Shown one piece after another: positions 1-64,000 of a stretch of 64,000 nucleotides of DNA (position 1 is its first letter; the number at the start of each line of letters is the position of its first letter). Source of the DNA: Candidatus Yanofskybacteria bacterium RIFCSPLOWO2_02_FULL_41_13 (lineage in GTDB: Bacteria; Patescibacteriota; Minisyncoccia; 2-02-FULL-40-12; GWA2-44-9); the NCBI GenBank assembly GCA_001795735.1, contig MGKQ01000001.1:14808-78807 (forward strand), given 5' to 3'. The notes beneath the pieces were generated by a model. The model was given only the letters and a program-made list of their open reading frames with translations, was not told where the DNA came from and ran no database searches. The translations under genes were made by a program, and so were the position numbers.

Positions 1-315
1 GAACATCTGGAAAATTTTTCTCCCGCCCTAGATCACATCCTAGCAAGCACCAAGAAGATAATCATAGCCAGAACTTATCTCGGCGAAAAACAAGAACGGG
101 ATATTATGCTTAAAGAGCATAGCCAATATCCCTACCCTATGAATCAGTATTCTTTTTTGGATATCTTTAGAACATTCGCCAAATATAACTTTGAAGCGAA
201 GATAGTTCGCGATCGTTACACTGATTCCCTGCCCTATTATGTCCCTTTTGAAACCGTACCCGGACAGGGTTTGGTTAGAACTCAATATGTAATAGTAGGC
301 CGTAAAACAAAATGA
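1..315 (+). CDS. 3' end of an upstream gene (5'-truncated by the window edge), hypothetical protein
   Basis: Frame 1 is open from position 1 to TGA at 313-315. That stop overlaps the ATG of the next gene (ATGA coupling). Confidence 0.4.
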   Translation, partial: EHLENFSPALDHILASTKKIIIARTYLGEKQERDIMLKEHSQYPYPMNQYSFLDIFRTFAKYNFEAKIVRDRYTDSLPYYVPFETVPGQGLVRTQYVIVGRKTK

Positions 316-992
316 GACAAAGTTATACCTCAGTAGTTTATAACGAAACGAGAACACCAATAACCAAATACCCGGACCAACTGGCCGGTTACCTTATTCA
401 TAGGTTCGAATTAAAACCGGGTAATCGTCTTTTGGAACTAGGCTGTGGACGGGGCGATTTTATATCCGCCTTTAAACGAGCCGGCCTTAGCTGCGCCGGG
501 GTAGACAGAGAACCAGCAAGTATCCCCGGAATAGAAGTAAGAAAATGTGATCTATCCAAAGATCCCCTGCCATTTGAAGACGAAAGCTTTGATGTAGTTT
601 ATCACAAATCAGTTATTGAACACCTTTATCAGCCAGACCACATAATGGACGAAACCTACCGGATTCTAAAGAAAGGAGGAAAGTTAATTTTCCTAACCCC
701 CGACTGGGAAAGGCAACTAAAAACTTTTTATGAAGATATCACTCACTGCCGGCCGTATAACGTCACGGCCGTAAAAGACACTCTTTCTATGTGGGAAATG
801 CAAGATATATTGGCCGAAAAGTTTTATCAATACCCGCTATTTTGGCGCTGGCCCATCTTGAAATTTTTAGGCCTATTATTTAACCCCTTTATTTCCGTTA
901 AGCTGGCTCGCTGGTATACTCGTAAAACAAACAAGAAATTTTTTCAATTCTCCATAGAAACAATGGTTCTCGGATACGGTAAAAAGAAGTGA
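312..992 (+). CDS. class I SAM-dependent methyltransferase
   Basis: Motif I LELGCGRGDF followed by acidic motif II. ATGA overlap with the upstream ORF. Confidence 0.75.
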   Translation: MRQSYTSVVYNETRTPITKYPDQLAGYLIHRFELKPGNRLLELGCGRGDFISAFKRAGLSCAGVDREPASIPGIEVRKCDLSKDPLPFEDESFDVVYHKSVIEHLYQPDHIMDETYRILKKGGKLIFLTPDWERQLKTFYEDITHCRPYNVTAVKDTLSMWEMQDILAEKFYQYPLFWRWPILKFLGLLFNPFISVKLARWYTRKTNKKFFQFSIETMVLGYGKKK

Positions 993-1113
993 TATCAATA
1001 TGCAAATGAATTATGCCAATATGCAAATGTAATGCGAATGCCGCGAATATGCAAATACTACATTAATGTAATTCGCAATTCGTAGATTCGCATTAGATTC
1101 GTAGATTTGCATC
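992..1113. promoter_or_regulatory. iteron-like direct repeats (3x AATATGCAAAT[G/A]) plus an inverted ATTTGCAT and TTCGTAGATTCGCAT direct repeats upstream of the 1114 gene
   Basis: Repeats read directly from the sequence at 998-1009, 1018-1029 and 1047-1058. ATTTGCAT at 1105-1112 abuts the ATG. Confidence 0.45.
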
Positions 1114-2715
1114 ATGACTATTAACTTTAATTCTCCGAACTACCTACCAAATTCAGAACAACGACTAGAGCATCTCCGTCGTATTATTAATGGACGCCCG
1201 GTAGCTATTTTGGTCGCCGGCCCTTCGATTAGTGAACTGGAAGAAAGGATCGGCGAACTCTCCCAAGCGGATATTTGTTACTTCGGAATGAACAATTTTT
1301 TTGTTCAGGAAAATCACATTTTAAAAAAAATAGGCAAACATTTTTCCTTATTGGTTGAAGCTGTCGACAACACCAATAAATCATTCTCTTTGGTCTTCAA
1401 TAGAATTATAGACTTTCTGGACAGAAGTGAGGACAATATGCTTGTTTCTTCCTTTACGAACTTTAAAATATCAGGCCCGAATTTTGATTTCCAAAAATTT
1501 TTGCATAAATATAACAATAAACTTCTTTCCCCCTGCGGCGTTTACGACAGGACCGTACCGAATGATGCCCAGCCCCTGCATCTTATACATGGTAACTCAC
1601 TCTCGTGGCTGATATATTTAGCTATTATCGGCAAAGCCTCCAAAATTAGCCTGTTTGGGGCAGACGGTTACACTAAAAACGAGAATACAAAAAAGACGTA
1701 TTACCGCTCTGAAGAATATGGCACAATGCCCCAGAAACAGCTTATGAATAATACCGATAAAGGCTTCAATCCGGTTGTTCCACTTTCATTACAAAATATT
1801 TATAAAACCTACGATCTTAAACCAATACCAATTTTAAATTGTTCTGAAGTTAGCTTTTTAACTCCCTTTCCGAAGGTCTCATATGATGACGCTTTTAATT
1901 TCCTGCTGGGCATAAAGCACACGCAAGAGATTTCTGATCTGCGTATTCCAACCGCCTCAATTATCATCCCAACCCCGGTAGATGATGAAAAACTAAAGAA
2001 TACTTTGAAAAATATTGCCGAACAGTCTTATTCAAATTACGAGACGGTTATCGTCCAAAAGAGTTCAGATTTCTTGGACGCCATGAAAAAAGCCATATCT
2101 TCGGCCAAGGGAAAATATGTTTTCTACTGTCCGCCGGACAACAGCTATCCGGATATTCATTGGATTAATTCTTGCTTAGAAATACTAGAGAACAGGCCCC
2201 AGATTTCCTTAGTCTGCGGTCTGCCTAAAAATACTGAACGGCCTTGGCCAAAGAAAAAGTTTATATATTACTGGCTCAAGAAAAAAAACTTCTTCCCGCC
2301 GAACATGCTCTGCGTCCGAAAGCAAGTTCTGGAAAAGTTTCTGCTCGAGACTGATATCGTCCGTGCAAATACAGAGTTTGAGAATTGGCTGAACTTTAGC
2401 TTATTTTTTAATATGAGCGGGTACTTGCCGGCTTTTATTCCGACAACTATCGCCAAGCATGATCGGACAAGTGAAGACGATGAATCACTAGATAATTACA
2501 GGCGCCAAGTTAATGACTATAAGAATCGTCTCATCTTTAAAAAGACATCGCATCATTTCAGAGACGGCGACGGCAATATCCTACCGGGCAAATTCTATCT
2601 AAGCATATTTTTACTTTATGGTTTAGCCGAGAAAGTTAACAGTAGGTTGCCTCTTTCCTTGCACACTTACTTAAATATTGCTAAAAATATAGTTAGAAAA
2701 TTTTATCAAAAATAA
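1114..2715 (+). CDS. two-domain protein: N-terminal DUF115/Maf-like (MptE-like) domain fused to a degenerate GT2-like glycosyltransferase domain
   Basis: N-terminal GRPVAILVAGPSISE...YFGMNNF pattern as in motility-accessory-factor/DUF115 proteins. C-terminal IIIPTPVDD...YETVIV resembles GT-A fold family 2. Confidence 0.5.
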   Translation: MTINFNSPNYLPNSEQRLEHLRRIINGRPVAILVAGPSISELEERIGELSQADICYFGMNNFFVQENHILKKIGKHFSLLVEAVDNTNKSFSLVFNRIIDFLDRSEDNMLVSSFTNFKISGPNFDFQKFLHKYNNKLLSPCGVYDRTVPNDAQPLHLIHGNSLSWLIYLAIIGKASKISLFGADGYTKNENTKKTYYRSEEYGTMPQKQLMNNTDKGFNPVVPLSLQNIYKTYDLKPIPILNCSEVSFLTPFPKVSYDDAFNFLLGIKHTQEISDLRIPTASIIIPTPVDDEKLKNTLKNIAEQSYSNYETVIVQKSSDFLDAMKKAISSAKGKYVFYCPPDNSYPDIHWINSCLEILENRPQISLVCGLPKNTERPWPKKKFIYYWLKKKNFFPPNMLCVRKQVLEKFLLETDIVRANTEFENWLNFSLFFNMSGYLPAFIPTTIAKHDRTSEDDESLDNYRRQVNDYKNRLIFKKTSHHFRDGDGNILPGKFYLSIFLLYGLAEKVNSRLPLSLHTYLNIAKNIVRKFYQK

Positions 2716-2780
2716 ATTAAAAGTGAATTTTAAAACACGTCATAAAAAACTTGTCAATAATTTAATTATCCACTTTTTGC

Positions 2781-2809
2781 TTGACACCTTTTGACACCTT
2801 TTGATACTG
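2781..2809 (+). promoter_or_regulatory. promoter-like motif TTGACACC-TTTTGACACC-TTTTGATACT (duplicated -35-like TTGACA, -10-like GATACT)
   Basis: Perfect TTGACA at 2781 and 2791, and GATACT 16 nt after the first. The same composite motif recurs at 23616 and 24789. Confidence 0.5.
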
Positions 2810-2844
2810 TTAATCTGGGTAAGTTATTCTTTCTATTTTTATAT

Positions 2845-2888
2845 TTACCTGTACGGCCCGCTATCATATAAGCGGGCCGTACAGGTAA
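2845..2888. promoter_or_regulatory. perfect 18-bp-arm palindrome (TTACCTGTACGGCCCGCT / AGCGGGCCGTACAGGTAA) with an 8-nt loop in the leader of the HTH gene. Candidate operator or stable 5'-UTR hairpin.
   Basis: Arms checked base by base. GC-rich core. Ends 16 nt before the ATG at 2904. No T-run follows. Confidence 0.55.
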
Positions 2889-2903
2889 TAAACCTTTTAA
2901 ATT

Positions 2904-3149
2904 ATGGCTGAAATTAATCCAAACGAAGTCTACACAACAAGCGAGGCTCAATCGCTTCTTAAGATCAGCAACAGCACTATAAAGCGCCTTCTAAAAAGAG
3001 GTGCCATCAAGGCTAATAAAATAGGAGGACAATATCGCGTCATGGGCAAAGAACTTTTGAGACTCCTGTCCCCCACCATAGAAAGACGGGCAGTAGAAAC
3101 CTATCAACGCTTAAAGAAAAAAGTTAAAAGAAAAATTAAAACCTGGTAA
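2904..3149 (+). CDS. small helix-turn-helix DNA-binding protein (excisionase/MerR-like HTH_17 family)
   Basis: SEAQSLLKISNSTIKRLLKRGAIKANKIGGQYRV is the characteristic excisionase-family HTH. Confidence 0.65.
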   Translation: MAEINPNEVYTTSEAQSLLKISNSTIKRLLKRGAIKANKIGGQYRVMGKELLRLLSPTIERRAVETYQRLKKKVKRKIKTW

Positions 3150-3191
3150 GTATTTGTCCGAGAGTGAAATGATCGGTAACAAATACTTACC
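3145..3191. repeat. 13-bp perfect inverted repeat (GGTAAGTATTTGT / ACAAATACTTACC) hairpin overlapping the stop of the HTH gene
   Basis: Seen in sequence. 21-nt loop containing a CCGA/TCGG mini-stem. No T-run. Confidence 0.5.
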
Positions 3192-3479
3192 CCCTCACTC
3201 GAAATATGTATTATTTTTATGTGTTAAAATCAGAAAAAGACAACAATCTATACTTTGGGTATACGAATAATATAAAACAGAGATTTGAGGATCATAACAA
3301 GGGCAAGGTGAGCTCAACGAAGAACAGAAGACCGTTAACCTTGCCCTATTATGAAGCATACGAGTCAGAGAAAGATGCCAGGAACAGAGAACTACAAATT
3401 AAACGTAGAGCAAAAGCTTTTATTAGCTTAAAGCGAAGGATCATATATAGCATTATCTAATTTATTTCGAGTGAGGGGG
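3190..3479. repeat. perfect 16-bp inverted repeats (CCCCCTCACTCGAAAT / ATTTCGAGTGAGGGGG) precisely bracketing the GIY-YIG ORF
   Basis: IR-L at 3190-3205 abuts the ATG at 3206. IR-R at 3464-3479 starts 4 nt after the stop. Confidence 0.6.
3206..3460 (+). CDS. GIY-YIG domain small protein (UPF0213/YhbQ-like)
   Basis: YFYVLKS...LYFGYTNNIKQRFEDHN matches the GIY-YIG motif. About 84 aa. Confidence 0.75.
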   Translation: MYYFYVLKSEKDNNLYFGYTNNIKQRFEDHNKGKVSSTKNRRPLTLPYYEAYESEKDARNRELQIKRRAKAFISLKRRIIYSII

Positions 3480-3567
3480 TGCTGATAATTACAGCTACTC
3501 GCTTTCAAGGCGAAGATTCACGGGGGGAACTTCCTGGGAATCGCCTCCGCTCGTAGGTAATTATCGC

Positions 3568-4569
3568 ATGATCATAACCCGAACACCCTTTAGAATATCT
3601 TTCTTCGGCGGAGGAACTGACTATCCAACCTGGTACAAAGAAAACGGCGGATCGGTTCTGTCTGCCGCCATAAACAAGTATTGTTACATCACGTGCCGGT
3701 ATTTACCGCCATTTTTTAAATATAAACACAGAATCGTATACAGCCAGATTGAATCAGTAGATAAAATAGACCACATAGATCATCCGTCTGTCAGGGAGAC
3801 GATACGCTTTCTTAATATTGATAAAGGGCTGGAGATACACCACGACGGAGATTTGCCGGCTATGTCCGGGCTGGGATCTAGCTCTTCTTTTACTGTCGGC
3901 CTGATAAATGCTATAAGCGCATTAAATGGCACGCTAAAAACCAAGAGAGAGGTGGCCATGAATGCAATTCATATTGAGCAAAATATGATAAAGGAGAATG
4001 TCGGTTCTCAGGATCAGACAGCAGCGGCTTTTGGCGGACTAAACCGGATAGATTTTGGAGGGGCTAAGGAAATATCGATCAAGCCTCTAGTATTGAGCCC
4101 CAATCGGCTTGAGTCTCTTCAAGACCACCTAATGCTATTCTTTACCGGCTTATCACGAGATGCTTCAAAGATCGCAAAAGAACAGGTAACAAACATTAAA
4201 AATAGGGGCACTGAATTGAAATTGATGCACAGATTAGTTGATGAAGGAGAGGCAATTTTAGCAAACAGCAGAAAGGGATTAGATGAATTTGGAAAACTTC
4301 TGAATGAGGGGTGGAAAATAAAAAAATCATTGTCGTCAAAAATAACAAATCCCTATATTGATGACGTATATAAAGCCGGAATACGAGCCGGAGCGTTAGG
4401 GGGCAAACTGCTTGGTGCGGGAGGGGGAGGATTTATTCTATTCTTTGCAAAACCAGAGACGCATGAAAAAATAAAAAGCAAATTAAAAAATTTGCTTTTT
4501 GTCCCTTTCCGGTTTGACCATCTTGGCAGCCGGATTATATATACCGGGAATGACTTTGAAAAGTTCTAG
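3568..4569 (+). CDS. GHMP-family sugar kinase (HddA/heptose-7-phosphate-kinase-like or other sugar-1-kinase)
   Basis: GHMP motif GDLPAMSGLGSSSSFTVGL and C-terminal LLGAGGGGFILFFA. Confidence 0.75.
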   Translation: MIITRTPFRISFFGGGTDYPTWYKENGGSVLSAAINKYCYITCRYLPPFFKYKHRIVYSQIESVDKIDHIDHPSVRETIRFLNIDKGLEIHHDGDLPAMSGLGSSSSFTVGLINAISALNGTLKTKREVAMNAIHIEQNMIKENVGSQDQTAAAFGGLNRIDFGGAKEISIKPLVLSPNRLESLQDHLMLFFTGLSRDASKIAKEQVTNIKNRGTELKLMHRLVDEGEAILANSRKGLDEFGKLLNEGWKIKKSLSSKITNPYIDDVYKAGIRAGALGGKLLGAGGGGFILFFAKPETHEKIKSKLKNLLFVPFRFDHLGSRIIYTGNDFEKF

Positions 4570-5354
4570 AGACTCTTGCCCTGGCCTCCATCGATCACTA
4601 TTGAAGCGCCGTTTACTAGCCGTGCCTTGTCCGAGCAGATAAATGCTACGACATTCGCCACTTCTTCGGGTGAACCAAGTCGTCCCAAAGGAAAATTATC
4701 CATAACAAATTTATTGAACTCTTCTGGATTTTCTTTTTGTTTTTTATCCAGTCCCGTGTCAGGTATCATTATCTGTCCGGGAGCAACGCTGTTAAAAGTA
4801 ATTCCATCCCTCACTAAATCATGTTTAACAGCCAAGCTTTTCATGAAGCTTATCTGAGCACTCTTTGCCATACTATACCACGGTCTTCCCCCCGCTTCAC
4901 GCCCGCATATAGATGATATAGTAACTACCCTTCCCCATTTTTCCTTCCTCATAACAGGCAAGCATCGCATTGTAAACCCAATAGCTGCCGTAACATTTTT
5001 GTCATAAACTTCCTTCCACACATTTTCGGAAGTTTTTTCAACATCATCACTGCCCCAGCTTCCTCCTCCACCAACATTATTTATTAAAATATGTAACTTA
5101 CCCCACACACCAATTATCGTGCTCGTCACACGTTCAATATCCCGCGGTTTTGTGACATCCGCCACCAGACCAAGCCCAGTAACACCCTGACCGTTTATTT
5201 CCTCAACTACCTCAGCGACCCTCTCTACATTTCTTGCACAGATAGCTACATTACAGCCCTCTGCTGCCAGAGCAATAGCTATAGCTCGGCCTATCCCGTG
5301 ACTACCGCCGGTTACTAATGCATACTTACCACTTAATCCTAAGTTCATGTCCAC
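4566..5354 (-). CDS. short-chain dehydrogenase/reductase (classical SDR)
   Basis: TGGSHGIGRAIAIALAAEG Rossmann motif. Confidence 0.8.
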   Translation of the reverse strand: MDMNLGLSGKYALVTGGSHGIGRAIAIALAAEGCNVAICARNVERVAEVVEEINGQGVTGLGLVADVTKPRDIERVTSTIIGVWGKLHILINNVGGGGSWGSDDVEKTSENVWKEVYDKNVTAAIGFTMRCLPVMRKEKWGRVVTISSICGREAGGRPWYSMAKSAQISFMKSLAVKHDLVRDGITFNSVAPGQIMIPDTGLDKKQKENPEEFNKFVMDNFPLGRLGSPEEVANVVAFICSDKARLVNGASIVIDGGQGKSL

Positions 5355-5419
5355 CTCCTTAAATCGTAAGTTATCAAATAAACTGGCTACACAATAGAAT
5401 ACTATTCTGAGTTTGTCAA

Positions 5420-5447
5420 AAAAAATAGGCCGCTAGACCTATTTTAC
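5420..5447 (-). terminator. rho-independent terminator (minus strand) after the transketolase C-subunit
   Basis: AAATAGG / CCTATTT stem followed by a T-run on the minus strand. Confidence 0.45.
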
Positions 5448-5453
5448 TCCATA

Positions 5454-6398
5454 TTATCCAAGCCACTCATATATTCTTGCGACTAACGCATCTCTATCCA
5501 AACGAATCTGGGCATGGACATATTCACGCGTTCCATAAGTAAAACAATCTTCATCTTCAAGGGCAATCCTTTTTAGAGACACGGCTGATAACCCGTAATC
5601 GAATAAAAATTCGCTTATCAGCGAGCCAAGACCACCGATAGGACTATGCTCTTCTAGAGTAACAACTTTTTGACAACCGGTTAGAATTTCTGCCATTAGG
5701 CTAGAATTAAACGGCTTGATACGATACACGTCAACAACTCCGATATCAATTCCCCGAGAATTTAAAATATCTGCAACCGCTAAGGCCCTATGGACCATCA
5801 GCCCCGTTGAGATAATAATTACATCTTTTCCATTTCTGATTTTTGCTAAACCTGCATAAAAATTTTCTTCCCCGGTATAAATTGGCGGAGGATTATCCTT
5901 ATCGAATCGGATGTAAAGAGGTCCGTTAGTGTTTCGATGAGCAATCTCAGGAAAACGAGACAAGCTGACCGTATCAGATGCATTCAAGATCGTCATCCCA
6001 GAGATTGCCCGCAGAATTGATAAATCTTGAACAGCGTGATGTGTAGGTCCGGCATCACCATAAGAATACCCGGCTCCGACTCCCACCAAAGTAACAGGAA
6101 GACCCATTAAGCCTAAATCCACTTTTATTTGCTCATAACATCTCAGGGTAAGAAATGATGCGATTGCATGTACAAAAACTTTTTTACCACCCAAGGTCAA
6201 ACCGGCCGCAACACCTATTAAATTTTGTTCTGCAATCCCGCCATTGATTATCTGGCTGGGTATAGCTTGCTTAAATTTTTCGAAAGTATGAGCTTTCTGG
6301 TCGCCATGTATCAAAACGACACTGCTGTCGGCTAGAGCTAGAGTATATAGCTCCTCAAAAAAGGCATCCCGCATATCTGCGTAGTTTTTAACTTGCAT
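5454..6398 (-). CDS. transketolase, C-terminal (pyrimidine-binding) subunit of a split transketolase
   Basis: Transketolase C-terminal-section-like sequence. Start placed at the ATG with an AGGAG SD (11-nt overlap with the N-subunit gene). Confidence 0.8.
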   Translation of the reverse strand: MQVKNYADMRDAFFEELYTLALADSSVVLIHGDQKAHTFEKFKQAIPSQIINGGIAEQNLIGVAAGLTLGGKKVFVHAIASFLTLRCYEQIKVDLGLMGLPVTLVGVGAGYSYGDAGPTHHAVQDLSILRAISGMTILNASDTVSLSRFPEIAHRNTNGPLYIRFDKDNPPPIYTGEENFYAGLAKIRNGKDVIIISTGLMVHRALAVADILNSRGIDIGVVDVYRIKPFNSSLMAEILTGCQKVVTLEEHSPIGGLGSLISEFLFDYGLSAVSLKRIALEDEDCFTYGTREYVHAQIRLDRDALVARIYEWLG

Positions 6399-7221
6399 TT
6401 TCGTTCTCCTGATATGTAAGTTCCTGCCTAGCCTTAGCAGCAAATTCGCCCTTGGGTGCACCGTGATGCCAATTAGAGTTGTTCTCCATGAACGAAACCC
6501 CCTTGCCCTTTATGGTTTCGGCTATTATAGCCGTGGGCTTATCCGTTGGTTGTTTGGCTCTTTCAAAACCCGACAATATATCCTTAAAATTATGGCCGTC
6601 TACTTTTATCGTGCGCCAGCCAAATGCCTGCCATTTGTTTTCCATCAGAGCAGATCCTGAAAAATTCATGGTAAAATCGGAAGCGCCAATTTTATTATTA
6701 TCTATCACGGCAATCAGATTATTCAGTTGATGATTTTGACCAAACATGGCCGCCTCCCAGACAGAGCCCTCATTGCATTCAGCATCACCCAGAATCACTA
6801 CCGTAAGAAAATTACTTTTGTTCATTTTCGCGCTTAGGGCAAGGCCACAGGCAATACTTAATCCATGGCCCAGAGACCCTGAAGAGATTTCTATTCCCGG
6901 TATTAAATGGTCCGGGTGATCTCCAAGTATCGTTCCATTTTTACCACAATTTTCTAATTCCCCAACGTCGAAAAATCCTAAATCTCCTAAAATTGCATAA
7001 AGCCCAAGCATGGCATGGCCCTTACTAAATATCACCCTATCTCTGTTAGTATTATTTTTTAAGAGAGGAGATACGTTCAAAATACCACCATAGTAGAGGG
7101 CAACAAGGATCTCTACGCAAGAAAATGTACCACCTAGGTGGCCCCTGCCGGCACTAATGCACATTTCCAAAGCCTTCCTTCTAACCCAATTCGCCTTCCT
7201 ATCCAGTTCGTCTGTGTTCAT
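6388..7221 (-). CDS. transketolase, N-terminal (ThDP-binding) subunit of a split transketolase
   Basis: GDLGFFD...GDHPD...GSLGHGL...GDAECNEG are ThDP-binding motifs of the transketolase N-terminal section. Confidence 0.8.
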   Translation of the reverse strand: MNTDELDRKANWVRRKALEMCISAGRGHLGGTFSCVEILVALYYGGILNVSPLLKNNTNRDRVIFSKGHAMLGLYAILGDLGFFDVGELENCGKNGTILGDHPDHLIPGIEISSGSLGHGLSIACGLALSAKMNKSNFLTVVILGDAECNEGSVWEAAMFGQNHQLNNLIAVIDNNKIGASDFTMNFSGSALMENKWQAFGWRTIKVDGHNFKDILSGFERAKQPTDKPTAIIAETIKGKGVSFMENNSNWHHGAPKGEFAAKARQELTYQENENAS

Positions 7222-7362
7222 CTTTCCCTACCTATTTCTTTTTAAGGATCTTTCGTACAAAAAGCATACTATAGTTTTCAATTAAATCAAGCGGTTAGGT
7301 TGACAAGCATGATAAGATTATTTACTCTCCACTAATGCTTGGTACAAACGAGGGGCAGTAAG

Positions 7363-8481
7363 ATGACAAATAATACCAAAGCTCTTTACAAATCTAGGAC
7401 TGATTTCCAACCACAACTTGATACTTTTAAGCGTCGAACTTTACGGCAAATGGAGAATGTGCAAACACCCTATTACCCGATTTGTGTTAAGGATCTGATT
7501 AGCATAAAGGTATGCCCTTTGTGCCGTAATTCTCACATCGTTCCGATTGCCCAGGTATATTTAAAAGATAGGTTTACTTTTTTTTCTACCGGCGTATGCC
7601 AAAGTTGCGGATTTGTATTCCGAACAATATCGCCATCCTATGCCTGGTTTCAAAAACGCTGGCGACAAATAAGGACCGACTCCCTTGAACCATTTAATCC
7701 AGCAATAGAAAAAATCCGAAGGCGCCGTTACATGCAATACCTGCGTCTTATCCGAAAATATAAACCTTCCGGCAGCCTATTGGATATAGGCGCGGCAAAT
7801 GGAACCGGGTCTGCCTTACTTCACGAATACGGCTATGATGTTAACTGCATTGAACCGGAAGACAACAAAGCTCTAATCATTACAAACAAGCATGGGCTTC
7901 CCTTGGTTGCAAATGATATCGAAAAATTCTTGAACCGTACGAGTATAAAACAATACGACGTGGTTGTATTCGCTCACTGCCTAGAACACTTGGATAATCC
8001 AGTCAAGGTCATGCGTAAAATCAGACGTGCCATAAAGCCTGACGGCCTTCTGTATCTGGAAGTACCCATAATGAAAAATTTTGTCACCTGGAGCGATGCG
8101 CTGTATCTGACGCACAAAAGTAACTTCACAAAAGAGACACTTACATATCTGACTGAAACTTGCGGATTTGAAACTTTAGAAACAAGACGTTTCCGCCACA
8201 GCCGAAGCGAACCATTGGACTTCGGCATGGTGCTCCGGCCGATACAAAATACTTTCAAATCAATAAAATCAATAAAAAAAATTACTGCCAAAGACATCAT
8301 TACCATATGTAACCTGTATCGGCGCGGTCTGCCGCCGGCTTTCAGAAATTTTCCGGCTAAAATTCTGCGTTACGAAGTTAATGCAATTGAGCAATTTTAC
8401 TGCACACTCCGCCTCGATCATAAATCTCTAAAAGTACCCGCCGATCCGAATGGCGCTATTACCTTTGAACAGCACTCATAA
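7363..8481 (+). CDS. SAM-dependent methyltransferase with N-terminal Cys4 zinc-ribbon (sugar C-methyltransferase-like architecture)
   Basis: CPLCRNSH...CQSCGF zinc ribbon, then LLDIGAANGTG motif I. Start moved to the ATG preceded by GAGGGG SD (the ORF-track start is a TTG). Confidence 0.7.
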   Translation: MTNNTKALYKSRTDFQPQLDTFKRRTLRQMENVQTPYYPICVKDLISIKVCPLCRNSHIVPIAQVYLKDRFTFFSTGVCQSCGFVFRTISPSYAWFQKRWRQIRTDSLEPFNPAIEKIRRRRYMQYLRLIRKYKPSGSLLDIGAANGTGSALLHEYGYDVNCIEPEDNKALIITNKHGLPLVANDIEKFLNRTSIKQYDVVVFAHCLEHLDNPVKVMRKIRRAIKPDGLLYLEVPIMKNFVTWSDALYLTHKSNFTKETLTYLTETCGFETLETRRFRHSRSEPLDFGMVLRPIQNTFKSIKSIKKITAKDIITICNLYRRGLPPAFRNFPAKILRYEVNAIEQFYCTLRLDHKSLKVPADPNGAITFEQHS

Positions 8482-8484
8482 CAT

Positions 8485-8510
8485 ACCGCCATAATTATGG
8501 CGGTTTTTGA
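8485..8510 (+). terminator. rho-independent terminator
   Basis: ACCGCCAT / ATGGCGGT stem followed by TTTTT. Confidence 0.6.
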
Positions 8511-8568
8511 CATGCTATAAAAAATAGTTTATCTTAATGCCAAGCAAAAAACGAATTGGGAGGTTATC

Positions 8569-9528
8569 TTGCCTAAACTGCTATTGGACCTTTACAAAAA
8601 GATGTATTTGATTCGAGAAGCCGAAGCAGAAATACGCAGAGAATACAATAATGACGAAATGAAAACTCCAATGCATATGTCGTTGGGCAGTGAAGCTATT
8701 GTTGTGGGTGTATGCCATGCTCTACCTGAAAGTAATCACGTATACGGGACATACCGGAGCCACGCACTATATCTTGCTTTGACCGGCGAAACAGATAAAT
8801 TCTTTGCTGAAATGTACGGTAAGGCAACGGGCTGCGCCAAGGGTAAGGCCGGTTCGATGCACTTGTCATCACCGGAGCATGGCCTAATGGCCACATCGGC
8901 TGTTGTGGCGACAACTATCCCTTGGGCTTTGGGAGATGCTTTTCAGGCAGTTTATAGCAACATTAACCGAATTACCGCTGTTTTTTTTGGAGATGGCGCG
9001 ACCGATGAAGGCGTATTTTGGGAAACTTTAAATGCGGCCTGTCTAATGAAGCTGCCGATTCTATTTGTCTGTGAAGATAACGGACTGGCCATTCATACAT
9101 CAACTGAACAACGCCGAGGATACGATTCTTTAACGGATATAGTTAAGAAATTCAGATGCAACGTTTTGGAGGGTACCGGCAACGACGTCGTAGAAGTATA
9201 TGCTATGGCGAATAAGACAATTAATTATATTATAACAGATAAAAAACCGTCCTTCCTTTGTTTGAAATATTACAGATATCTTGAGCACGTCGGCGTCAAT
9301 GAAGATTTTAACGCCGGTTATAGGTCTAGAGAAGAGTTATTAAAATGGCTGGAGAAAGATCCGCTATACATACACCGCTTAAAGCTTACAGATCTCGGAT
9401 ACACTGACGAGGTGGAGGAGATTGAAAAACAAATCCGTGAACAGGTTCTTGCAAGCAGAATTAAAGCTCAGGAAGCGCCTTTTCCGGATAAAGATGAATT
9501 GATGAAGGGGGTTTTTTATGGAGAATAA
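8569..9528 (+). CDS. ThDP-dependent dehydrogenase E1 component, alpha subunit (PDH/acetoin-dehydrogenase E1-alpha-like)
   Basis: E1-alpha ThDP-binding region GDGATDEGVFWE..N. TTG start with GGGAGG SD. Confidence 0.8.
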   Translation: MPKLLLDLYKKMYLIREAEAEIRREYNNDEMKTPMHMSLGSEAIVVGVCHALPESNHVYGTYRSHALYLALTGETDKFFAEMYGKATGCAKGKAGSMHLSSPEHGLMATSAVVATTIPWALGDAFQAVYSNINRITAVFFGDGATDEGVFWETLNAACLMKLPILFVCEDNGLAIHTSTEQRRGYDSLTDIVKKFRCNVLEGTGNDVVEVYAMANKTINYIITDKKPSFLCLKYYRYLEHVGVNEDFNAGYRSREELLKWLEKDPLYIHRLKLTDLGYTDEVEEIEKQIREQVLASRIKAQEAPFPDKDELMKGVFYGE

Positions 9529-10567
9529 GAGGATCATTTCTTACTGCAAAGCGATCAACGAAGCGCTTTATCAGGAGATGGAGAGAGATGAGAGGATATT
9601 CGTTTACGGTTTGGACGTTGCGGATCACAAACGCACATTCGGCTCCGGTGAGGGCTTATTGGAACGTTTTGGGCCCAAGCGATATTTTTCCACCCCTCTT
9701 TCAGAAGATGCCATGATGGGTTTGGGCGGCGGCGGCGCTGTAGCCGGTTTACGCCCCATCAACGTACACATAAGAGTTGACTTTCTTTTGCTGTCCATGA
9801 ATCAGTTAGCAAACATGATTGCCCCCATACGCTACGGATCGGATGGAAAACTTTCTGTTCCATTGGTAATCCGCGCAATTATTGGGCGGGGCTGGGGCCA
9901 AGGATTCCAACATTCAAAAACTCTGCAAAGTGTTTTTGCCCACATTCCCGGATTAAAGGTAGTTATGCCAACTACGCCTTATGACGCTAAGGGATTGCTT
10001 ATATCCGCTATTCGCGACAATAATCCGGTTCTTATTCTGGAACATCGCCTACTTTACTGGCAGAAAGGCCGGGTTCCCGAAGAACCATTTACCGTTCCTC
10101 TCGGCCAAGCCAACGTTCTTAGACCGGGAACCGATATCACTATCGCCGCTACATCGTGGATGAACGTTGAAGCTTATACCGCCGCACGGATAATGGAAAA
10201 GCGCAGTGTAGATGTAGAGATAATTGACATCCGCTCAATCGCTCCGCTTGATGATAAGCTTGTAACTGAATCCGCCATTAAGACAGGTCATTTGATTGTA
10301 GCCGACTACGACTGGATTAATTGCGGCCTCTCAGCTGAAATTACCGCCAGAGTATATGAAAAATGTATGCATCAATTAAAATCACCGATTACAAGAATCG
10401 GTTTTGCGCCAACACCATGCCCAACCACGCGCCCGCTTGAAAATTTGTTCTATCCTGGCGCAGAAACGCTAGTTAGAGTTATCGAACAGAAACTTGGCCT
10501 TGAGAGAGCCGATCTATCTGAAGAAGAATTTTTTAGTTATGAGAATAAATTCCGCGGTCCGTTTTGA
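9518..10567 (+). CDS. ThDP-dependent dehydrogenase E1 component, beta subunit (transketolase-like)
   Basis: E1-beta-like sequence. SD AAGGGGG precedes the ATG. Overlaps the alpha gene. Confidence 0.8.
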   Translation: MENKRIISYCKAINEALYQEMERDERIFVYGLDVADHKRTFGSGEGLLERFGPKRYFSTPLSEDAMMGLGGGGAVAGLRPINVHIRVDFLLLSMNQLANMIAPIRYGSDGKLSVPLVIRAIIGRGWGQGFQHSKTLQSVFAHIPGLKVVMPTTPYDAKGLLISAIRDNNPVLILEHRLLYWQKGRVPEEPFTVPLGQANVLRPGTDITIAATSWMNVEAYTAARIMEKRSVDVEIIDIRSIAPLDDKLVTESAIKTGHLIVADYDWINCGLSAEITARVYEKCMHQLKSPITRIGFAPTPCPTTRPLENLFYPGAETLVRVIEQKLGLERADLSEEEFFSYENKFRGPF

Positions 10568-10593
10568 TCCAGCTTAGTTCCTTAAATTAACGC

Positions 10594-10626
10594 AAATCCC
10601 TGGCACAATGCCCGGGATTTTTATTT
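10594..10626 (+). terminator. rho-independent terminator after the E1-beta gene
   Basis: AAATCCC-TGGCA / TGCCCGGGATTT stem followed by a T-run. Confidence 0.55.
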
Positions 10627-10674
10627 AGAAAACTTGCTGGATTTTTAGTTTTTTTTAAGCTAAGTTAAGGTATT

Positions 10675-10959
10675 ATGAATCCCGAACGAGACAGCAAAAG
10701 CATATTTTATACATACGTACTAAGAAATGAGAATGGCCGTCTATATACAGGTTTTACTTATGACCTACGGAAACGCCTCAATGAACACAATGACAAAAAA
10801 TCAACATATACAAAATATCGAGGTCAATATGAGCTCATTTACTATGAAATGTGTCGAGATGAGAATGATGCTCGTCAAAGAAAAAAGTATCTTAAATCAG
10901 GCATGGGCAAACGCTACCTGAAAAACAGGTTGAGGCGTTTCCTGTCTCGTACGGGATGA
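10675..10959 (+). CDS. GIY-YIG domain small protein
   Basis: IFYTYVLRN...LYTGFTYDLRKRLNEHN. Confidence 0.75.
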   Translation: MNPERDSKSIFYTYVLRNENGRLYTGFTYDLRKRLNEHNDKKSTYTKYRGQYELIYYEMCRDENDARQRKKYLKSGMGKRYLKNRLRRFLSRTG

Positions 10960-11705
10960 AATTAATATCTTTAAATATCTGGGGTGGAAAGTTATATGAA
11001 CCGCTCATGGAATTTATCAGTGAAGCCAAAAAAGATACTGATATTTTTTGTTTTCAAGAACTCTTCTTCGGTAATAGGCCCGGATATGATGTAGGCGGAG
11101 CCAGAGCCAATATTGCCAAAGAGCTTGAAAGCGCCTTGCTGGAGTTCAATATTTATCCGTACTTTGCACCAAAAAACTCGTTCTTTATGGGAGAGATGGC
11201 TCTGTCGACAATAGGTCAAGCAATTTTCGTAAGAAAGAACTTGTCAGTTACCGATAAGGGAGGTTTTTATACTCATCATCCCGTTACAAACCATAGCGGG
11301 ATTTTTCAATACATTAAAATTAGGACTGATAAAGATGAATTTATTATTGGCAATATTCACGGCCTATGGCTGCCGACCGGAAAGCTAGATAACCCGGAGC
11401 GCATTAAACAATCCGAAATGATAATAGACCTTTATGCCACTCACAAGGGCAAGAAAATAATATGTGGCGACTTCAATCTCCGGCCTGAAACAGAAAGCAT
11501 CGCCATATTCAATAAAGATTTTAAAAACTTGATCAAAGATTTTGGGATAAACTCAACGCGCAGTTCTTTCTATAAAGATGCCGAGAGATATAAAGACTTC
11601 ATATCCGATTATGTTTTCGTTTCTAGGGATGTAAATGTAATGAATTTTAAGACGATAGATGCCTTCGTATCCGACCATCTACCGATTATGCTTGAGTTCT
11701 CGTAA
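10956..11705 (+). CDS. endonuclease/exonuclease/phosphatase (EEP) family protein
   Basis: N-terminal LNIWGG...DIFCFQE and C-terminal GDFN...SDHLPIMLEF are EEP signatures. ATGA overlap with the GIY-YIG ORF. Confidence 0.7.
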   Translation: MKLISLNIWGGKLYEPLMEFISEAKKDTDIFCFQELFFGNRPGYDVGGARANIAKELESALLEFNIYPYFAPKNSFFMGEMALSTIGQAIFVRKNLSVTDKGGFYTHHPVTNHSGIFQYIKIRTDKDEFIIGNIHGLWLPTGKLDNPERIKQSEMIIDLYATHKGKKIICGDFNLRPETESIAIFNKDFKNLIKDFGINSTRSSFYKDAERYKDFISDYVFVSRDVNVMNFKTIDAFVSDHLPIMLEFS

Positions 11706-11786
11706 AAGAACGAAACTGGGCCATATTGACTGGAGTATAAAAATATAACACTATTTAACCCAAAGTCCTTTAAAAAGAGGTGCTTA

Positions 11787-12989
11787 GTGAATTATAAATA
11801 TCCTCTTGCCACAGACACCGTGACCAAAGAAGACCTCCGTGCTTTGGCTGTCTGGCTGTTGAGTGATCCTGCGCCCCGCCTAACCATGGGGCCGTTAGTA
11901 AAAGAATACGAGCAAAGATGGTGCGACTGGCTTGGCAGAAATTTTGCTATCTCTTGCAGTACGGGTTCAGATGCCAATGAGTTAATGTATTACACCCTGC
12001 TCCGCTCAGGCCGGCTAAAGAACAAGAAAATTATCGTTCCAAGTGCCGCTTGGGTTACCAGTATTTCTCCGGCAATACATTACGGTTTTGAGCCGATTAT
12101 GTGCGATGCCGATTATGACACATGGGCTCTTAACAAGAGACATCTCAGAGCCTTACTCGAAGAGCACAATCCTTCTACGGTTTTTTTAGTTCAAGTACTT
12201 GGCATCCCTCACGATATGGATGACCTGATGAAACTAAAAAAGGAATACGGATTCTTCCTTCTTGAAGATACCTGTGCCGCAATCGGTTCCTCATATCATG
12301 GCCAAAAATTGGGAACATTCGGTGACATGTCTAGCATCTCAACCTATTACGGCCACCAGACACCGACCGTTGAGGGCGGAGTAGTATTTACAGATGATAA
12401 GGATCTCAATGATCTGCTTTTGATGTTAAGAAGTCATGGCTGGGTAGCACATGTTGATCCGGAGAAAAGAACCGAAATTTTAAAGAAATACGAAATCGAA
12501 GATATCGGAACCCATTTTCACTTCATTGAGCCCGGCTTTAATTCACGATTTACTGATATGCAGGCATTCCTCGGCCTGCGCCAGCTTGACCGAATAGAGT
12601 GGAACATCGAAAAAAGATCTTCTAACCACCGGCTCTACAAACAGATACTTGGTCACAGCGGTTTGTTTATGACCCAGGTTTATGACAAGGAGTCAGTTGT
12701 ATGCAGTATCCACTTTTGCGCCCTGGCCTTAAATTATGAGGAAAGAAATATAATTATTAAAGAGCTTCAGAACAACGGCATAGAAACCAGGCCGTTTACT
12801 TCGGGTAATCAGGGCCTTCAGCCATATTGGTTCAGAGAATATGGAAAGTTCTCCGCCTCCGTAGCCAATAAGCTTTATCACTGCGGGTTCTTCCTACCCA
12901 ATCACCCCTATCTTAAAACGGAAGACATCGAGTACATCTGTTCGGTAGCGATCAAGACAGCATTGGAATACAGAGAGGAGAATGGATAA
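11787..12989 (+). CDS. DegT/DnrJ/EryC1-family PLP/PMP enzyme with His at the canonical Lys position (sugar 3-dehydratase-like, E1/ColD-type)
   Basis: Family pattern D.CAAIG...SISTYYGHQTPTVEGG with H replacing the Schiff-base K. GTG start with GAGGTG SD. Confidence 0.7.
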   Translation: MNYKYPLATDTVTKEDLRALAVWLLSDPAPRLTMGPLVKEYEQRWCDWLGRNFAISCSTGSDANELMYYTLLRSGRLKNKKIIVPSAAWVTSISPAIHYGFEPIMCDADYDTWALNKRHLRALLEEHNPSTVFLVQVLGIPHDMDDLMKLKKEYGFFLLEDTCAAIGSSYHGQKLGTFGDMSSISTYYGHQTPTVEGGVVFTDDKDLNDLLLMLRSHGWVAHVDPEKRTEILKKYEIEDIGTHFHFIEPGFNSRFTDMQAFLGLRQLDRIEWNIEKRSSNHRLYKQILGHSGLFMTQVYDKESVVCSIHFCALALNYEERNIIIKELQNNGIETRPFTSGNQGLQPYWFREYGKFSASVANKLYHCGFFLPNHPYLKTEDIEYICSVAIKTALEYREENG

Positions 12990-13927
12990 TGCCCAGAGTT
13001 CTTGTCACCGGAGGCGCCGGGTATATCGGTTCGGTTCTGGTACCAATGCTTTTGAATGCCGGCCATGAGGTCATCGTACTTGATAACTTCATGTACAATC
13101 AGACTTCTCTACTTGACTGTTGTCACAACAAAAATCTGCTGATTATCAGAGGCGATTCCAGAGATGAAAAACGGATAGAAGATACTTTTAAAAACTACTG
13201 GCCTATAAGATATGTCATTCCCCTGGCTTGCATCGTCGGAGCTCCTGCTTGCGACAAAGACCCATGGTCTGCCAGAACGACCAACCTGGATGCGGTTAGA
13301 ATGATCGCCGACCGATGGAGACCAAGAATAATATTCCCCAACACTAACAGCGGTTACGGTATCGGCCAAGAAAGAAACTATTGCACTGAAGAGTCTTCGT
13401 TAAATCCAGTTTCTCTCTATGGCAAACTAAAAGTTGAAGCAGAAGAGGTATTATTAAAAAATGGAAATTCTGTGGTTCTCCGCCTGGCAACTGTTTTTGG
13501 AATCAGTCCGCGCATGCGTCTGGATTTGCTAGTTAATGACTTCGTTTACAGAGCCGTAAATGACCGCTATGTAGTACTCTTTGAGGGTAATTTTAAAAGA
13601 AACTACATCCACGTCCGAGATGTTGCAAGAGCATTTATGCATTGCATGGAAAACTTTAAGACGATGGATGGCCAAGTCTACAATGTCGGATTAAGTGATG
13701 CTAACCTTTCAAAATTGGAACTATGCGAGGAGATAAAGAAGCAAGTACCTGGCTTTTATTTTGCCGAAGCTAAAATAGGCGAAGATCCTGATAAACGCAA
13801 CTATATCGTCAGCAACGAAAAGATTGAGAAAACCGGATTTAAACCGGAGGTTTCTCTGCAAGAAGGAATTGCTGAGTTAATCAGAGGTTATCCGGTTATA
13901 AAAAATAACCATTTCTCAAATATTTAA
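12989..13927 (+). CDS. NAD-dependent epimerase/dehydratase (extended SDR)
   Basis: VLVTGGAGYIGS. Confidence 0.8.
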   Translation: MPRVLVTGGAGYIGSVLVPMLLNAGHEVIVLDNFMYNQTSLLDCCHNKNLLIIRGDSRDEKRIEDTFKNYWPIRYVIPLACIVGAPACDKDPWSARTTNLDAVRMIADRWRPRIIFPNTNSGYGIGQERNYCTEESSLNPVSLYGKLKVEAEEVLLKNGNSVVLRLATVFGISPRMRLDLLVNDFVYRAVNDRYVVLFEGNFKRNYIHVRDVARAFMHCMENFKTMDGQVYNVGLSDANLSKLELCEEIKKQVPGFYFAEAKIGEDPDKRNYIVSNEKIEKTGFKPEVSLQEGIAELIRGYPVIKNNHFSNI

Positions 13928-13932
13928 ATTTA

Positions 13933-13957
13933 AAAGGAGCCATATAGCTCCTTTTTT
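13933..13957. terminator. bidirectional rho-independent terminator between convergent genes
   Basis: AAAGGAGC / GCTCCTTT stem with TTTTTT. Confidence 0.6.
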
Positions 13958-13991
13958 GTTTACCTAAAACTTATTGCCCCGTAAGTCTGAT

Positions 13992-16067
13992 TTATACCGG
14001 TTCATTGGGCCGTATTGTATAAAGATAAGCACCGTTACGAAAACACCACCAGACGACTTTTCTCAGCCATTCTTCCAAAGAATCCCAGGATTCAGTTGTG
14101 CGATCAATGCAATACTCTGCTGGGCCTTCTTCGAGTATGGCCGGTTGTCCGGTAAAAATGTTTCTATAGAATTCCCAGACCCGGTAATTTAGTTTAATGG
14201 TGAGGTCGTGATCCTGGAACGGAAGCTTAAGAAGCGCCCGGTTAAGCCGAATTGCATCGTCAAGTATTATATCATTGACCGGGGCTGATCGGACGTTGCG
14301 CATAAGCCGAAGTGCCCGTTGAGCCTCTTCGTAAAAATCGGATAGCCGACCATTAACATATAATTTTATCATGGCGTATGCATCGGCCGGCCACCAAATA
14401 TCGAGCCATTCCCCGGAGTGACTGTACTCCTCTTGGCCCTGAGTTATTTTTGTCGCTTCGCTTAATAAGAATTGTCTTATGCTTGCTAGTACCGGGAATT
14501 CTTCTTCGGGAAGAAAGATTTTATGATTGCTGACGTCACGGTAATTTCCTTCTGAGAAAAGTTCTATCAGCTCCCGATAGCTTATGCCGCCAATCTGGTT
14601 CATGACTATTAAAGGAATCTGAAACATTTTATCAAAATGCAGAAAGGCAGACATCCAAGTGAACACCCTGGTACGAATCCAATCTTCCTTAGGCATAGTT
14701 TTTGTGGCAACTACCGCTTTCTGCCATTCATCTATGCCATCGGGAGTTTCTTCTTTCTTACCGTGAACGGTAAGTATTTTAATCGATACTGTTTTCATTC
14801 CGTACTCTTCCATATATTCAGGATTAGCCGCTTCGGCATTAGGCAAGATAGTAAATATATTAAAATGAATACGATTATGCTGGCCACCGGCAATAGTATT
14901 TGAGATGCCGTCAGCAAATGAGTCATATGTCTCATTGGGCATAGCCATAATCATATCAGTCACTATCATCGTACCCTTAGCGGCCATCTCATTCTGACGT
15001 GCCTGATAGGCTTCTACCTTCATATTGTCGCGGCGAATTGCCCTGAGAGTTTCCGCATTAGTTGACTGCAGTGACATAAGACCATCGGTCTTAAGTCCCG
15101 AGCGATCTAATATCGCTAACGCTTCAAATGAGTGGTCTTTCGGATTTTTTGCGTTTTGGGTTGCTATTGCCTTTGGAAATCCGTACTGCTCACGGATTTT
15201 CGCAAATTGTTCGGCAATCTTGACGTCCCGTTCTAAGATTCCAAAATTAGCATCCCCGATAAACGTATAGCCTATCTGATGCCGGCCGATCCATTCAATA
15301 TCACCACAGACCTGCTCCAAGGGAAACTTGGCCAGCTTATCTTCCGTCGCACCGCCCCAGTCACAAAATGTACATGCATATGGACAGCCTCGATTAGTCT
15401 CGAGAAGCACAATCCACTTTTGTTCCGGAAAAGATTTAATCAAATCGTCGAAAATCCCGGATTGGTAAGGTGACGGTACTACACCGAGATCAACAATACG
15501 AGGACGTCTAGGATTATGCACAAAGGTTCCGTCTTTACGTAAGTAACTTATCGATGGAATGTCTTCCCTCTCATAATTGCCGTCGAGCAACCGCTCAAGG
15601 ATATCTAGAAATACTGCTTCGCCCTCACCGTGACAGGCAATATCAATGAAGGGATAGTCCCGATGAAATGTTTCAGTAAAACTCTTGCGTAAACGTGTCA
15701 GCTGAATAAGACCGGCTGATTTTTTTTCACGGCCGAATCTTTTTAGTCCGTCTGGCACATGAGGACCACCGAAAACAATAATAATTTCCGGTTTTTGGCG
15801 CTTAAGCTCTCGGGCAATAGCACATGATAATTCAAAATTCCAAACGTAAACACTGAAAGCAACGATTTGAGCATCTATTAATTTAGCTACTGCAGATTCA
15901 ACGGTAAGCCGCTTATAGACCATCTGCAGAAATTCAAAACTGTTAGAATCGCGGGCGTACTTCTGGGCATAGGCCTTCAAATAACCGATAGATGGGGGCA
16001 GATAGCACTGACCATCCGAAAATTCGTTGCCGATCTGAGCCAAACCTATGGTTAGCTTTTTCATCAT
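13992..16067 (-). CDS. B12-binding-domain radical SAM protein (large, 691 aa; paralog of 18968..21133)
   Basis: N-terminal cobalamin-binding-like region, CPYACTFCDWG CxxxCxxC motif, conserved C-terminal roughly 250-aa extension shared with the paralog. Confidence 0.8.
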   Translation of the reverse strand: MMKKLTIGLAQIGNEFSDGQCYLPPSIGYLKAYAQKYARDSNSFEFLQMVYKRLTVESAVAKLIDAQIVAFSVYVWNFELSCAIARELKRQKPEIIIVFGGPHVPDGLKRFGREKKSAGLIQLTRLRKSFTETFHRDYPFIDIACHGEGEAVFLDILERLLDGNYEREDIPSISYLRKDGTFVHNPRRPRIVDLGVVPSPYQSGIFDDLIKSFPEQKWIVLLETNRGCPYACTFCDWGGATEDKLAKFPLEQVCGDIEWIGRHQIGYTFIGDANFGILERDVKIAEQFAKIREQYGFPKAIATQNAKNPKDHSFEALAILDRSGLKTDGLMSLQSTNAETLRAIRRDNMKVEAYQARQNEMAAKGTMIVTDMIMAMPNETYDSFADGISNTIAGGQHNRIHFNIFTILPNAEAANPEYMEEYGMKTVSIKILTVHGKKEETPDGIDEWQKAVVATKTMPKEDWIRTRVFTWMSAFLHFDKMFQIPLIVMNQIGGISYRELIELFSEGNYRDVSNHKIFLPEEEFPVLASIRQFLLSEATKITQGQEEYSHSGEWLDIWWPADAYAMIKLYVNGRLSDFYEEAQRALRLMRNVRSAPVNDIILDDAIRLNRALLKLPFQDHDLTIKLNYRVWEFYRNIFTGQPAILEEGPAEYCIDRTTESWDSLEEWLRKVVWWCFRNGAYLYTIRPNEPV

Positions 16068-16136
16068 TTACCCTTTAATATTGTAAATGTACATTTGCTG
16101 AATGATACTTAATGGCCGCTTCGTCGTCAACAGTAA

Positions 16137-16166
16137 AAAAGACCCTGTAGGGGGGTCTTTTTGTTG
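16137..16166 (-). terminator. rho-independent terminator (minus strand) after the RmlC-like gene
   Basis: AAAAGACCC / GGGTCTTTT stem with a T-run. Confidence 0.55.
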
Positions 16167-16700
16167 CTAGCTGTCTCTTCTTGAGAGGATAGGATTTCCG
16201 GTTGGCCAGGTGATATTGAATCGTGGATCGTTCCATTTAACGGTGAACTGATTCTTACCATCGGTATAATATTCCGATTGGTTATAGTGGAACACTGCCC
16301 AGTCGCTCAATATTAAGTGGCCGTTGGCATGCATGGGGGGAATAAGTATCTGAAGACAATTACGGGGAGTCAGGGTAAAGGCTTCCCATTTTCCAAAGGA
16401 CGGAGAAGTCTCATTGTAATTCATGACTACCAGGTATAGCTCTCCGTAGAGGCAGGAAATGAGCTTCCAGGTTTTAGGATCTCCATGCAAACCACGAAGA
16501 ACGTTTTTATGTGAAAGGGAGTAATCTTGTTCAACGAATTCAATTTTAATTCCGGCATCGAAGTATTCCTGTTTTTTATATACCTCGCCACAAACTCCAC
16601 GATAGTCTTCAAAAAAATAACGCTCTATCCGTAAAACTTCGGGTAAAGTTGTCTGCGAAACCTTAATCATATAGATACTATAGCATATAATTAAAACCAA
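16167..16700 (-). CDS. dTDP-4-dehydrorhamnose-3,5-epimerase-like cupin (RmlC family sugar 3,5-epimerase)
   Basis: FEDYRGV...VLRGLHGDP...KLISCLYGELYLVV matches the RmlC pattern. True start may be the internal MIKV (16670). Confidence 0.7.
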   Translation of the reverse strand: MVLIICYSIYMIKVSQTTLPEVLRIERYFFEDYRGVCGEVYKKQEYFDAGIKIEFVEQDYSLSHKNVLRGLHGDPKTWKLISCLYGELYLVVMNYNETSPSFGKWEAFTLTPRNCLQILIPPMHANGHLILSDWAVFHYNQSEYYTDGKNQFTVKWNDPRFNITWPTGNPILSRRDS

Positions 16701-16784
16701 ACTGTCAGTTGACTAAACATCATTCTCGGTATACTATTGATCATTGTTCATTCAAATTCAAACAAAGGTCTGGAGGCGGGTCTA

Positions 16785-17738
16785 ATGACAAAGAAAAGAG
16801 TTTTGGTTTGCGGAGCTAGCGGATTTATCGGAAGAAATATATTTGAACGGCTATCGGAACGCAAAGATATTGAACTTATAGGAACTTATCACAATAATCG
16901 TTTTAGCTCAGACCCGCGATTAGTTAAGGTTGACCTGACTGATAAACATGAAGTTAATGAATTACTAAAAGGCGTTGATATCTTAATTCAAGCCGCAGCA
17001 GTCACTTCCGGTTCAAAGCAAATAAAGGAGAGGCCCTTCATTCATATCACCGACAATGGAATTATGAATCTTCTTATGTATCAGGCATCCTTTGATCAGC
17101 GTATCGGAATGGTAATTTTCTTCAGTTGTTCAGTTATGTATCCCGGCGGCGACAAGCCGGCTAAAGAATCGGATCTTAATCTTAATGACGGCATGCATCC
17201 TACATATTTCGGGGCCGGTTGGACAAAAATCTATTTAGAAAAAATGTGTGACTTTTACTCGCGCCTGGGCCGGACTAAATTTCTTGTCATCCGACACTCA
17301 AACATATACGGTCCGTACGATAAATACGACCTTGAAAAATCTCATATGTTCGGCGCCAATGTTACTAAAGTTATGACGGCTAAAGATGGCGATGAAATTA
17401 CGGTCTGGGGAACGGGCCAGGAAAAACGAGATCTGGTATATGTGTCCGACCTGGTTGATTTTGTCGAGCTGGCTATGGCAAAGCAAGATCGGGATAGCTT
17501 TGACTTAGTTAATGTCGGCTGTGGTGAGGCCTTAAGCGTAAATGATATAATCTCAAAAATAATTACTGCTTCGGGTAAGAATCTATCTTTAGCACATAAC
17601 GTAACCGGACCGACCATTCCAGTTAGCATTACGCTTGATGCAACGAGAGCAAAAGATATATATGGCTGGCAGCCCAAAGTTTCACTTGATACCGGTATCG
17701 CCAGAACTATTGATTGGTATCGTAAAAATATTCTATAA
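16785..17738 (+). CDS. NAD-dependent epimerase/dehydratase (extended SDR; GDP-fucose-synthase/4-reductase-like)
   Basis: VLVCGASGFIGRN. Start set at the ATG preceded by GGAGG SD (the ORF-track start is 48 nt upstream). Confidence 0.75.
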   Translation: MTKKRVLVCGASGFIGRNIFERLSERKDIELIGTYHNNRFSSDPRLVKVDLTDKHEVNELLKGVDILIQAAAVTSGSKQIKERPFIHITDNGIMNLLMYQASFDQRIGMVIFFSCSVMYPGGDKPAKESDLNLNDGMHPTYFGAGWTKIYLEKMCDFYSRLGRTKFLVIRHSNIYGPYDKYDLEKSHMFGANVTKVMTAKDGDEITVWGTGQEKRDLVYVSDLVDFVELAMAKQDRDSFDLVNVGCGEALSVNDIISKIITASGKNLSLAHNVTGPTIPVSITLDATRAKDIYGWQPKVSLDTGIARTIDWYRKNIL

Positions 17739-17765
17739 AACCTCGAATTCTACGAGGTTTTTTAT
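17737..17765 (+). terminator. rho-independent terminator
   Basis: AACCTCG / CGAGGTT stem followed by TTTTT. Confidence 0.6.
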
Positions 17766-17771
17766 TGATTG

Positions 17772-17851
17772 ATCCCGTTAGAGGTCCGACTTGCCTAGAA
17801 GGCATGGTCAGCAGATGCACCACCAAGGGCGCATCTTACCTCTAACGGGAT
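17772..17851. mobile_element. divergent member of the CCCGTTAGA terminal-inverted-repeat element family (MITE-like or structured small RNA)
   Basis: 14-bp perfect IRs ATCCCGTTAGAGGT / ACCTCTAACGGGAT enclosing 52 nt with internal hairpins. TIR sequence is related to the elements at 51486 and 61162. Confidence 0.5.
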
Positions 17852-17914
17852 TGACACTCGCTATTAATTATGTAAAAATAACAATCAGCTATTTACCAAG
17901 ATAGGAGAAGATCG

Positions 17915-18883
17915 GTGAAGTATAGACCACTCGGAGCAAGCGGGATCATGGTATCTGAAATTGGATTTGGCGGCTGGGGCATCGGTGGAGTAACTCCAGG
18001 TCCAACCTCATATGGTCCGACTGACGACAATGAGTCTCGGAAAGCCCTGGAGGCAGCCTTTAATAACGGAATTAGTTACTATGATACTGCCGGTGTTTAC
18101 GGCAAAAGCGAAGAGTTGATCGGAAGAACTTTTAAGCACCGGCGGGGCCAAGTAGTTATCGGCACTAAGATAGGATTTCTGGAACACCATACTCCGCAAG
18201 ATTTTTCCAGAAAGAATATCTTCAGCACACTTGAAAAAAGTTTACGTAATCTGGGAACAGACTACGTTGATCTTTACCAGCTTCACAACCCAGATATTCA
18301 AAACCTGCGTATGGACGAAATTGTGAGCGCCCTGAAGGAATTAAAAATCAGAGGATTAGTCAGGGCCTTGGGTGTTTCCGTTAAACATCCTAACCATGGT
18401 TTATTAGCTCTTAAATACGGCGAATTTTGCTCTATACAAGTTAATCTCAGCATGATTGATCAGAGGGCAATTGATAACAGTCTCTTAGATCAAGCTAGGG
18501 AACAGGGCATTGGAATTATTGCACGCACACCTTTAAACTTTGGCTTTCTTACCGATAACGGAACAACAATGGATCTAAACTTCGGTCCTGAGGATCATAG
18601 GTCAGTTTGGCCAATGGAACAAAGGGTGGCCTGGCAAAAAGCGGCTCGTTTATTATCTGAAGTTCATCCCGAATATCCCCTAGCCACATTAGCGCTACGC
18701 TACTGTCTAAGCGTTACTGGAGTAAGTACTGTCATCCCCGGCCTACTTACGGTAAGTGACGTTTTGGAGAACACTACTACTTCAAACTTACCGCTATTGA
18801 GTCCCGAAACAATGGCTAAGATCAGAGAGATATACAACGACAATGACCAATTCTTTGTCCGACAGCCAAGTCCTCCTAAATAA
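17915..18883 (+). CDS. aldo/keto reductase
   Basis: AKR N-terminus GASGIMVSEIGFGGWGIGG. GTG start with AGGAGAAG SD. Confidence 0.8.
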   Translation: MKYRPLGASGIMVSEIGFGGWGIGGVTPGPTSYGPTDDNESRKALEAAFNNGISYYDTAGVYGKSEELIGRTFKHRRGQVVIGTKIGFLEHHTPQDFSRKNIFSTLEKSLRNLGTDYVDLYQLHNPDIQNLRMDEIVSALKELKIRGLVRALGVSVKHPNHGLLALKYGEFCSIQVNLSMIDQRAIDNSLLDQAREQGIGIIARTPLNFGFLTDNGTTMDLNFGPEDHRSVWPMEQRVAWQKAARLLSEVHPEYPLATLALRYCLSVTGVSTVIPGLLTVSDVLENTTTSNLPLLSPETMAKIREIYNDNDQFFVRQPSPPK

Positions 18884-18967
18884 GAGGGCTTTTTTATTCA
18901 ATGATTGCCAAAAGACCAACTTTAATGTATAAATACCGCTATGAACCTTAACAACTAGGGAGTTCTT

Positions 18968-21133
18968 GTGAGCTCAAAAATGATCCCGCTCAAGATAGCC
19001 GGAGAAAGTCCTCCTTACCCTACAGCGACGAAACCTCCATCAAAAATAATAAAAGTAGGGCAGATTCAGCTAAACACAAGTTTCTCTAATCAATACTATT
19101 TCCCACTCGCCGCCGGGATGAATCAGGCATATGCAAAAAAACATTTACGCTACTCGGATCATTACGAATTTAATGATACGATTTTCAGATTCCCTAAAAG
19201 CAGGAGGGAGATAGATGAAACGGCTGAAAAACTGAGTGAGAACCACCTGCTTCTGGTTGGAAACTACACATGGGGAGAACAGCACTCTTTGGCGTTAGCT
19301 CGTAGATACAAGCAGTACAATCCAAATGGAATTGTCGTCTTTGGAGGACCCCAGGTACCAGATAGCAAAAAACAATTCCGCAGAAACAGAACCATTGAGC
19401 TGACCGAGGAAGAGCAAAAGAGAAAAAGAGTAAGTTTTACGCCAAGCTATCATCACCTTAATCCGTTTATTGATATTTGCGTTCACGGCGAAGGTGAAAG
19501 ATCATTGCGATATGCTCTTGAACAAATGGCAATTGATGGTCTTCAAGACAAGACCGCAATTCCTTCTATCAGCTATATGGATGCGGATGGTAATTTCCGT
19601 TACAATGCCAAGCTTGAAAGAATGAATGATCGGGAGCTAGCCGAAACAGCATCACCATTTACAACTGGCATATTTGATACGCTCATACCGCTCTATCCTG
19701 AACTTGTATTTATAGCAATGTATGAAACGGATCGAGGCTGTCCATTTACTTGTACATATTGCGATTGGGGCGGCGCAACGGAAGACAAGATAAGCCGAAT
19801 GCCCATGGAAATGATCTATCAGGATATTATGTGGATGGGAGAGAGACGGATTCCATACGTATTTTTGTGCAATGCGAATTTCGGAATTCTCGAGCGCGAC
19901 ATACAAATTGCCGAATTTTTTGCCGAAGCGAAAGCTAAGTACGGATTTCCGGAAGCAATCAGCACTCAAAATTCAAAAAACCCCAAAAAGCACACGATTG
20001 AGGCTCTTAAAATTTTGCAGCGGGCCGGCATAAATAAAGCCACTGTGATGTCACAACAATCATTAAACCCTCCCACCCTGAAAGCAGTGAGACGCGATAA
20101 TATGCACCTTGATGAATACTACAAGATCCAGAAAGACTTGGCAGCCGAAGGAATTTATACAATGACTGATCTTATTCCCGGCATGCCGGAAGAGACGTAC
20201 GACACTTTATTTGACGGTATCGTGACGTTGATCACTAATGGCCAGCATAACCGCATCCAATTCAACATTCTTTCCAGACTAATTAATACCGAAATGGCTA
20301 ATGAAGAATATCAGGATTACTACGGATTCCAAACAGTAAAAACTCCGATCATTAATGCCCATGGAAGCAGAGGTGATACGGATACGGGAATCGAGGAACT
20401 GCAAGAGTTTGTTGTCGCAACCAATACTATGCCGCCCGAAGATTGGGTTAAAACATATGTCCTGTGTTGGACTATAAATCTAGTCTACTTCAGTAAACTT
20501 CTCCAGATTCCCATAATAGTTCTTAACAGAGTTTACGGTTTGGACTATCGCAAAATTTTTGAACTATTTCTTGCTGGACAATTCTCGCAATACGGAGATT
20601 TTCCGGTACTATCTGAAATTAATAAATTCCTGACTGAAGTTGGTTCCGGTATACAGAAAGGCGAACGGGGAGAATTTACTTACTCTAAAGAATATCTGAA
20701 TATTTACTGGATGTCAGATGAATATGTATTGATCAAAATGTGCAAAGAAGGAAAAATAGAACAATTTTATGAAGAAGCACATAGGCTGATATCACATCTT
20801 ATTGAACCTCACCAGGACAAGGGACCGCTTGATGAAGCCATTGAGTTAAATAAATCTTTACTGAAACTTCCATTCCAAACGAGCGACCTGGATCTAACTC
20901 TCACATACAGCATCTGGGAGATGTACAAGGCCGTACTTCGAGGCAGAGATGAAGATTTAAAACAGGGACATTATCGATATACGATCGACCGAACCACAAA
21001 AGACGAACGGGGTAGCAATTGGTGGGAATCGTGGGAAGATTGGTACAGACAGATGGTCTGGTACTGTAACCGCCGAGGTGCCTATCTTTATGGTAATGTA
21101 AATCCACATCAAGAGATCGCCGGTCATCATTAA
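18968..21133 (+). CDS. B12-binding-domain radical SAM protein (721 aa; paralog of 13992..16067)
   Basis: CPFTCTYCDWGGATEDK. Co-linear similarity with the other large radical SAM protein, including the C-terminal YxIDRTT...W..W...V.W.C.RRGAYLY region. Confidence 0.8.
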   Translation: MSSKMIPLKIAGESPPYPTATKPPSKIIKVGQIQLNTSFSNQYYFPLAAGMNQAYAKKHLRYSDHYEFNDTIFRFPKSRREIDETAEKLSENHLLLVGNYTWGEQHSLALARRYKQYNPNGIVVFGGPQVPDSKKQFRRNRTIELTEEEQKRKRVSFTPSYHHLNPFIDICVHGEGERSLRYALEQMAIDGLQDKTAIPSISYMDADGNFRYNAKLERMNDRELAETASPFTTGIFDTLIPLYPELVFIAMYETDRGCPFTCTYCDWGGATEDKISRMPMEMIYQDIMWMGERRIPYVFLCNANFGILERDIQIAEFFAEAKAKYGFPEAISTQNSKNPKKHTIEALKILQRAGINKATVMSQQSLNPPTLKAVRRDNMHLDEYYKIQKDLAAEGIYTMTDLIPGMPEETYDTLFDGIVTLITNGQHNRIQFNILSRLINTEMANEEYQDYYGFQTVKTPIINAHGSRGDTDTGIEELQEFVVATNTMPPEDWVKTYVLCWTINLVYFSKLLQIPIIVLNRVYGLDYRKIFELFLAGQFSQYGDFPVLSEINKFLTEVGSGIQKGERGEFTYSKEYLNIYWMSDEYVLIKMCKEGKIEQFYEEAHRLISHLIEPHQDKGPLDEAIELNKSLLKLPFQTSDLDLTLTYSIWEMYKAVLRGRDEDLKQGHYRYTIDRTTKDERGSNWWESWEDWYRQMVWYCNRRGAYLYGNVNPHQEIAGHH

Positions 21134-21139
21134 AAACAT

Positions 21140-21166
21140 AAATCCCGCAATTAGCGGGATTTTTAA
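21140..21166. terminator. bidirectional rho-independent terminator between convergent radical SAM genes
   Basis: AAATCCCGC / GCGGGATTT stem flanked by A- and T-runs. Confidence 0.65.
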
Positions 21167-21179
21167 TTTTATAAGGTTC

Positions 21180-22478
21180 TCAGTAAACCATTCCGTGGTC
21201 TCTAAGATATTGCTGAACCTGACGAATATTGTTTGCAATCTCTTCGCGGCTAAGTGACGGGCCCCAAGGAGTTTCCTTCTCATACTCAAACGGCAGACCG
21301 ACCTCTTCATCATCACCGAAACGAAACATTAGATGGGCATGCTTGGAGAGGTCTTTTTCAATACTCTTAATGCCTAAGGACTTTGCACTCTCATGAAAAA
21401 CAGAGCCGGGCACTACGTCTAGTCCCGAAAGAGCTACATAATCCGGCTTGACTTCTTCAAGGAACCGGATAGTCTTCTCAACTACTTGGTTTGTCTCACC
21501 CGGAAGACCGAAGATAATACAAACCTTTACTTTAATATCGTGCTTCTTTAACAATTCAATAAACCGGCGGTTTGCATCAACACTTTTCGACGGCTTATTT
21601 GATAACTCAAGCACTTTATCAGATTCAACGCTTTCAACTCCTATAGCTAACTCCAGACATCCGCTTTGCCGAGCGAGTTTTATAACTTCTTCCGATCCCA
21701 TTGGTATCGTCTGTCCTCTCCAGACGATGTTTTCGGAAGCAATAGCTTCAAACATGGCAACAGCTTCCTTGCGGTTAACGGGAATACACACCTCATCGCG
21801 CAGGTTAATCCCTTGCACTCCATAGCGCTCTTTCAGATATTTAATCTCGGCCGTAATCTGGTCGGGTCGCCTAAGCTCAAACCTATTCGGATTGTTATAT
21901 ACGCAAAAGCTACAGTGAAAAACACAACCGCGCGAGAAATAAACATTCGTTCCGGGAATCACACCATATTGAGAGAAATGCTTATCATTGACGATCTTGG
22001 AATCAGGGAGAAAATCCCGTTGCGGAAAAGGATATGAAGCAAAATGGAATATCTGATTACTTCTATACACAGGCTGTAAGCGATTAGCACGATAGTCTGC
22101 AAGCGCCTGTAATATCAACTCCTCGCCGCTGCCAACGATTGATGCATCAAAGACGCCGATGCATTCTTCCGTCAAGTGATCGACATGATTGCCACCGGCG
22201 ATATGTACACCGTTGATATGTTTTTGCTTTGTATCTCTGACGATGCCGTATATTTCAGGCGCATCAGCACTCTTCATAATCCAGTAGAAGTAAACGTCTC
22301 TTTCTGGCAGATCAACCCGTCGGCCCTTCGGCCAATCACGCAAATCTATGACATCAACGTTCAGATCCTTATCCCGCTCACGTAAGAAAGTCGCATAATA
22401 AAGTTCCCAAAGCGGCTGTAACTTTGCAGGGTCTTTCCAGTAATGCCAAGATGGCACAACAACAGCAACATTCAGCAT
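21180..22478 (-). CDS. B12-binding-domain radical SAM protein (432 aa)
   Basis: SRGCVFHCSFCVYN CxxxCxxC motif, preceded by a B12-binding-like N-terminal region. Confidence 0.75.
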   Translation of the reverse strand: MLNVAVVVPSWHYWKDPAKLQPLWELYYATFLRERDKDLNVDVIDLRDWPKGRRVDLPERDVYFYWIMKSADAPEIYGIVRDTKQKHINGVHIAGGNHVDHLTEECIGVFDASIVGSGEELILQALADYRANRLQPVYRSNQIFHFASYPFPQRDFLPDSKIVNDKHFSQYGVIPGTNVYFSRGCVFHCSFCVYNNPNRFELRRPDQITAEIKYLKERYGVQGINLRDEVCIPVNRKEAVAMFEAIASENIVWRGQTIPMGSEEVIKLARQSGCLELAIGVESVESDKVLELSNKPSKSVDANRRFIELLKKHDIKVKVCIIFGLPGETNQVVEKTIRFLEEVKPDYVALSGLDVVPGSVFHESAKSLGIKSIEKDLSKHAHLMFRFGDDEEVGLPFEYEKETPWGPSLSREEIANNIRQVQQYLRDHGMVY

Positions 22479-22615
22479 ACTATTTATCCTTTTTGTTTAA
22501 GAACTTTTCGACAAATGATACCATGCTCTAATGGTACAAGTCAACAAAGCTCGCTTGACACAGTAAAATCGCTTTAGTATAAAATCAAGTAGCACCTATA
22601 AAAGCTGGGGGGTTA

Positions 22616-23569
22616 GTGTTCAGAAATAGCAAAGTTTTAGTTACCGGTGGAACCGGCTTTATTGGCACAAACCTCATAAAAAGACTTCTCGAAACCGAGG
22701 CTATTGTCAGAGCCACTTTCCACCAACAAAAACCTACCGAATTTCTTGATCGAGTTAATTATGTAAAAGCTGAGCTCACGAAAGAAGAGGATTGTCGAAG
22801 GGTTGTCCAAGGATCTGATTACGTTTTTATGTGTTCAGCTTATGCTTTAGGCGCTGGAAAATCAGAAGAGGAAAAGGTTCGACATACAACCGCTGATATT
22901 GAAATGACTGCTCTTATGCTTGAAGCCGCCCATAGAGCAAGAGTTAAAAAATTTCTTTGGATAAGCAGTTGCACTATATACCCCCTGTCTGACGCTCCCC
23001 TGAAAGAAGAGCAGGGCCATGCCAACCCGCTTTTTGAAAAATATTTTATTGTGGGATCGACAAAAAGACGCGGAGAAAAACTCTGCCAGGAATATGCCGA
23101 AAAAACTACAAATCCAATGCCTGTTGTTATTGTCAGGCCAACCAGCGCTTACGGGCCTCATGAAAATTTAGCAACTTCTCATGTTATACCCGCTCTTATT
23201 CGAAAGGTTATCGAAAGACATGATCCGGTAGAGGTGTGGGGCGACGGTACAGCCATTAAAGACCTTATTTTTATAGATGATCTTACTAGAGGCATGCTTT
23301 TAGCGATGGAGAAGCTGGATAAATTTATGCCGATAAATCTCGGTTCCGGAGAACAGACAAGTATTAAAGAAATCATAGAAACTGTAATTCAAATCGACGG
23401 TTACAATAATGCCCGAATCGTTTTTGACACTTCTAAACCGACAATGCTCCCAAAAATGCTGGTTGATGTTACCAGAGCTAAAGAAGTTTTGGGCTTCAAA
23501 ACAACAACAAGCCTTGAAGATGGGTTGAGAATGACAATTGAGTGGTACAGACAGAATAAAAACAAGTAA
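22616..23569 (+). CDS. NAD-dependent epimerase/dehydratase (extended SDR; GDP-fucose-synthase-like 3,5-epimerase/4-reductase)
   Basis: VLVTGGTGFIGTNL. GTG start with GGGGGG SD. Confidence 0.75.
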   Translation: MFRNSKVLVTGGTGFIGTNLIKRLLETEAIVRATFHQQKPTEFLDRVNYVKAELTKEEDCRRVVQGSDYVFMCSAYALGAGKSEEEKVRHTTADIEMTALMLEAAHRARVKKFLWISSCTIYPLSDAPLKEEQGHANPLFEKYFIVGSTKRRGEKLCQEYAEKTTNPMPVVIVRPTSAYGPHENLATSHVIPALIRKVIERHDPVEVWGDGTAIKDLIFIDDLTRGMLLAMEKLDKFMPINLGSGEQTSIKEIIETVIQIDGYNNARIVFDTSKPTMLPKMLVDVTRAKEVLGFKTTTSLEDGLRMTIEWYRQNKNK

Positions 23570-23577
23570 TTTTTCGG

Positions 23578-23617
23578 AACCGCCCTGAGCTTATCGAATG
23601 GGCGGTTTTTATTTTTT
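23578..23617 (+). terminator. rho-independent terminator
   Basis: AACCGCCC / GGGCGGTT stem with a long T-run. Confidence 0.55.
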
Positions 23618-23645
23618 GACATAAACTGACACTTTTTGGTATCTT
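23616..23645 (+). promoter_or_regulatory. promoter-like motif TTGACATAAAC-TGACAC-TTTTTGGTATCT (third copy of the composite motif)
   Basis: Same architecture as 2781 and 24789. Sits immediately upstream of the 23670 gene. Confidence 0.45.
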
Positions 23646-23669
23646 TGCATAGTGGGTGTTTCTGCAATT

Positions 23670-24752
23670 ATGAATAACCATCCCTCGACAAATACAGGTA
23701 TTATAATTCCTACGATGGATAGGGCCGATTTTTTAATTCGACAACTTAGTTACTATGCATCGGTCAGATGCCCACACACTATTTATATTGGCGATTCAAG
23801 CTCCAAAGAAGAATCGGAAAAAATACAGAACGAAATCAAACGGCTCGGAAACATTATCAATGTAAGGTATCTTTATTTACCATCCCATAGTATTTGGCAG
23901 GCTCACTATCGTCTGACTACTGAGGTAAAGGAAAAATATACTTGCCTTAGTGGCGATGATGATTATCAGATCCCCAATTCAGTAACTAAATGTGCCGAAT
24001 TTCTGGAAGCTAATCAAGACTATACAACGGCGAGTGGTCATGCGGTGAGCTTCAGATTAAAACGGCATGGGGTATATGGGGAGCTTTTACGACTAGCTGA
24101 TTACCCAAGAGGACAGATAGAAAACGATACTGGGGCTGAAAGAATTATAAACTTTTTTAATAATTATTTTGTTACCTTTTTTTCAGTAAACAGGACTGAG
24201 CAGACTAGAGAATATTGGCGAAGCTCAGAAAAAATACCGGACAGATCATTTGGATCTGAAATCCTACCAAGTTCCTTGCCCTTAATCCATGGTAAATCTA
24301 AGATATTAGATTGCCTTAGCTTTGTGAGACAGATCCACAACCAACATCATACTCTAGCAAATACTTTTGATTGGATTACAAGCCCAGAGTGGCATCCATC
24401 CTACTTGATTGTTAAAGAAACACTTGCGAAAAATTTAGTTGCAAAAGATAATATTCCCGCTAAGAATGCTACTGAAGTTACGAGGCAATCTCTTTGGGCT
24501 CTTCTGAAGATACATCTTGCGAAAGATTATGAAATGAACTACCCCGCCAAAGAGATAAAGAGAATTGACAAACAAGGAGTAAAGTTCATAAAATCAAGGA
24601 TTGTCAGAATATTTCCGATCTCTAAGCCAATATACCGAATGCTGATAAAACCTCTTATAACCGGCAAGAAGGAGATGAATTTCGAAGTGCTTCAGCCTAA
24701 ATCAAAATACTATCAGGACTTTAAACCGGTGATGGATTCATTTACCGGATAG
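23670..24752 (+). CDS. GT-A fold glycosyltransferase-like protein (GT2-like, DxD present)
   Basis: IIIPTMDRADFL...IYIGDSSS...CLSGDDDY pattern of family-2-like transferases. Start set at the first ATG downstream of the promoter motif. Confidence 0.5.
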   Translation: MNNHPSTNTGIIIPTMDRADFLIRQLSYYASVRCPHTIYIGDSSSKEESEKIQNEIKRLGNIINVRYLYLPSHSIWQAHYRLTTEVKEKYTCLSGDDDYQIPNSVTKCAEFLEANQDYTTASGHAVSFRLKRHGVYGELLRLADYPRGQIENDTGAERIINFFNNYFVTFFSVNRTEQTREYWRSSEKIPDRSFGSEILPSSLPLIHGKSKILDCLSFVRQIHNQHHTLANTFDWITSPEWHPSYLIVKETLAKNLVAKDNIPAKNATEVTRQSLWALLKIHLAKDYEMNYPAKEIKRIDKQGVKFIKSRIVRIFPISKPIYRMLIKPLITGKKEMNFEVLQPKSKYYQDFKPVMDSFTG

Positions 24753-24788
24753 ACAAAAGTATAAACAATCTGTTGTTAATAACCTAAC

Positions 24789-24817
24789 TTGACACTTTTT
24801 GACACCTTTTGATACTA
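24789..24817 (+). promoter_or_regulatory. promoter-like motif TTGACACTTTTTGACACCTTTTGATACT upstream of the pseB-like operon
   Basis: Near-identical to the motif at 2781-2808. Confidence 0.5.
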
Positions 24818-24843
24818 TCAAATAGTTATTCTTCTGATCAACC

Positions 24844-25830
24844 ATGCTCGATAATAAGACAATTCTGATAACCGGGGGGACGGGTTCATTCGGCAAAAAT
24901 TTTGCCAAATTTTTACTCAAAAGTAGCGGGCTCAAAAAGCTCATTATTTTCAGCCGAGATGAGTTCAAGCAATACGAGATGCAGAAAGAAATAAGCGATC
25001 CGCGTATACGTTTTTTTATCGGTGATGTTCGGGATTTGCCACGTCTTCAGCGTGCCTTCCATGGTGTTGATATCGTTATCCATGCCGCCGCGCTTAAACA
25101 AGTTCCTACGCTGGAGTACAATCCCTTTGAAGCAGTAAAGACGAATATAATCGGGTCGCAGAATGTAATTGATGCTTCAATTGACCAGAGTGTTTCAAAA
25201 ACACTGCTCATTTCAAGCGACAAGGCTGTTCAGCCAATCAACCTTTATGGGGCGACTAAATTGGCCGCCGAAAAGCTTTTTGTGGCCGCAAACTCTTATA
25301 CATCGCTCACAAAACGTAGTATCTTCAGTGCGGTACGCTATGGTAATGTAATGGGAAGCCGAGGCAGTATCGTTGAGGCGCTTCTTAAAAAACCTGCCGC
25401 AGAAAAGGTATTTATAACCCATCCGGACATGACTCGTTTTTGGCTTACCCTGTCAGAGAGCTTCCACCTTGTTTTATTTGCTATTAAGCATATGGGTGGC
25501 GGAGAAATAATCGTGCCTAAAATTCCCAGCATGAAGATAACCGAACTTTTTGATGCCCTTGCTCCGCGGGCTAAAAAAGTAATCACCGGCATACGACCGG
25601 GAGAAAAAATTCATGAAACGCTTTTAACTGAGCATGAGGCGCGCAATACCATATTAGTAGGGAATCATTTCGTTATTCTTCCTGAATTTACTTCAAAACC
25701 AAAATTTTTCGAACATTACTATACGCTGGGAAGCAAGCTTGATAACCATACTCCCTTCGCCAGTGATAACAACACAGTATGGCTAACCAAAAAAGAACTA
25801 AAATCAAAAATAAAACCGACGCTACTCTAA
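24844..25830 (+). CDS. pseB: UDP-N-acetylglucosamine 4,6-dehydratase (PseB/FlaA1-like short CapD family)
   Basis: KTILITGGTGSFGKNF and overall PseB/FlaA1-type extended SDR of about 330 aa. Confidence 0.75.
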   Translation: MLDNKTILITGGTGSFGKNFAKFLLKSSGLKKLIIFSRDEFKQYEMQKEISDPRIRFFIGDVRDLPRLQRAFHGVDIVIHAAALKQVPTLEYNPFEAVKTNIIGSQNVIDASIDQSVSKTLLISSDKAVQPINLYGATKLAAEKLFVAANSYTSLTKRSIFSAVRYGNVMGSRGSIVEALLKKPAAEKVFITHPDMTRFWLTLSESFHLVLFAIKHMGGGEIIVPKIPSMKITELFDALAPRAKKVITGIRPGEKIHETLLTEHEARNTILVGNHFVILPEFTSKPKFFEHYYTLGSKLDNHTPFASDNNTVWLTKKELKSKIKPTLL

Positions 25831-26939
25831 AACGAAGTCCGATCCCCTATGGTCGACAGAGGATAGGCGCCGATGACATCAGAACAGTTATCAGTGTGCT
25901 CAAATCAGATTGGCTCACTCAGGGCCCTATGGTGAAAAGGTTTGAAGAATCATTAGCTCGTTACTGCGGAGCAAAATTTGCTGTTGCCGTATCCAGCGGT
26001 ACCGCCGCCCTTCATCTGGCGTATTTAGCCGCCGGACTTCAACCCGATGATGAAGTAATAACGACACCGAATACATTCGTTGCCACATCCAATATGCTTT
26101 TAGCCGTAAAAGCTAGGCCAGTTTTTTGCGATATCCGGCTGGATAATTACAACCTTGATGAAACTAAAATAGAATCGCTGATTACCTCCAAAACAAAAGC
26201 TATCGTACCGGTCCACTTCGCCGGACATCCCTGTGAAATGGATAGTATTCTGAGTCTGGCAAAAAAACATAATCTTCTCGTGATTGAAGATGCCTGTCAT
26301 GCATTGGGGGCATCGTATAAAAATACTAAAGTTGGTGGTATCGGAGATATGACTGTTTTTAGCTTTCATCCGGTCAAATCTATTACCACCGGCGAGGGAG
26401 GAGCAATACTAACAAACAATAAAAACTTTTATGAAAAATTATTATTATTAAGGTCTCACGGCATAACAAAGGATAAAAATGGATTCAATGTTATGGCCGA
26501 GCTGGGACATAATTACCGAGTTACGGATATTCAAGCAGCGCTTGGCTTAAGTCAGCTTAAGAAGCTAGATGGATTTATTAAAAAAAGAAGTGAGCTTATG
26601 TCCGGATATTATAGAGAGTTAAAAGATGTGAAGAATATCATACTCCCGAGAATAACTGAAAACATAATTTCCGCCGGTCATATTTTTATTATAAGAGTCA
26701 AAGACCGGGCAAAAAGGCTAAAATTGATGGAATTCCTAAAAAATAATGGCATCGGGGTTAACTTTCACTATCCGGCCGTTTACTCTCATCCTTATTACAG
26801 ACAGAATGGATATGACGGACTAACACTAGACAACGAGGAGATATATAGCAGTTCGTGCGTCACTCTCCCCCTCTACCCGAACTTAAAACTAGAAAGTATA
26901 GAGTATATCTGCGATAAAATAAAAACTTTTTTCAAATGA
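25779..26939 (+). CDS. pseC: DegT-family sugar aminotransferase with canonical Lys (PseC-like UDP-4-amino-4,6-dideoxy-sugar transaminase)
   Basis: IPYGRQ.I...D...WLTQG N-terminus and FSFHPVKSITTGEGG. Exact start uncertain (overlaps the pseB 3' end). Confidence 0.75.
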   Translation: MANQKRTKIKNKTDATLKRSPIPYGRQRIGADDIRTVISVLKSDWLTQGPMVKRFEESLARYCGAKFAVAVSSGTAALHLAYLAAGLQPDDEVITTPNTFVATSNMLLAVKARPVFCDIRLDNYNLDETKIESLITSKTKAIVPVHFAGHPCEMDSILSLAKKHNLLVIEDACHALGASYKNTKVGGIGDMTVFSFHPVKSITTGEGGAILTNNKNFYEKLLLLRSHGITKDKNGFNVMAELGHNYRVTDIQAALGLSQLKKLDGFIKKRSELMSGYYRELKDVKNIILPRITENIISAGHIFIIRVKDRAKRLKLMEFLKNNGIGVNFHYPAVYSHPYYRQNGYDGLTLDNEEIYSSSCVTLPLYPNLKLESIEYICDKIKTFFK

Positions 26940-27571
26940 TAAAATCAACTGCTCAGGAAAAATTTTGGTCATCGGAATTCGGCAAGGAATATATGGAAAG
27001 AAACACCCTTTCTCTGCAGGAGTTGAATAAACTTTATACAACGAACTTCGGCGTATCCCGTTCACGAATTAATAAAGATTTCCTGGGGAAATTAAAAATA
27101 GGAAACATTTTAGAGATTGGATGCAACGTCGGAAACCAATTAGCACTGCTCCAAGAAGAGGGTTTTAAGAATTTATATGGCATAGAAATATTTCCGAAGG
27201 CTGTAGAGCTGGCTAAAACCCACACCAAAAGTATCAATATAGTTCAGGGAAGCGGATTTGACCTCCCGTTTAAAGATAATAGCTTTGACCTTGTATTTAC
27301 TGCCGGGGTACTGATCCACATAAGTCCAAAAGATATAAAAAAAATCATGAAGGAAATACATCGGGTCAGTAAAAAGTACATCTGGGGATTTGAGTATTTT
27401 AGTCCAGACCACATTGCCATTCCCTATCGGGGCAATAAGGACCGGCTCTGGAAAGGTGACTTTGCTAAAATGTATACGAGCCAGTTCCCTGATCTAAAAT
27501 TAGTGAAGGAAAAAAGATATAAATACCTCCAAAACGACAACCTTGATTGTGGATTTCTATTAAAAAAATGA
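26936..27571 (+). CDS. class I SAM methyltransferase (pseudaminic-acid-biosynthesis-associated-methylase-like)
   Basis: ILEIGCNVGNQL motif I. ATGA overlap with the aminotransferase gene. Position inside the Pse-like module. Confidence 0.65.
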   Translation: MIKSTAQEKFWSSEFGKEYMERNTLSLQELNKLYTTNFGVSRSRINKDFLGKLKIGNILEIGCNVGNQLALLQEEGFKNLYGIEIFPKAVELAKTHTKSINIVQGSGFDLPFKDNSFDLVFTAGVLIHISPKDIKKIMKEIHRVSKKYIWGFEYFSPDHIAIPYRGNKDRLWKGDFAKMYTSQFPDLKLVKEKRYKYLQNDNLDCGFLLKK

Positions 27572-29388
27572 GAACATATTTACTGTTCGAGATAGCCAAC
27601 TCCCACGGAGGGTCGAAGGATTATGTATATAAGCTGATAGACGCCCTTCCGCAGGGAAAAAATACCCGCCTTCGCCAAGGCTTCGGCGGGCAAGCCGGGA
27701 TAAAGTTCCAGGTTTTTAAATATGACCAGCTCGCCCTAAAAGATTATGAATGGTACAAGGTTTACGTAAAATTATTTTTCGATAAGGCCAGCTGGAAGAA
27801 GATACTGTTATACACTAAAGGCAAGGGTTTTGATATTTGGATAGACGTTTTTGACTTATATAGTGTCGAAGTGCTTAAGGATAATTTAAATTTAGTTACC
27901 GGCATAAAACTTCAGTCTTCCGTACTGGATAATCTTAGGGTCCTAAAAGGTCTTTCGGAGGTCATAAGGGGCAAGAAGATTAAAGTTATTCTAAATGTTG
28001 CCGGAAGAGAGATAGATAACATAAAAGAAATCCTGACCGATATTAGAGCCGGCTACTTTAGTAACGAGATAATGCTTCAGTGCGGATTCCAGGCCTATCC
28101 GACCGACGCCGAAGACCTGACGATACACAAAATACATGTTTTAAAGTCGGAATTTCCGGACCTAGTCGTATCTTATGCTGACCATGTTGACGGCAAGTCT
28201 CCCCTAGCCTTTGATGTTCCCGTTTTTGCAGTTCTGGCCGGAGCGGGACACATTGAAAAGCATGTCTGCCTGGACAGAAAAAAAACTAAATATGATTTTC
28301 AATCTGCAGTAGAGCCTCATGAACTCACCCTATTGCTATACAAACTAAAGGAGTGCGAAAAAATATTAGGAACAAAACTTATATCCGAAAAAGAGGCAAA
28401 CTATCTTAAGACGACAATAGAAAAACCAATAACTTCCGTTGATATAAGGGCGAGAGATGTTATAAATCTCAAAAATTTCGATTTCAGACGAACTTCTCAG
28501 GAAGGGCTAACTGTCGGCGAGTTGAAAGAAATGATGAAGAAAAGATATGTATTCAGCAAAGACGTTAAGACAGGACAAACAATAAAAAAAAGTAGTTTGA
28601 AAAAGGCGAGGATAGGGGTGCTAATCGCTTGCCGGATGAAATCAACCAGACTAAAGCACAAGGCCGTACTTCCTATCGGTAAATTCAGCTCGATAGAAAG
28701 ATGCATAATAAATGCAAAGAAAATAAAATCAGCTGATGAAATAATCTTAGCCACATCTGCCTTAGCCGAAGACCAGATCCTTAAAAAATATGCCTTGAAG
28801 CACAAGATAAGATTTTTTGCCGGAGACCCGGAAGATGTAATCGCAAGATTTTTGGGGGCTACAGAAAAATACAACTTGGATATAGCTATCAGAGTTACCG
28901 GCGATTGTCCGATAGTTTCATACGAAATGGCTGAGTTTATACTTCAAAGACATTTTGAAAAAGGCAATGACTATACCGGACCAAAAGCGTTCGCCGTCGG
29001 CCAGAATAGCGAAATATACAGCGTAAACACCTTAAAGAGGGTGCTAGAATACTTGGGCGACGCCAGACATTCAGAATATATGACCTGGTACATGCTGACC
29101 AATAAAGACATATTTCAAGTGGATATGGCTGAATTACCGAAAGAATGGGTACGGAACTATCGCCTAACCCTTGATGTTCAGGAAGACCTTGATATGTTCA
29201 ACGCACTGTTTGAGAAGCTTGGAATCAAGGAACCAAGTATAAAAAATGTGTTTGATGTTATCGATAAGAATCCAAGGATACACGAACTCAATGACGCCAT
29301 CGGCTTAAAATACAAAACTGACCAGAAATTAATAGACTTATTAACTAGAGAAACTAAAATTAATCCCCCTAGACCCAAACGACTATGA
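27568..29388 (+). CDS. two-domain protein: N-terminal NeuB/PseI-like TIM-barrel domain fused to C-terminal acylneuraminate cytidylyltransferase-like (PseF/SpsF-like) domain
   Basis: N-terminal LLFEIANSHGG resembles the NeuB family. C-terminal IGVLIACRMKSTRLKHKAVLPIG resembles CMP-sugar synthetases. ATGA-coupled start at 27568. Confidence 0.6.
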   Translation: MRTYLLFEIANSHGGSKDYVYKLIDALPQGKNTRLRQGFGGQAGIKFQVFKYDQLALKDYEWYKVYVKLFFDKASWKKILLYTKGKGFDIWIDVFDLYSVEVLKDNLNLVTGIKLQSSVLDNLRVLKGLSEVIRGKKIKVILNVAGREIDNIKEILTDIRAGYFSNEIMLQCGFQAYPTDAEDLTIHKIHVLKSEFPDLVVSYADHVDGKSPLAFDVPVFAVLAGAGHIEKHVCLDRKKTKYDFQSAVEPHELTLLLYKLKECEKILGTKLISEKEANYLKTTIEKPITSVDIRARDVINLKNFDFRRTSQEGLTVGELKEMMKKRYVFSKDVKTGQTIKKSSLKKARIGVLIACRMKSTRLKHKAVLPIGKFSSIERCIINAKKIKSADEIILATSALAEDQILKKYALKHKIRFFAGDPEDVIARFLGATEKYNLDIAIRVTGDCPIVSYEMAEFILQRHFEKGNDYTGPKAFAVGQNSEIYSVNTLKRVLEYLGDARHSEYMTWYMLTNKDIFQVDMAELPKEWVRNYRLTLDVQEDLDMFNALFEKLGIKEPSIKNVFDVIDKNPRIHELNDAIGLKYKTDQKLIDLLTRETKINPPRPKRL

Positions 29389-30548
29389 AACTAAAATACT
29401 GCACAAAATGTGTAATGCCAGCCACAAAACCCGATCTTTTTTTTGATAAGGATGGGGTATGCGACGCATGCAGATCAGCAGAACTCAAATATGACAAAAT
29501 AAAGGGTATCGACTGGAATGCCCGACGCAAAGAATTTGAGCGCATTATCGAAAAGTACCGCTCCAAGGACGGAAAAAATTATGATTGCATCATTCCTGTC
29601 AGTGGCGGCAAAGATAGCCACTACCAAACTTATATCATGAAGGTGGTTTACAAAATGAATCCCCTTCTTGTTTGCTTTGAACAAACAAAAATCAGCGAAT
29701 TGGGCAAAAAGAATATGGAAAATATCAGGAAATTCGGGTGCGACATGATATATTTTAAGAAAAATCCGGAAGTATACCGAAAATTGGAGGTAGAAGGATT
29801 AAAACGAGTCGGCGACAACGACTGGCCGAATCATGTAGGCTGTTTTACTATTCCCGTAAGAGTAGCCGTTCAATTCAACATACCTTTGCTTATCTGGGGA
29901 GAAAATTCCCAGCTGGAATACGGCGGGCCGGCAACGGCCAGGGAGAAAAATTACCTTGATCGTAGATGGATGGAAGAATTCACCCTTTTAGGTAATCGTG
30001 TCGAGGACATGATAGGCGTAGATGGAATAACCAAAGAAGATATGCTCATCTACACTTATCCGGACGACAAAGACTTGAAGCGAGTCGGCGTTACGGGTCT
30101 TTTTTTAGGTTATTTTTTCTTGTGGGATCAGCGCAAGCAAGTAGAGCTCATAAGAAAGAAGTATGGATTCAATATAAAAGAAGATGGCCCCATAGAGGGA
30201 ACGTACACGAACTACGAGAATCTTGATGATGCAACCGTGGGACTGCATGATTACCTTAAATTCACTAAGTATGGTTTTGGCCGGGGAACAGATCATGCAT
30301 GTACCGATATCCGGAACGGCCGGATAACCAGAGAAGAGGGACTGGATCTTGTACGAAAATATGATGGCAAATATCCTTATTACGGAGTAAAAAGCTTCTG
30401 TGAAATGTCGGGCATGAGCAAGAAAGAGGTTGATAAATATATTGATTCTTTCACTAATAAGCAGATATTCAAAATGGATAAAAGAGGTAAGTTTTTACGT
30501 GATATGGCGGGTAATCTAATAAAAAATAACTATGACAACGAGCTTTAA
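29385..30548 (+). CDS. N-acetyl sugar amidotransferase (PP-loop ATPase; WbpG/WbuX/PseA-like)
   Basis: CTKCVMP zinc ribbon and PP-loop IIPVSGGKDS. Followed by HisH/HisF paralogs, as in acetamidino-sugar pathways. Confidence 0.8.
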   Translation: MKLKYCTKCVMPATKPDLFFDKDGVCDACRSAELKYDKIKGIDWNARRKEFERIIEKYRSKDGKNYDCIIPVSGGKDSHYQTYIMKVVYKMNPLLVCFEQTKISELGKKNMENIRKFGCDMIYFKKNPEVYRKLEVEGLKRVGDNDWPNHVGCFTIPVRVAVQFNIPLLIWGENSQLEYGGPATAREKNYLDRRWMEEFTLLGNRVEDMIGVDGITKEDMLIYTYPDDKDLKRVGVTGLFLGYFFLWDQRKQVELIRKKYGFNIKEDGPIEGTYTNYENLDDATVGLHDYLKFTKYGFGRGTDHACTDIRNGRITREEGLDLVRKYDGKYPYYGVKSFCEMSGMSKKEVDKYIDSFTNKQIFKMDKRGKFLRDMAGNLIKNNYDNEL

Positions 30549-31149
30549 AAAAGTTGTTATCATTGATTACCAGATGGGTAATGTAGCATCGGTTATTAAG
30601 GCATTCGAGAAGCTAGGAGCAAAGATTAAATTATCCCGAAATAAAAATGATATAGAAAAAGCTGAATATCTTGTCTTGCCCGGGGTAGGAGCTTTCGGAG
30701 ATGGAATGAAGAATCTCAAACAGTTTGGAATAATTGATGTTCTCTCACGGCAAGTAAAGAAAGGCGTGCCATTTCTAGGTATTTGCCTGGGGATGCAATT
30801 GTTAGCTGAGCGAGGTTATGAATTCGGAGAGTGCAAGGGTCTTGGCTGGATAAAAGGCAAGGTAATAAAACTCAAATCTCCCACCGTACCCCATATCGGC
30901 TGGAACGATGTGAGGGTAACTAAAAATAAAAAAATTCTAAGCAATCTGCCTGATAATAATTTTTACTTTATCCACAGTTATTTTTTAAAACCCAACAACA
31001 AGTCGATAATAGCAGCTACTTGCAAACATGGACATGAGTTTACCGCCGCCATAGAACAAGGAAATATTTGGGGCACCCAGTTCCATCCCGAAAAAAGCCA
31101 GTCAAGCGGACTGAAGGTCTTGGATAACTTCCTGAACTACCATGCTTAA
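30532..31149 (+). CDS. hisH: imidazole glycerol phosphate synthase HisH-like glutamine amidotransferase (WbuY-like)
   Basis: VIIDYQMGNVASV...GICLGMQ...HPE class I GATase. Confidence 0.8.
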   Translation: MTTSFKKVVIIDYQMGNVASVIKAFEKLGAKIKLSRNKNDIEKAEYLVLPGVGAFGDGMKNLKQFGIIDVLSRQVKKGVPFLGICLGMQLLAERGYEFGECKGLGWIKGKVIKLKSPTVPHIGWNDVRVTKNKKILSNLPDNNFYFIHSYFLKPNNKSIIAATCKHGHEFTAAIEQGNIWGTQFHPEKSQSSGLKVLDNFLNYHA

Positions 31150-31915
31150 AACCAGAGTGATGCCCTGCATGCTTTTCAATGGCCTGCATTTGATAAAGAC
31201 TATACAATTCGACCAGATCAGAAACCTTGGAAATCCGGTCCAAATGGCCAGAGTATACAATTCGCGCAACGTTGATGAACTTATATTTATAGACATGAAA
31301 GCGACTGAAGAAGACAGACCTCCAGCTTATGAAATTATAAAAGATATAATTGCCGAATGCTTTATGCCTTTAACCGTTGGAGGAGGAATTCATTCCATAG
31401 AAGTTATTCATAGATTACTAAAAATCGGAGCTGATAAAGTATGCATAAATTCCGAGGCCATAAATAATCCCGCCTTTGTGACTGCCGCCGCAAAAAAATT
31501 TGGAAGCCAATGCATCGTGATAAGTATTGACGTTAAACAAGTCCGTAAAGACCACTATGTTTTTAAATCGCGGGGACGAGAAAATACAAACATAACCGTA
31601 ATCGAATGGGTTAAACAGGTAGAGAAACTAGGCGCCGGAGAGATATTCCTTACTTCAATCGACAAAGATGGAACCATGGATGGATACGATTTGGACCTCA
31701 TAAAAAAAGTTAGCTCCGCCGTGTCAGTTCCTGTCATTGCCTGTGGTGGAGCAGGCAAAGTCCAGGATATAATTGATGCAGTAAAACTCGGTGGCGCTGA
31801 TGCCATATCGCTTGCCAGCATCTTCCATTATGGGGGTCACACGCCAAACAGCATAAAGCAAAGAATGTATAATGCCGGAATACCCGTAAGATTCATTGAC
31901 AAGAACCAAATATAA
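31142..31915 (+). CDS. hisF: imidazole glycerol phosphate synthase HisF-like cyclase subunit (WbuZ-like)
   Basis: RVMPCML...VGGGI...ADKV TIM-barrel HisF pattern. Confidence 0.8.
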   Translation: MLKTRVMPCMLFNGLHLIKTIQFDQIRNLGNPVQMARVYNSRNVDELIFIDMKATEEDRPPAYEIIKDIIAECFMPLTVGGGIHSIEVIHRLLKIGADKVCINSEAINNPAFVTAAAKKFGSQCIVISIDVKQVRKDHYVFKSRGRENTNITVIEWVKQVEKLGAGEIFLTSIDKDGTMDGYDLDLIKKVSSAVSVPVIACGGAGKVQDIIDAVKLGGADAISLASIFHYGGHTPNSIKQRMYNAGIPVRFIDKNQI

Positions 31916-31923
31916 AATATAAT

Positions 31924-32580
31924 ATGATTCAGTACTTTAATATCCGAGGGACTATGATTAAAAAAATTGACATCATAACCGTACTTGGCGGAAGTTTATT
32001 TAAAGAAGCTGACGGCAATTGGAGAACCACGAGCTTTGAGGATCTCCAACATAATGGCGCGGCGGGCATGGGTGACAATCTGCGAGTTATTGCCGGAAAT
32101 TTACTTTTTCAGACGCTACATCGAAAATTGCCTGGCTCAGTTCTGGTATCTGGAGGAAGAGGCAAAAATTGTAACGATTCGGCTAAACCAACGGTATCTT
32201 CTATTATGAAGAAAGAACTTATAGCACTTGGCCTTCCGGGAAAATTCATAGCCGAAGACCCTCATTCTAATTCTACTTATGCTCAACTTCTCTGGTTAAG
32301 CAAGTATATGAACAATAAAACTGGCATAGTCGGCATAGTATCAAATGAGTACCATTTGCCACGAATACAGGCATTTATTGACTGGCGGCCGGAATTAAAT
32401 CTGTTATGTGATAGGGCCGCCTTAATATCTGCCGAGCAAATCCTTACCGCTAAAGATCCTAAAAAATGGCGTGAGAAAATAAGCGATGCTTATAGAACCA
32501 GCGCGATGCAGGATATTATAGCCCGCGAAAAAAACGGAATTGAGAATATCAAGAAGGGGCAATACAAATTTTATGTCTAA
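31924..32580 (+). CDS. DUF218 (YdcF/SanA-like) domain protein
   Basis: VSGG...AEDPHSNSTYAQ...HLPR pattern of DUF218. Confidence 0.55.
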   Translation: MIQYFNIRGTMIKKIDIITVLGGSLFKEADGNWRTTSFEDLQHNGAAGMGDNLRVIAGNLLFQTLHRKLPGSVLVSGGRGKNCNDSAKPTVSSIMKKELIALGLPGKFIAEDPHSNSTYAQLLWLSKYMNNKTGIVGIVSNEYHLPRIQAFIDWRPELNLLCDRAALISAEQILTAKDPKKWREKISDAYRTSAMQDIIAREKNGIENIKKGQYKFYV

Positions 32581-33313
32581 GGCAAATAACTTATTTATAA
32601 TTTTCGGGACATCCAGGGGTCTGGGCTTTGCCTTGTGCAATTATATATTGCAATTCTCCCATAATGATATTCTGGCGATAGACAGGAGAAAGCTACCGGG
32701 CATTTCTTCTGGTCGCCTCCAAAGAACTATTATTGACTTATCTAAACCTCTCTCGCCAACTGCAATATCAGGTCTACTTCGTTCTTCACTCCTAAAAAAT
32801 TATAAGAACCTGTATCTCATAAATAACGCTTCCCTTCTGGAGCCGATAGGTCCCGCCGGTAAGGTTAATACAGTTGAACTAACACGGCTAGCCAGTGTTA
32901 ATTTTCTGAATTATGCCGTTATTATTAACGAGTTCATGAGACGAACTAAAAATCTGAGAGCGCGCAAAAGAATACTTAATGTCACTTCAGGCGCTTCTGT
33001 TCATCCCCAGTATGGCCTAGCGGGATACTGCAGTACAAAAGCTGCGCTTGAAATGTTTGGAAGCTGTATCTTTCTAGAGCAACAGGTGCTTAATCAGGTA
33101 GAGATTATGTCTTTTAGGCCGGGCGTTATAAATACGGATATGCAAAAAAAACTACGGGAAAGCTCGGGGGCAAATTTTCTGAATAATAAGGTTCATCAGG
33201 AATTGTATACAAAAAATGCCCTACTTACTCCCGAATACGTAGCAAAAATAATGTACGGTACTTTAACTGCCCGTAAAAAATGGGCTGAGCCAATTTTAGA
33301 TTTAAGTATATGA
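32573..33313 (+). CDS. short-chain dehydrogenase/reductase
   Basis: FIIFGTSRGLGFAL. Start set at the ATG overlapping the upstream stop. Confidence 0.7.
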   Translation: MSKANNLFIIFGTSRGLGFALCNYILQFSHNDILAIDRRKLPGISSGRLQRTIIDLSKPLSPTAISGLLRSSLLKNYKNLYLINNASLLEPIGPAGKVNTVELTRLASVNFLNYAVIINEFMRRTKNLRARKRILNVTSGASVHPQYGLAGYCSTKAALEMFGSCIFLEQQVLNQVEIMSFRPGVINTDMQKKLRESSGANFLNNKVHQELYTKNALLTPEYVAKIMYGTLTARKKWAEPILDLSI

Positions 33314-34344
33314 TCAAAGCTCTTGTTACTGCATGCGGCGGAGATATAGGGCAAGGGGTCATAAAATCCCTTCGAATGTCCGGTGAAAAAATAAGAGTCA
33401 TCGGCACCGAAATCACAGCTGACAATTGCGGATTATTTATGGCTGACAAAGGTTATATACTTGAACCGGTTCTTAAAAATGAGAAAAGATACCTGAAGCA
33501 GTTAGTTGCCATATGTAATGAGGAACGGGTCGATATCGTATTTGTATGTTTTGAAGCCGAACAATCTGCCATTGCCAGCGCGATAAATATACTAAATAAA
33601 AAAACAGGGGCTTACTTTGTAGTTCAGTCCAAAAAGACTTTAGATATCTGTCAGGAAGACAAATCGCTCACATACGCATTTCTGTCTAAGCGGGGCATCC
33701 GAGTACCCGAAACCTACACGACAAAGAAAATGGCTGAAATATTGATTAAAAAGTATGGTTGGCCTATTATTCTTAAGCCTAGACAGAGTTCCGGATCAAG
33801 AGATGTACACATAATCCGTACACGAAAAGAGCTTGATATCTTATGGGATAAGATAGACAAGCCCTTGATCCAAGAATACATCAACAACGGTCAGGATGAC
33901 GAATATACAGTCGGTGTCTTCTTAAATAAGGATTCCGAGGCCCTAGGAGCAATTGCTATGTTAAGAAAACTAAAACTGGGAATGACTTGGCATGCGATAG
34001 TCAATCATTACCCGGACATAGAGGAGATCGCCGGAAAGACCGCAGAGAGCGTAGGCGCAATAGGACCATGTAATATACAAATTCGAAGAGATAGAAACAA
34101 CAAGCCATGCGTCATAGAGATAAACGCCAGAATCTCAAGTACCACTGTATTCAGAGCAAAATTAGGATTTAACGAGGCCCTGGCATCTATAGACTATTTC
34201 TTAAAAGGTAAGATACCTAAGCTAAGTCACAGACCGGCCGTAATAATGCGTACATTTGGTGAGTATATAGTTCCATTAGATAAATATCTAAAAATTAAAT
34301 CGAAAAATATTACTAATGCAAATGAAAAGTATGAAACCAATTAG
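33310..34344 (+). CDS. ATP-grasp domain protein (carboxylate-amine ligase-like)
   Basis: Pre-ATP-grasp N-terminal domain, then WPIILKPRQSSGSRDV...EYIN and EINAR ATP-grasp motifs. ATGA-coupled. Confidence 0.65.
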   Translation: MIKALVTACGGDIGQGVIKSLRMSGEKIRVIGTEITADNCGLFMADKGYILEPVLKNEKRYLKQLVAICNEERVDIVFVCFEAEQSAIASAINILNKKTGAYFVVQSKKTLDICQEDKSLTYAFLSKRGIRVPETYTTKKMAEILIKKYGWPIILKPRQSSGSRDVHIIRTRKELDILWDKIDKPLIQEYINNGQDDEYTVGVFLNKDSEALGAIAMLRKLKLGMTWHAIVNHYPDIEEIAGKTAESVGAIGPCNIQIRRDRNNKPCVIEINARISSTTVFRAKLGFNEALASIDYFLKGKIPKLSHRPAVIMRTFGEYIVPLDKYLKIKSKNITNANEKYETN

Positions 34345-35398
34345 TATTGAAACAAGGGGGGGCATAAGGCACATAGGGCCAGGCTACCCCTCTTTTATTG
34401 TCGCCGAACTATCAGGAAACCATAGCCAATCATACAAAACTGCCTGCAAAATTATTGACGCGATAGCAGACACAGGCGCCGATGCCGTAAAACTCCAGAC
34501 TTACACCGCCGATACGATGACCATCGATTCGGATAAAAAATACTTTAAACTGACAGGGAGCAAGCTTTGGAAAGGAGAGACGCTCTATGGTCTATATAAA
34601 AAAGCATCTACTCCCTGGGACTGGCATCCGAGATTAAAAAGCTACGCCGAGAAGAGAGGCCTTGTATTTTTTTCCACTCCTTTTGACAATACCGCTGTTG
34701 ATTTTTTAAAAAAAATGAATGTTCCTCTTTACAAGGTCGCCTCATATGAACTGACCGACACTCCCTTGCTCCAAAAAATTGCCAGTACAAAAAAGCCTGT
34801 TATTTTGTCCAGGGGCATGGCTTCAATCAAAGAAATAGGCCTAGCTATAAATACATTAAGAAAATACGGAACGAGACAAATCGCAGTATTGCATTGCATA
34901 AGTTCATATCCTACAGACCCAAAGGATATGAATCTTAGAACTATTCCTGACATAATGAGTAGATTCCGGGTTATTTCTGGATTGTCGGACCACAGCATTA
35001 CCAACAATGCTGCTATCGCCTCCATAGCCCTGGGAGCAAGCATCATTGAAAAGCATATTACCCTGAACCGCCACGACAAAGGAGTCGATTCTAAATTTTC
35101 TTTGGAACCACATGAATTTAAAGATCTCGTTAAAGCAGTGAGGGAGACGGAGAATGCTTTGGGCAAAATACATTATGCTACAACGCTCTCAGAGATAAAT
35201 GACAAATTATATCGTCGGTCTTTATTCATAACCAAGAGCATTCGGAAGGGAGAAAAATTTACCAAAAATAACACCAGGATAATTAGACCCGGTTACGGCC
35301 TAGCACCAAGATACTTCAGTATGGTAATCGGGAAAAAAGCTAAGAAAAATATAGAGAGGGGGACTCCCCTGACCCGGAGACTCATCTTGTCAAAATAG
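34316..35398 (+). CDS. pseI: nonulosonic acid synthase (NeuB/PseI family) with C-terminal SAF domain
   Basis: AELSGNHSQSYKTACKIIDAIADTGADAVKLQTY...LHCISSYP plus C-terminal SAF-like region. Confidence 0.8.
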   Translation: MQMKSMKPISIETRGGIRHIGPGYPSFIVAELSGNHSQSYKTACKIIDAIADTGADAVKLQTYTADTMTIDSDKKYFKLTGSKLWKGETLYGLYKKASTPWDWHPRLKSYAEKRGLVFFSTPFDNTAVDFLKKMNVPLYKVASYELTDTPLLQKIASTKKPVILSRGMASIKEIGLAINTLRKYGTRQIAVLHCISSYPTDPKDMNLRTIPDIMSRFRVISGLSDHSITNNAAIASIALGASIIEKHITLNRHDKGVDSKFSLEPHEFKDLVKAVRETENALGKIHYATTLSEINDKLYRRSLFITKSIRKGEKFTKNNTRIIRPGYGLAPRYFSMVIGKKAKKNIERGTPLTRRLILSK

Positions 35399-35450
35399 GA
35401 TGGAATGGTATATTTTAATACGAGTTCTTTAATTTTTCCAAGGAGATAAG

Positions 35451-36362
35451 ATGTCTGATTTAACAGCATTTCGACAACCTCTTCCGGGCGTATTACGCAT
35501 AGAGCCTGCATCAGCCTGCAATTTTAAATGCATCCACTGCCCAACCGGCCTAGGTATGAATCCGGATACGGGGATCATGACTGAAGAGACTTTTTCCGGT
35601 ATTCTTAGCCGAATTAAGCATTTACAATTCCGCGTTATTGTTCTCTACCATGGAGGCGAACCTTTGCTGAATCCCAGGTTTGCTGAAATGATCAAACGTG
35701 TCAGGCCTTACACTAAATTCATAAAAACGGTTACTAATGGTTCCATTTTGACTCAACGTCGTATAGATGAGATACTGGCAAGCGATCTTGATCTGATTGA
35801 GGTATCTATTGATGGCGATTCGCCGGAAGAGAACGATCAAATACGCAAGAACGCAAAATGTGAAAAAATCATTACTGCCGTTAAAGCAATTATTGATACT
35901 AAAAGGCGCCTAGGCCTGGACAGGCCCAAGGTGAATATTGGCAATGTGCGTATTCCGGGTTCAAATACCAATACCAACCTACCTCCAGACGTACCAGAGT
36001 TTTTAAAAAAAGCTTTTGTAGGTTACGAACAGGACATCATGTTTCGTATGTATTATGCTTTAGTCTGGGCAAATATGATAGGCAGTGAAAATAAAATTCC
36101 TGAAAATAACTATTGTGACAACGTGGTGAATACCATCACTGTTCGCCATAATGGAGACGTGGTGCCATGCTGTTACGATTTGACCAGCTCCATGGTCATG
36201 GGCAACCTCCTTACTGAATCCCTTGAGAGTATCTGGAACAATGACCGCTATTTAAAACTTAGGGCGGCTATCGCAAATTTTCAGCCGCCAGCCCCGTGCC
36301 AAAACTGCCTAGTTCTATATCCTTCCCGCCACTTAAAATCCAGTGAAATCAGCCTGGTATGA
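35451..36362 (+). CDS. radical SAM protein with C-terminal Cys-rich SPASM-like region
   Basis: ASACNFKCIHCP motif, C-terminal CCYDL...C..CQNC. AAGGAG SD. Confidence 0.7.
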   Translation: MSDLTAFRQPLPGVLRIEPASACNFKCIHCPTGLGMNPDTGIMTEETFSGILSRIKHLQFRVIVLYHGGEPLLNPRFAEMIKRVRPYTKFIKTVTNGSILTQRRIDEILASDLDLIEVSIDGDSPEENDQIRKNAKCEKIITAVKAIIDTKRRLGLDRPKVNIGNVRIPGSNTNTNLPPDVPEFLKKAFVGYEQDIMFRMYYALVWANMIGSENKIPENNYCDNVVNTITVRHNGDVVPCCYDLTSSMVMGNLLTESLESIWNNDRYLKLRAAIANFQPPAPCQNCLVLYPSRHLKSSEISLV

Positions 36363-36365
36363 TCT

Positions 36366-37259
36366 ATGCAGCGCGCACTATGCGCGCTTTTAATTCTAAA
36401 TAAAAAGATTCCGATGAATCCGATACGATCGATTAAAAAAATAGCTTTGCAGTATCAACTATATTTTAAATATCGTGATATGCTAGCAAAGAATAAAAAG
36501 CTTAAAAATACCGAGAGCAAGCGGTGTTTTATTATAGGTACCGGACCCTCTGTTAAAGACCAGGACTTATTGCGCTTAAAAGATGAGGATACATTTGTAG
36601 TAAACTCTTTTTGGAATCACCCGCAATATAAAGAAATAAACCCTAAGTACTACGTGATGATAGATTGGGATATATTCCCTGTCGGTGATCAAAAAGGTAA
36701 TTTCGTATCAGATGAAGTTATACAAAAGCAAGAACTGTTGAATTCTTGCTCAACTAAATTCTTCTTTCACTCATTCGGCAAAGAATTTATAGAAAAAAAC
36801 GGGCTCCTGCAGAATAACAGAATCTACTACCTAATGAACCATGGGGTAATGGATGAAAAATTAAAATTCAACATTGATATAGAAAAGGTTATTCCATACA
36901 CAAAAAACGTAATTGTAGCTTCAATAATGATTGCTGCCTACATGGGCTTTGAGGAAATATACCTTCTCGGCTGTGAACATGACTACCTGGCATATCCGGC
37001 ACAGAAGTACTACGAGAAGTTTCCCCATTTTTTTAAAAATCCCTACGAGCTTAGCAATAAAAAATCATCGAGTTATTATATTATGGCCGTTATGCCGTAT
37101 GAAAAACATATTTACAACTCTCTTATTTTATTTAGGAACTACCGCCTGCTGAAAGAGAAGCTGAGCAGAGAAAAACCTAATCTTAAGATTTATAATGCCA
37201 CACCCAATAGTTATTTAGACGTATTTCCGATGGTTAAATATGAGGACATTATTCTCTAA
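36366..37259 (+). CDS. DUF115 (Maf / motility-accessory-factor-like, MptE-like) protein
   Basis: CFIIGTGPSV...FVVNSF pattern as in the DUF115 domain of Maf proteins. Confidence 0.5.
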   Translation: MQRALCALLILNKKIPMNPIRSIKKIALQYQLYFKYRDMLAKNKKLKNTESKRCFIIGTGPSVKDQDLLRLKDEDTFVVNSFWNHPQYKEINPKYYVMIDWDIFPVGDQKGNFVSDEVIQKQELLNSCSTKFFFHSFGKEFIEKNGLLQNNRIYYLMNHGVMDEKLKFNIDIEKVIPYTKNVIVASIMIAAYMGFEEIYLLGCEHDYLAYPAQKYYEKFPHFFKNPYELSNKKSSSYYIMAVMPYEKHIYNSLILFRNYRLLKEKLSREKPNLKIYNATPNSYLDVFPMVKYEDIIL

Positions 37260-37280
37260 GAAGCTCTGCCCTAAAAGTCT

Positions 37281-38087
37281 CTAGATTTTACGATACACAT
37301 GCTCAGGCACAACGGTCTTGCATGATTTTTTAATAAAATCAAAAGTGGCATCTCTTTGCTCCTGCGCTTGTCTAATATGAGTCCAGCTAAAATCGCTTTC
37401 TTTCGGAAATTTTATAATTAATATCCCGCCTTCTCGCATAGACTCAATCAGGCCCTGAGCAATTTTAAGAGGTTCTGTTGTATGCTCGAGACAATCAATA
37501 GCTACCACGCCGGCATAGTGATTTTTAGGTAATTGCTCCTTGCCAAGATTTATTATTTTACAAGCATAGGGAAACATCCATTTTGATATAAAATCTAATG
37601 CACATGACGGAATATCGGCAGCATCAACCGCTTTAAAGCCCTTGGAGAAAAGATAATGGAAAAAAACGCCCGAACCACAGCCAAAATCCAGTATTGGCTC
37701 ATTTTTTTTCACCGAACTTTTAAGAATATGGTATGTCTGAACCATTTTCTTCTTACAGCCATAATCGTACTTGCTGTAATAAGCCTGTCTCCAAATATCC
37801 ATATCGTGTTCCTGATAAAAGTGCTCTATCGAAGCCTGGTCATTTCTGGAGCGCGAATTCCATAATTCTTCAGCCCCTATTCTTGAAAAGTAGTAGCGAG
37901 CCCTAAGCTCTTCGTCTGAATCAAGATTATACGCTTTCTTAACAAATGGAATTATGCTCATGGCCGAGAATGAAGACTTGGAAAACATTCTCAGTAGAAA
38001 GTAATCCCATATTAAAAACTTACCCGATAAAGTAGTATATGGAAACTGACTGAAGGCTTTCATTAGATTTTTTAACTGCATAGACAT
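37281..38087 (-). CDS. class I SAM methyltransferase with a roughly 140-aa N-terminal extension
   Basis: ILDFGCGSGVFFHYL. Start uncertain: the ORF-track start is TTG at 38120, and 38087 is the first internal ATG. Confidence 0.65.
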   Translation of the reverse strand: MSMQLKNLMKAFSQFPYTTLSGKFLIWDYFLLRMFSKSSFSAMSIIPFVKKAYNLDSDEELRARYYFSRIGAEELWNSRSRNDQASIEHFYQEHDMDIWRQAYYSKYDYGCKKKMVQTYHILKSSVKKNEPILDFGCGSGVFFHYLFSKGFKAVDAADIPSCALDFISKWMFPYACKIINLGKEQLPKNHYAGVVAIDCLEHTTEPLKIAQGLIESMREGGILIIKFPKESDFSWTHIRQAQEQRDATFDFIKKSCKTVVPEHVYRKI

Positions 38088-38167
38088 GACAAATATTACA
38101 TTTTTTAGATCGTTTTGCAACCAGACATTAAGTTGTCAGATCATCTAATTTATGACAAAATGCATGG

Positions 38168-38920
38168 ATGATTTCCCTAGATACTCATTATACCGACAAA
38201 AAATTCTGGAACAGCTACTTTAAAGGACGAGTCATGCGTCCTATTGAGCACACTCCTTTCGCCGATATTTTTATTAAATATTTAACCCCCGACCCGACCA
38301 AACACGTATTTGAGGTCGGCTGTGCTGGAGGAATCTATCTCGCCTACTTAGCTAAGACCTTCGGATATCATGCTTCGGGTATAGATTATTCCGACGAGAT
38401 TGAGCGAACACGAGCACTGTTCGAATTCTATAAACTACCGGAACCAATATTATATAAAGAGGATTTTTTTTATTTTCGCCCTCCGCATCTGTATGATGTC
38501 GTCTGTTCGGTCGGTTTTGTAGAGCACTTTGAAGATTTCCAAGACATTGTCCGTCGCCATGCCGCCCTAGTGGCTGATGGTGGAACTCTCATCATCACCA
38601 TGCCCCATTTTGGCGGACTACAATATGCTTTTCACTGGCTCCTGGACCGTGAAAATCTACGGAAGCATAATACTAGAATCATGAGTCCAAATTCGCTTAG
38701 GGATGCGTTCGCCGAACTACCTTTTAAACTGAAATACCTTGATTACTATAAAACATTCGGATTTTGGACCGAAAGGAAAAACCTGGCTTCATGGGAAAAA
38801 GCAGTCTTCTGGAGCATTCATAAATTCGGTAAAATACTGCAAGTTGCCTTAGGATACGAACGTCCTAACCGTTGGGTTTCACCGCATATAGTTTGCGTTG
38901 CAAAAAAAATTAAAATTTAA
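38168..38920 (+). CDS. class I SAM methyltransferase
   Basis: VFEVGCAGGIYLAYLA. Confidence 0.7.
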   Translation: MISLDTHYTDKKFWNSYFKGRVMRPIEHTPFADIFIKYLTPDPTKHVFEVGCAGGIYLAYLAKTFGYHASGIDYSDEIERTRALFEFYKLPEPILYKEDFFYFRPPHLYDVVCSVGFVEHFEDFQDIVRRHAALVADGGTLIITMPHFGGLQYAFHWLLDRENLRKHNTRIMSPNSLRDAFAELPFKLKYLDYYKTFGFWTERKNLASWEKAVFWSIHKFGKILQVALGYERPNRWVSPHIVCVAKKIKI

Positions 38921-38923
38921 TCA

Positions 38924-40138
38924 ATGAGAGTCCTCCAAATTAATACGGTTGATACCAGAGGCGGGGCGGCTAAAGTCGCCTATCGACTTAAAAATGGATT
39001 GCTCAAGCTTGGACATAAGGCAGATATGATCGTTGCCCGAAAATATTCTCAGGATAAGGATGTTCATCTTTTGAGGCCCTATAACCGACTGCGAGAGAGG
39101 GCTGTTCGTAAATTAACCTACTGGCTGGCTGATGATCTGGACTTTTCTCCGTCCAGACATATTAGGAAAATAGAGTCATACCGCAACGCTGACGTAGTTA
39201 ACCTTCATAATATACACTCAAACTATTTCAACCTCGGCACACTTCCCGCTATTACTAAGGATAAACCCACCGTCTGGACTTTACACGACATGTGGGCACT
39301 GACGGCCCACTGTGCCTATACCATGGACGGTCCGGTTTCTAATGGTTTTTTTCAATGCTCAGATCTTGATTCTTATCCACCTATCGGTTGGCATAACGAG
39401 AAGTATCTAGAATGGAAGAAGAGGAGAGTTTACAGCCGATCTAATTTTCATATCGTAGTCCCCTCGCGCTGGCTTCTTGGTAAAGTAAAGCAAACTGTAC
39501 TGGCCGAAAAACCGGCATCAGTTATTTACAATGGCATTGACGTCAATATTTTTAATCCTAAGTCCCAGCAAAAAATCCGCGAAGAATTGGGTCTGCCGAA
39601 AGATAAGTTCATAATTCTATTTGCCTCAAAAGGCGGCCTCGACCAGCAACGTAAAGGCTACGACTTTGTACAATCTGTTTCACAATCATTAAAAGATAAT
39701 CCTAATGTCCTTTCCCTTATCATTGGCGGCGACCAAACCGTTAAAACCTCAAACCTAATAAAGACAGGCTACATCGGCGATGAGTCTCTCTTGGCAAGAT
39801 ACTTCTCTGCAGCAGACATATTCCTATTCCCCTCCACTGCGGATAACTGTCCCCTGGTGGTTCTTGAAGCCCTAGCCTGCGGCCTACCGGTCGTTTCATT
39901 CGCCACAGGAGGCATTCCTGAGCTTGTTGAACATCAAAAAACAGGCTATATTGCCCGTTATAAAGATTCTGAAGATCTCACTGCCGGCGTTCGCTGGATG
40001 CTGACACTTTCACCGGCTGAACGAGACGCAATGAGAGAATCTGCAGTTTCCAAGATTCTCTCTGGATTTACTCTGGATCACATGACTAGACAGTATCTGG
40101 AGTTATATAAGTCGATGCTGGGACAGAAGAAGTCTTAA
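38924..40138 (+). CDS. glycosyltransferase family 4 (GT-B, group 1)
   Basis: C-terminal FPSTADNCPLVVLEALACGLPVVSFATGGIPE. Confidence 0.8.
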   Translation: MRVLQINTVDTRGGAAKVAYRLKNGLLKLGHKADMIVARKYSQDKDVHLLRPYNRLRERAVRKLTYWLADDLDFSPSRHIRKIESYRNADVVNLHNIHSNYFNLGTLPAITKDKPTVWTLHDMWALTAHCAYTMDGPVSNGFFQCSDLDSYPPIGWHNEKYLEWKKRRVYSRSNFHIVVPSRWLLGKVKQTVLAEKPASVIYNGIDVNIFNPKSQQKIREELGLPKDKFIILFASKGGLDQQRKGYDFVQSVSQSLKDNPNVLSLIIGGDQTVKTSNLIKTGYIGDESLLARYFSAADIFLFPSTADNCPLVVLEALACGLPVVSFATGGIPELVEHQKTGYIARYKDSEDLTAGVRWMLTLSPAERDAMRESAVSKILSGFTLDHMTRQYLELYKSMLGQKKS

Positions 40139-40818
40139 TATTCTATAGCATCTTTGCCCACAATTAAGTCCGTCAGCTTAATACTATTGTTTCTGTTCAT
40201 ATCCCTGACCAGATCTTCCGGTCTGGTTTTGTCCTTGAAAGAAACCGAGAAATAAAACTCTCCATCGCCCTCAGTGTTAGTTTTGTGCTGTAAAAGCTTA
40301 TAAGAATTGAGGTGTTTATCAAATAATTCCTCATAAAACTCGCTTTTAAAATTTTTGTCAGCTATAAATGTCAGCAAAAATCCGTCTTGAGCCACAGACC
40401 CGAAATTATATTTATCTAGAAAGTAGATTACCGCCAGTAAGGCTCCTGTTCCTATAACAGAAATTATATAGTTAGCCGTTCCAACTCCCATACCGACAGC
40501 TAAACTAAAAAACAGATAGGTGGCATCTTTTGTGTCTTTTATAATGGTCCTAAATCTTATCAAAGTAAACACACCCAAGATACCTAGAGCTCTAACAATA
40601 TTATTTCCTAAAATCATCATTGCGATAGCCGCTAAAACAGACATCATTACCAGAGATTCCACGTAAGAACGGGAATAGGACAATCCGCGATGGGTCTTTT
40701 TGTAAATAACAGCTATCAGCAAACTCAGACCGAAAGAAAGCAGAATATTAAAAATAATAATGGCCGCGCTAAGCTCGGTAAGCGCCAAGTCAGTTGTGTT
40801 TAAAAAATTTGTGTTCAT
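40135..40818 (-). CDS. DUF4956-like integral membrane protein
   Basis: Multi-TM small protein immediately downstream of a VTC-domain gene (a conserved neighbourhood). Confidence 0.5.
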   Translation of the reverse strand: MNTNFLNTTDLALTELSAAIIIFNILLSFGLSLLIAVIYKKTHRGLSYSRSYVESLVMMSVLAAIAMMILGNNIVRALGILGVFTLIRFRTIIKDTKDATYLFFSLAVGMGVGTANYIISVIGTGALLAVIYFLDKYNFGSVAQDGFLLTFIADKNFKSEFYEELFDKHLNSYKLLQHKTNTEGDGEFYFSVSFKDKTRPEDLVRDMNRNNSIKLTDLIVGKDAIEY

Positions 40819-40829
40819 TAAATGCTGGA

Positions 40830-41558
40830 TTACCTTAATAACGGATTAAACCGGTGCAGTGCTTCGACCGATTTCTCGTATTTAGAATAGGTGTCGGCCC
40901 TTAGGTTATGCTTGGATATAATCTTTTTAAGCCAGAAAGGAAGCATATACTTAAATTTAATCTCCATAACCATCTTGCCCCTATTGACCGGTTTCATGAA
41001 AGAATTATACATAAAGTTATGGCCCTTGCAAGCTTCCAGGCTGGAATCAAAAGTAAGTCTTAAGTTCTTAAGCTCGTTAAGATAAGCTCTTCGCTTATAA
41101 CGTACCGCGACTGCCGGTTTGATTGAGTTACTGACCGCATTCCATAAAATCTCATTTTTCTTACCTATTTCTTTCTCAGCCCATTTTTTCTCAAGCAAAG
41201 ACACATTTCCGCGCATAAAAAAATCTTCGAACTCACTGTTGGTCAGTAGCATCCTGGTTTTGAAATTTTCCTGCTGATGCTTGTTCTTTATCTCGAGCCA
41301 TACTGTTTGGGATTCACCAATCGTCGGTTTATAAACACGTAATCTGAACTTTTTCCTCCTTATCAGACCGTCGATTTTATCTCTGTAGTCGGAAAGATCA
41401 TAGGAATCGTAATACAAGCTGGTTACAAAGTACTCGCCGTTAAGTGAGCTTATATTAGAATCCGGCTTCATCCCATACTTAACAATGTCCTTTTCTATCA
41501 GATATGCAGTATTAGGATCAATCTCATATTTGAATTCAAATCTAAATTTTTTACTCAT
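40830..41558 (-). CDS. VTC-domain (polyphosphate-polymerase-like / CYTH-like) protein
   Basis: FEFKYEI...RYKRRAYL pattern of bacterial VTC domain proteins. Confidence 0.55.
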   Translation of the reverse strand: MSKKFRFEFKYEIDPNTAYLIEKDIVKYGMKPDSNISSLNGEYFVTSLYYDSYDLSDYRDKIDGLIRRKKFRLRVYKPTIGESQTVWLEIKNKHQQENFKTRMLLTNSEFEDFFMRGNVSLLEKKWAEKEIGKKNEILWNAVSNSIKPAVAVRYKRRAYLNELKNLRLTFDSSLEACKGHNFMYNSFMKPVNRGKMVMEIKFKYMLPFWLKKIISKHNLRADTYSKYEKSVEALHRFNPLLR

Positions 41559-43977
41559 TTTTGTTTCTGTTAAAAACTAGATTATAAATATTAGCCGGCA
41601 AGATCTTACTCAATTCCGGCTCTATTTGACTTATGGCCGTACCGCCCTCATATCCTCCTTCTACGATGCTGTCATTTACGATTAAGCTTGAGAATTCATC
41701 TTTCTCAATTTCTACCGGATTCCCCCAGATCACGGATCTGCTGACCTGGGCCTTCCCGCCGTTAATAAAGCTTGGTTTCTTTCTGTATAGATAGAGGCCG
41801 TGGCTTTTATTCCCTATTATTTTGTTATTATCGATAACCGCATCGGAAAAATCCTTAACCGCAATGCCGGTATTGCATCCGGCTATAATATTACCCGAGA
41901 TTACGAGACTTGATTTCTCTCCTACGCTTATGCACTTATCTCCATAGCCGGCTATCTGGTTATTAACAATCTCAATCCGAGTTCCGGAAAGATCGATGGC
42001 ATCGCCATTATTTCCTCCAAGAATATTATTTATAAACCTGCTGTTTTCTACTTTTCCATTAGAAATAAAATCCAAATCCATACCATCAGAGCTGTTATTC
42101 TCAAATAAACTATTCCTAATGACGATCGATCCCAAAATCGCATGAAAACCATCATCTGATTTTCCATTCTTAAATACTGAATTTTCAACTAAAGATTCCG
42201 CATTATGTAATGAAAACTGAGAAAGAAAATTTACTCCGTTTATCAGGTCTGACGATCCTCCGCTTACTATTATATTACTGAAATAATTTTTATCAGAACC
42301 GGTATTAACGACGGCAAAAACACCCCAGGGTTTGTCCGAGCTAGGATATGAAGGAGCCATTAAAATCTGGTTTCGGCTATCACCGTCAGCGGTTACCGAA
42401 CCGTAGGAAACCAGAGAAACTCCCGGGTTAAAGAGTAGTTGAGCTCCCGGTTCAATTACCAGCCTCAGACCGCTCGGGACTACAACGGTTTTATAAAAGA
42501 TGTGACTTCCGGCACTAATGACTACCGTCTTTTCATTAACTTTTTTAAATTGAGGATTTTCAGCAATGAACTGATTGACGCTTTTTATCACATCCGGCAA
42601 ATACTTAAAACTACCGCTAAAATTAAGCTTACTAGAATAAGACAAACTTTCAGGAACATGGGATTCTTTGATCGCCCTTAAGGTTACGAGCTCTCCGGCT
42701 TTTTGGAAGTTTTTTACTATTAATTCACGGCTCTTGCTATTAGCCCTATTAAAGGAGAAGTTATTCTCATTTTTGGCCTGATCGCTATAAAATTCGTTTT
42801 TTGTAGACGCGACTATACTGTCGTAATAATTTAGATCGTTAGTTAGGTTGTCTTCATTCTGAACATAATTTTTTAAAATATCCAGAAACTTATCGGAATA
42901 AACTTTATTTTTAAATATTCTCTTTACTAGCAGAGGCTGATTGCTGTTATAAACTTTATCTTTTAACTCTTCCAGCTCTATATCCCAGACTATTGGTTCA
43001 AATTTGCCCGTTTCGCGTCTAAACAGCAAGACCAAGTTGCTTGAATCACTCTGATGGGCAGAACCCGAAAGCACAGTCACCAACTGCCATTTATAAATTT
43101 TTTCCAGATCAACAAGCTTGTCTATATATTTATAAAAAACTTCATCCGGAGCTTTAGCGACCAGTTCTCTTAGGGCATCGAGCTCCTCAAATGGCCCATT
43201 TTCATTTTTAACGCCGGCAGTATAACTCTTCCAATAAGAAAATGGGAGCTTATTTCCATCTGGCGACATAGCTTCACTAGTATCATTATTGGATAATATG
43301 TTGTCGGTATCAGCTATTCCGTTCTTATCTAAGAATTCAGTTGACCAGGCTTCTGAGGCAAGATAAACCCCGAAGTCTCTTTTATTGATATTCAACCTCA
43401 CAAATTTAATATCCGGAGCAAGTACGCCCATTTTTTCGGCCCGATATGAATTAAGGGCTGAAACAAAATAACCGCGGTCTAAGGGGATAATTAAATTCAA
43501 TTCCCGCATTCCTTGGAAAAGATTATCTGAAGGAAATTTAATTTTAAGTGATTTTTGTTCAGCCTGCCAATGATTCTGCATCAATCCCCGATATCGTATT
43601 TTGATTTTTGACTGATAACCGTCGTCACCGGCAAAATAGGCATTAACATAGTTTTTATTACTATCAGATAAAAATCCGTAATCCATTTTTTCTAAATCAA
43701 CCGGAACACTGTTATTCAGCTTCTCAACATTCTGAATATCTATAAAAACATGATACAGGGGCAAGTCGCTTTGTTTGAACCAGAAAGATAGAAATGCAAT
43801 ATTAGGAAGCTTTTTGATGGATCTCCAGCTATGGGAGAAGTAATTCTTTAATGGGGTTTTTATATTTTTAAAACTTGGATATGTTAAAAAAGCAAAAATT
43901 ATAAATAAAATAAGCCCATAAATTGCGGGTTTTTTTCTTAATAAGAAACGGCTCTTTTTAATATGTCTTGATGGCAT
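41551..43977 (-). CDS. CotH-like kinase-fold protein with N-terminal TM segment and C-terminal right-handed parallel beta-helix repeats
   Basis: KIRYRGLMQNHW...LKIKF...RELNLIIPLDRGYF...GVLAPDIKFVRLNINKRDFGVYL matches the CotH pattern. C-terminal NNxxDGxDL / ISGNIIAG repeats are pectate-lyase-like. Confidence 0.55.
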   Translation of the reverse strand: MPSRHIKKSRFLLRKKPAIYGLILFIIFAFLTYPSFKNIKTPLKNYFSHSWRSIKKLPNIAFLSFWFKQSDLPLYHVFIDIQNVEKLNNSVPVDLEKMDYGFLSDSNKNYVNAYFAGDDGYQSKIKIRYRGLMQNHWQAEQKSLKIKFPSDNLFQGMRELNLIIPLDRGYFVSALNSYRAEKMGVLAPDIKFVRLNINKRDFGVYLASEAWSTEFLDKNGIADTDNILSNNDTSEAMSPDGNKLPFSYWKSYTAGVKNENGPFEELDALRELVAKAPDEVFYKYIDKLVDLEKIYKWQLVTVLSGSAHQSDSSNLVLLFRRETGKFEPIVWDIELEELKDKVYNSNQPLLVKRIFKNKVYSDKFLDILKNYVQNEDNLTNDLNYYDSIVASTKNEFYSDQAKNENNFSFNRANSKSRELIVKNFQKAGELVTLRAIKESHVPESLSYSSKLNFSGSFKYLPDVIKSVNQFIAENPQFKKVNEKTVVISAGSHIFYKTVVVPSGLRLVIEPGAQLLFNPGVSLVSYGSVTADGDSRNQILMAPSYPSSDKPWGVFAVVNTGSDKNYFSNIIVSGGSSDLINGVNFLSQFSLHNAESLVENSVFKNGKSDDGFHAILGSIVIRNSLFENNSSDGMDLDFISNGKVENSRFINNILGGNNGDAIDLSGTRIEIVNNQIAGYGDKCISVGEKSSLVISGNIIAGCNTGIAVKDFSDAVIDNNKIIGNKSHGLYLYRKKPSFINGGKAQVSRSVIWGNPVEIEKDEFSSLIVNDSIVEGGYEGGTAISQIEPELSKILPANIYNLVFNRNKNE

Positions 43978-44098
43978 AGAGCGAAAGAGTAGCGGTAAAT
44001 TTATTAGCTAGACTAAGACAATTCTGGATAAAAGGATATACTAAAAAAGACCTAGAGTCAATCCCCGATCCCAAGAGTAAAATGCGAAAAAATTGTAA

Positions 44099-44134
44099 AT
44101 AAAAACCCCTTCTGTCTCATAGGGGTTGTTTTTT
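44099..44134 (-). terminator. bidirectional rho-independent terminator downstream of the 44136 radical SAM gene
   Basis: AACCCCT / AGGGGTT stem flanked by A- and T-runs. Confidence 0.55.
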
Positions 44135-44135
44135 A

Positions 44136-45710
44136 TCATTGCTTCGGTGCCATTGAGCGGACATTTGCAATTCTTTCAGGCTTATTAATAAACTCCCAGG
44201 CTTTCCTTGAAATAAATTCCAGATACCAAGGATCAATTAAAGTTTTTACAGTCGGCCTCATCCAGTCCAGGTCAGCTATGTCTATTCCAGGCAATAACAG
44301 ATTATTCGCCATTACATAATCATATAATTCCGTACCCGGAAAAGGGGTAACTATGGTCAGATTAACATAGGCCGAACCGGCATCCAGATGCTTTTTAGCG
44401 GCAAGAATTGTCTCGGCCAGTTCTTCGTAGGTCTCATCCGGATAACCGATAAGATAGCAACTGGAAACGGTGATACCGACGGAATTGGCTTTCTTTATCA
44501 AAGCTGATATGTCGTATGTTTCGTGACGTATCTTTCCAGAAACCCACTTATCAATAATTCTCTGGGAACCGGATTCTACTGGGAATGATAGCCGGTCGAA
44601 ACCAGCCTCAGCCATTGTTTCAAGCATCTCGTCATCTACTACAATCTTTTCGCCTTCATTTTTGTGAAGATGAGAAAGATTAACTCCGTTAACATCGCCT
44701 AATTTAAAGCCGTATTTAATCAGCATCTTAAAGATAGCTAAAGCCCTCTTCTTTTTTGCCAGCAACGAATCATCCTCTATATAAATATACTGGGCTCCGA
44801 GCTCTTTTATCACAAGGGCTTCTCTCTCAACACGCTCTTCGGATTGGAATCTGAACTTGCCTATATTGCCGGTGATTGATCCTTTCTGCTCCCCAGAAAT
44901 ATGGCAAAACGTGCAAACATAAGGACAACCCCTTGAAGTCATCATTGATACATAGATGTTGGGTTTTTCCAGATCCCCCTGCTTTCTGAGCGAACCACCA
45001 TGGGGCCGGTTAATAAGTCCTATCCTCTTTAGAGGAAGCTTATGCCTGGCGGGAATCGGCAGATTATCTAAATTCATCTCTATCTCGCCGACCGGATTTA
45101 TCTGAATTTTTCCATCATTTAAGAAAGCGGCTCCGTTTACACCGGAAAAATCACGGTTTCCCCGACGCAAAACATTACCTATCTGAACAATCGTCTGTTC
45201 GGCCTCTGAAGTGCAGATAAGATGCGCTCCTGCATCAAAGAATCTTTTCATCTGGGTGCGTGCATTGATTCCGCCCATAATGATTAACTTTTCAGGATAA
45301 GCCCGCGATATTAGCTGGACAGTTTCCTCAACCATATAGGTTTGAGGCGTAAATATTGAGCTAATGCCGATAACATCGTAGCTCGCACATTCTTTAATAA
45401 TAGCTTCCGGTGAAAGACCGACCCTGACCATTCCATTAGAAAGCGGCGTTTCTCTTTCAAATGATTCTTTCATGCTATGCCTATTTTCGTTCCCGACACA
45501 GCAGTCCAGAATATCGGCTTCGAAATTATTTTGCTCAAGAGCGGCGGCAAGATATAGATTACCCAAAGATACTTCAGGCTTTACCGTACCGAATGTCTTA
45601 TCATGACGCTGAGGCGAGTACATCAACAAAAATTTGGGATCCCTAATATTTTTTAGTAAAGGCGGGGAACTATCATTACTTTGCACCTGAGCTCCTGTCT
45701 GTATTTTCAT
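44136..45710 (-). CDS. B12-binding-domain radical SAM protein (524 aa)
   Basis: N-terminal B12-binding-like region, SRGCPYVCTFCHISGE. Confidence 0.75.
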   Translation of the reverse strand: MKIQTGAQVQSNDSSPPLLKNIRDPKFLLMYSPQRHDKTFGTVKPEVSLGNLYLAAALEQNNFEADILDCCVGNENRHSMKESFERETPLSNGMVRVGLSPEAIIKECASYDVIGISSIFTPQTYMVEETVQLISRAYPEKLIIMGGINARTQMKRFFDAGAHLICTSEAEQTIVQIGNVLRRGNRDFSGVNGAAFLNDGKIQINPVGEIEMNLDNLPIPARHKLPLKRIGLINRPHGGSLRKQGDLEKPNIYVSMMTSRGCPYVCTFCHISGEQKGSITGNIGKFRFQSEERVEREALVIKELGAQYIYIEDDSLLAKKKRALAIFKMLIKYGFKLGDVNGVNLSHLHKNEGEKIVVDDEMLETMAEAGFDRLSFPVESGSQRIIDKWVSGKIRHETYDISALIKKANSVGITVSSCYLIGYPDETYEELAETILAAKKHLDAGSAYVNLTIVTPFPGTELYDYVMANNLLLPGIDIADLDWMRPTVKTLIDPWYLEFISRKAWEFINKPERIANVRSMAPKQ

Positions 45711-45803
45711 TTTTAAGGTACCCTCGACTACAAATTAGCGCTTGAGACAAAATAACAAAAAAGTATTTAGATAACAACTGCCTCTGTGAATAAGAATACC
45801 GCG

Positions 45804-46862
45804 TTATAATTCCTTAATCCTATCTAGTAAATTTTTAGCTAAAATTTCTGATTTTAGTTCTTCTTGATACAGTCTATAACCATTCTCAGCTATCCTTTCC
45901 AGCTCTTGAGGATTGTTCTTTGCCCACAGTATTTTTTGAGCTAAAGACTGGGCATTAGCCGGTTCACAAGTGATACAGGTCTTCCCCGGCTCAAGAAGCT
46001 CAAGGATTCCCCTATTAGACGCGGTCAGATACGGTAAGCGCATGACCAATGACTCATAAACCTTATGGGGAATGGTTCTCTCCAGGCGCTCATGATCTGA
46101 TAATTGACCTATACTTAAGTGGCATTTCTGCATAAGACCCCTTAACTCCTCTACGGGGACAAAATTAGATGTAAGCTTAAGATTGACTAGCCTAAGCCCG
46201 TCTATCATTTTTTTTATTTTATCCAAAAGTTGACCGCCACCGCCATGCACAATAAACTCAATGTCATTATTTTCTAAGATTTTAGCCGCCCGAACTAAAT
46301 ATTCTACTCCCGTTTCTGGCAAAAAGGCCCCCCTAAATAAGACAGCGAATGTTGATAATTTTCCGGTTGAAGAGTCATAAAAAAATTTATCCTCATCAAC
46401 GCCAATCCAATTTCTAAATACTTTTTCTCTATTAACTTTAAATAGTTTTTTAAAATAATCTGCCTGGCTATCTGACTCAACAACGATTAGGTCAGAAATA
46501 TGTACGGCTATAAAATCAAGCAACCAATAATATCCGGCCTTAACCGAAAATCTGGAAGCCAAAGCCCTTGAGACTATCATTCTCTCATATACCGATAGAA
46601 CGGCGTTATAAATAATTTTTTTTCGGCAAAAAAAACGCAGAAATATAACTAAACCAGGACTATCATATCCAACGATAACTGTATCCGTATTTTTTGAGTT
46701 GCGTCTATAAAAAGACCAAAGAGCTAAAAAGCTGAAAGCTCCCCCGCCCTTAAGACCAAACTCCAGAACTTCTACCCCGTTCTCCCTTAGTCCTTTTATA
46801 CAGACCGAGTTAAGTGCATATTCCAGCCGCGAATTGCTTAAGTATATTATTTTTTTAATCAT
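45804..46862 (-). CDS. GT-B fold glycosyltransferase-like protein (GT4-like, or PseG-like UDP-sugar hydrolase)
   Basis: C-terminal domain FIVHGGGG...VYESLVMRLPYLTASNRGILELL resembles the GT-B nucleotide-binding domain. Confidence 0.45.
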   Translation of the reverse strand: MIKKIIYLSNSRLEYALNSVCIKGLRENGVEVLEFGLKGGGAFSFLALWSFYRRNSKNTDTVIVGYDSPGLVIFLRFFCRKKIIYNAVLSVYERMIVSRALASRFSVKAGYYWLLDFIAVHISDLIVVESDSQADYFKKLFKVNREKVFRNWIGVDEDKFFYDSSTGKLSTFAVLFRGAFLPETGVEYLVRAAKILENNDIEFIVHGGGGQLLDKIKKMIDGLRLVNLKLTSNFVPVEELRGLMQKCHLSIGQLSDHERLERTIPHKVYESLVMRLPYLTASNRGILELLEPGKTCITCEPANAQSLAQKILWAKNNPQELERIAENGYRLYQEELKSEILAKNLLDRIKEL

Positions 46863-46871
46863 CCCAGTATA

Positions 46872-47183
46872 TCAACTTCCAGAGCCAAACGCTTTGGTGC
46901 GTCTGTACTCTTTAAGCCTTAGACTTAAAAATATCCTACCCCTTGTCGTTTTAAGATAACCTTCTCTGCGTTTGGCATCTTGCTCATTAGTACAGCCTTC
47001 AAAATATATTAGCTTGAATGGTAACCTGAACTTTGTACTGAAATTGAAGCCTTTATTATGTTCATCTATTCTTCTGCGCAGGTTATTTGTGTAACCAATG
47101 TATAACCTATCGTCCTTGATACTTTGTAGCACATAGATATAGAAGAACATGCTGGAAGCTGTATTACTGGGCATGTGATTCAT
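46872..47183 (-). CDS. GIY-YIG domain small protein
   Basis: FFYIYVLQS...LYIGYTNNLRRRIDEHNKG. Confidence 0.75.
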   Translation of the reverse strand: MNHMPSNTASSMFFYIYVLQSIKDDRLYIGYTNNLRRRIDEHNKGFNFSTKFRLPFKLIYFEGCTNEQDAKRREGYLKTTRGRIFLSLRLKEYRRTKAFGSGS

Positions 47184-48033
47184 TTAGTAAAGTTAGTTCT
47201 TCCTCCCAATTATAATTTCCCCAATTTTTATATTTTTTTCTTAGTTCATCGTTCTCATGTCCGGGATGACAACCAAGTTCTATAATTTTATCTGGATATT
47301 TTTTCAATAACTCTTTTGCTGACTTGATGTCTCTATCGCTCAAATTTCCGGCATTAACAAAACCGACGGAAAAATCGTTGCAAACAAGGCCAGCCTTTCT
47401 TACTTTTCTTTTTGCTATCGCCGACAAAAAGTTTAGAAACAACAGTTGAAGTTTTCTAAATAATTTGCCACCCAAAAAGCTAAACGGTTCATTTACGATA
47501 CGAATGTATGGAATCTGGCGTTCCTTGGCCAGCTTAACAACAATTTCTGTAATTCCCGGTAGCAGATGTAAATGCTGATGGCTATTTATGAAAGATAGTT
47601 TGATACCGGCTTGAATGCACTTATTTAACTGAGCCCTTAGTTCCGCCTCCACTTTTTTGAGACTAATTAATCCTAAAATATATTTGATGAAAAATATCCT
47701 GTGGTTTTTAGGAAAAACGGTCTGAGTAATGGGTCTCTCCTCAACCAAAACCAGATGTATCCCGTACGAAGTCTCGCTCGCGCTAAGAGCACGAGTCCTT
47801 TGGACCTCGGCGAGGCTACTTCGTACGGGATGAACCCCGATGTTTGGAAGTTCAACTTCCAAACATCGGTGGACGGCATCATCAAAAGCCGGACCATTAG
47901 CCATCAGAGAGGCACCGTCTATCTTGGCTCCTTTTAATAAAAAAATGATTCCATCGTTAATGGATTTGTTAAGACCGAGATCGTCAGCAATAATCCTCAA
48001 GTTACCAATTCCCAAGTTACGACTTACAATCAA
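47164..48033 (-). CDS. YdjC/ChbG-family carbohydrate deacetylase (NaxD/HpnK-like)
   Basis: N-terminal IIADDLGLNKSINDGI and overall YdjC-like pattern. TTG start. Confidence 0.65.
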   Translation of the reverse strand: MIVSRNLGIGNLRIIADDLGLNKSINDGIIFLLKGAKIDGASLMANGPAFDDAVHRCLEVELPNIGVHPVRSSLAEVQRTRALSASETSYGIHLVLVEERPITQTVFPKNHRIFFIKYILGLISLKKVEAELRAQLNKCIQAGIKLSFINSHQHLHLLPGITEIVVKLAKERQIPYIRIVNEPFSFLGGKLFRKLQLLFLNFLSAIAKRKVRKAGLVCNDFSVGFVNAGNLSDRDIKSAKELLKKYPDKIIELGCHPGHENDELRKKYKNWGNYNWEEELTLLNESHAQ

Positions 48034-48061
48034 TTCCAGATTTACAATGTTTCAAAAGTTT

Positions 48062-48089
48062 GAAAATTGAAAATTGAAAATTGAAAATT
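48062..48089. repeat. heptanucleotide tandem repeat (GAAAATT)x4 in the spacer between the GT2 stop and the deacetylase start
   Basis: Seen in sequence. The last unit overlaps the GT2 stop codon. Confidence 0.8.
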
Positions 48090-49083
48090 ATAAAGCATGT
48101 ACTCCATATGGCGTTTCCTTTATACTCTCACCTTCAATATTGCATGTTTCCGAGACAATATACAAAGGCCGCCCCTTAACCTCATTGAACATTTTATACA
48201 AGTACTCCCCTACTATACCGAGAACCATCAGCTGAATACTGCCCAAGAACAAAACCAATATAACTAAAGTTGCCCAACCGGCGATCAAAGGATTAGGATT
48301 AACGTAATGATCAATAACGACATAACCGGAGAAGATTATACTTACAAACAGAACAAAGAGTCCCGCCCAGAAAGCCATCCTTAAAGGAAAGGCTGAAAAA
48401 GAGGTAACTCCGCTCAATACCAGTTTGATTAATCTTTTAATATTATATTTCGGCTTGCCGGCTATTCTTGATTCAGCAACATAGGGCACATACTTCTTCT
48501 TGAAACCAATCCACTGAATCATACCCCGCAGATATCTTTCTCTTTCCGGCAGTTTTTTCAAAGCATTAACCACTCTCCTCTTGTATAAAGCGAAGTCGGA
48601 AACATTTCTAAACTCCAGATTCGTGATCATGCTCATTAGCTTGTAAAAACCCTTTCCCCCGGCCTCCCTTAATTTAGAGTTCTGCTTGTTATCTAATCTT
48701 TCGCCTATAACAATATCGGCCCCTTCTTCGGCATGCTTAATAAATGTAGGTATCAGATGAGGCGGGTGCTGAAGATCTCCATCCATAGTCAGAACCATTG
48801 AACCCCTTGAGAAGTCCAGGCCAACATTAAAGGCAGCCTGATGGCCGAAGTTCCTTGATAGCTTAATTACCTTAAACTTAGAGTCCCTGTCGGCAGTTTC
48901 TTTTATCAATTCAAAAGTTCTATCGGTTGAACCATCGTCAACAAAAATAACCTCACAGCTTTTGGCGACGCTCTTGCAAACGCCGTTTATAGCTTCTATA
49001 AGAAAGGGTATTGCCTCCTCCTCATTAAAAAGCGGGATAACTATAGATAAATAAGTGCTTTTTGACATTCCATTATAATACAA
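48088..49083 (-). CDS. GT2 polyprenyl-phosphate glycosyltransferase (ArnC/GtrB/DPM1-like)
   Basis: LSIVIPLFNEEEAI...VDDGSTDRT...DGDLQHPP and two C-terminal TM helices. Confidence 0.8.
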   Translation of the reverse strand: MYYNGMSKSTYLSIVIPLFNEEEAIPFLIEAINGVCKSVAKSCEVIFVDDGSTDRTFELIKETADRDSKFKVIKLSRNFGHQAAFNVGLDFSRGSMVLTMDGDLQHPPHLIPTFIKHAEEGADIVIGERLDNKQNSKLREAGGKGFYKLMSMITNLEFRNVSDFALYKRRVVNALKKLPERERYLRGMIQWIGFKKKYVPYVAESRIAGKPKYNIKRLIKLVLSGVTSFSAFPLRMAFWAGLFVLFVSIIFSGYVVIDHYVNPNPLIAGWATLVILVLFLGSIQLMVLGIVGEYLYKMFNEVKGRPLYIVSETCNIEGESIKETPYGVHAL

Positions 49084-49107
49084 TCAAAACTTACTTTTGT
49101 AAATAAA

Positions 49108-50760
49108 TCATATTCTTGAACAGTCAAAAATATAAGACTCTATTTTTTTATCCTGAAACTTTTTTAATAGAGGGCACTTCGAAATCACCGGCCAGTAGCG
49201 TCCGTTTTTATCTATGGCCGGAAAATCAACAATCATATACTGACCCTGATAGGCATTTATCCTCTCACTATAATCGCGCGTCGGAGCAGTATAAAATCTA
49301 GCATTATATTTGCCGTTTAATTTTAAATAGTAAGCCCCGATATCGTAATAAGTTATAACTTCCTTAACGGAATTACTGGAATTAACATATTGGATCGTTT
49401 CTTTCGCCACCTTGTCTACGCTGCCGTTTAGAGGGCCGGATAAATATTCAGCCGAAAAAAGGATGTTATATACGACTCCAAAAACAATGAATGCAGCTAA
49501 AAATAAACTTCTCCTATTCTTCACGAATAGTGCTCCGGCCAAAGATACAACGGAAATTAACCAAGTCAAAATTATAAAAATAGCCGAAAAGTAAAATCCT
49601 GAAGGGCCGGAACCGCCAGTAAAAGGAATTAGAAAACTGAGATCTAAAGACTTAACTCTGTCTAAGTAGGCCGTCTTCGGATTCAGAGGCAAGACATCAT
49701 GGGGCAAAGACAGGATAAAATAAGAGATGAGAATAAAAGCAGCCGCAACTACAATGTAAATATTTCTACTAATTGCCTGTTTTTTTAGAAGATCGGTTAT
49801 TACCTGAGCACTTATAAGAACCGAGGGAACTATCCAAAACATGAAATATCTCTCTATCGTAAGAGTGGCAAAATCAAATAAAATGAGATAAAAAATTAAG
49901 TTAATAAATAAATATATAAACCATATCCTATATCTTCTTAATACATCCCTCATAAAGACTCCGCACAAAACGGGCAGAAGCAAAAATGGCGAAAGCCAGA
50001 CTAAAGATTTGAAAATTTTAAAGACTAAGTCGAAATAGGCTCTTGATCCGAAATTAAAGCTTTTAAAGTGGCCGGCATACTCAACGACCATTTCCATGCG
50101 AGTGGCATAAAAATAATAGAATGCCGCGAAAACGGCTAAAAGTACCGCCAGCCACGGCCATAATTTGTGAACAGTCTTTCTAAGCCCGCCGCCATCTTTG
50201 GAACCGTAAAATTTTATTGCCTGATCAACGATCAGCGCTCCGATAAATAATAAGAAGCTCAGCTTGGTCAGAAATCCACCAATTATAGCTAGTCCGAATA
50301 AAACGAACCACCGTTTTTCTCTTCGTCCCTTTTCTGAAATATGCAGAAAAGAATAATAGGCAAGTAATATAAAAAATGGCAAAAAAGCACCATCTATGTC
50401 TATCTGTAAATTAGCTATCAGGCTATAAATATTAACTGTGAAAAGTCCGGCCGCAATCAATGCAACCCCTTTACTCTGCGTAGCCTTCAGAGAAATTATA
50501 TAAATTAAAATTAAATTAAAAAAGCTAAACAAAAATGGAACAATTCTCAAATAATCTAATCCGAAGATGCGTCCGGCAAATTTATAAGCAAACTCCGATA
50601 AGGGCGGGTGCGGACTTTCCAGGTTGCCAAAAAAAGGATTGGCAATACTTGCCCATCTATATTCGTCTTGATGATAGATCTGATCAAAACCCAGAAACCT
50701 GGAGACAACAAAAAAAACAACCAAACCCACAAGCAATAAAGTATATTTATCAAATCTCAT
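49108..50760 (-). CDS. ArnT/PMT-like (GT39/GT83-type) polytopic membrane glycosyltransferase
   Basis: More than 10 predicted TM helices. First-loop YHQDEYRWASIA motif (DE) typical of PMT_2/ArnT. Confidence 0.65.
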   Translation of the reverse strand: MRFDKYTLLLVGLVVFFVVSRFLGFDQIYHQDEYRWASIANPFFGNLESPHPPLSEFAYKFAGRIFGLDYLRIVPFLFSFFNLILIYIISLKATQSKGVALIAAGLFTVNIYSLIANLQIDIDGAFLPFFILLAYYSFLHISEKGRREKRWFVLFGLAIIGGFLTKLSFLLFIGALIVDQAIKFYGSKDGGGLRKTVHKLWPWLAVLLAVFAAFYYFYATRMEMVVEYAGHFKSFNFGSRAYFDLVFKIFKSLVWLSPFLLLPVLCGVFMRDVLRRYRIWFIYLFINLIFYLILFDFATLTIERYFMFWIVPSVLISAQVITDLLKKQAISRNIYIVVAAAFILISYFILSLPHDVLPLNPKTAYLDRVKSLDLSFLIPFTGGSGPSGFYFSAIFIILTWLISVVSLAGALFVKNRRSLFLAAFIVFGVVYNILFSAEYLSGPLNGSVDKVAKETIQYVNSSNSVKEVITYYDIGAYYLKLNGKYNARFYTAPTRDYSERINAYQGQYMIVDFPAIDKNGRYWPVISKCPLLKKFQDKKIESYIFDCSRI

Positions 50761-51490
50761 TTTTCTGAATTACCATTAATATAGAGATGCCAAAAGAAAA
50801 ATTCATGAACTTTAGAAAATAGGTTTCTAGGTTAAAGATGGCATAAAATAAACTGTTTAGAGAAGGGTTATTAATTTCAAAATCAGATTCTCTGGCCTTC
50901 AGTTTAAGCAGTCTAGATAATAGCCTGACTGCAACAATTGGCAAAAATAAAAAGGTGTTAAAGTAGGTTTTTCTTAATATTTTAAGGTTGGGATTTTTAT
51001 TTATAACTGCCGACAATGACTCGGCCGTATACCGCCTGAAGTGGTGGGCAACCTCATCCTGAACCCCCCAAAGCCACTGATATGCCGGAACAGCTATAAT
51101 CAGTCTGCCACCCGGCTTTAAGGCCCTTTCTATGGCCCTAATTGCCCCCAAATCGTCCTCTATATGCTCAATAACATCCAAGGTCATTATGAGGTCAAAA
51201 CCGCCCTCTGGAGCCCTAATTTCGCTATTATTAACGACCTCTAAATTACGGATGCCCCGAGATCTGCCAAACTCAATAGCCTCAGCCGAGATATCGGCTC
51301 CGGATGCATTGAAGCCAAGCCTTTGCAAGAAACCAACGTTATATCCTGAGCCACAGCCAAAATCAAAAATTTTTGCCGTTTTCGGTATTTTATACTTTTT
51401 TATTAATGCCAGAATAACTTTTCTCCTGACCCTAAACCACCAGTGACTACCCTCTGTCTCAAAATATGTTTTATAAAAATTCTTATCCAT
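50750..51490 (-). CDS. class I SAM methyltransferase
   Basis: IFDFGCGSGYN. Start codon ATG (MDKNF) lies at the junction with the repeat element. The ORF-track start 51514 is a GTG inside the element. Confidence 0.7.
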   Translation of the reverse strand: MDKNFYKTYFETEGSHWWFRVRRKVILALIKKYKIPKTAKIFDFGCGSGYNVGFLQRLGFNASGADISAEAIEFGRSRGIRNLEVVNNSEIRAPEGGFDLIMTLDVIEHIEDDLGAIRAIERALKPGGRLIIAVPAYQWLWGVQDEVAHHFRRYTAESLSAVINKNPNLKILRKTYFNTFLFLPIVAVRLLSRLLKLKARESDFEINNPSLNSLFYAIFNLETYFLKFMNFSFGISILMVIQKNEI

Positions 51491-51610
51491 CCCGCTTAGA
51501 AGTAGTGCAAGCACCCACTACCACCATATGATGCCGCACACTATTAATTATTGACTGATATTCATATCATTTAACCCGTTTAGAGTACTTCTAACGGGAT
51601 TCATTTATTC
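51486..51610. mobile_element. roughly 125-bp terminal-inverted-repeat element, copy A (MITE-like)
   Basis: Ends CATCCCGCTTAGAAGTAG ... GTACTTCTAACGGGATTCAT. Near-identical to copy B at 61162. Overlaps the last codons of gene 51591..52541 and the start of the MTase gene. Confidence 0.65.
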
Positions 51611-52541
51611 TTTTTCTTGCCATATCAATCCCGTAAGCAAACATTTCATGGCGGCGAGGGCTGGTATAATGTTTCATAACCATATTATCACCGAGAAAAC
51701 CTTTAATTGCATACCTCTCCGTTGATAGGAATTTATAATTTACTTGGGCAAAAAGACAAGTCCATCCCTCCATCTCAATAAAATAATCGTTAAGGGGTCT
51801 TTTTGTATGTTCTAAATACTCCGAAAACTGACTGACAGTAAATTTATCTTTATTGATTACTATGTAACCGCCATTTAGCAAAGCCGCTTTATTTTCTTTG
51901 AGATTATACTTCTGAGTATAAAAGTCATCCATTTGCAGAAAAAAGTCCAGCTCATCGCCAATATGACGCTGAACCATGGCGTCATAATCGGTTTTTCCTG
52001 AAATAAAATCTACTACTTCTGTCGGTTCCTTATAATAAAGTATGTCTGAATCGCTGGCTATTACTTTTTTTGCCTTGCTAAAAACAATTATATTGGTCAG
52101 CTTATCGAAAAAAAAGTGGCATTCCAGTCTTGATTTTTTGATAATCTCGGGAATGCCGGGCATTTCTAAAATACGTTTAGTGGTCTCGTCTCGAAACATT
52201 ACTTTAACATTCGGGAACTTGCTTAGAATTAATTTTTCTGTGGCCTTGTCTATCGTCCCATCATCGTGAATAACCACAACCGGTTTTAGTTTTGAGTGAA
52301 AAAGGAAAGACCTAAGCATCCAAGCGAACATCCAAAGACCCTGGCCGTGCCTTGAGCAAATAGTGTGGAGCTCAAAATCAGGATCGGGAACATAATCAAA
52401 ACAAGGCAAGCGGGAAAATAAATAATTGCCGAAAAATCTGTTTTTAAAATACGGCCACCAATAGCGCGGACCGTATCCTCTCTCAATTAGATGCTTAAGA
52501 TAAAACAGTTCTACTTTTATTCTTTTAAAGTTTTTAACCAT
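51591..52541 (-). CDS. hypothetical protein, possibly GT-A-like glycosyltransferase (DxD)
   Basis: VVVIHDDGTID...SDSD. No family recognised with confidence. Confidence 0.35.
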   Translation of the reverse strand: MVKNFKRIKVELFYLKHLIERGYGPRYWWPYFKNRFFGNYLFSRLPCFDYVPDPDFELHTICSRHGQGLWMFAWMLRSFLFHSKLKPVVVIHDDGTIDKATEKLILSKFPNVKVMFRDETTKRILEMPGIPEIIKKSRLECHFFFDKLTNIIVFSKAKKVIASDSDILYYKEPTEVVDFISGKTDYDAMVQRHIGDELDFFLQMDDFYTQKYNLKENKAALLNGGYIVINKDKFTVSQFSEYLEHTKRPLNDYFIEMEGWTCLFAQVNYKFLSTERYAIKGFLGDNMVMKHYTSPRRHEMFAYGIDMARKRINESR

Positions 52542-52545
52542 TGGA

Positions 52546-53001
52546 TTAACTTTTCATAATATATCCCCACTTAGATTCGAGAAAATGACGCTGTTCTTCA
52601 ATGATATTGTCGGGTAAAGATTTGAATATCTTTATTTCTGACGAATCCTCATTCGGTTTCATTAAAGTAGCTTCTGCCAAGCACAAAAAGACCAAACCCA
52701 CGCTAAAGCCGAATCCTCTTTCTTTCTCTTCACTATCATAATCAATATACCCAAGCAGTTCTCGGATGCTAACCTCAATTCCAAGCTCTTCAGCCGCCAC
52801 CCTTTTTACTGCATCCGTAACTTTCTCTTTGTAAAAAACAGTTCCGCCAGGAATATGCCATTTGCCGCGATATGAAGGTAATTTTCTCAATGAAAGAATA
52901 ACGCCTTCAGGAGTTTTCACGACTAGCTCAACGCAAAGACGAGGTACTCTGGAATAAATATTTTTAAACTCCTCGTGCGAAAACGGCTTATTATTGCCCA
53001 T
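52546..53001 (-). CDS. NUDIX hydrolase
   Basis: Nudix box GGTVFYKEKVTDAVKRVAAEELGIEV. Confidence 0.8.
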   Translation of the reverse strand: MGNNKPFSHEEFKNIYSRVPRLCVELVVKTPEGVILSLRKLPSYRGKWHIPGGTVFYKEKVTDAVKRVAAEELGIEVSIRELLGYIDYDSEEKERGFGFSVGLVFLCLAEATLMKPNEDSSEIKIFKSLPDNIIEEQRHFLESKWGYIMKS

Positions 53002-53057
53002 GGTTATTAGAATTTAGACTTATTAATACTAGGATATTCGGCTAAATTTGGCAATAA

Positions 53058-53082
53058 AAAACGCCCTTGTGGCGTTTTAAAA
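53058..53082 (-). terminator. rho-independent terminator (minus strand) after the DegT-like gene
   Basis: AAAACGCC / GGCGTTTT stem. Confidence 0.5.
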
Positions 53083-53084
53083 AG

Positions 53085-54305
53085 TTAAACTTTTCGTAAA
53101 TAATCCGTTACGACATCCATAACGTAGCCTAAGTGTTCTTGGCGCAATCCGTGATGACAACCGATAAGAAGTCCCTGAGCCATAATCATATCAGAATTAA
53201 CCAAATCACCATAAACACGGTGGTTAATATTCTTATAGGGCGGATGTCGCAGAATGTTTCCCGCAAACAGCACCCTCGTCTGAATGTTTTTTCCTTCCAT
53301 ATAGAGCATCAATTCGGTTCGTTTTATCGATGAATCTTCGCGGATAGTAAACGGGAATGCCAGCCAGCGAACATCACTTTTAGTGACGGCCTGACGAGGT
53401 AATACAAAGTGTTCCGGAAAGCCGGCAAAAAAATCGTATAGAACCTTGAAATTTCTCTTACGAATCTGATCGAACTCGCTCAAGCGTGATAGCTGGACAA
53501 GTCCAAACGCAGCTTGAGGATCCAGGGCCTTGAAATTAAAACCAAGCTCACGAAAAACAAACTTACCATCATACTGAATATCATTCAAAAAGAAATTAAA
53601 GCGAATATCGGGATGCTCATCATAATATTCCGCCGAGGCTCTACCCCAGTCTCTAACGATCTGGGTAAAATCAGCATCGGCCTTATTCTTGAACATTACC
53701 ATCCCCCCGCCGCCCATTGCTGTAATTATGTGAGAGGCATAGAAACTGGTCGTACTGGCATCTGCATATTTACCTGTCGGCTCGCCTCTAATCGTACCGC
53801 CGATCGAATCACAGCTGTCCTCTATCAGCACCAAATTATGATCGTCGGCCATCCGACGCAATTCAGCCATATCATTAAGATTGCCTATCAGGTGGGGTAT
53901 CATCAAACCAACCGTATCGGAATCAATCGCCCCCTCAACAAGATTCAAATCCACATTATATGTATCCGGCTCAACATCAACAAAAACCGGGATGAGTCCC
54001 GATTCAATCAGGGGATTAACAGTTGTGGCAAAAGTGCAAGCCGGAGTTATTACCTTACCGCCCCGAACCTTGCCCAAGAGCGCTCTTATGGCAAGTAGAT
54101 TTGCCGAAGAACCTGAATTGACGAATAGCGCAAAGTTCTGGCCAAAAATTTCAGCCACCTGTTTTTCAAACGTTTTGGTATATCTGCCGATGCCCAGCCA
54201 ATCGTTGTTTAAGCACTCCAGAACGGAGGCTATCTCTCTCTCTCCGAAGATTGCTCGACTGTAATAAACCTTGTCTTTTCCGGGTACAAATGGATGGTTT
54301 TCCAA
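53085..54305 (-). CDS. DegT/DnrJ/EryC1-family PLP/PMP enzyme with His at the canonical Lys position (second 3-dehydratase-like protein)
   Basis: TTSFYASHIITAMGGGG, where aminotransferases have SF..K...GEGG. Confidence 0.7.
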   Translation of the reverse strand: MENHPFVPGKDKVYYSRAIFGEREIASVLECLNNDWLGIGRYTKTFEKQVAEIFGQNFALFVNSGSSANLLAIRALLGKVRGGKVITPACTFATTVNPLIESGLIPVFVDVEPDTYNVDLNLVEGAIDSDTVGLMIPHLIGNLNDMAELRRMADDHNLVLIEDSCDSIGGTIRGEPTGKYADASTTSFYASHIITAMGGGGMVMFKNKADADFTQIVRDWGRASAEYYDEHPDIRFNFFLNDIQYDGKFVFRELGFNFKALDPQAAFGLVQLSRLSEFDQIRKRNFKVLYDFFAGFPEHFVLPRQAVTKSDVRWLAFPFTIREDSSIKRTELMLYMEGKNIQTRVLFAGNILRHPPYKNINHRVYGDLVNSDMIMAQGLLIGCHHGLRQEHLGYVMDVVTDYLRKV

Positions 54306-54437
54306 GATACTCCTTATTTTTTATATGTGCTAGTTAATAGTGTTACAATGTCTTCGGCAACTTTGCAATATTGACTCATAGCTTTTTTTATAGTACAGAT
54401 ATGAGCAAGCTGTTCCTTTATAACTCAAGGGGCGAGA

Positions 54438-56294
54438 ATGAAACTGACAGACTATCTAGCTCAGTATTTAGCTGATTTGGGTATTAAAAAAGTTTTCCTT
54501 ATCACCGGTGGAGCTTGCGCTCATATTGTAGATTCGCTTGGAAAAAATCCAAATATCGACTACGTCTGCATGCAACATGAACAGGCTGCCGCAATGGCCG
54601 CGGATGCCTATGCTCGAGTAACCAAAAATATAGGAGTTGCCGTCGCAACTTCCGGTCCGGGAGCAACTAATCTCATAACCGGTGTTTGCTGTTCTTATTT
54701 TGATTCAATTCCAACGCTGATGATAACCGGTCAGGTAAACTTGTGGGAAACTAAGGGTGAAAGAAAAATACGACAATTCGGATTCCAAGAAACCGATATC
54801 GTTGATATCGTCCAGCCGATAACTAAATTTGCCGAAATAGTTAAAGATCCTGATAATATAAAATATTTGCTTGATAAGGCTGTTTATATTGCCAAATCAG
54901 AAAGACCGGGTCCTGTCTGGCTGGATATTCCGATGAATGTTCAGCATGCCGAGATTGAGCCGGATCGGCTTATAGGTTTTGATCCTGAAATTTATCACGA
55001 ACATGATGAGCCGCCGTTACAGAAATACACGGACTTAACTTCATACGATATGTGGGGTATTTTAGGCAAGCTAAAAAAATCAAAAAGACCCATAATTATC
55101 GCCGGCTCTGGAATAAAATTAGGTCGAGCCGAAAATGAATTTCTAAAAACGCTGAGTGTGCTAAAAATCCCTGTCGTATCAACTTGGAGCGGAATTGATA
55201 TTCTGCCCCACGATCATGAACTATATATCGGTCAATTTGGCGTCTATGGAAACAGGGCGGCTAACTTTGCTGTTCAAAATTCAGATTTACTTCTGAGCCT
55301 GGGCTCACGTCTTGATACGCGTCAAACTGGCGGTCAGCCTAAAACATTTGCCAGAGAAGCATTTAAGATCGTAGTCGATATTGACAAAACAGAGCTAGAC
55401 AAGCAATGGGTAATAGCCGATATGCCGATAAATGCTGATGTAAATGATTTTCTTACGAAACTAAATATTTTTGTTTCTTATTCTGATGACCACCTTCCAA
55501 ATTTTTCAGATTGGCATTCAATCTGTCTAAACTGGAAACAAAAATATCCGGCCGTTCTTCCCGAATACTATCAGCAGGAAGGATCAGTTAACTCTTATGT
55601 TTTTATTAAAGCATTGTCGGAAAAACTTCCCCCGAACTCGATAATTATCCCTGATCAGGGTGGTAACCTAACTTGGACAATCCAAGGATTTAAAGTAAAA
55701 AGTGGCCATCGATTATTCTCGGCTTTCGGCAACTCGCCGATGGGCTATGCCATGCCGGCATCAATCGGAGCCGCTTTCGCCGATCCTACAGCAAATATAA
55801 TTTGTATCGACGGAGACGGTGGGTTCCAGATGAACATCCAAGACCTTCAGACGATCAGACACTATAACCTGCCAATAAAAATGTTCATTCTTAATAATAA
55901 TTCTTACGGAATTATTAAACAATTCCAGGAAGTTTATTTTGAGGGACGCTATGAAGCTACTGTCAAAGAAACTGGCTATACTGCTCCCGATTTTGTAAAA
56001 GTTGCTCAAGCCTATGGAATTGTAGCAGAAACTATTAGAGATCACTCTGGGATTGATCAAAAACTAGATAGAGTGCTCGCATTCGAAGGACCTATTATAT
56101 GCGACGTAAGATTAGATGAATCACAGAAACTAGTACCCAAACTTGTGGCCATAAAAACGGCTGACGGGAAATATATCAGTAAGCCGATTGAAGATATGAT
56201 TCCCCTGTTGCCCAGAGATGAGTTCAAAGAAAACATGATTGTAAAACCGCTTGAAGAGAATGACGGCACCAAAAAACCGTCGGAGATAAACTAA
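54438..56294 (+). CDS. ThDP-dependent acetolactate-synthase-like enzyme (IlvB/YerE-like large subunit)
   Basis: N-terminal ThDP-pyrimidine domain, central domain, C-terminal GDGGFQMNIQDLQT...NN ThDP motif. Confidence 0.8.
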   Translation: MKLTDYLAQYLADLGIKKVFLITGGACAHIVDSLGKNPNIDYVCMQHEQAAAMAADAYARVTKNIGVAVATSGPGATNLITGVCCSYFDSIPTLMITGQVNLWETKGERKIRQFGFQETDIVDIVQPITKFAEIVKDPDNIKYLLDKAVYIAKSERPGPVWLDIPMNVQHAEIEPDRLIGFDPEIYHEHDEPPLQKYTDLTSYDMWGILGKLKKSKRPIIIAGSGIKLGRAENEFLKTLSVLKIPVVSTWSGIDILPHDHELYIGQFGVYGNRAANFAVQNSDLLLSLGSRLDTRQTGGQPKTFAREAFKIVVDIDKTELDKQWVIADMPINADVNDFLTKLNIFVSYSDDHLPNFSDWHSICLNWKQKYPAVLPEYYQQEGSVNSYVFIKALSEKLPPNSIIIPDQGGNLTWTIQGFKVKSGHRLFSAFGNSPMGYAMPASIGAAFADPTANIICIDGDGGFQMNIQDLQTIRHYNLPIKMFILNNNSYGIIKQFQEVYFEGRYEATVKETGYTAPDFVKVAQAYGIVAETIRDHSGIDQKLDRVLAFEGPIICDVRLDESQKLVPKLVAIKTADGKYISKPIEDMIPLLPRDEFKENMIVKPLEENDGTKKPSEIN

Positions 56295-57298
56295 TGGAAT
56301 ATATGTATGGACTGCATAGTCACACTTGGGATTCGATAGAAATTGAAGACGCCAAGAAATTAATTGGCCCTATTCTGATACTTGGCGCATCTGGATTTAT
56401 TGGCGCCAAACTTTTTTTCAATTTAAGCCAGTGTCGCAATGATATCTTCGGATGTTCTAGAGACATTAAGAACAGCTGGAGATTCAAGTATCATAATTGG
56501 CAGAATCTGGAGAGTCTTGATATCACGAACTATAAAGAAGTTGAGCGTTTATCTAAGAGAATCAGGCCGAAAACCATTTTTAATTTATCTTCTTACGGAG
56601 GACATAGCCATCAGACGGATATCGAACAAATCCATCAGGTTAACTATATCGGAGCAACTAACATACTGAGGGCCATAGCCGATATAGAGTACGGTGCTTT
56701 TATACAGGCGGGCAGTTCATCTGAATACGGTTTGAATTCTGCCGGTCCAAAGGAAGATGCTAAACTGGTACCAAATAGTGCTTACGCCGAATCTAAGGTT
56801 AAGTCATATTACATGGTAAATTACTATGGCCAAGCCATGTTTCCGGTAATGCACTTGAGGCTATATTCTATTTACGGACCCTGGCAGGAAAGAAAAACAC
56901 TAATGCCCGTACTGATATCCCACTGTCTAGAAAATAAATGGCCTCCGCTTGTGGACAAAGAAGCTTCACATGACTTTGTCTATGTAGACGATTGTGCCTA
57001 TGCTTTCGTAAAAGCCGCCCTGGCTCTGTACGAAAAGAAGGGCTTCGGAAAAGCCGTAAATATAGCTACTGGAGTAAAAACAAAGACAGAAGATTTAGTA
57101 AAAATATCCCAAAGAATATTTGGTGTTACTTCAGAACCGATATTCGGCTCCATGCTAAATGAGGGACGGGACCTTGTGAACTGGTATGGGAATCCTGAAT
57201 TGGCTCTAAAAGAGCTCAGCTGGTATCCCAGAGTCGGACTGAACCAAGGCATTGAATTAACAAGCCGATGGGAACAAGAATTTAAAAAGACCGCATGA
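56294..57298 (+). CDS. NAD-dependent epimerase/dehydratase (extended SDR)
   Basis: ILILGASGFIGAKLF. Confidence 0.7.
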   Translation: MEYMYGLHSHTWDSIEIEDAKKLIGPILILGASGFIGAKLFFNLSQCRNDIFGCSRDIKNSWRFKYHNWQNLESLDITNYKEVERLSKRIRPKTIFNLSSYGGHSHQTDIEQIHQVNYIGATNILRAIADIEYGAFIQAGSSSEYGLNSAGPKEDAKLVPNSAYAESKVKSYYMVNYYGQAMFPVMHLRLYSIYGPWQERKTLMPVLISHCLENKWPPLVDKEASHDFVYVDDCAYAFVKAALALYEKKGFGKAVNIATGVKTKTEDLVKISQRIFGVTSEPIFGSMLNEGRDLVNWYGNPELALKELSWYPRVGLNQGIELTSRWEQEFKKTA

Positions 57299-57312
57299 GC
57301 GGTTTTTTATTT
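57288..57312 (+). terminator. weak rho-independent terminator
   Basis: ACCGC / GCGGT short stem with TTTTTTATTTTT. Confidence 0.35.
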
Positions 57313-57356
57313 TTGAATTGATTTATGCAAAAATATATGACAGGATATAAAAATAT

Positions 57357-58226
57357 ATGACTGAATTTGAAAAACTTATTCACGAATATTCATTTTTTTA
57401 CGACAAGGGTTTATTCTCCCAAAAAACCTCAAAGCTAGAACAGCGCTACCGGGAATACTTGAACTTGGAAAATCTTGCTTCAACCAAAGAAACAGCCCAG
57501 CTTATAGCTAAAGTGGCTAACCGACACCTTAAGAAAACCGGTCCCATAGATGCACTCGAGATTGGCTCCGGCATCGGCGGCCTGGCAGTCGCCATGGCAC
57601 GCCTTGGAAATCGCCATGTTACCGGCATTGAACCTGAAGCGCCGGCAGTCAAAGCTTCATCGCTTCGCGCTCAAAAGTACAAAAATATTAAGGCAGAATT
57701 TATACAAGGATACGGAGAAAAAATACCATTGCCGGATAGATCGTTTGATCTAGCCTATACTCAATCCGTCCTCGAACATGTAACAGACATTCAAAAAGTT
57801 ATATCCGAAGCATACCGTGTTTTACGGCCCGGAGGAGTAATTTACATTGAAACGCCAAATTATCTTTGGCCGGTGGAACAGCATTACAAAACTTTCTTCC
57901 CCCCCCTTCTCCTAAAACCGCTGGCACGCCTTTACCTAAGACTGCGAAAGAAGAATCCCGATGGCATTAACACCCTCAACTACGTCACGCCGATAAATAT
58001 CCGCCGATATCTCAAAAAGGCCGGTTTTATAAACATTACCGATAACACCTTGGAAGAATACGCCGGAAAGCTGAATGACCTTTCACGCATTAAACACAGG
58101 AGATACCTGCGGGTCCTTCTTAAAATCCCCCTCGCCTCTTCTATAATCAGCGGCGTAATTCATTCATTACTCAAACTTGGATTGTATCCGGGACTAAAAA
58201 TGAGTGCGCAGAAGAACATCATTTAA
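57357..58226 (+). CDS. class I SAM methyltransferase
   Basis: ALEIGSGIGGLAVAMA. Confidence 0.7.
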   Translation: MTEFEKLIHEYSFFYDKGLFSQKTSKLEQRYREYLNLENLASTKETAQLIAKVANRHLKKTGPIDALEIGSGIGGLAVAMARLGNRHVTGIEPEAPAVKASSLRAQKYKNIKAEFIQGYGEKIPLPDRSFDLAYTQSVLEHVTDIQKVISEAYRVLRPGGVIYIETPNYLWPVEQHYKTFFPPLLLKPLARLYLRLRKKNPDGINTLNYVTPINIRRYLKKAGFINITDNTLEEYAGKLNDLSRIKHRRYLRVLLKIPLASSIISGVIHSLLKLGLYPGLKMSAQKNII

Positions 58227-59371
58227 ACAAAAGACAATATATTCTTGACTCTGCGCTCCCAGGTATAATTCTTAACATCCTCCATGGCTTTTTTGGAAAG
58301 TTGAAAGCCCAAGTCGGGTTCACTTAATATTCTGCCTATCCCCCGGTCTAAATCGCCAGGTTTATTCGGGTTAACTAAAATTGAGTTTTGATCATTAAGG
58401 ACTTCTGCGATCGATGGTAAATTGCTCGCGACAATCGGACAGCCTGACGCCATGTATTCAAAAAGCTTAACCGGCGAAGTATTTAGATAAACCTTATCTT
58501 TAGCCGAATTAGGCAATGTCAGAACATCGGCCGCTTTTAGATAAACCGGAATTTCTTTATGCGATTTGTGACCTAAGATCAAAACGTTTTTCAACCCCCT
58601 CGCTTTTTCCCTAAATTTCTTGATATCATAGTCCATCCCCCCGACAAAAATAAATAACACAGCATCTCTTTCTTGGAAATTGGAAACTAGAAATTGGAAA
58701 TTCCTTGCTGTTTCCAACAAGGAATAAACTCCCTTCCACTCGAATAAGTGACCTGTGTACATGACTATCTTTGAATCTTGGGACAGACTTAACTTCTTTC
58801 GTGCTTCCTCCTTTGATATCTGTATATCAAATTCGTTCATATCAACACCGTCATGAGCAACTAAAACGTTATCAGCCGAAAAGCCGATATTTAAAAACTT
58901 GCCCCTGAGGCTTTCCGAAATAGTAACTACTTTTAAATTCCTGGCCAGAAATCTTCTGTAAAAAAATATTCTGGCATCAGAAAAATTATGAGCCTCAAAA
59001 ACAATTTTTTTATTGAAGAAGCTTAGAAAATATAACGGCCACTCGTCGCGGGAATAAATAATATCGGCTTTTTGGACAACGGCGTAAAAAGAAAGAAGCA
59101 GGGCAGATATAACTCCCTTAATGTTGACTGCAATTTTATCAAGCCGACCGGAAAAATAAAAATCCGGTGCCCATATTCTTTTTATCTTAAAATTTGTTCT
59201 GACGGAATAGTATGAGCAGAGCTCATCTCTGATGTGATTGTCTCTGAAAGGATACAGTAGAGTCACCTCAAGACCCTGCAATGCAAAAGTTTCGCACATC
59301 TTAGCAATTTGGACACCATATGCTTTTTCTGTCGGCAACCTTAAATTAGCAATAAATAAAAGTTCTCTCAC
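58223..59371 (-). CDS. GT4 glycosyltransferase containing an in-frame heptamer repeat tract
   Basis: GT4 C-terminal EYMASGCPIVASN. Tract TTGGAAA-TTGGAAA-CTAGAAA-TTGGAAA at 58673-58700 encodes NFQFLVSNFQ. Confidence 0.75.
   Translation of the reverse strand: MRELLFIANLRLPTEKAYGVQIAKMCETFALQGLEVTLLYPFRDNHIRDELCSYYSVRTNFKIKRIWAPDFYFSGRLDKIAVNIKGVISALLLSFYAVVQKADIIYSRDEWPLYFLSFFNKKIVFEAHNFSDARIFFYRRFLARNLKVVTISESLRGKFLNIGFSADNVLVAHDGVDMNEFDIQISKEEARKKLSLSQDSKIVMYTGHLFEWKGVYSLLETARNFQFLVSNFQERDAVLFIFVGGMDYDIKKFREKARGLKNVLILGHKSHKEIPVYLKAADVLTLPNSAKDKVYLNTSPVKLFEYMASGCPIVASNLPSIAEVLNDQNSILVNPNKPGDLDRGIGRILSEPDLGFQLSKKAMEDVKNYTWERRVKNILSFV
58673..58702. repeat. imperfect heptanucleotide tandem repeat (TTGGAAA family, 4 units) inside the GT4 coding sequence
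   Basis: Seen in sequence. Confidence 0.8.
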
Positions 59372-60067
59372 TTATTTGTAGTTAGACCTGGAAAACTTCC
59401 TAACTAACGGCTTGACTAGCTCTTTAATAAACCGAGGCGGTTTTATGTATATTGAAGATGTGACCATATTTTTAAGAGACAAAGTATACAAACTTTCAAC
59501 TGCATCTTTCAAGGAGCTTCTCCTGCATTTTGTGGCAAAGAGTATGTTATCTATAAAGCCTGCGTTTCTAAATTTCCTGGATCTAAGTATGTATCTTGAG
59601 ACGACTTTCCTTACATCGGGATAATTAAACGTTGCATCATGATATGCAATAATTCCGCCTTCTCTCAAATAAGGCTCCCAAAGCAGAAAATCAGTTTCGG
59701 CCATTTTATAAGTATGATCGCCGTCAATCCAGAGAAAATCAACCGGTTTATTCCAGTTCTTGCTGGCCTCCTCTGATGTTGCAACCACAACCTCAACAAA
59801 CCCATCAACATTATGTTTATTCAGGTTGCTCTTAAGCTGACCTAGGGCCAAATCGTCAAAATATTGAGGATCTATAGCGTAAACCCTTCCTTTTTTATCT
59901 GAATTCTTCAGAGCATCGGCCAATACCACGGTTGAGCGGCCATAAAGACTGCCTATTTCTACTATCGTGCCGCCGTTTTTACGAACAACATCATACAAAA
60001 AATCAGCCTCTCTCTTAGAAAGAAAGCCTGGGATATCATTTAAAATACGGTCCAGATCTTTTGCCAT
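59372..60067 (-). CDS. class I SAM methyltransferase (CmcI/O-MT family-3-like)
   Basis: TIVEIGSLYGRST...WIDGDH pattern. Confidence 0.6.
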   Translation of the reverse strand: MAKDLDRILNDIPGFLSKREADFLYDVVRKNGGTIVEIGSLYGRSTVVLADALKNSDKKGRVYAIDPQYFDDLALGQLKSNLNKHNVDGFVEVVVATSEEASKNWNKPVDFLWIDGDHTYKMAETDFLLWEPYLREGGIIAYHDATFNYPDVRKVVSRYILRSRKFRNAGFIDNILFATKCRRSSLKDAVESLYTLSLKNMVTSSIYIKPPRFIKELVKPLVRKFSRSNYK

Positions 60068-60122
60068 ACTTTTTAGGTTATACCATTTCCGCTAAAAAAC
60101 AAACCGGCAGTATATAACAAAT

Positions 60123-60932
60123 TTATATTTTTTGAGCCACGACTAATATCTCAAAGCCAAAATGCTTTGAGATATATCTGTTTGATATAGAATCTAATAA
60201 TCTAACACTCACGTCTAGTATCTTTGCCGCAAACTTCATAAATTTAGGGTGATACCGAGAAAGACAATATGCAACGAAAAATCCGTCAGTAGCCAAAACT
60301 TTACAATTAGATGCCTTCGCAAGATCTTTTAATTCTTTGATCTTGAAAGATTTTTCAAAACCATATTCATAGTTTTTGCCCTTGATCATCTTAAATAATT
60401 TATGCGGGTTCCAGTAATTATTTACTGATACAATTAAAATTCCGTTTTTCCTCAACATTTGTGCCATAACTGCAAAAGCCCTTCTATAATCTTTTAGGTG
60501 CTGTATCGTTGCATCGGAAAAAACTATATCAAATTGTCCATCCTGAAATGGTAGATTAAAAACATCCGCTTGTTTAAATTCAACATTAGCTATATTTAAA
60601 TGAGCGGCAAGCCCTTTTGCCACTGCAAGTGACTCCTCCAGAATATCCGTTAGCACAAACTTGGATTCCGGAAAATCTCGAGCCAGTGCGATGCCATATC
60701 TCCCCGTACCTGTTCCGATATCAAGGAAACTAAACTTTTTAGAAGGTACATATTTCTTTATTATCGGATATCCTCTGACGAATAGCTGATTTTTAAGAAT
60801 TTTATCAACCTTGCTAAGACGAGCCTGTTTATCCCAGACATTGCTCCAGATAGTATTAATTGATTTTTGAGGTTTTGTATTTTCCATCTCAGTCATTAAT
60901 AAGAGAAGCATAGATCTCAATCTGCTTATCAA
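60123..60932 (-). CDS. class I SAM methyltransferase
   Basis: FLDIGTGTGRYGIALA...DIVFS. Confidence 0.7.
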   Translation of the reverse strand: MISRLRSMLLLLMTEMENTKPQKSINTIWSNVWDKQARLSKVDKILKNQLFVRGYPIIKKYVPSKKFSFLDIGTGTGRYGIALARDFPESKFVLTDILEESLAVAKGLAAHLNIANVEFKQADVFNLPFQDGQFDIVFSDATIQHLKDYRRAFAVMAQMLRKNGILIVSVNNYWNPHKLFKMIKGKNYEYGFEKSFKIKELKDLAKASNCKVLATDGFFVAYCLSRYHPKFMKFAAKILDVSVRLLDSISNRYISKHFGFEILVVAQKI

Positions 60933-62252
60933 TTAAAACTTTAGAATTATACTTTTCTTCCACCAATTTCCTGCCGTTTGCCCCTAATTCAGTTAAAAGC
61001 TCTGGATGGTCTATTAAGTATAATATCTTTTCGGCCAGCGCTCTAAAATCGCCCTCGTTTACAAGGAATCCGTTATAGCCATCCCCCACCTGATCAGGAA
61101 GACCGCTGTGTCTTGTAGTAATGACAGGCAACCCGGTAGCTAAAGCTTGTGAAATAATTACATTCATCCCGTTAGAAGTAGTGCAAGGCACCCACTACCA
61201 CCGTACGGTGCCATACATTACTAATTATTGTTTGATTGACATTCATGTTATTTAACCCGCTTAGAGTACTTCTAACGGGATTCATATTATTCAGTATCTC
61301 CATCCTTGGCCGTTTTTGACGGCTGAACAAAGAAGCTCATATTCTGGAAAAAATCTAATATCCGTTCTATTGCCATAAATCCTTTAAACTCCACAACGTC
61401 ATTCAAGCCCAATGTTCCCGCTAAAGAATGGATTTTTTCTCTCAACGGCCCGTCTCCAATCATATAGCACCTGAATTTTTTTGAGGTCTTTTCTTTGACA
61501 ATGGCCAGAGCGCGCAAGAGGTCGTCAAAACCTTTTTTCTCCACAAATCTGCCGACCGAAACAATATTTATTTCTTTATTCTCGGATATCGCCCTCTCCT
61601 TAAAATTATAGTTATCCAAGTTTATGCCAATGGGATGAACCAGTACTTTTTCTGAAGAAAATCCGTGTCCTACTACCCTTCGCTTCATGTCCTCAGACAT
61701 AACGAAGAACAAAGCTGATTCTTCTATTAATCCCCGATAGATAGCAATCCCTTTTTCTTTTATTCTTTTACTGACATCCTGGCCGTAAAGTGAAGTGATA
61801 AATTTTTCCTTAATACCCAAAACTTTTTTTATCATGACAAAGTTAGACCCGACATTGCCAAAGTGACAATGATACAAATCGTATTTTTTACCGAAAAAAG
61901 GCTTTAAATCCCAGAACAAAACTTTAAAATTAGATGCAATTTTAAAAATAGATGCCGGCCTATAGAGTAACAGTCTGACTAACCGAGGTCCAGCCATAAT
62001 AATTCTCAGTATTTTGTTAGCCGGAACGCTAAGATACATTGTCTTTTTGTCTAACCCGTATTGAAAATACCTCTTGGATATATGGTCCTTGTTCGCCCCG
62101 CCTCGATTAAAGGCGTAAATCTCAACCCCGACCCCCCGGTCGATCAGATCACAAGCCTGATCAATAATAAAAGTTTCGGATATTTCCGGAAAACTGCCTA
62201 CAATAAAGGCGACTCTTAAGTTTTGCTTTTTATTTATATTAACTGAACTCAT
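60889..62252 (-). pseudogene. GT4 glycosyltransferase split into an N-terminal fragment (61287..62252) and a C-terminal fragment (60889..61167) by insertion of the roughly 125-bp repeat element
   Basis: N-fragment ends ...FVQPSKTAKDGDTE-stop. C-fragment resumes GMNVIISQALATGLPVITT. Together they rebuild the conserved GT4 E-G-x-G...EAMA-G-PVI core. Confidence 0.55.
61162..61292. mobile_element. roughly 125-bp terminal-inverted-repeat element, copy B (MITE-like), inserted in a GT4 gene
   Basis: Aligns end to end with copy A (TCATCCCGTTAGAAGTAGTGCAAGGCACCCACTACCACC ... TTTAACCCGCTTAGAGTACTTCTAACGGGATTCAT). Contains the 12-bp perfect palindrome CACCGTACGGTG. Confidence 0.65.
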
Positions 62253-63424
62253 AGACTGTGAAAAAAATTATAAAACTTGGTGGACACGACCTGATAGCCA
62301 TAAGCATTGTGAACAAACTCCCGGCCTGCCCTGCCCATAGATATTCTTTTTTGTTCATCGTTAGCTAATAACGCCATGGCCTCTTTCAATTCCTTGTGGT
62401 CATCATAGGATTTAATAAGAATGCCAGTTTTGCCGTCTAATACAATTTCAGTTATCGAACCAGAAGTAGTGCTGATAACCGGCAATTCCATAGACGACGC
62501 TTCCTGAATGGAATACGGCAATTGGTCTTCCCATCCGCCATAGGGAATACTCGGATACAAAAAAATATCAGAACTATTGTAGAGCTCCCAGACTCCGTCC
62601 CGCTCAAGCCACGGTACTCTAATAATAAAATCTTTTAGTTTCAGCTCTTCAATCATCGACTCTATCATCAGGCCATATTCCCCCTCACCAAGACCGGCGA
62701 GAATTAAACGGACGTTTGGTATGGTTTCTGAAATTTCCTTAAAAGCCCTGATAATCAGATGGACCCCCTTGCGGTGAGCAACCATTCCGGCAAATCCAAA
62801 AACTACGTAATCTTTCAGGTCTATACCCTTAAAAGATTTTTTTGAATAATCTCGCTTAAAGAAATCTGTATCAAGACCCATCGCCGGTATAACAACCATC
62901 GGTTTATCCGTAATAGATTTCATCACTTTCTCTGCCCGGATACTTCCGCACACAACTCCGTCACATAATGCCATATTCAAGTTAATAACAAACTTTTGGA
63001 TAGCGCCCCTCAATCCTTTAAATTTACTCTCATAAGAAACATTCTCCCAAGTAAAAACGATGAACTTAGCTCCAAACAGTTTGGCAAAAATACACTCATA
63101 TAAAGTAGTCAGAAGATTCGGCTCACTGATACTAAGAATTATATCCGGCTTCTGCTCACGAAGAATAAATGGAAACATCGGCATCCAGCCCTTTAAGATT
63201 CCGCCGATAAGAGGATAATTTGAGTGGTGAAAAAAAGCCTTGGTAGTATGGACATTTTTGCCGGGAGTAGGTTTGAATACATACCTTCCGCCCTTTATCG
63301 GCCACCTCTCAGGTACAAGAAAATGAATATCATCTGTACGGGGATAACCGCTGAATGTTTTCATATAACTCTCATTCGCAAATGTATAGCCGGATATTAA
63401 AATTTTTAGATTACCGGGTGTCAT
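62249..63424 (-). CDS. GT4 glycosyltransferase
   Basis: C-terminal EDQLPYSIQEASSMELPVISTTSGSITE (E..EA...PVI.T). Confidence 0.75.
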   Translation of the reverse strand: MTPGNLKILISGYTFANESYMKTFSGYPRTDDIHFLVPERWPIKGGRYVFKPTPGKNVHTTKAFFHHSNYPLIGGILKGWMPMFPFILREQKPDIILSISEPNLLTTLYECIFAKLFGAKFIVFTWENVSYESKFKGLRGAIQKFVINLNMALCDGVVCGSIRAEKVMKSITDKPMVVIPAMGLDTDFFKRDYSKKSFKGIDLKDYVVFGFAGMVAHRKGVHLIIRAFKEISETIPNVRLILAGLGEGEYGLMIESMIEELKLKDFIIRVPWLERDGVWELYNSSDIFLYPSIPYGGWEDQLPYSIQEASSMELPVISTTSGSITEIVLDGKTGILIKSYDDHKELKEAMALLANDEQKRISMGRAGREFVHNAYGYQVVSTKFYNFFHSL

Positions 63425-64000
63425 TGTCTGATTATATTGCTTATTTTATTTATCAAATTATCAAGATTATGGTTATGGATGACATAATCCCTTAAATCTG
63501 CCGTATTCTGTTTTTTGCCGGAAATCTCAATTTTTTCGGCTAACTGAGTTGGGTCATTCTCGTTAAATATTAGCTCTTTCGGTAAAAAAGAGCGAGATGA
63601 ATCGTTTGAACTTAGGACTTTTATCCCGCAAGCCATCGCCTCAAGAAGCACCTTGTCCACGCTTCCGGTTTTTGAAAGGTGAATAAAAATGTCGTGTGAT
63701 TGGTAGTATACCGGCAAATCTTTGTGATTCACTTTTCCAACAAAATTAAATTGATCTTGTAACTTGTAACTTGTAACTTGTAACTTTATTTTTTTTTCAT
63801 ATTCTTTGTCGCTCTCCAGCGCCGCTTCTCCTGCTATAGTTACGGAAAAATCAACCCCCTTACTCTTTAGTAACCTTGCCGCATCGATCAATACTTCATA
63901 ATTCTTCACCAGTGCAATTCTCCCCACGCTCAATATCTTAAATTGGAAATTGGAAATTGGAAATTGGAAATTGGGCTTGAAAAGCCCGGTGTCTATTCCA
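63421..64000 (-). CDS. GT4 glycosyltransferase, 5' end beyond the window; contains two heptamer repeat tracts in frame
   Basis: LLEAMACGIKVLSS C-domain motif. The frame stays open upstream through (TTGGAAA)n to the window edge. Confidence 0.65.
   Translation of the reverse strand, partial: GIDTGLFKPNFQFPISNFQFKILSVGRIALVKNYEVLIDAARLLKSKGVDFSVTIAGEAALESDKEYEKKIKLQVTSYKLQDQFNFVGKVNHKDLPVYYQSHDIFIHLSKTGSVDKVLLEAMACGIKVLSSNDSSRSFLPKELIFNENDPTQLAEKIEISGKKQNTADLRDYVIHNHNLDNLINKISNIIRQ
63756..63783. repeat. heptanucleotide tandem repeat (CTTGTAA)x4 inside the GT4 coding sequence (encodes KLQVTSYKLQ)
   Basis: Seen in sequence. Confidence 0.85.
63941..63975. repeat. heptanucleotide tandem repeat (AATTGGA / TTGGAAA) x4.7 inside the same GT4 coding sequence (encodes PNFQFPISNFQF)
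   Basis: Seen in sequence. Followed by a GGGCTTGAAAAGCCC hairpin. Confidence 0.85.

Follow-up and report, generated by a model that had tools for sequence, protein, structure and literature searches.

Short ORF-less repeats in a Candidatus Yanofskybacteria contig: very probable members of a miniature mobile element family that targets start codons and has a GIY-YIG nuclease form

The stand-alone, Slx1-like GIY-YIG proteins of the UPF0213 group (BH0048, EF2693, E. coli YhbQ; COG2827) represent the minimal GIY-YIG variant, and the same study reports a GIY-YIG domain recently inserted into an HsdR gene (Dunin-Horkawicz et al. 2006, PMC1564403). The searchable literature treats them as repair proteins or as proteins of unknown function, and none was found described there as the cargo of a start-codon element that is bounded by terminal inverted repeats (TIRs) and makes a duplication. 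By its sequence the 95-aa protein described below belongs to this group. The phage T4 segA-G genes and the I-TevI relatives have the GIY-YIG catalytic domain in common with the ORF-bearing relatives of our elements and with a cassette in the analyzed DNA, whereas the short copies A, B, and C are ORF-less. The Seg and I-TevI proteins, however, have DNA-binding domains where the 95-aa nuclease is a catalytic domain only, they act at one cognate site via double-strand-break repair whereas the start-codon elements sit at many unrelated loci, and they come without the TIRs and the 2-bp duplication of these elements. For these reasons a free-standing homing endonuclease gene was rejected as an identity for the element.

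The Correia elements (NEMIS) of Neisseria resemble the present family in having TIRs, a length of about 100–150 bp, a location near gene starts, and co-transcribed hairpins which alter the expression of neighboring genes. They differ in their TA duplication, their 26-bp TIRs of unrelated sequence, and their restriction to one genus; moreover no cognate enzyme is known for them, and they do not restore a start codon. The Rickettsia palindromic elements are likewise small, palindromic, and found in frame inside genes, as is our copy D with its 25 codons, but they are of unrelated sequence and have neither a known ORF-bearing form nor a preference for start codons. Classical MITEs of insertion sequences (e.g., the IS630/Tc1 type with TA duplication) share the TIRs, the short duplication, the small ORF-less body, and an ORF-bearing relative with the same ends. 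Here, however, this relative measures only about 280 bp, its product is a GIY-YIG nuclease and no transposase of the DDE, HUH, or serine/tyrosine type, insertion is directed to a start codon, and the element keeps a fixed orientation relative to the host gene.

The window, i.e., the whole 64-kb stretch of DNA that was analyzed, contains four ORF-less copies (A to D). These copies and the genes next to A and B are as follows.

17772..17851: copy C, 80 bp, intergenic, GC-rich interior, flanked by TG on both sides
47759..47831: copy D, 73 bp, relative with variant TIRs (ATCCCGTACGAAGT...ACTTCGTACGGGAT)
50750..51490, minus strand: gene for a SAM-dependent methyltransferase, its ATG made by the 3′ end of copy A
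51489..51600, minus strand: copy A, ORF-less, 112 bp, between the methyltransferase gene and a 316-aa ORF
51591..52541, minus strand: 316-aa ORF on the upstream side of copy A, ending within the 5′ arm (last codons NESR and stop)
60889..61167, minus strand: GT4 C-fragment gene, 92 aa (MNVIISQALATGLPV...)
61166..61281, minus strand: copy B, ORF-less, 116 bp (ATCCCGTTAGAAGTA...TACTTCTAACGGGAT), on the start codon of the GT4 C-fragment gene
61172..61285, minus strand: short ORF in copy B from the original host ATG (MNPVRSTLSGLNNMNVNQTIISNVWHRTVVVGALHYF and stop), translated by eye; an ORF end in the same frame is listed at 61172
61282..61283: right copy of the 2-bp duplication of B (TC on the plus strand, GA on the coding strand), the left copy being 61164-61165
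61287..62252, minus strand: GT4 N-fragment gene, 321 aa

The initial annotation had described A and B as a repeat that aligns end to end in the same orientation with about 85% identity. This was confirmed, with identity in 111 of 132 columns (84%) over the spans marked there and in 99 of 117 columns (85%) over the elements proper. The TIRs of 14–15 bp (ATCCCG(C)TTAGAAGTA / TACTTCTAACGGGAT) and the GC-rich palindrome CACCGTACGGTG within copy B are present as claimed, as are the perfect 14-bp TIRs of copy C (ATCCCGTTAGAGGT), which has a terminator-like hairpin (17737-17761) on one side and a -35/-10 match starting at 17851 on the other; copy D had been missed. Perfect 14-nt inverted-repeat pairs within 130 nt number 12 in the window and 0–2 in 20 shuffles, and as single strands A, B, and C fold more stably than shuffled sequences (z -3.1 to -7.3). 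Read on the minus strand, A and B both finish with ...CGGGATG, whose ATG opens the downstream ORF as had been proposed. The claim that the other end supplies or abuts a stop codon also proved correct: the ORF upstream of A stops at a TAG inside the 5′ arm of A, and the ORF upstream of B at a TAA one base ahead of the ATGAAT at the 5′ end of B. A, B, and C are 80–116 bp long, and the short ORFs within A (18 codons) and B (37 codons, both translated by eye) are unlike each other. The short ORF of B ends at a TAA inside the 3′ arm, 4 nt ahead of the rebuilt ATG. An exact 21-mer gave no match in the two large sequence collections searched.

Copy B lies, as stated initially, exactly between two halves of a GT4 glycosyltransferase: the fragments match positions 11–102 and 107–171 of the Pfam profile Glycos_transf_1, and the C-fragment continues the alignment with the unsplit homologue P0053. 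The further claim, namely that the insertion of B had split the gene, has to be abandoned. The same split point is seen in homologues with 45–61% identity from several CPR lineages, and among the matches listed most homologues above about 46% identity are N-fragments of about 301–331 aa that cover about 75% of the fused query. We read four of these junctions. In three (L138, L139, and L141) the gap from stop to ATG is only 4–5 nt and contains no element; the fourth (L135) has a different insert at the same split point. The GT4 fission is therefore older than the element, and copy B is ruled out as its cause. The empty junctions of L139 and L141 match the flanks of copy B: the empty site in L141 reads GAATAAAATTATGAATGTAATTATTTCACAGGC, and the window reads GAATAATATGA, element, GAATGTAATTATTTCACAAGC, with TC on both sides of B. 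Judged by this comparison of filled and empty sites, copy B is an insertion on the start codon of a pre-existing GT4 C-fragment gene.

These junctions also bear on the possibility that A, B, and C are conventional MITEs derived from an insertion sequence with an ordinary transposase, one of which interrupted an intact GT4 gene. The TIRs, the small size, the several copies, and the position of B would be in keeping with such an origin, but the split is common to the homologues, a larger element with these TIRs did not turn up in about 1 Mb of related loci, where every candidate pair proved spurious, and the only ORF ever found between these TIRs encodes a 95-aa GIY-YIG nuclease. We regard this origin as very unlikely. 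The description as MITE-like thus holds for the small size, the lack of an ORF, the TIRs, and the marks of insertion, and fails for a derivation from an insertion sequence.

Further copies were found at many unrelated loci. The pattern ATCCCGTTAGA-N64-94-TCTAACGGGAT matches at least 120 stretches in species-representative genomes, about 2 being expected by chance according to our estimate from database size and pattern length. Nearly all data come from MAGs and metagenome contigs. The hosts are mostly CPR bacteria with some Omnitrophota, Planctomycetota, and WOR-3. From the first to the last base of the pattern the lengths cluster at 90–119 nt, mostly 100–109 nt (about 105 bp), and copies can be crowded, with four in L038 and five in L043 within 8 kb. 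Perfect inverted repeats are most often 14 bp long, made up of the conserved 11-nt core ATCCCGTTAGA and three covarying positions: at positions 12–14, 90–96% of copies are complementary, all four pair types being represented, and chance level is reached from position 17. The interiors, in contrast to the ends, are unconserved and barely structured (mean z -0.7), except that one ORF-less subfamily has a conserved inner arm 2 (ACCCTAACGGG) and an inner CCACC..GGTGG hairpin.

At the insertion sites the two flanking dinucleotides are identical in 107 of 135 copies, compared with 12 and 8 in shifted controls, and the rarer pairs CC, GG, AA, TT, GT, TG, and CA are matched as well. Copy A, with GA and GG, has one mismatch. 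T occupies position -3 in 126 and A position +3 in 119 of the 135 copies. The sites can be described as A-T-N-N-A(-T), overwhelmingly ATGAA(T/A) at gene starts, with the central dinucleotide duplicated. The evidence for the duplication is limited in that it comprises only 2 bp and that selection for ATG is a confounder for GA, its commonest value. An ORF with a minimum of 60 codons begins with the terminal AT plus G in 112 of 136 copies, the element sitting exactly on that ATG, which supports the earlier suggestion that the element rebuilds translational signals. The short ORF from the old ATG ends at a UAA at -7 in 22 copies and at an overlapping UGA in 12, and it is fused in frame to the host protein in none. 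The element is strictly oriented like the host gene. For a transposon with symmetric TIRs this is not expected unless selection purges the other orientation, and the conservation of the 11 nt across phyla could instead reflect a function at the level of the host.

Several of these properties would suit a purely cis-acting RNA device, i.e., a coupling hairpin, an RNase III site, or an attenuator that is conserved by its function and is immobile. The stem pairs two start regions, the orientation to the gene is consistent, stops are present in two frames of the 3′ arm with no in-frame fusions, and in Omnitrophota, Planctomycetota, and phage copies a GGAGG lies within an extension of the 3′ arm, 8–10 nt ahead of the ATG. 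Against immobility stand the matched flanking dinucleotides including the rare ones, the empty orthologous site, the tandem copies in L062 with one common ATTCAT, and the nuclease-bearing form. Copy C is intergenic, and copy D with its 2-bp duplication amounts to 75 nt and forms an in-frame insertion of 25 codons in an ORF of the YdjC family, visible as IGVH[PVRSS...ETSYGIH]LVL in the alignment with PDB sequences. Furthermore the interiors lack conservation, and the covariance models of Rfam gave no match in the window and only tRNA and RNase P in 17 related loci. An immobile RNA device is thus highly improbable, but a role of the RNA may well coexist with mobility.

The same pattern with a spacer of N248-278 matches at least 120 metagenome stretches with length modes of 279 and 282 bp (279–282 bp). 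A GIY-YIG motif is present in 99 of them, and in 62 the frame is intact from the host ATG. Nearly the whole of this long form is taken up by one 95-aa ORF (MNPVRD...SLTG). The ORF starts with the host ATG and continues with codons of the 5′ TIR (M-N-P-V-R), and its end L-T-G-TGA lies in the 3′ TIR, so that the stop overlaps the rebuilt host ATG (ATGA); of the 68 ORFs with at least 80 codons in the frame of the host ATG, 59 stop at such a TGA. An ATG codon stands at the 3′ end in 92 of 99, 79 of 89 are followed by a host ORF, and 71 of 99 retain an intact duplication. A protein search matched 4792 clusters, a length of 95 aa being shared by nearly all of the best 120; among 14 sequences read, 10 start with MNPVR, two with one-residue variants (MSPVR and MNPAR), and 13 end with SLTG. 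The protein is a single PF01541 domain, the only Pfam family matched, and catalytic-type residues are conserved in the GIY-YIG proteins. The nearest solved structures are UPF0213 proteins BH0048 (1zg2, profile E = 3e-12) and EF2693 (1ywl, 1e-7), followed by SLX1.

The nuclease form has the same 11-nt ends as A, B, and C, and both forms agree in target, duplication, and orientation. From the duplication, the empty site, the further copies, and this ORF-bearing form together we conclude that A, B, and C, and D with them, very probably belong, as MITE-like members without an ORF, to a very large family of miniature mobile elements that targets start codons and has a GIY-YIG form. This family is apparently very widespread and undescribed; in the searchable literature we found no description of a start-codon GIY-YIG element family.

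Between the interiors of A and B and the GIY-YIG ORF no homology is detectable, and an ORF-bearing copy with TIRs of the A/B type was found neither in the window nor elsewhere. Their status as deletion derivatives is therefore unproven, and A and B could be independent hairpin elements that have only their ends in common. In a stronger form of this idea the hairpin elements (about 45–116 bp) came first as REP-like or structured intergenic sequences, and the GIY-YIG gene is a later invader of the homing endonuclease type that seeks out the hairpin and settles within it, in which case A, B, and C would not derive from the nuclease form. The inner features of the ORF-less subfamily would fit, SLX1, a structure-specific nuclease, is among the nearest solved relatives, and short forms are present in viral contigs, which yielded no ORF-bearing form. 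However, the TIRs themselves encode both ends of the nuclease ORF (MNPVR and LTG with the stop), and apart from a few bases the ORF takes up the whole element at a very tightly kept length, which a single co-evolved unit explains better than an invader; the identical insertion habits of the two forms also speak against it. We therefore consider this order of events unlikely.

For the preferred family of mobile elements, the sequences lead us to infer that the GIY-YIG nuclease is the mobilising enzyme. The GIY-YIG enzymes I-TevI and Eco29kI leave 2-nt 3′ overhangs, which fits the 2-bp duplication. The nuclease would cut the target and the element ends with a 2-nt stagger and so move the element, and ORF-less copies would be moved in trans. 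Since the element begins and ends with AT, its insertion acts on the host ATG in two ways: the original ATG and its upstream signals now open the reading frame of the element, and the last AT of the element with the duplicated G becomes a new ATG for the host gene, which could then be translated by termination–reinitiation at the ATGA overlap. ORF-less copies keep the same ends; their ORF from the old ATG stops at or before the UAA or UGA of the 3′ arm, and the host gene would be translationally coupled to it.

GIY-YIG is not a recognised transposase class. We put forward tentatively, as a serious possibility, that the 279–282-bp form is a new class of autonomous DNA transposon whose sole protein, the 95-aa GIY-YIG nuclease, serves as a transposase cutting at ATNNAT, and that A, B, and C are its MITEs. 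It would then be, to our knowledge, the smallest autonomous DNA transposon. If so, excision would restore the site and insertion would re-create target sites at both junctions, the takeover of the host start codon would secure both the expression and the harmlessness of the element, and past insertions might underlie gene fissions like that of the split GT4.

Hairpins with variable interiors and conserved ends are also known as integron attC sites, as PATEs derived from IS200/IS605, and as REPINs moved by RAYT (Y1) enzymes. The hairpin here is strong, GTTAGA and TCTAAC resemble the attC core boxes, and a weak Y1_Tnp fragment lies about 10 kb outside the window (L001:275-466). The order of the boxes, however, is GTTAGA...TCTAAC on either strand, the reverse of RYYYAAC...GTTRRRY, and cassette arrays are absent, copies in the window being spaced by 10–34 kb. 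The IS200/IS605 and REP systems make no duplication and have no true TIRs, in contrast to the TIRs and the variable duplicated dinucleotide seen here. We attach practically no probability to a site of these known kinds.

An ORF-bearing relative is present in the window itself, between the YdjC-family gene and a GT gene.

46861..47179, minus strand: ORF-bearing cassette of a sister subtype, with a 103-aa GIY-YIG ORF at 46872-47183 (Pfam PF01541, E = 2.6e-17)

The cassette has GA on both flanks and an imperfect 20-bp inverted repeat, and its 3′ end ...CTGGGAT forms the downstream ATG with the following G. Its protein shares 46% identity with the MNPVR family. In L140, a MAG of another Yanofskybacteria member, a GIY-YIG ORF enclosed by the TIRs sits at the start of the GT N-fragment, and a second copy, identical over the bases available, is found at the start of the C-fragment, i.e., at the site of copy B.

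The three repeat sequences A, B and C which the initial annotation had reported were all recovered at their positions, and a relaxed scan added a fourth relative, copy D. They are listed here together with a GIY-YIG cassette of a sister subtype.

Elements in the window
51489-51600, flanking genes all on the minus strand: copy A, 112 bp
61166-61281, flanking genes all on the minus strand: copy B, 116 bp
17772-17851: copy C, perfect 14-bp ends ATCCCGTTAGAGGT
47759-47831: copy D, variant end ATCCCGTACGAAGT
46861-47179, minus strand: GIY-YIG cassette, ORF 46872-47183 (103 aa, PF01541)

Over the spans 51486-51610 and 61162-61292, as first annotated, 111 of 132 columns are identical (84%) when copies A and B are aligned in the same orientation; for the elements proper the identity is 85%. 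Their inverted ends are ATCCCG(C)TTAGAAGTA / TACTTCTAACGGGAT, and on the minus strand both read ...ATGA followed by ATCCCGTTAGA at the start and TCTAACGGGAT followed by G at the end. The interior of copy C is GC-rich and unrelated to that of A and B. In BLAST searches the interiors of A, B and C had no significant similarity to other copies; D alone found a match, a 73-nt relative in opposite orientation (locus L075, 1500-1572). Perfect 14-nt inverted-repeat pairs within 130 nt occur 12 times in the window and 0-2 times in shuffled sequences. RNA folding, a check proposed in the initial annotation, showed that the single strands of the elements fold better than shuffles (z -3.1 to -7.3). No Rfam family matched in the window, and none matched the elements in 17 related loci. 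The flanking dinucleotides are TC/TC for B, TG/TG for C and GA/GA for the cassette, with one mismatch each for A and for D.

The exact 21-mer TTAGAGTACTTCTAACGGGAT, which is specific for A and B, gave no match in large genome-contig and metagenome-contig collections, and the A/B subtype is therefore rare in them. The wider count of copies was made with the conserved 11-nt ends. With short gaps the pattern ATCCCGTTAGA-N-TCTAACGGGAT is present at seven places in six viral contigs, and with gaps of 64-94 nt in at least 120 further stretches of species-representative genomes from several phyla, as against about two expected by chance as estimated from database size. Among the matches listed for these gaps the hosts are mostly Patescibacteria (CPR; Saccharibacteria, Parcubacteria and others), the remainder including Omnitrophota, Planctomycetota (Sedimentisphaerales) and WOR-3, and the total length clusters at about 100-110 nt even though 86-116 nt were permitted. 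Some genomes carry 4-5 copies per 8-kb locus, and in locus L062 two tandem copies have one ATTCAT in common. The terminal inverted repeat (TIR) is 14 bp long with the outer 11 nt fixed. Its positions 12-14 are complementary in 90-96% of the copies listed, with all four pair types, and from position 17 onward complementarity is at chance level. The interiors of the family show no positional conservation and only slight structure (mean z -0.7).

In 107 of the 135 copies listed the dinucleotide outside ATCCCG...CGGGAT is identical on both sides, compared with 12 and 8 in shifted controls, the elements being left unoriented in this statistic. The matched pairs include minority ones (CC, GG, AA, TT, GT, TG, CA), and one position further out there is a T on the left in 126/135 and an A on the right in 119/135 of these copies. 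This is a 2-bp target duplication at a T-NN-A or, more loosely, AT-NN-AT site. An attC site was rejected because the box order is wrong, and IS200/IS605 elements and REPINs were rejected because of the duplication. About 10 kb past the right end of the window, a 63-aa ORF (L001, 275-466) has a weak Pfam match to Y1_Tnp (IS200-like); no link between this ORF and the elements was found.

Copy B lies between two gene fragments of a GT4 glycosyltransferase (GT), the N-fragment at 61287..62252 (minus strand, 321 aa) and the C-fragment at 60889..61167 (minus strand, 92 aa). The proposal that both derive from one GT4 holds, as they match Pfam profile positions 11-102 and 107-171 and align continuously with the unsplit 423-aa homologue P0053 (43% identity, E = 3e-46). 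The proposal that copy B had split the gene must be given up, since homologues are split too and the site without the element, which the initial annotation had suggested looking for, is found in three relatives.

GT4 junction in the window and in related loci
L138: stop-ATTT-ATG; empty
L139: GAATAA-ATGAT-ATGAATGTAATA; empty
L141: GAATAA-AATT-ATGAATGTAATTATTTCACAGGC; empty
Window: GAATAA-T-ATGA(116 bp)GAATGTAATTATTTCACAAGC; copy B present
L135, L136: 75-aa GIY-YIG ORF with a different 16-bp inverted repeat
L140: CCCGTTAGA-type GIY-YIG element

In a search with the fused GT4 protein, N-fragments of about 301-331 aa again made up most of the homologues listed at more than about 46% identity (range 45-61%), and these come from several CPR lineages. 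The exact 321-aa N-fragment is also present in Rifle aquifer assemblies including GCA_001794375.1; one source lists it as a protein of Candidatus Yanofskybacteria, which places the organism in the CPR/Patescibacteria. From the relatives with an empty site it follows that the fission is old and conserved and that copy B was inserted later on the start codon of the existing C-fragment gene. The annotation is corrected accordingly: the split GT4 is an old two-gene arrangement and not a pseudogene made by the element. The enzyme is WcaL-like, and its fission into about 320 aa and about 92 aa is conserved across several CPR lineages. The stop/start junction is a repeated landing site for elements; the GIY-YIG insert of L135 is without CCCGTTAGA ends. 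A conventional IS-derived MITE that split the GT4 is contradicted by the split in relatives without the element, and also by a search of about 1 Mb of related loci for a larger autonomous element with the same TIRs, which gave only spurious one-mismatch pairs. RNA splicing was rejected as well, since no choice of boundary restores the GT frame and the gene is split in relatives without the element.

The position of the elements relative to genes is highly regular. In 112 of the 136 copies listed the last AT of the element together with the flanking G forms the ATG of an ORF of at least 60 codons. This agrees with the earlier suggestion that the left junction supplies the ATG of the downstream gene, and the last ATG of both A and B indeed opens the downstream ORF. 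The opposite flank ends in ATGA in most copies, so that a short ORF (M-N-P-V-R...) begins at the old ATG. Where this short ORF stops differs among the copies listed: somewhere in the interior, at the 3′-arm UAA (22 copies), or at a UGA that overlaps the new ATG (12 copies). In-frame fusion of the short ORF to the host ORF, i.e., the gene at whose start codon the element sits, was never observed, whereas about 17 cases are expected under random frames. Copies from Omnitrophota, Planctomycetota and phages carry a GGAGG in an extension of the 3′ arm, 8-10 nt before the ATG. The excess on start codons and the fixed orientation may be due to two factors together, the ATG contained in the preferred target and selection acting on all other insertions.

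A form with a nuclease gene was found at the GT4 junction of L140, from another Yanofskybacteria MAG (GT 59% identical). The junction reads ...GCATGA followed by ATCCCGTTAGAGCCAATATGTGCTACTATATTTATGTATTACAA... and continues into a GIY-YIG N-terminus, where the contig ends; 1.2 kb upstream the start codon of the N-fragment gene is occupied by a full 260-bp copy that has the same ends and a frameshifted ORF. At a spacing of 248-278 nt these ends are present in at least 120 metagenome stretches, with length modes of 279 and 282 bp among the matches listed, and in none of the viral contigs. The GIY-YIG motif is present in 99 of the listed matches, each time on the same strand as the host gene downstream; in 62 the ORF is unbroken from the host ATG onward, as in MNPVRD..YYTYVLKS..YTGSTNDLRKRF.QHN..TK..LIYYEAC.NE.DARSRE.YLKSGMGKRYLKNRLKRFLSLTG. 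The ORF fills the element: the 5′ TIR codes for N-P-V-R and the 3′ TIR for L-T-G-stop. Among the listed matches, 59 of 68 ORFs with at least 80 codons in the frame of the host ATG stop at a TGA overlapping the rebuilt ATG, 92/99 elements have ATG as their 3′ codon, the host ORF follows next downstream in 79/89, and the duplication is intact in 71/99.

This nuclease accounts for 4792 clusters in the protein database, and among the best 120 almost every one has a length of 95 aa. Fourteen sequences were read; 10 start with MNPVR and 2 with the variant MSPVR or MNPAR, 13 end with SLTG, and their database names are only 'GIY-YIG nuclease family protein' or 'putative endonuclease'. The 95-aa protein belongs to PF01541 with conserved GIY, YIG, Arg, His and Glu positions. 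By sequence it falls into the Slx1-like/UPF0213 group of prokaryotic stand-alone GIY-YIG proteins, its nearest solved relatives being the UPF0213 proteins 1zg2 and 1ywl, followed by SLX1. We assign the elements in the window, as ORF-less members, to a widespread start-codon-targeting GIY-YIG element family. The mobile nature proposed earlier is supported and much extended by the duplication, the empty site, the many copies and the ORF-bearing form.

Copy D is the sole examined member located inside a gene. Together with the duplication it measures 75 nt or 25 codons and is in frame within a YdjC-family ORF; in the alignment with the solved homologue 7vi8 the insert appears as IGVH(PVRSS...ETSYGIH)LVL with the flanking residues repeated. 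Translational bypass (a gene-60-like hop) was rejected, since a GAA-to-GAA hop in copy B does not land in frame, and covariation of the repeated flank is seen in the DNA and not in the codons. A purely RNA-level device does not explain the data, since it leaves the duplication, the empty site, the in-frame copy and the nuclease form unaccounted for. A short tandem run of TTGRAAA(T) heptamers (48060-48089) immediately precedes the start of the YdjC-family gene, and similar runs are present at 58673-58702 and 63943-63972.

The sister-subtype cassette has the YdjC-family gene on one side and a GT gene on the other. Its 103-aa ORF shows 46% identity to the MNPVR GIY-YIG family, its ends form an imperfect 20-bp inverted repeat (CCCAGTAATACAGCTTCCAG / CTGGAAGTTGATATACTGGG), and its 3′ end ...CTGGGAT plus G provides the ATG of the downstream gene.

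The element is bounded by TIRs, generates a duplication and sits on ATGA(A) start codons with or without a GIY-YIG ORF. Its design lets the host start signals drive its own reading frame and provides the host gene with a new ATG. GIY-YIG enzymes, I-TevI and Eco29kI among them, produce 2-nt overhangs. The nuclease would cut T^NN^A with a 2-nt stagger. Because both junctions and the target have the core AT-NN-A, excision could restore the site and insertions would re-create targets, which would explain the tandem copies. ORF-less copies would be mobilised in trans. For the host gene, translation would begin by termination-reinitiation once the short ORF or the nuclease ORF has been read, and this would presumably also melt the stem. 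A scenario in which the hairpin came first and was invaded by the GIY-YIG gene appears improbable to us.

Known elements that behave in a similar way are Correia elements and RPEs for the ORF-less copies and free-standing homing endonuclease genes for the ORF-bearing form. Dunin-Horkawicz et al. (2006; PMC1564403) present the stand-alone Slx1-like/UPF0213 group as the minimal GIY-YIG variant and report a recent GIY-YIG insertion into an HsdR gene; the passages concerned describe no element with defined ends. When the motif strings were looked up in the literature, only primers and shRNAs came back. Topic searches (MITEs, start codons, CPR, GIY-YIG, transposons, UPF0213) in a literature that mostly excluded subscription journals yielded no account of the element, so an earlier description is possible. 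Within the same coverage we found nothing that matches the combination of TIRs, 2-bp duplication, start-codon target, element-filling nuclease and overlapping ATGA.

If our reading is correct, a GIY-YIG nuclease consisting of the catalytic domain only would join the DDE, HUH and serine/tyrosine enzymes as a type of transposase, and the smallest size of an autonomous mobile element would come down to about 280 bp. An explanation would then be at hand for thousands of so far unexplained CPR genes named 'GIY-YIG nuclease family protein', for many odd leaders of about 100 nt and short ORFs at the starts of CPR genes, by which gene callers are misled, and for assembly breaks at these sites. The rebuilding of start codons would be a clean natural example of a parasite making its insertions near-neutral via translational coupling, and the pair of enzyme and site could be of practical interest.

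Several minor observations were made. Solo 3′ arms (..TTCTAACGGGATGAAA..) without a 5′ arm lie directly before start codons at L045 (~2030-2049) and L087 (~6245-6264); they may be remnants of partly deleted elements. In two viral contigs (L011, 10173-10217; L013, 375-419) a 45-nt member is located between a RiPP-precursor-like 72-aa Cys-rich ORF (...CECECTCTCTCTCTCTCQEQCCSECDCGD) and a 430-aa protein which, judged from its N-terminus CNLKCKYC, is a candidate radical-SAM maturase. Downstream of copy C (17851-17879) a -35 hexamer TTGACA is formed by the last T of the element and the flank, and the reconstructed sequence before insertion (GATTGACA) would hold the same hexamer. The region with copy C is flanked by three collinear inverted repeats (14787-15401 and 19724-20338; 67-116 nt, 70-73% complementarity), which may be inverted paralogous genes. 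Finally, the motif CTTGACAC(C/T)TTTTGACACCTTTTGATAC is repeated at 2780-2813, 23619-23651 and 24782-24821, two of the copies being 91% alike, and may be a shared promoter or operator.

Follow-up and report, generated by a model that had tools for sequence, protein, structure and literature searches.

Heptanucleotide repeat tracts in GT4 glycosyltransferase genes of Candidatus Yanofskybacteria as candidate frameshift switches

Phase variation of the glycosyltransferase pglE of Neisseria meningitidis is controlled by a heptanucleotide repeat (PMC7157529). Haemophilus influenzae has heptanucleotide SSRs within hmw1A and a gene for a TonB receptor as well as in the promoters of hmw, and its heptanucleotide tracts mostly contain 6–38 units (PMC2651432). 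Lineage-wide tandem repeats, usually with 7 bp units, are also present in filamentous cyanobacteria (STRRs), where their function is still unknown (PMC2670836). Here, we analyzed a 64 kb stretch of a contig (hereafter the window) from an uncultured Candidatus Yanofskybacteria organism of Rifle aquifer groundwater, in which TRF detected four heptanucleotide tracts, three of them in frame within two GT4 glycosyltransferase genes and one intergenic. CPR/Patescibacteria represent a large, mostly uncultured share of bacterial diversity and are thought to be attached to host cells; we know of essentially no means by which they vary their surface. Our literature search found no paper that ties CPR/Patescibacteria to repeat-mediated phase variation of glycosyltransferases. 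We suggest, with a probability of roughly 60%, that the tracts are genuine slippage-prone frameshift switches, probably contingency-like.

Heptamer tracts and the genes that contain them

Among perfect tandem repeats with periods of 5–12 nt and at least three copies, only three were found in the window, all of period 7. Two-copy heptamer duplications numbered five, compared with approximately 4.6 in shuffled sequences, and three of these five reached at least four copies, for which a hand estimate gives a chance likelihood of about 1e-7. GT4 ORFs contain three tracts in 6.1 kb, whereas the other ORFs contain none in 55 kb, and further heptamer tracts are present in adjoining GT4 genes just past the window edge. 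The heptamer tracts in the GT4 genes of the window are not a product of chance. The surrounding cluster encodes glycosyltransferases and sugar-modifying enzymes; no Rfam match at the gathering threshold was detected anywhere in the window. All three GT4 tracts lie in frame in minus-strand genes, the repeats as written representing the noncoding strand.

The first gene (58223–59371, minus strand, GTG start) encodes a protein of 382 aa with Pfam domains Glycos_transf_1 (PF00534, 6.9e-22) and Glyco_transf_4 (PF13439), and an identical protein is encoded by 24–29 contigs. Its AF2 model (pLDDT 92.7) has a GT-B fold, and the best Foldseek matches of this model were MshA, GlgM, BshA, PimA, and WaaG, with TM values up to 0.80. 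The tract at 58673–58702 (TTGGAAA × 4.3 on the plus strand, coding unit AATTTCC) is imperfect (82% matches in TRF), consisting of two TTGGAAA units, one CTAGAAA, another TTGGAAA, and a final TT; it is a decayed copy. Its product, NFQFLVSNFQ (aa 224–233), is placed by the model at the end of a helix (214–225) and in a disordered loop (226–236), with pLDDT below 50 at 230–233. Orthologs P0142 and P0191 encode NFQFPISNFQ, for which back-translation by hand, the DNA not having been fetched, gives a perfect AATTTCC repeat, and many other orthologs have a short loop without any tract.

The second gene, which encodes 343 aa and belongs to the same Pfam family (Glycos_transf_1, 4.3e-28), continues past the window edge, with 579 nt of its 3′ part at 63421–64000 on the minus strand; the complete gene was recovered on contig MGJR01000027.1 (locus L001, 4920–5951). 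It contains two perfect tracts (100% matches in TRF). One is at 63756–63786 (CTTGTAA × 4.4, coding unit AAGTTAC) and encodes KLQVTSYKLQ. The other is at 63940–63974 (AAATTGG × 5.0, coding unit CCAATTT) and encodes PNFQFPISNFQF, which is sited in the interdomain linker between GIDTGLFKP and KILSVGR.

The presence, frame, and peptides of these three tracts agree with the initial annotation of this DNA, whose coordinates differ from ours by at most a few bases. Its assignment of both genes to the GT4 type also agrees with the Pfam domains and the GT-B fold model, by which these are predicted retaining GT-B enzymes. It had further placed all three peptides in the linker that leads into the C-terminal domain. 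This is the case for PNFQFPISNFQF only; NFQFLVSNFQ and KLQVTSYKLQ fall inside the C-terminal domain, the sites being a loop that follows helix C-alpha1 and the helix that precedes the third strand. Nor do all three tracts form one repeat family as had been proposed: TTGGAAA and CTTGTAA have the same period but different sequences.

The intergenic tract, which the initial annotation had missed, is a perfect heptamer repeat (TTGAAAA × 4.3, TRF) at 48060–48089. It adjoins a GT2 gene on the minus strand (48088–49083), overlapping its stop codon by 2 nt, and lies 27–56 nt upstream of a YdjC-like ORF (47164–48033). A promoter scan at this tract gave no convincing minus-strand match, and the tract did not vary in the four loci, from 22 contigs, whose sequence was inspected. 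The idea that a shared TTGNAAN motif is a protein-binding site was dropped, since the units of other species have no common motif. Elsewhere in the window, a split GT4 gene (60889–62252) carries an insert that is a 119-nt palindromic element, a related copy of which is present in an intergenic gap. This gene was considered as an invertible switch and rejected, as reading by hand showed that inversion between the 19-nt arms leaves the frame broken.

Natural one-unit deletion alleles

Two contigs of this population, assembled independently, each lack exactly one repeat unit. Contig L011 (ENA ERZ27254836) is 99.76% identical to the reference across 3734 nt, and its sole gap is one CTTGTAA/AAGTTAC unit of tract 63756–63786 (3.4 copies left), which splits the GT4 gene into a 238-aa product (P0028) and a 103-aa ORF. 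Contig L040 (ERZ27254752) has one AGGTACA unit fewer (3.3 copies) and no mismatches in 7853 nt; the affected tract belongs to another GT4 gene of this cluster, located just outside the window, and the allele encodes a truncated product of 220 aa. The initial annotation had proposed to look for tract-length differences among relatives, and these two losses are such differences. Scaffold N-gaps aside, they are the only indels in 19 near-identical loci compared, in which tracts make up approximately 2% of the sequence. The tracts are indel hot spots. Differences of L004, L005, and L007 from the reference were considered as indels but are actually scaffold N-gaps, and insertions of about 500 nt suggested by long matches in orthologs are really joined matches to an upstream paralog.

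Simulated products with one unit less are identical to database proteins P0028 and P0127. That a one-unit loss truncates the gene, as had been predicted, is thus seen both in simulation and in the natural 238-aa and 220-aa products, from which we infer loss of activity. The wider statement that any change of copy number shifts the frame holds for changes of one or two units in either direction, which always truncated the protein in simulation, but not for changes of three units, which keep the frame. Among the clusters at 90% identity that were examined for the focal population, frameshift-truncated members are found in tract-bearing genes only; the 392-aa GT4, which has no tract, and the 289-aa methyltransferase showed none.

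Of the three tracts that had been put forward as phase-variation candidates, 63756–63786 is polymorphic, whereas no copy-number variants were found at 63940–63974 (approximately 22 contigs) or at 58673–58702 (29 contigs). ON alleles account for about 96% of assemblies (22–25 ON contigs per single OFF contig, counted in consensus assemblies, not as read-level frequencies), and the tract-bearing GT4 families comprise the two frame-split copies found (L011 and L040) and approximately 190 intact ones. Both variants are deletions, with no unit gains among them. In other lineages, the heptamer copy number was unchanged in 14 near-identical locus pairs, whose only indel was 6 nt in a hexamer repeat, and the shorter members of ten 90%-identity clusters were contig-end partials or unrelated to tracts. 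A pattern scan of metagenomes in which the length of both tracts could vary gave no match; according to a protein-based scan, whose best match was 73% identical, that collection lacks the focal population.

Each variant is present on a single contig, which raises the question of assembly or sequencing error. This explanation is scarcely credible: the tracts, at 30–36 nt, are far shorter than the k-mer (k141, from contig names) and the assumed read length, so the repeat should not collapse; each variant shows the clean loss of a whole unit, the sequence being otherwise the same, and one of the two is on a 50-kb contig; and identical tracts occur in more than 20 independent assemblies from three pipelines.

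The same population also contains mosaic alleles, namely L005, whose linker tract is built from another heptamer, and P0134, with a replaced N-terminus. Such alleles would fit the idea that tracts of about 30 nt common to paralogs help GT4 genes to exchange domains or modules. Tract length is near the minimum for RecA-dependent recombination, structural modules are flanked by tracts, and two units are each found in two different genes (AAGTTAC in the 343-aa and 387-aa genes, AATTTCC in the 343-aa and 382-aa genes). However, units mostly differ among the tracts of one genome, and the variants amount to plain losses of one unit, with no recombinant found that has its breakpoint inside a tract. 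We therefore regard recombination handles as a very improbable explanation.

Distribution of tracts across the lineage

A wider comparison covered 102 related loci (80 metagenome and 22 genome loci). In the metagenome loci, 116 tracts of period 7 were detected, compared with 9, 8, and 9 tracts of periods 6, 8, and 9, and in the genome loci period 7 accounts for 34 of 58 repeats. Over all loci, tracts of period 7 are more than 10 times as numerous as those of periods 6, 8, and 9. As frame-preserving periods would be expected in coding DNA, this excess counts as support for frameshift switches. The tracts typically have 4–5 copies, and 132 of the 151 period-7 tracts are inside GT4 coding sequence. 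Their density is 5.2 per 10 kb in GT4 ORFs and 0.64 per 10 kb in other ORFs, an approximately 8-fold difference. Throughout the lineage, this architecture is found preferentially in GT4 genes, and the surface-glycan context seen in the initial annotation is reflected in this concentration in glycan genes.

On the other hand, intergenic DNA has a tract density of 6 per 10 kb, similar to that of GT4 ORFs, and the preference for 7 nt could thus be a mutational bias and not the result of selection. The tracts would then be a nonadaptive by-product of a replication or repair bias which makes and homogenizes 7-nt repeats and small palindromes, surviving only in the peptide-tolerant loops of GT4 proteins, and OFF alleles would be deleterious mutants of low frequency. 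We consider this explanation possible, although doubtful. It agrees with the rarity of OFF and near-universality of ON, with the disordered loop predicted for the tract peptide of the 382-aa protein, with decay such as that of the imperfect tract at 58673, and with the perfect in-frame palindromes, another product of template-switch errors, that have built up at the linker site of other orthologs. However, purifying selection in coding DNA should favor periods of 3, 6, and 9, in conflict with the dominance of period 7, and nearby non-GT4 ORFs, which presumably also have loops, hold about eight times fewer tracts. In addition, two-copy heptamer duplications are not in excess in the window, so no general birth bias for 7 nt is visible there, and pure tracts persist at the same site in orthologs of 55–73% identity.

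Up to three tracts occur in one GT4 gene, at mid-gene loop positions, and orthologs have their tracts at three shared sites (aa ~72, ~166, and ~225–235). Unit diversity is high (CCAATTT, AAGTTAC, AGGTACA, ACCAACG, AAATCCG, and many more). At the linker site, 19 of 89 orthologous genes contain heptamer tracts with unrelated units, and in-frame palindromes also occur. Both units and peptides vary at this site while many tracts are 95–100% pure, which suggests continuing slippage and homogenization, as well as selection on the repeat structure and not on the peptide.

Conservation of the peptide at two of the three hot spots, SLKLKVKSLKL (aa ~230) and QLFTFYFLLFT (aa ~72), would be expected if peptides with a 7-residue period (SLKLKVKSLKL, QLFTFYFLLF) were required to form helices or linkers, with the periodicity of the nucleotides left as a relic. 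Yet linker peptides are unrelated (NFQFPIS, TNDQRPT, SEKLKVK, NYELRIM, NPKSEIR) with the 7-nt periodicity and 4–5 copies kept, and nucleotide purity of 95–100% is needless for encoding a peptide. The insert is also absent from many orthologs in the 382-aa family, where the tract peptide is a low-confidence loop in the AF2 model, and no linker-site orthologs were found that encode the same peptide by scrambled synonymous codons. A function at the protein level is therefore highly unlikely to explain the tracts.

Proposed mechanism and relation to known systems

If the tracts are frameshift switches, they would operate from permissive surface loops of GT4 proteins within a large surface-glycan gene cluster. 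Tracts of 28–35 nt would misalign by whole units during replication. Since 7 is not divisible by 3, adding or removing one or two units would shift the frame, and translation would end no more than about 30 codons later. The protein would then lack all or the greater part of its C-terminal domain, the domain that binds the nucleotide sugar in GT4 enzymes, and the transferase is expected to be OFF. A change of three units would leave the gene ON with seven residues more or fewer in the loop. Each tract may thus turn its gene ON or OFF in a heritable and, in principle, reversible way, and several tract-bearing GT4 genes together could yield cells with different surface glycans. As a heptamer tract grows only in 7-nt steps, the genes have probably gone through out-of-frame states and come back. 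Switching may be reversible, frequent enough to matter, and kept by selection, for example for phage escape or host attachment. Classical contingency loci have higher copy numbers than the 4–5 observed here, and switching rates may accordingly be low.

Stochastic switching of glycosyltransferases would offer tiny genomes a cheap way to diversify surface glycans as a defense from phages or in host recognition; the same logic applies to small-genome pathogens. A more speculative and rather unlikely extension is a lineage-specific heptamer "glycan phasome" in Yanofskybacteria and related Patescibacteria, with dozens of 4–5-copy tracts and in-frame palindromes at fixed GT4 loop positions and a dedicated or strongly biased slippage. 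In that case, these ultra-small episymbionts could produce combinatorial variation in surface glycans, serving host attachment or phage escape, and the strict 7-nt period and narrow length range would reflect an undescribed property of replication or repair. Why some lineages make almost only 7-nt repeats is a mechanistic question shared with the cyanobacterial STRRs.

STRRs are built from a small number of conserved units and occur mostly between genes, whereas the units described here are highly diverse and the tracts are mostly in frame within GT4 coding sequence, which places them outside the STRR class. Helicobacter pylori fucosyltransferases contain heptad repeats of 21 nt (7 aa) whose number varies by strain and changes the glycan output; those repeats are always in frame and tune the enzyme, while the heptamers here would switch it OFF. 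The SSR phasomes of H. influenzae, Campylobacter jejuni, and Neisseria are similar to this system in that repeats gather in LPS, capsule, and glycosylation genes, with one favored repeat class per species and some repeats in promoters. Classical contingency tracts are usually longer, near the 5′ end, and frequently present as ON/OFF mixtures among isolates, whereas the tracts here are short, internal at conserved structural sites, and nearly always ON in assemblies.

Four of the properties by which SSR phase-variable loci are recognized are found here: a non-triplet unit in frame, whole-unit polymorphism (at 63756–63786 and the AGGTACA tract), frame-dependent forms predicted to be ON and OFF, and concentration in surface genes. 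Frequent, reversible switching and a phenotype under selection would be further ones. As in this locus, pglE has an intragenic 7-nt repeat in a glycosyltransferase gene, with unit number setting the frame ON or OFF, and its product extends a surface glycan (PMC7157529). It differs in having one tract per gene, compared with up to three in mid-gene loops at 4–5 copies, and in its host, a host-restricted proteobacterial pathogen as opposed to an uncultured groundwater CPR bacterium. Moreover, pglE switching was shown experimentally, whereas the variation reported here is known from two natural one-unit deletion alleles. Taken together, these tracts are probably a known kind of switch, as in pglE, in a new lineage and with an unusual, unexplained architecture.

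Heptanucleotide tracts and other repeats in the glycosyltransferase cluster

The gene at 58223-59371 (382 aa) and the gene at the window edge (343 aa; 3' part at 63421-64000), both on the minus strand, contain the Pfam domains Glycos_transf_1 and Glyco_transf_4. Together with the confident AlphaFold model of the 382-aa protein (pLDDT 92.7) and Foldseek matches to MshA, BshA, PimA and WaaG, this confirmed that both genes encode GT4 glycosyltransferases, as the initial annotation had proposed. They are located in a surface-glycan cluster. Besides several GT4 and GT2 transferases, it codes for methyltransferases, a DegT aminotransferase, an epimerase/dehydratase, a TPP enzyme, a NUDIX protein and a radical-SAM enzyme. 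The window corresponds, in reverse complement, to contig MGJR01000027.1 (GCA_001794375.1; Candidatus Yanofskybacteria, Rifle aquifer), on which our reference locus L001 lies; the full edge gene was recovered there, beyond the window edge.

The 382-aa gene carries an imperfect heptamer tract at 58673-58702 (TTGGAAA TTGGAAA CTAGAAA TTGGAAA TT; 4.3 copies, 82% matches), and the edge gene carries two perfect ones, (CTTGTAA)x4.4 at 63756-63786 and (AAATTGG)x5.0 at 63940-63974. All three are read in frame, as NFQFLVSNFQ, KLQVTSYKLQ and PNFQFPISNFQF, respectively. Their positions and in-frame translation were as initially annotated; of the peptides, all assigned at that time to the interdomain linker, PNFQFPISNFQF does lie there and the other two are inside the C-terminal domain. 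In the AF2 model, the tract peptide of the 382-aa protein forms the end of helix 214-225 and a disordered loop (pLDDT <50 at residues 230-233). A fourth tract had been overlooked: the perfect (TTGAAAA)x4.3 at 48060-48089, flanked by a GT2 gene and a YdjC-like gene. Just downstream of it, the start of the YdjC-like ORF (47985-48033) reads TTGTAAG TCGTAAC TTGGGAA TTGGTAA CTTGAGG, which by eye resembles the decayed remains of a heptamer array next to the perfect tract. The YdjC-like gene overlaps at its end with a minus-strand 103-aa ORF (46872-47183), annotated in some assemblies as a GIY-YIG nuclease-domain protein.

The window tracts are not a product of chance, because the only perfect repeats of at least three copies with periods 5-12 in the whole 64 kb are three tracts, all of period 7, and because three of the five heptamer duplications reach at least four copies. 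Two-copy duplications themselves are as numerous as in shuffled sequence (5 observed vs 4.6 expected). Tracts are present in four of the seven GT4 genes of the 21-kb locus L001: beyond the window edge, the 387-aa GT4 gene contains (AGGTACA)x4.3 and (AAGTTAC)x5.1, the 385-aa GT4 gene contains (AAATTGA)x3.7 and a long decayed tract, and the edge gene has an additional decayed tract. One more GT4 gene, at 45804-46862, has no tract, and none was found in the methyltransferase and sugar-modifying genes of the cluster.

Several other repeat elements were observed. A 119-nt insert (61171-61289) with 19-nt terminal inverted repeats, ATGAATCCCGTTAGAAGTA, divides the minus-strand GT4 gene at 60889-62252 into ORFs of 321 and 100 aa in every population contig showing the region. 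A similar element of at least 70 nt lies at about 51545-51610, in the intergenic gap after gene 51591-52541, and the 13-mer CCCGTTAGAAGTA occurs four times in the window (0.05 expected). The insert resembles a small palindromic repeat (MITE/REP-like), or else a cassette of stop, hairpin and start that causes gene fission. An invertible switch was rejected, as by hand reading of the sequence the frame stays broken when the segment is inverted. Outside the window, copies of an AT-rich intergenic element (about 125-150 nt) precede GT4 genes (L001 585-1074, 2280-2433 and 4782-4906). Two copies are 93.6% identical, degenerate heptamer runs are found inside, and one inverted copy is interrupted by a gene for a 121-aa 23S_rRNA_IVP (four-helix-bundle) protein. 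Two intergenic short tandem repeats have a 10-nt unit with a -35-like hexamer: TTGACACCTT x2.4 at 2781-2804 and TTGACACTTT x2.8 at 24789-24816, the latter ending 28 nt upstream of the ATG at 24844.

Distribution of period-7 tracts in related lineages

The edge GT4 has homologs with 58-73% identity in Yanofskybacteria, Taylorbacteria and other Patescibacteria. Their linker is hypervariable and rich in peptides with a 7-residue period. At the DNA level, surveyed in 22 species-level genomes and 80 metagenome contigs, heptanucleotide repeats encode these peptides. Of 58 tandem repeats in the genome loci, 34 have period 7; in the metagenome loci, 116 repeats have period 7, vs 9, 8 and 9 with periods 6, 8 and 9, respectively. 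The median tract has 4.4 copies; two of the 116 round to six or more (maximum 7.6) and 23 are at least 95% pure. At least one tract is present in 43 of 89 distinct orthologs, at three positions only (aa ~72, ~166 in the linker, and ~225-235). Linker units and peptides are unrelated between lineages, and the period and length are kept; a function of the tract peptides at the protein level is unlikely, as is a role of the tracts as recombination handles.

In the 382-aa family, the loop was ancestrally short and tract-free, and many lineages have a heptamer-encoded insert there. The focal tract is a decayed copy of the NFQFPISNFQ insert of two orthologs (P0142 and P0191), which, back-translated by hand from the peptide alone, gives a perfect AATTTCC repeat.

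In other lineages, the linker site of the tract at 63940-63974 is occupied by perfect in-frame palindromes with 13-21-bp stems, such as ATCCTTGAGGCCAGGCCTCAATCCTTGAGGCCTGGCCTCAAGGAT. They were detected in edge-GT4 orthologs on nine loci (L078, L057, L020, L024, L025, L067, L073, L074 and L086); one recurring family, CGAGGTCGAACCTC...GAGGTTCGACCTCG, encodes SRSNLKEG.SRFDLG. Stems of at least 9 bp are present in 11 of 76 distinct linkers.

Tract density per 10 kb is 5.2 in GT4 ORFs, 6 in intergenic DNA and 0.64 in other ORFs. The equal density in intergenic DNA fits the main alternative, that a 7-nt mutational bias acts in permissive loops without any adaptive role. On the other hand, selection rather than mere tolerance is suggested by the dominance of a frame-breaking period in coding DNA, by the enrichment in GT4 genes, and by tracts that remain pure at fixed positions even though their units turn over, for which slippage must be ongoing. 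In addition, a heptamer tract can be built only via out-of-frame intermediates, and therefore these genes must once have been OFF (frame-split) and then ON (intact) again. We consider mutational bias alone a possible but rather doubtful explanation.

Copy-number variation and its interpretation

Across NCBI, ENA and JGI assemblies, more than 20 contigs of the population share 99.9-100% identity, and the tracts are identical in most of them. Apparent indels among near-identical contigs were rejected as such, being scaffold N-gaps. The initial annotation had suggested looking for tract-length differences among relatives, and these were found as one-unit deletions on two contigs. Over 3734 nt, L011 (ENA ERZ27254836) shares 99.76% identity with the reference and has a single gap, the loss of exactly one AAGTTAC unit at 63756-63786, which splits the gene into 238-aa (P0028) and 103-aa ORFs. 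L040 (ENA ERZ27254752, a 50-kb contig) has no mismatch over 7853 nt and one 7-nt gap, the loss of one AGGTACA unit, which splits the 387-aa GT4 into 220-aa (P0127) and 143-aa ORFs. Simulated unit loss exactly reproduced P0028 and P0127. In simulation, a change of one or two units in any tract led to a stop within ~30 codons and a change of three kept the frame.

These two deletions are the sole true indels across 19 near-identical loci compared, in which tracts make up ~2% of the DNA, and no truncated cluster members were found for the tract-free controls (a 392-aa GT4 and a 289-aa methyltransferase). It is unlikely that the variants are artifacts; the unit changes seen are all deletions and come from two assemblies. 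There are about 22-25 ON contigs per OFF contig, and no length variants at 63940-63974, 58673-58702 or 48060-48089 were detected among the population contigs compared.

Allelic divergence was also observed. In one Rifle assembly (L005 5180-5340), a scaffold gap ~16-80 nt upstream of tract 63940-63974 borders on a divergent allele of the edge GT4, with a different heptamer, (TCAAAAA/G)x4, encoding FKNQKSKVKS at the same linker position; this indicates co-existing alleles or strain mosaicism. P0134, a read-derived variant of the 385-aa GT4 (P0130; L001 3570-4727), is identical to it from residue ~83 on; its first ~80 residues differ, and the low-complexity stretch IDNCKIDNSLKIKNCKLKI, derived from heptamers, is missing from them. 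P0134 is thus a mosaic allele inside the 90% cluster.

Frequent switching is argued against by the rarity of OFF alleles (2 frame-split vs ~190 intact copies of tract-bearing GT4 families), by the lack of variation in 14 near-identical locus pairs from other lineages, by the low copy numbers, and by the equality of intergenic and GT4 densities, which fits a 7-nt mutational bias. The most likely explanation, to which we assign a probability of roughly 0.6, is that the tracts are slippage-prone frameshift switches in surface-glycan genes, i.e., contingency-like loci.

Comparison with known systems

The closest precedent for these GT4 tracts is the glycosyltransferase gene pglE of Neisseria meningitidis, in which a heptanucleotide repeat controls phase variation (PMC7157529). 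In Haemophilus influenzae, heptanucleotide SSRs occur both within genes and in the hmw promoters, and the authors of that study suggested that the repeat class used by a species may depend on its DNA metabolism (PMC2651432). Cyanobacterial STRRs are also 7-bp tandem repeats, of unknown function (PMC2670836); however, they have conserved units and an intergenic location, neither of which is shared by the Yanofskybacteria tracts. Literature searches found no paper on repeat-mediated phase variation in CPR/Patescibacteria, the nearest match being a 9-mer PTD repeat protein of a Gracilibacterium (PMC6851277). The logic of the switch is classical. The new features are the host lineage, the strict period of 7 nt, the length of 4-5 copies, genes that carry several tracts each at conserved structural loops, and in-frame palindromes that alternate with tracts at one and the same site.
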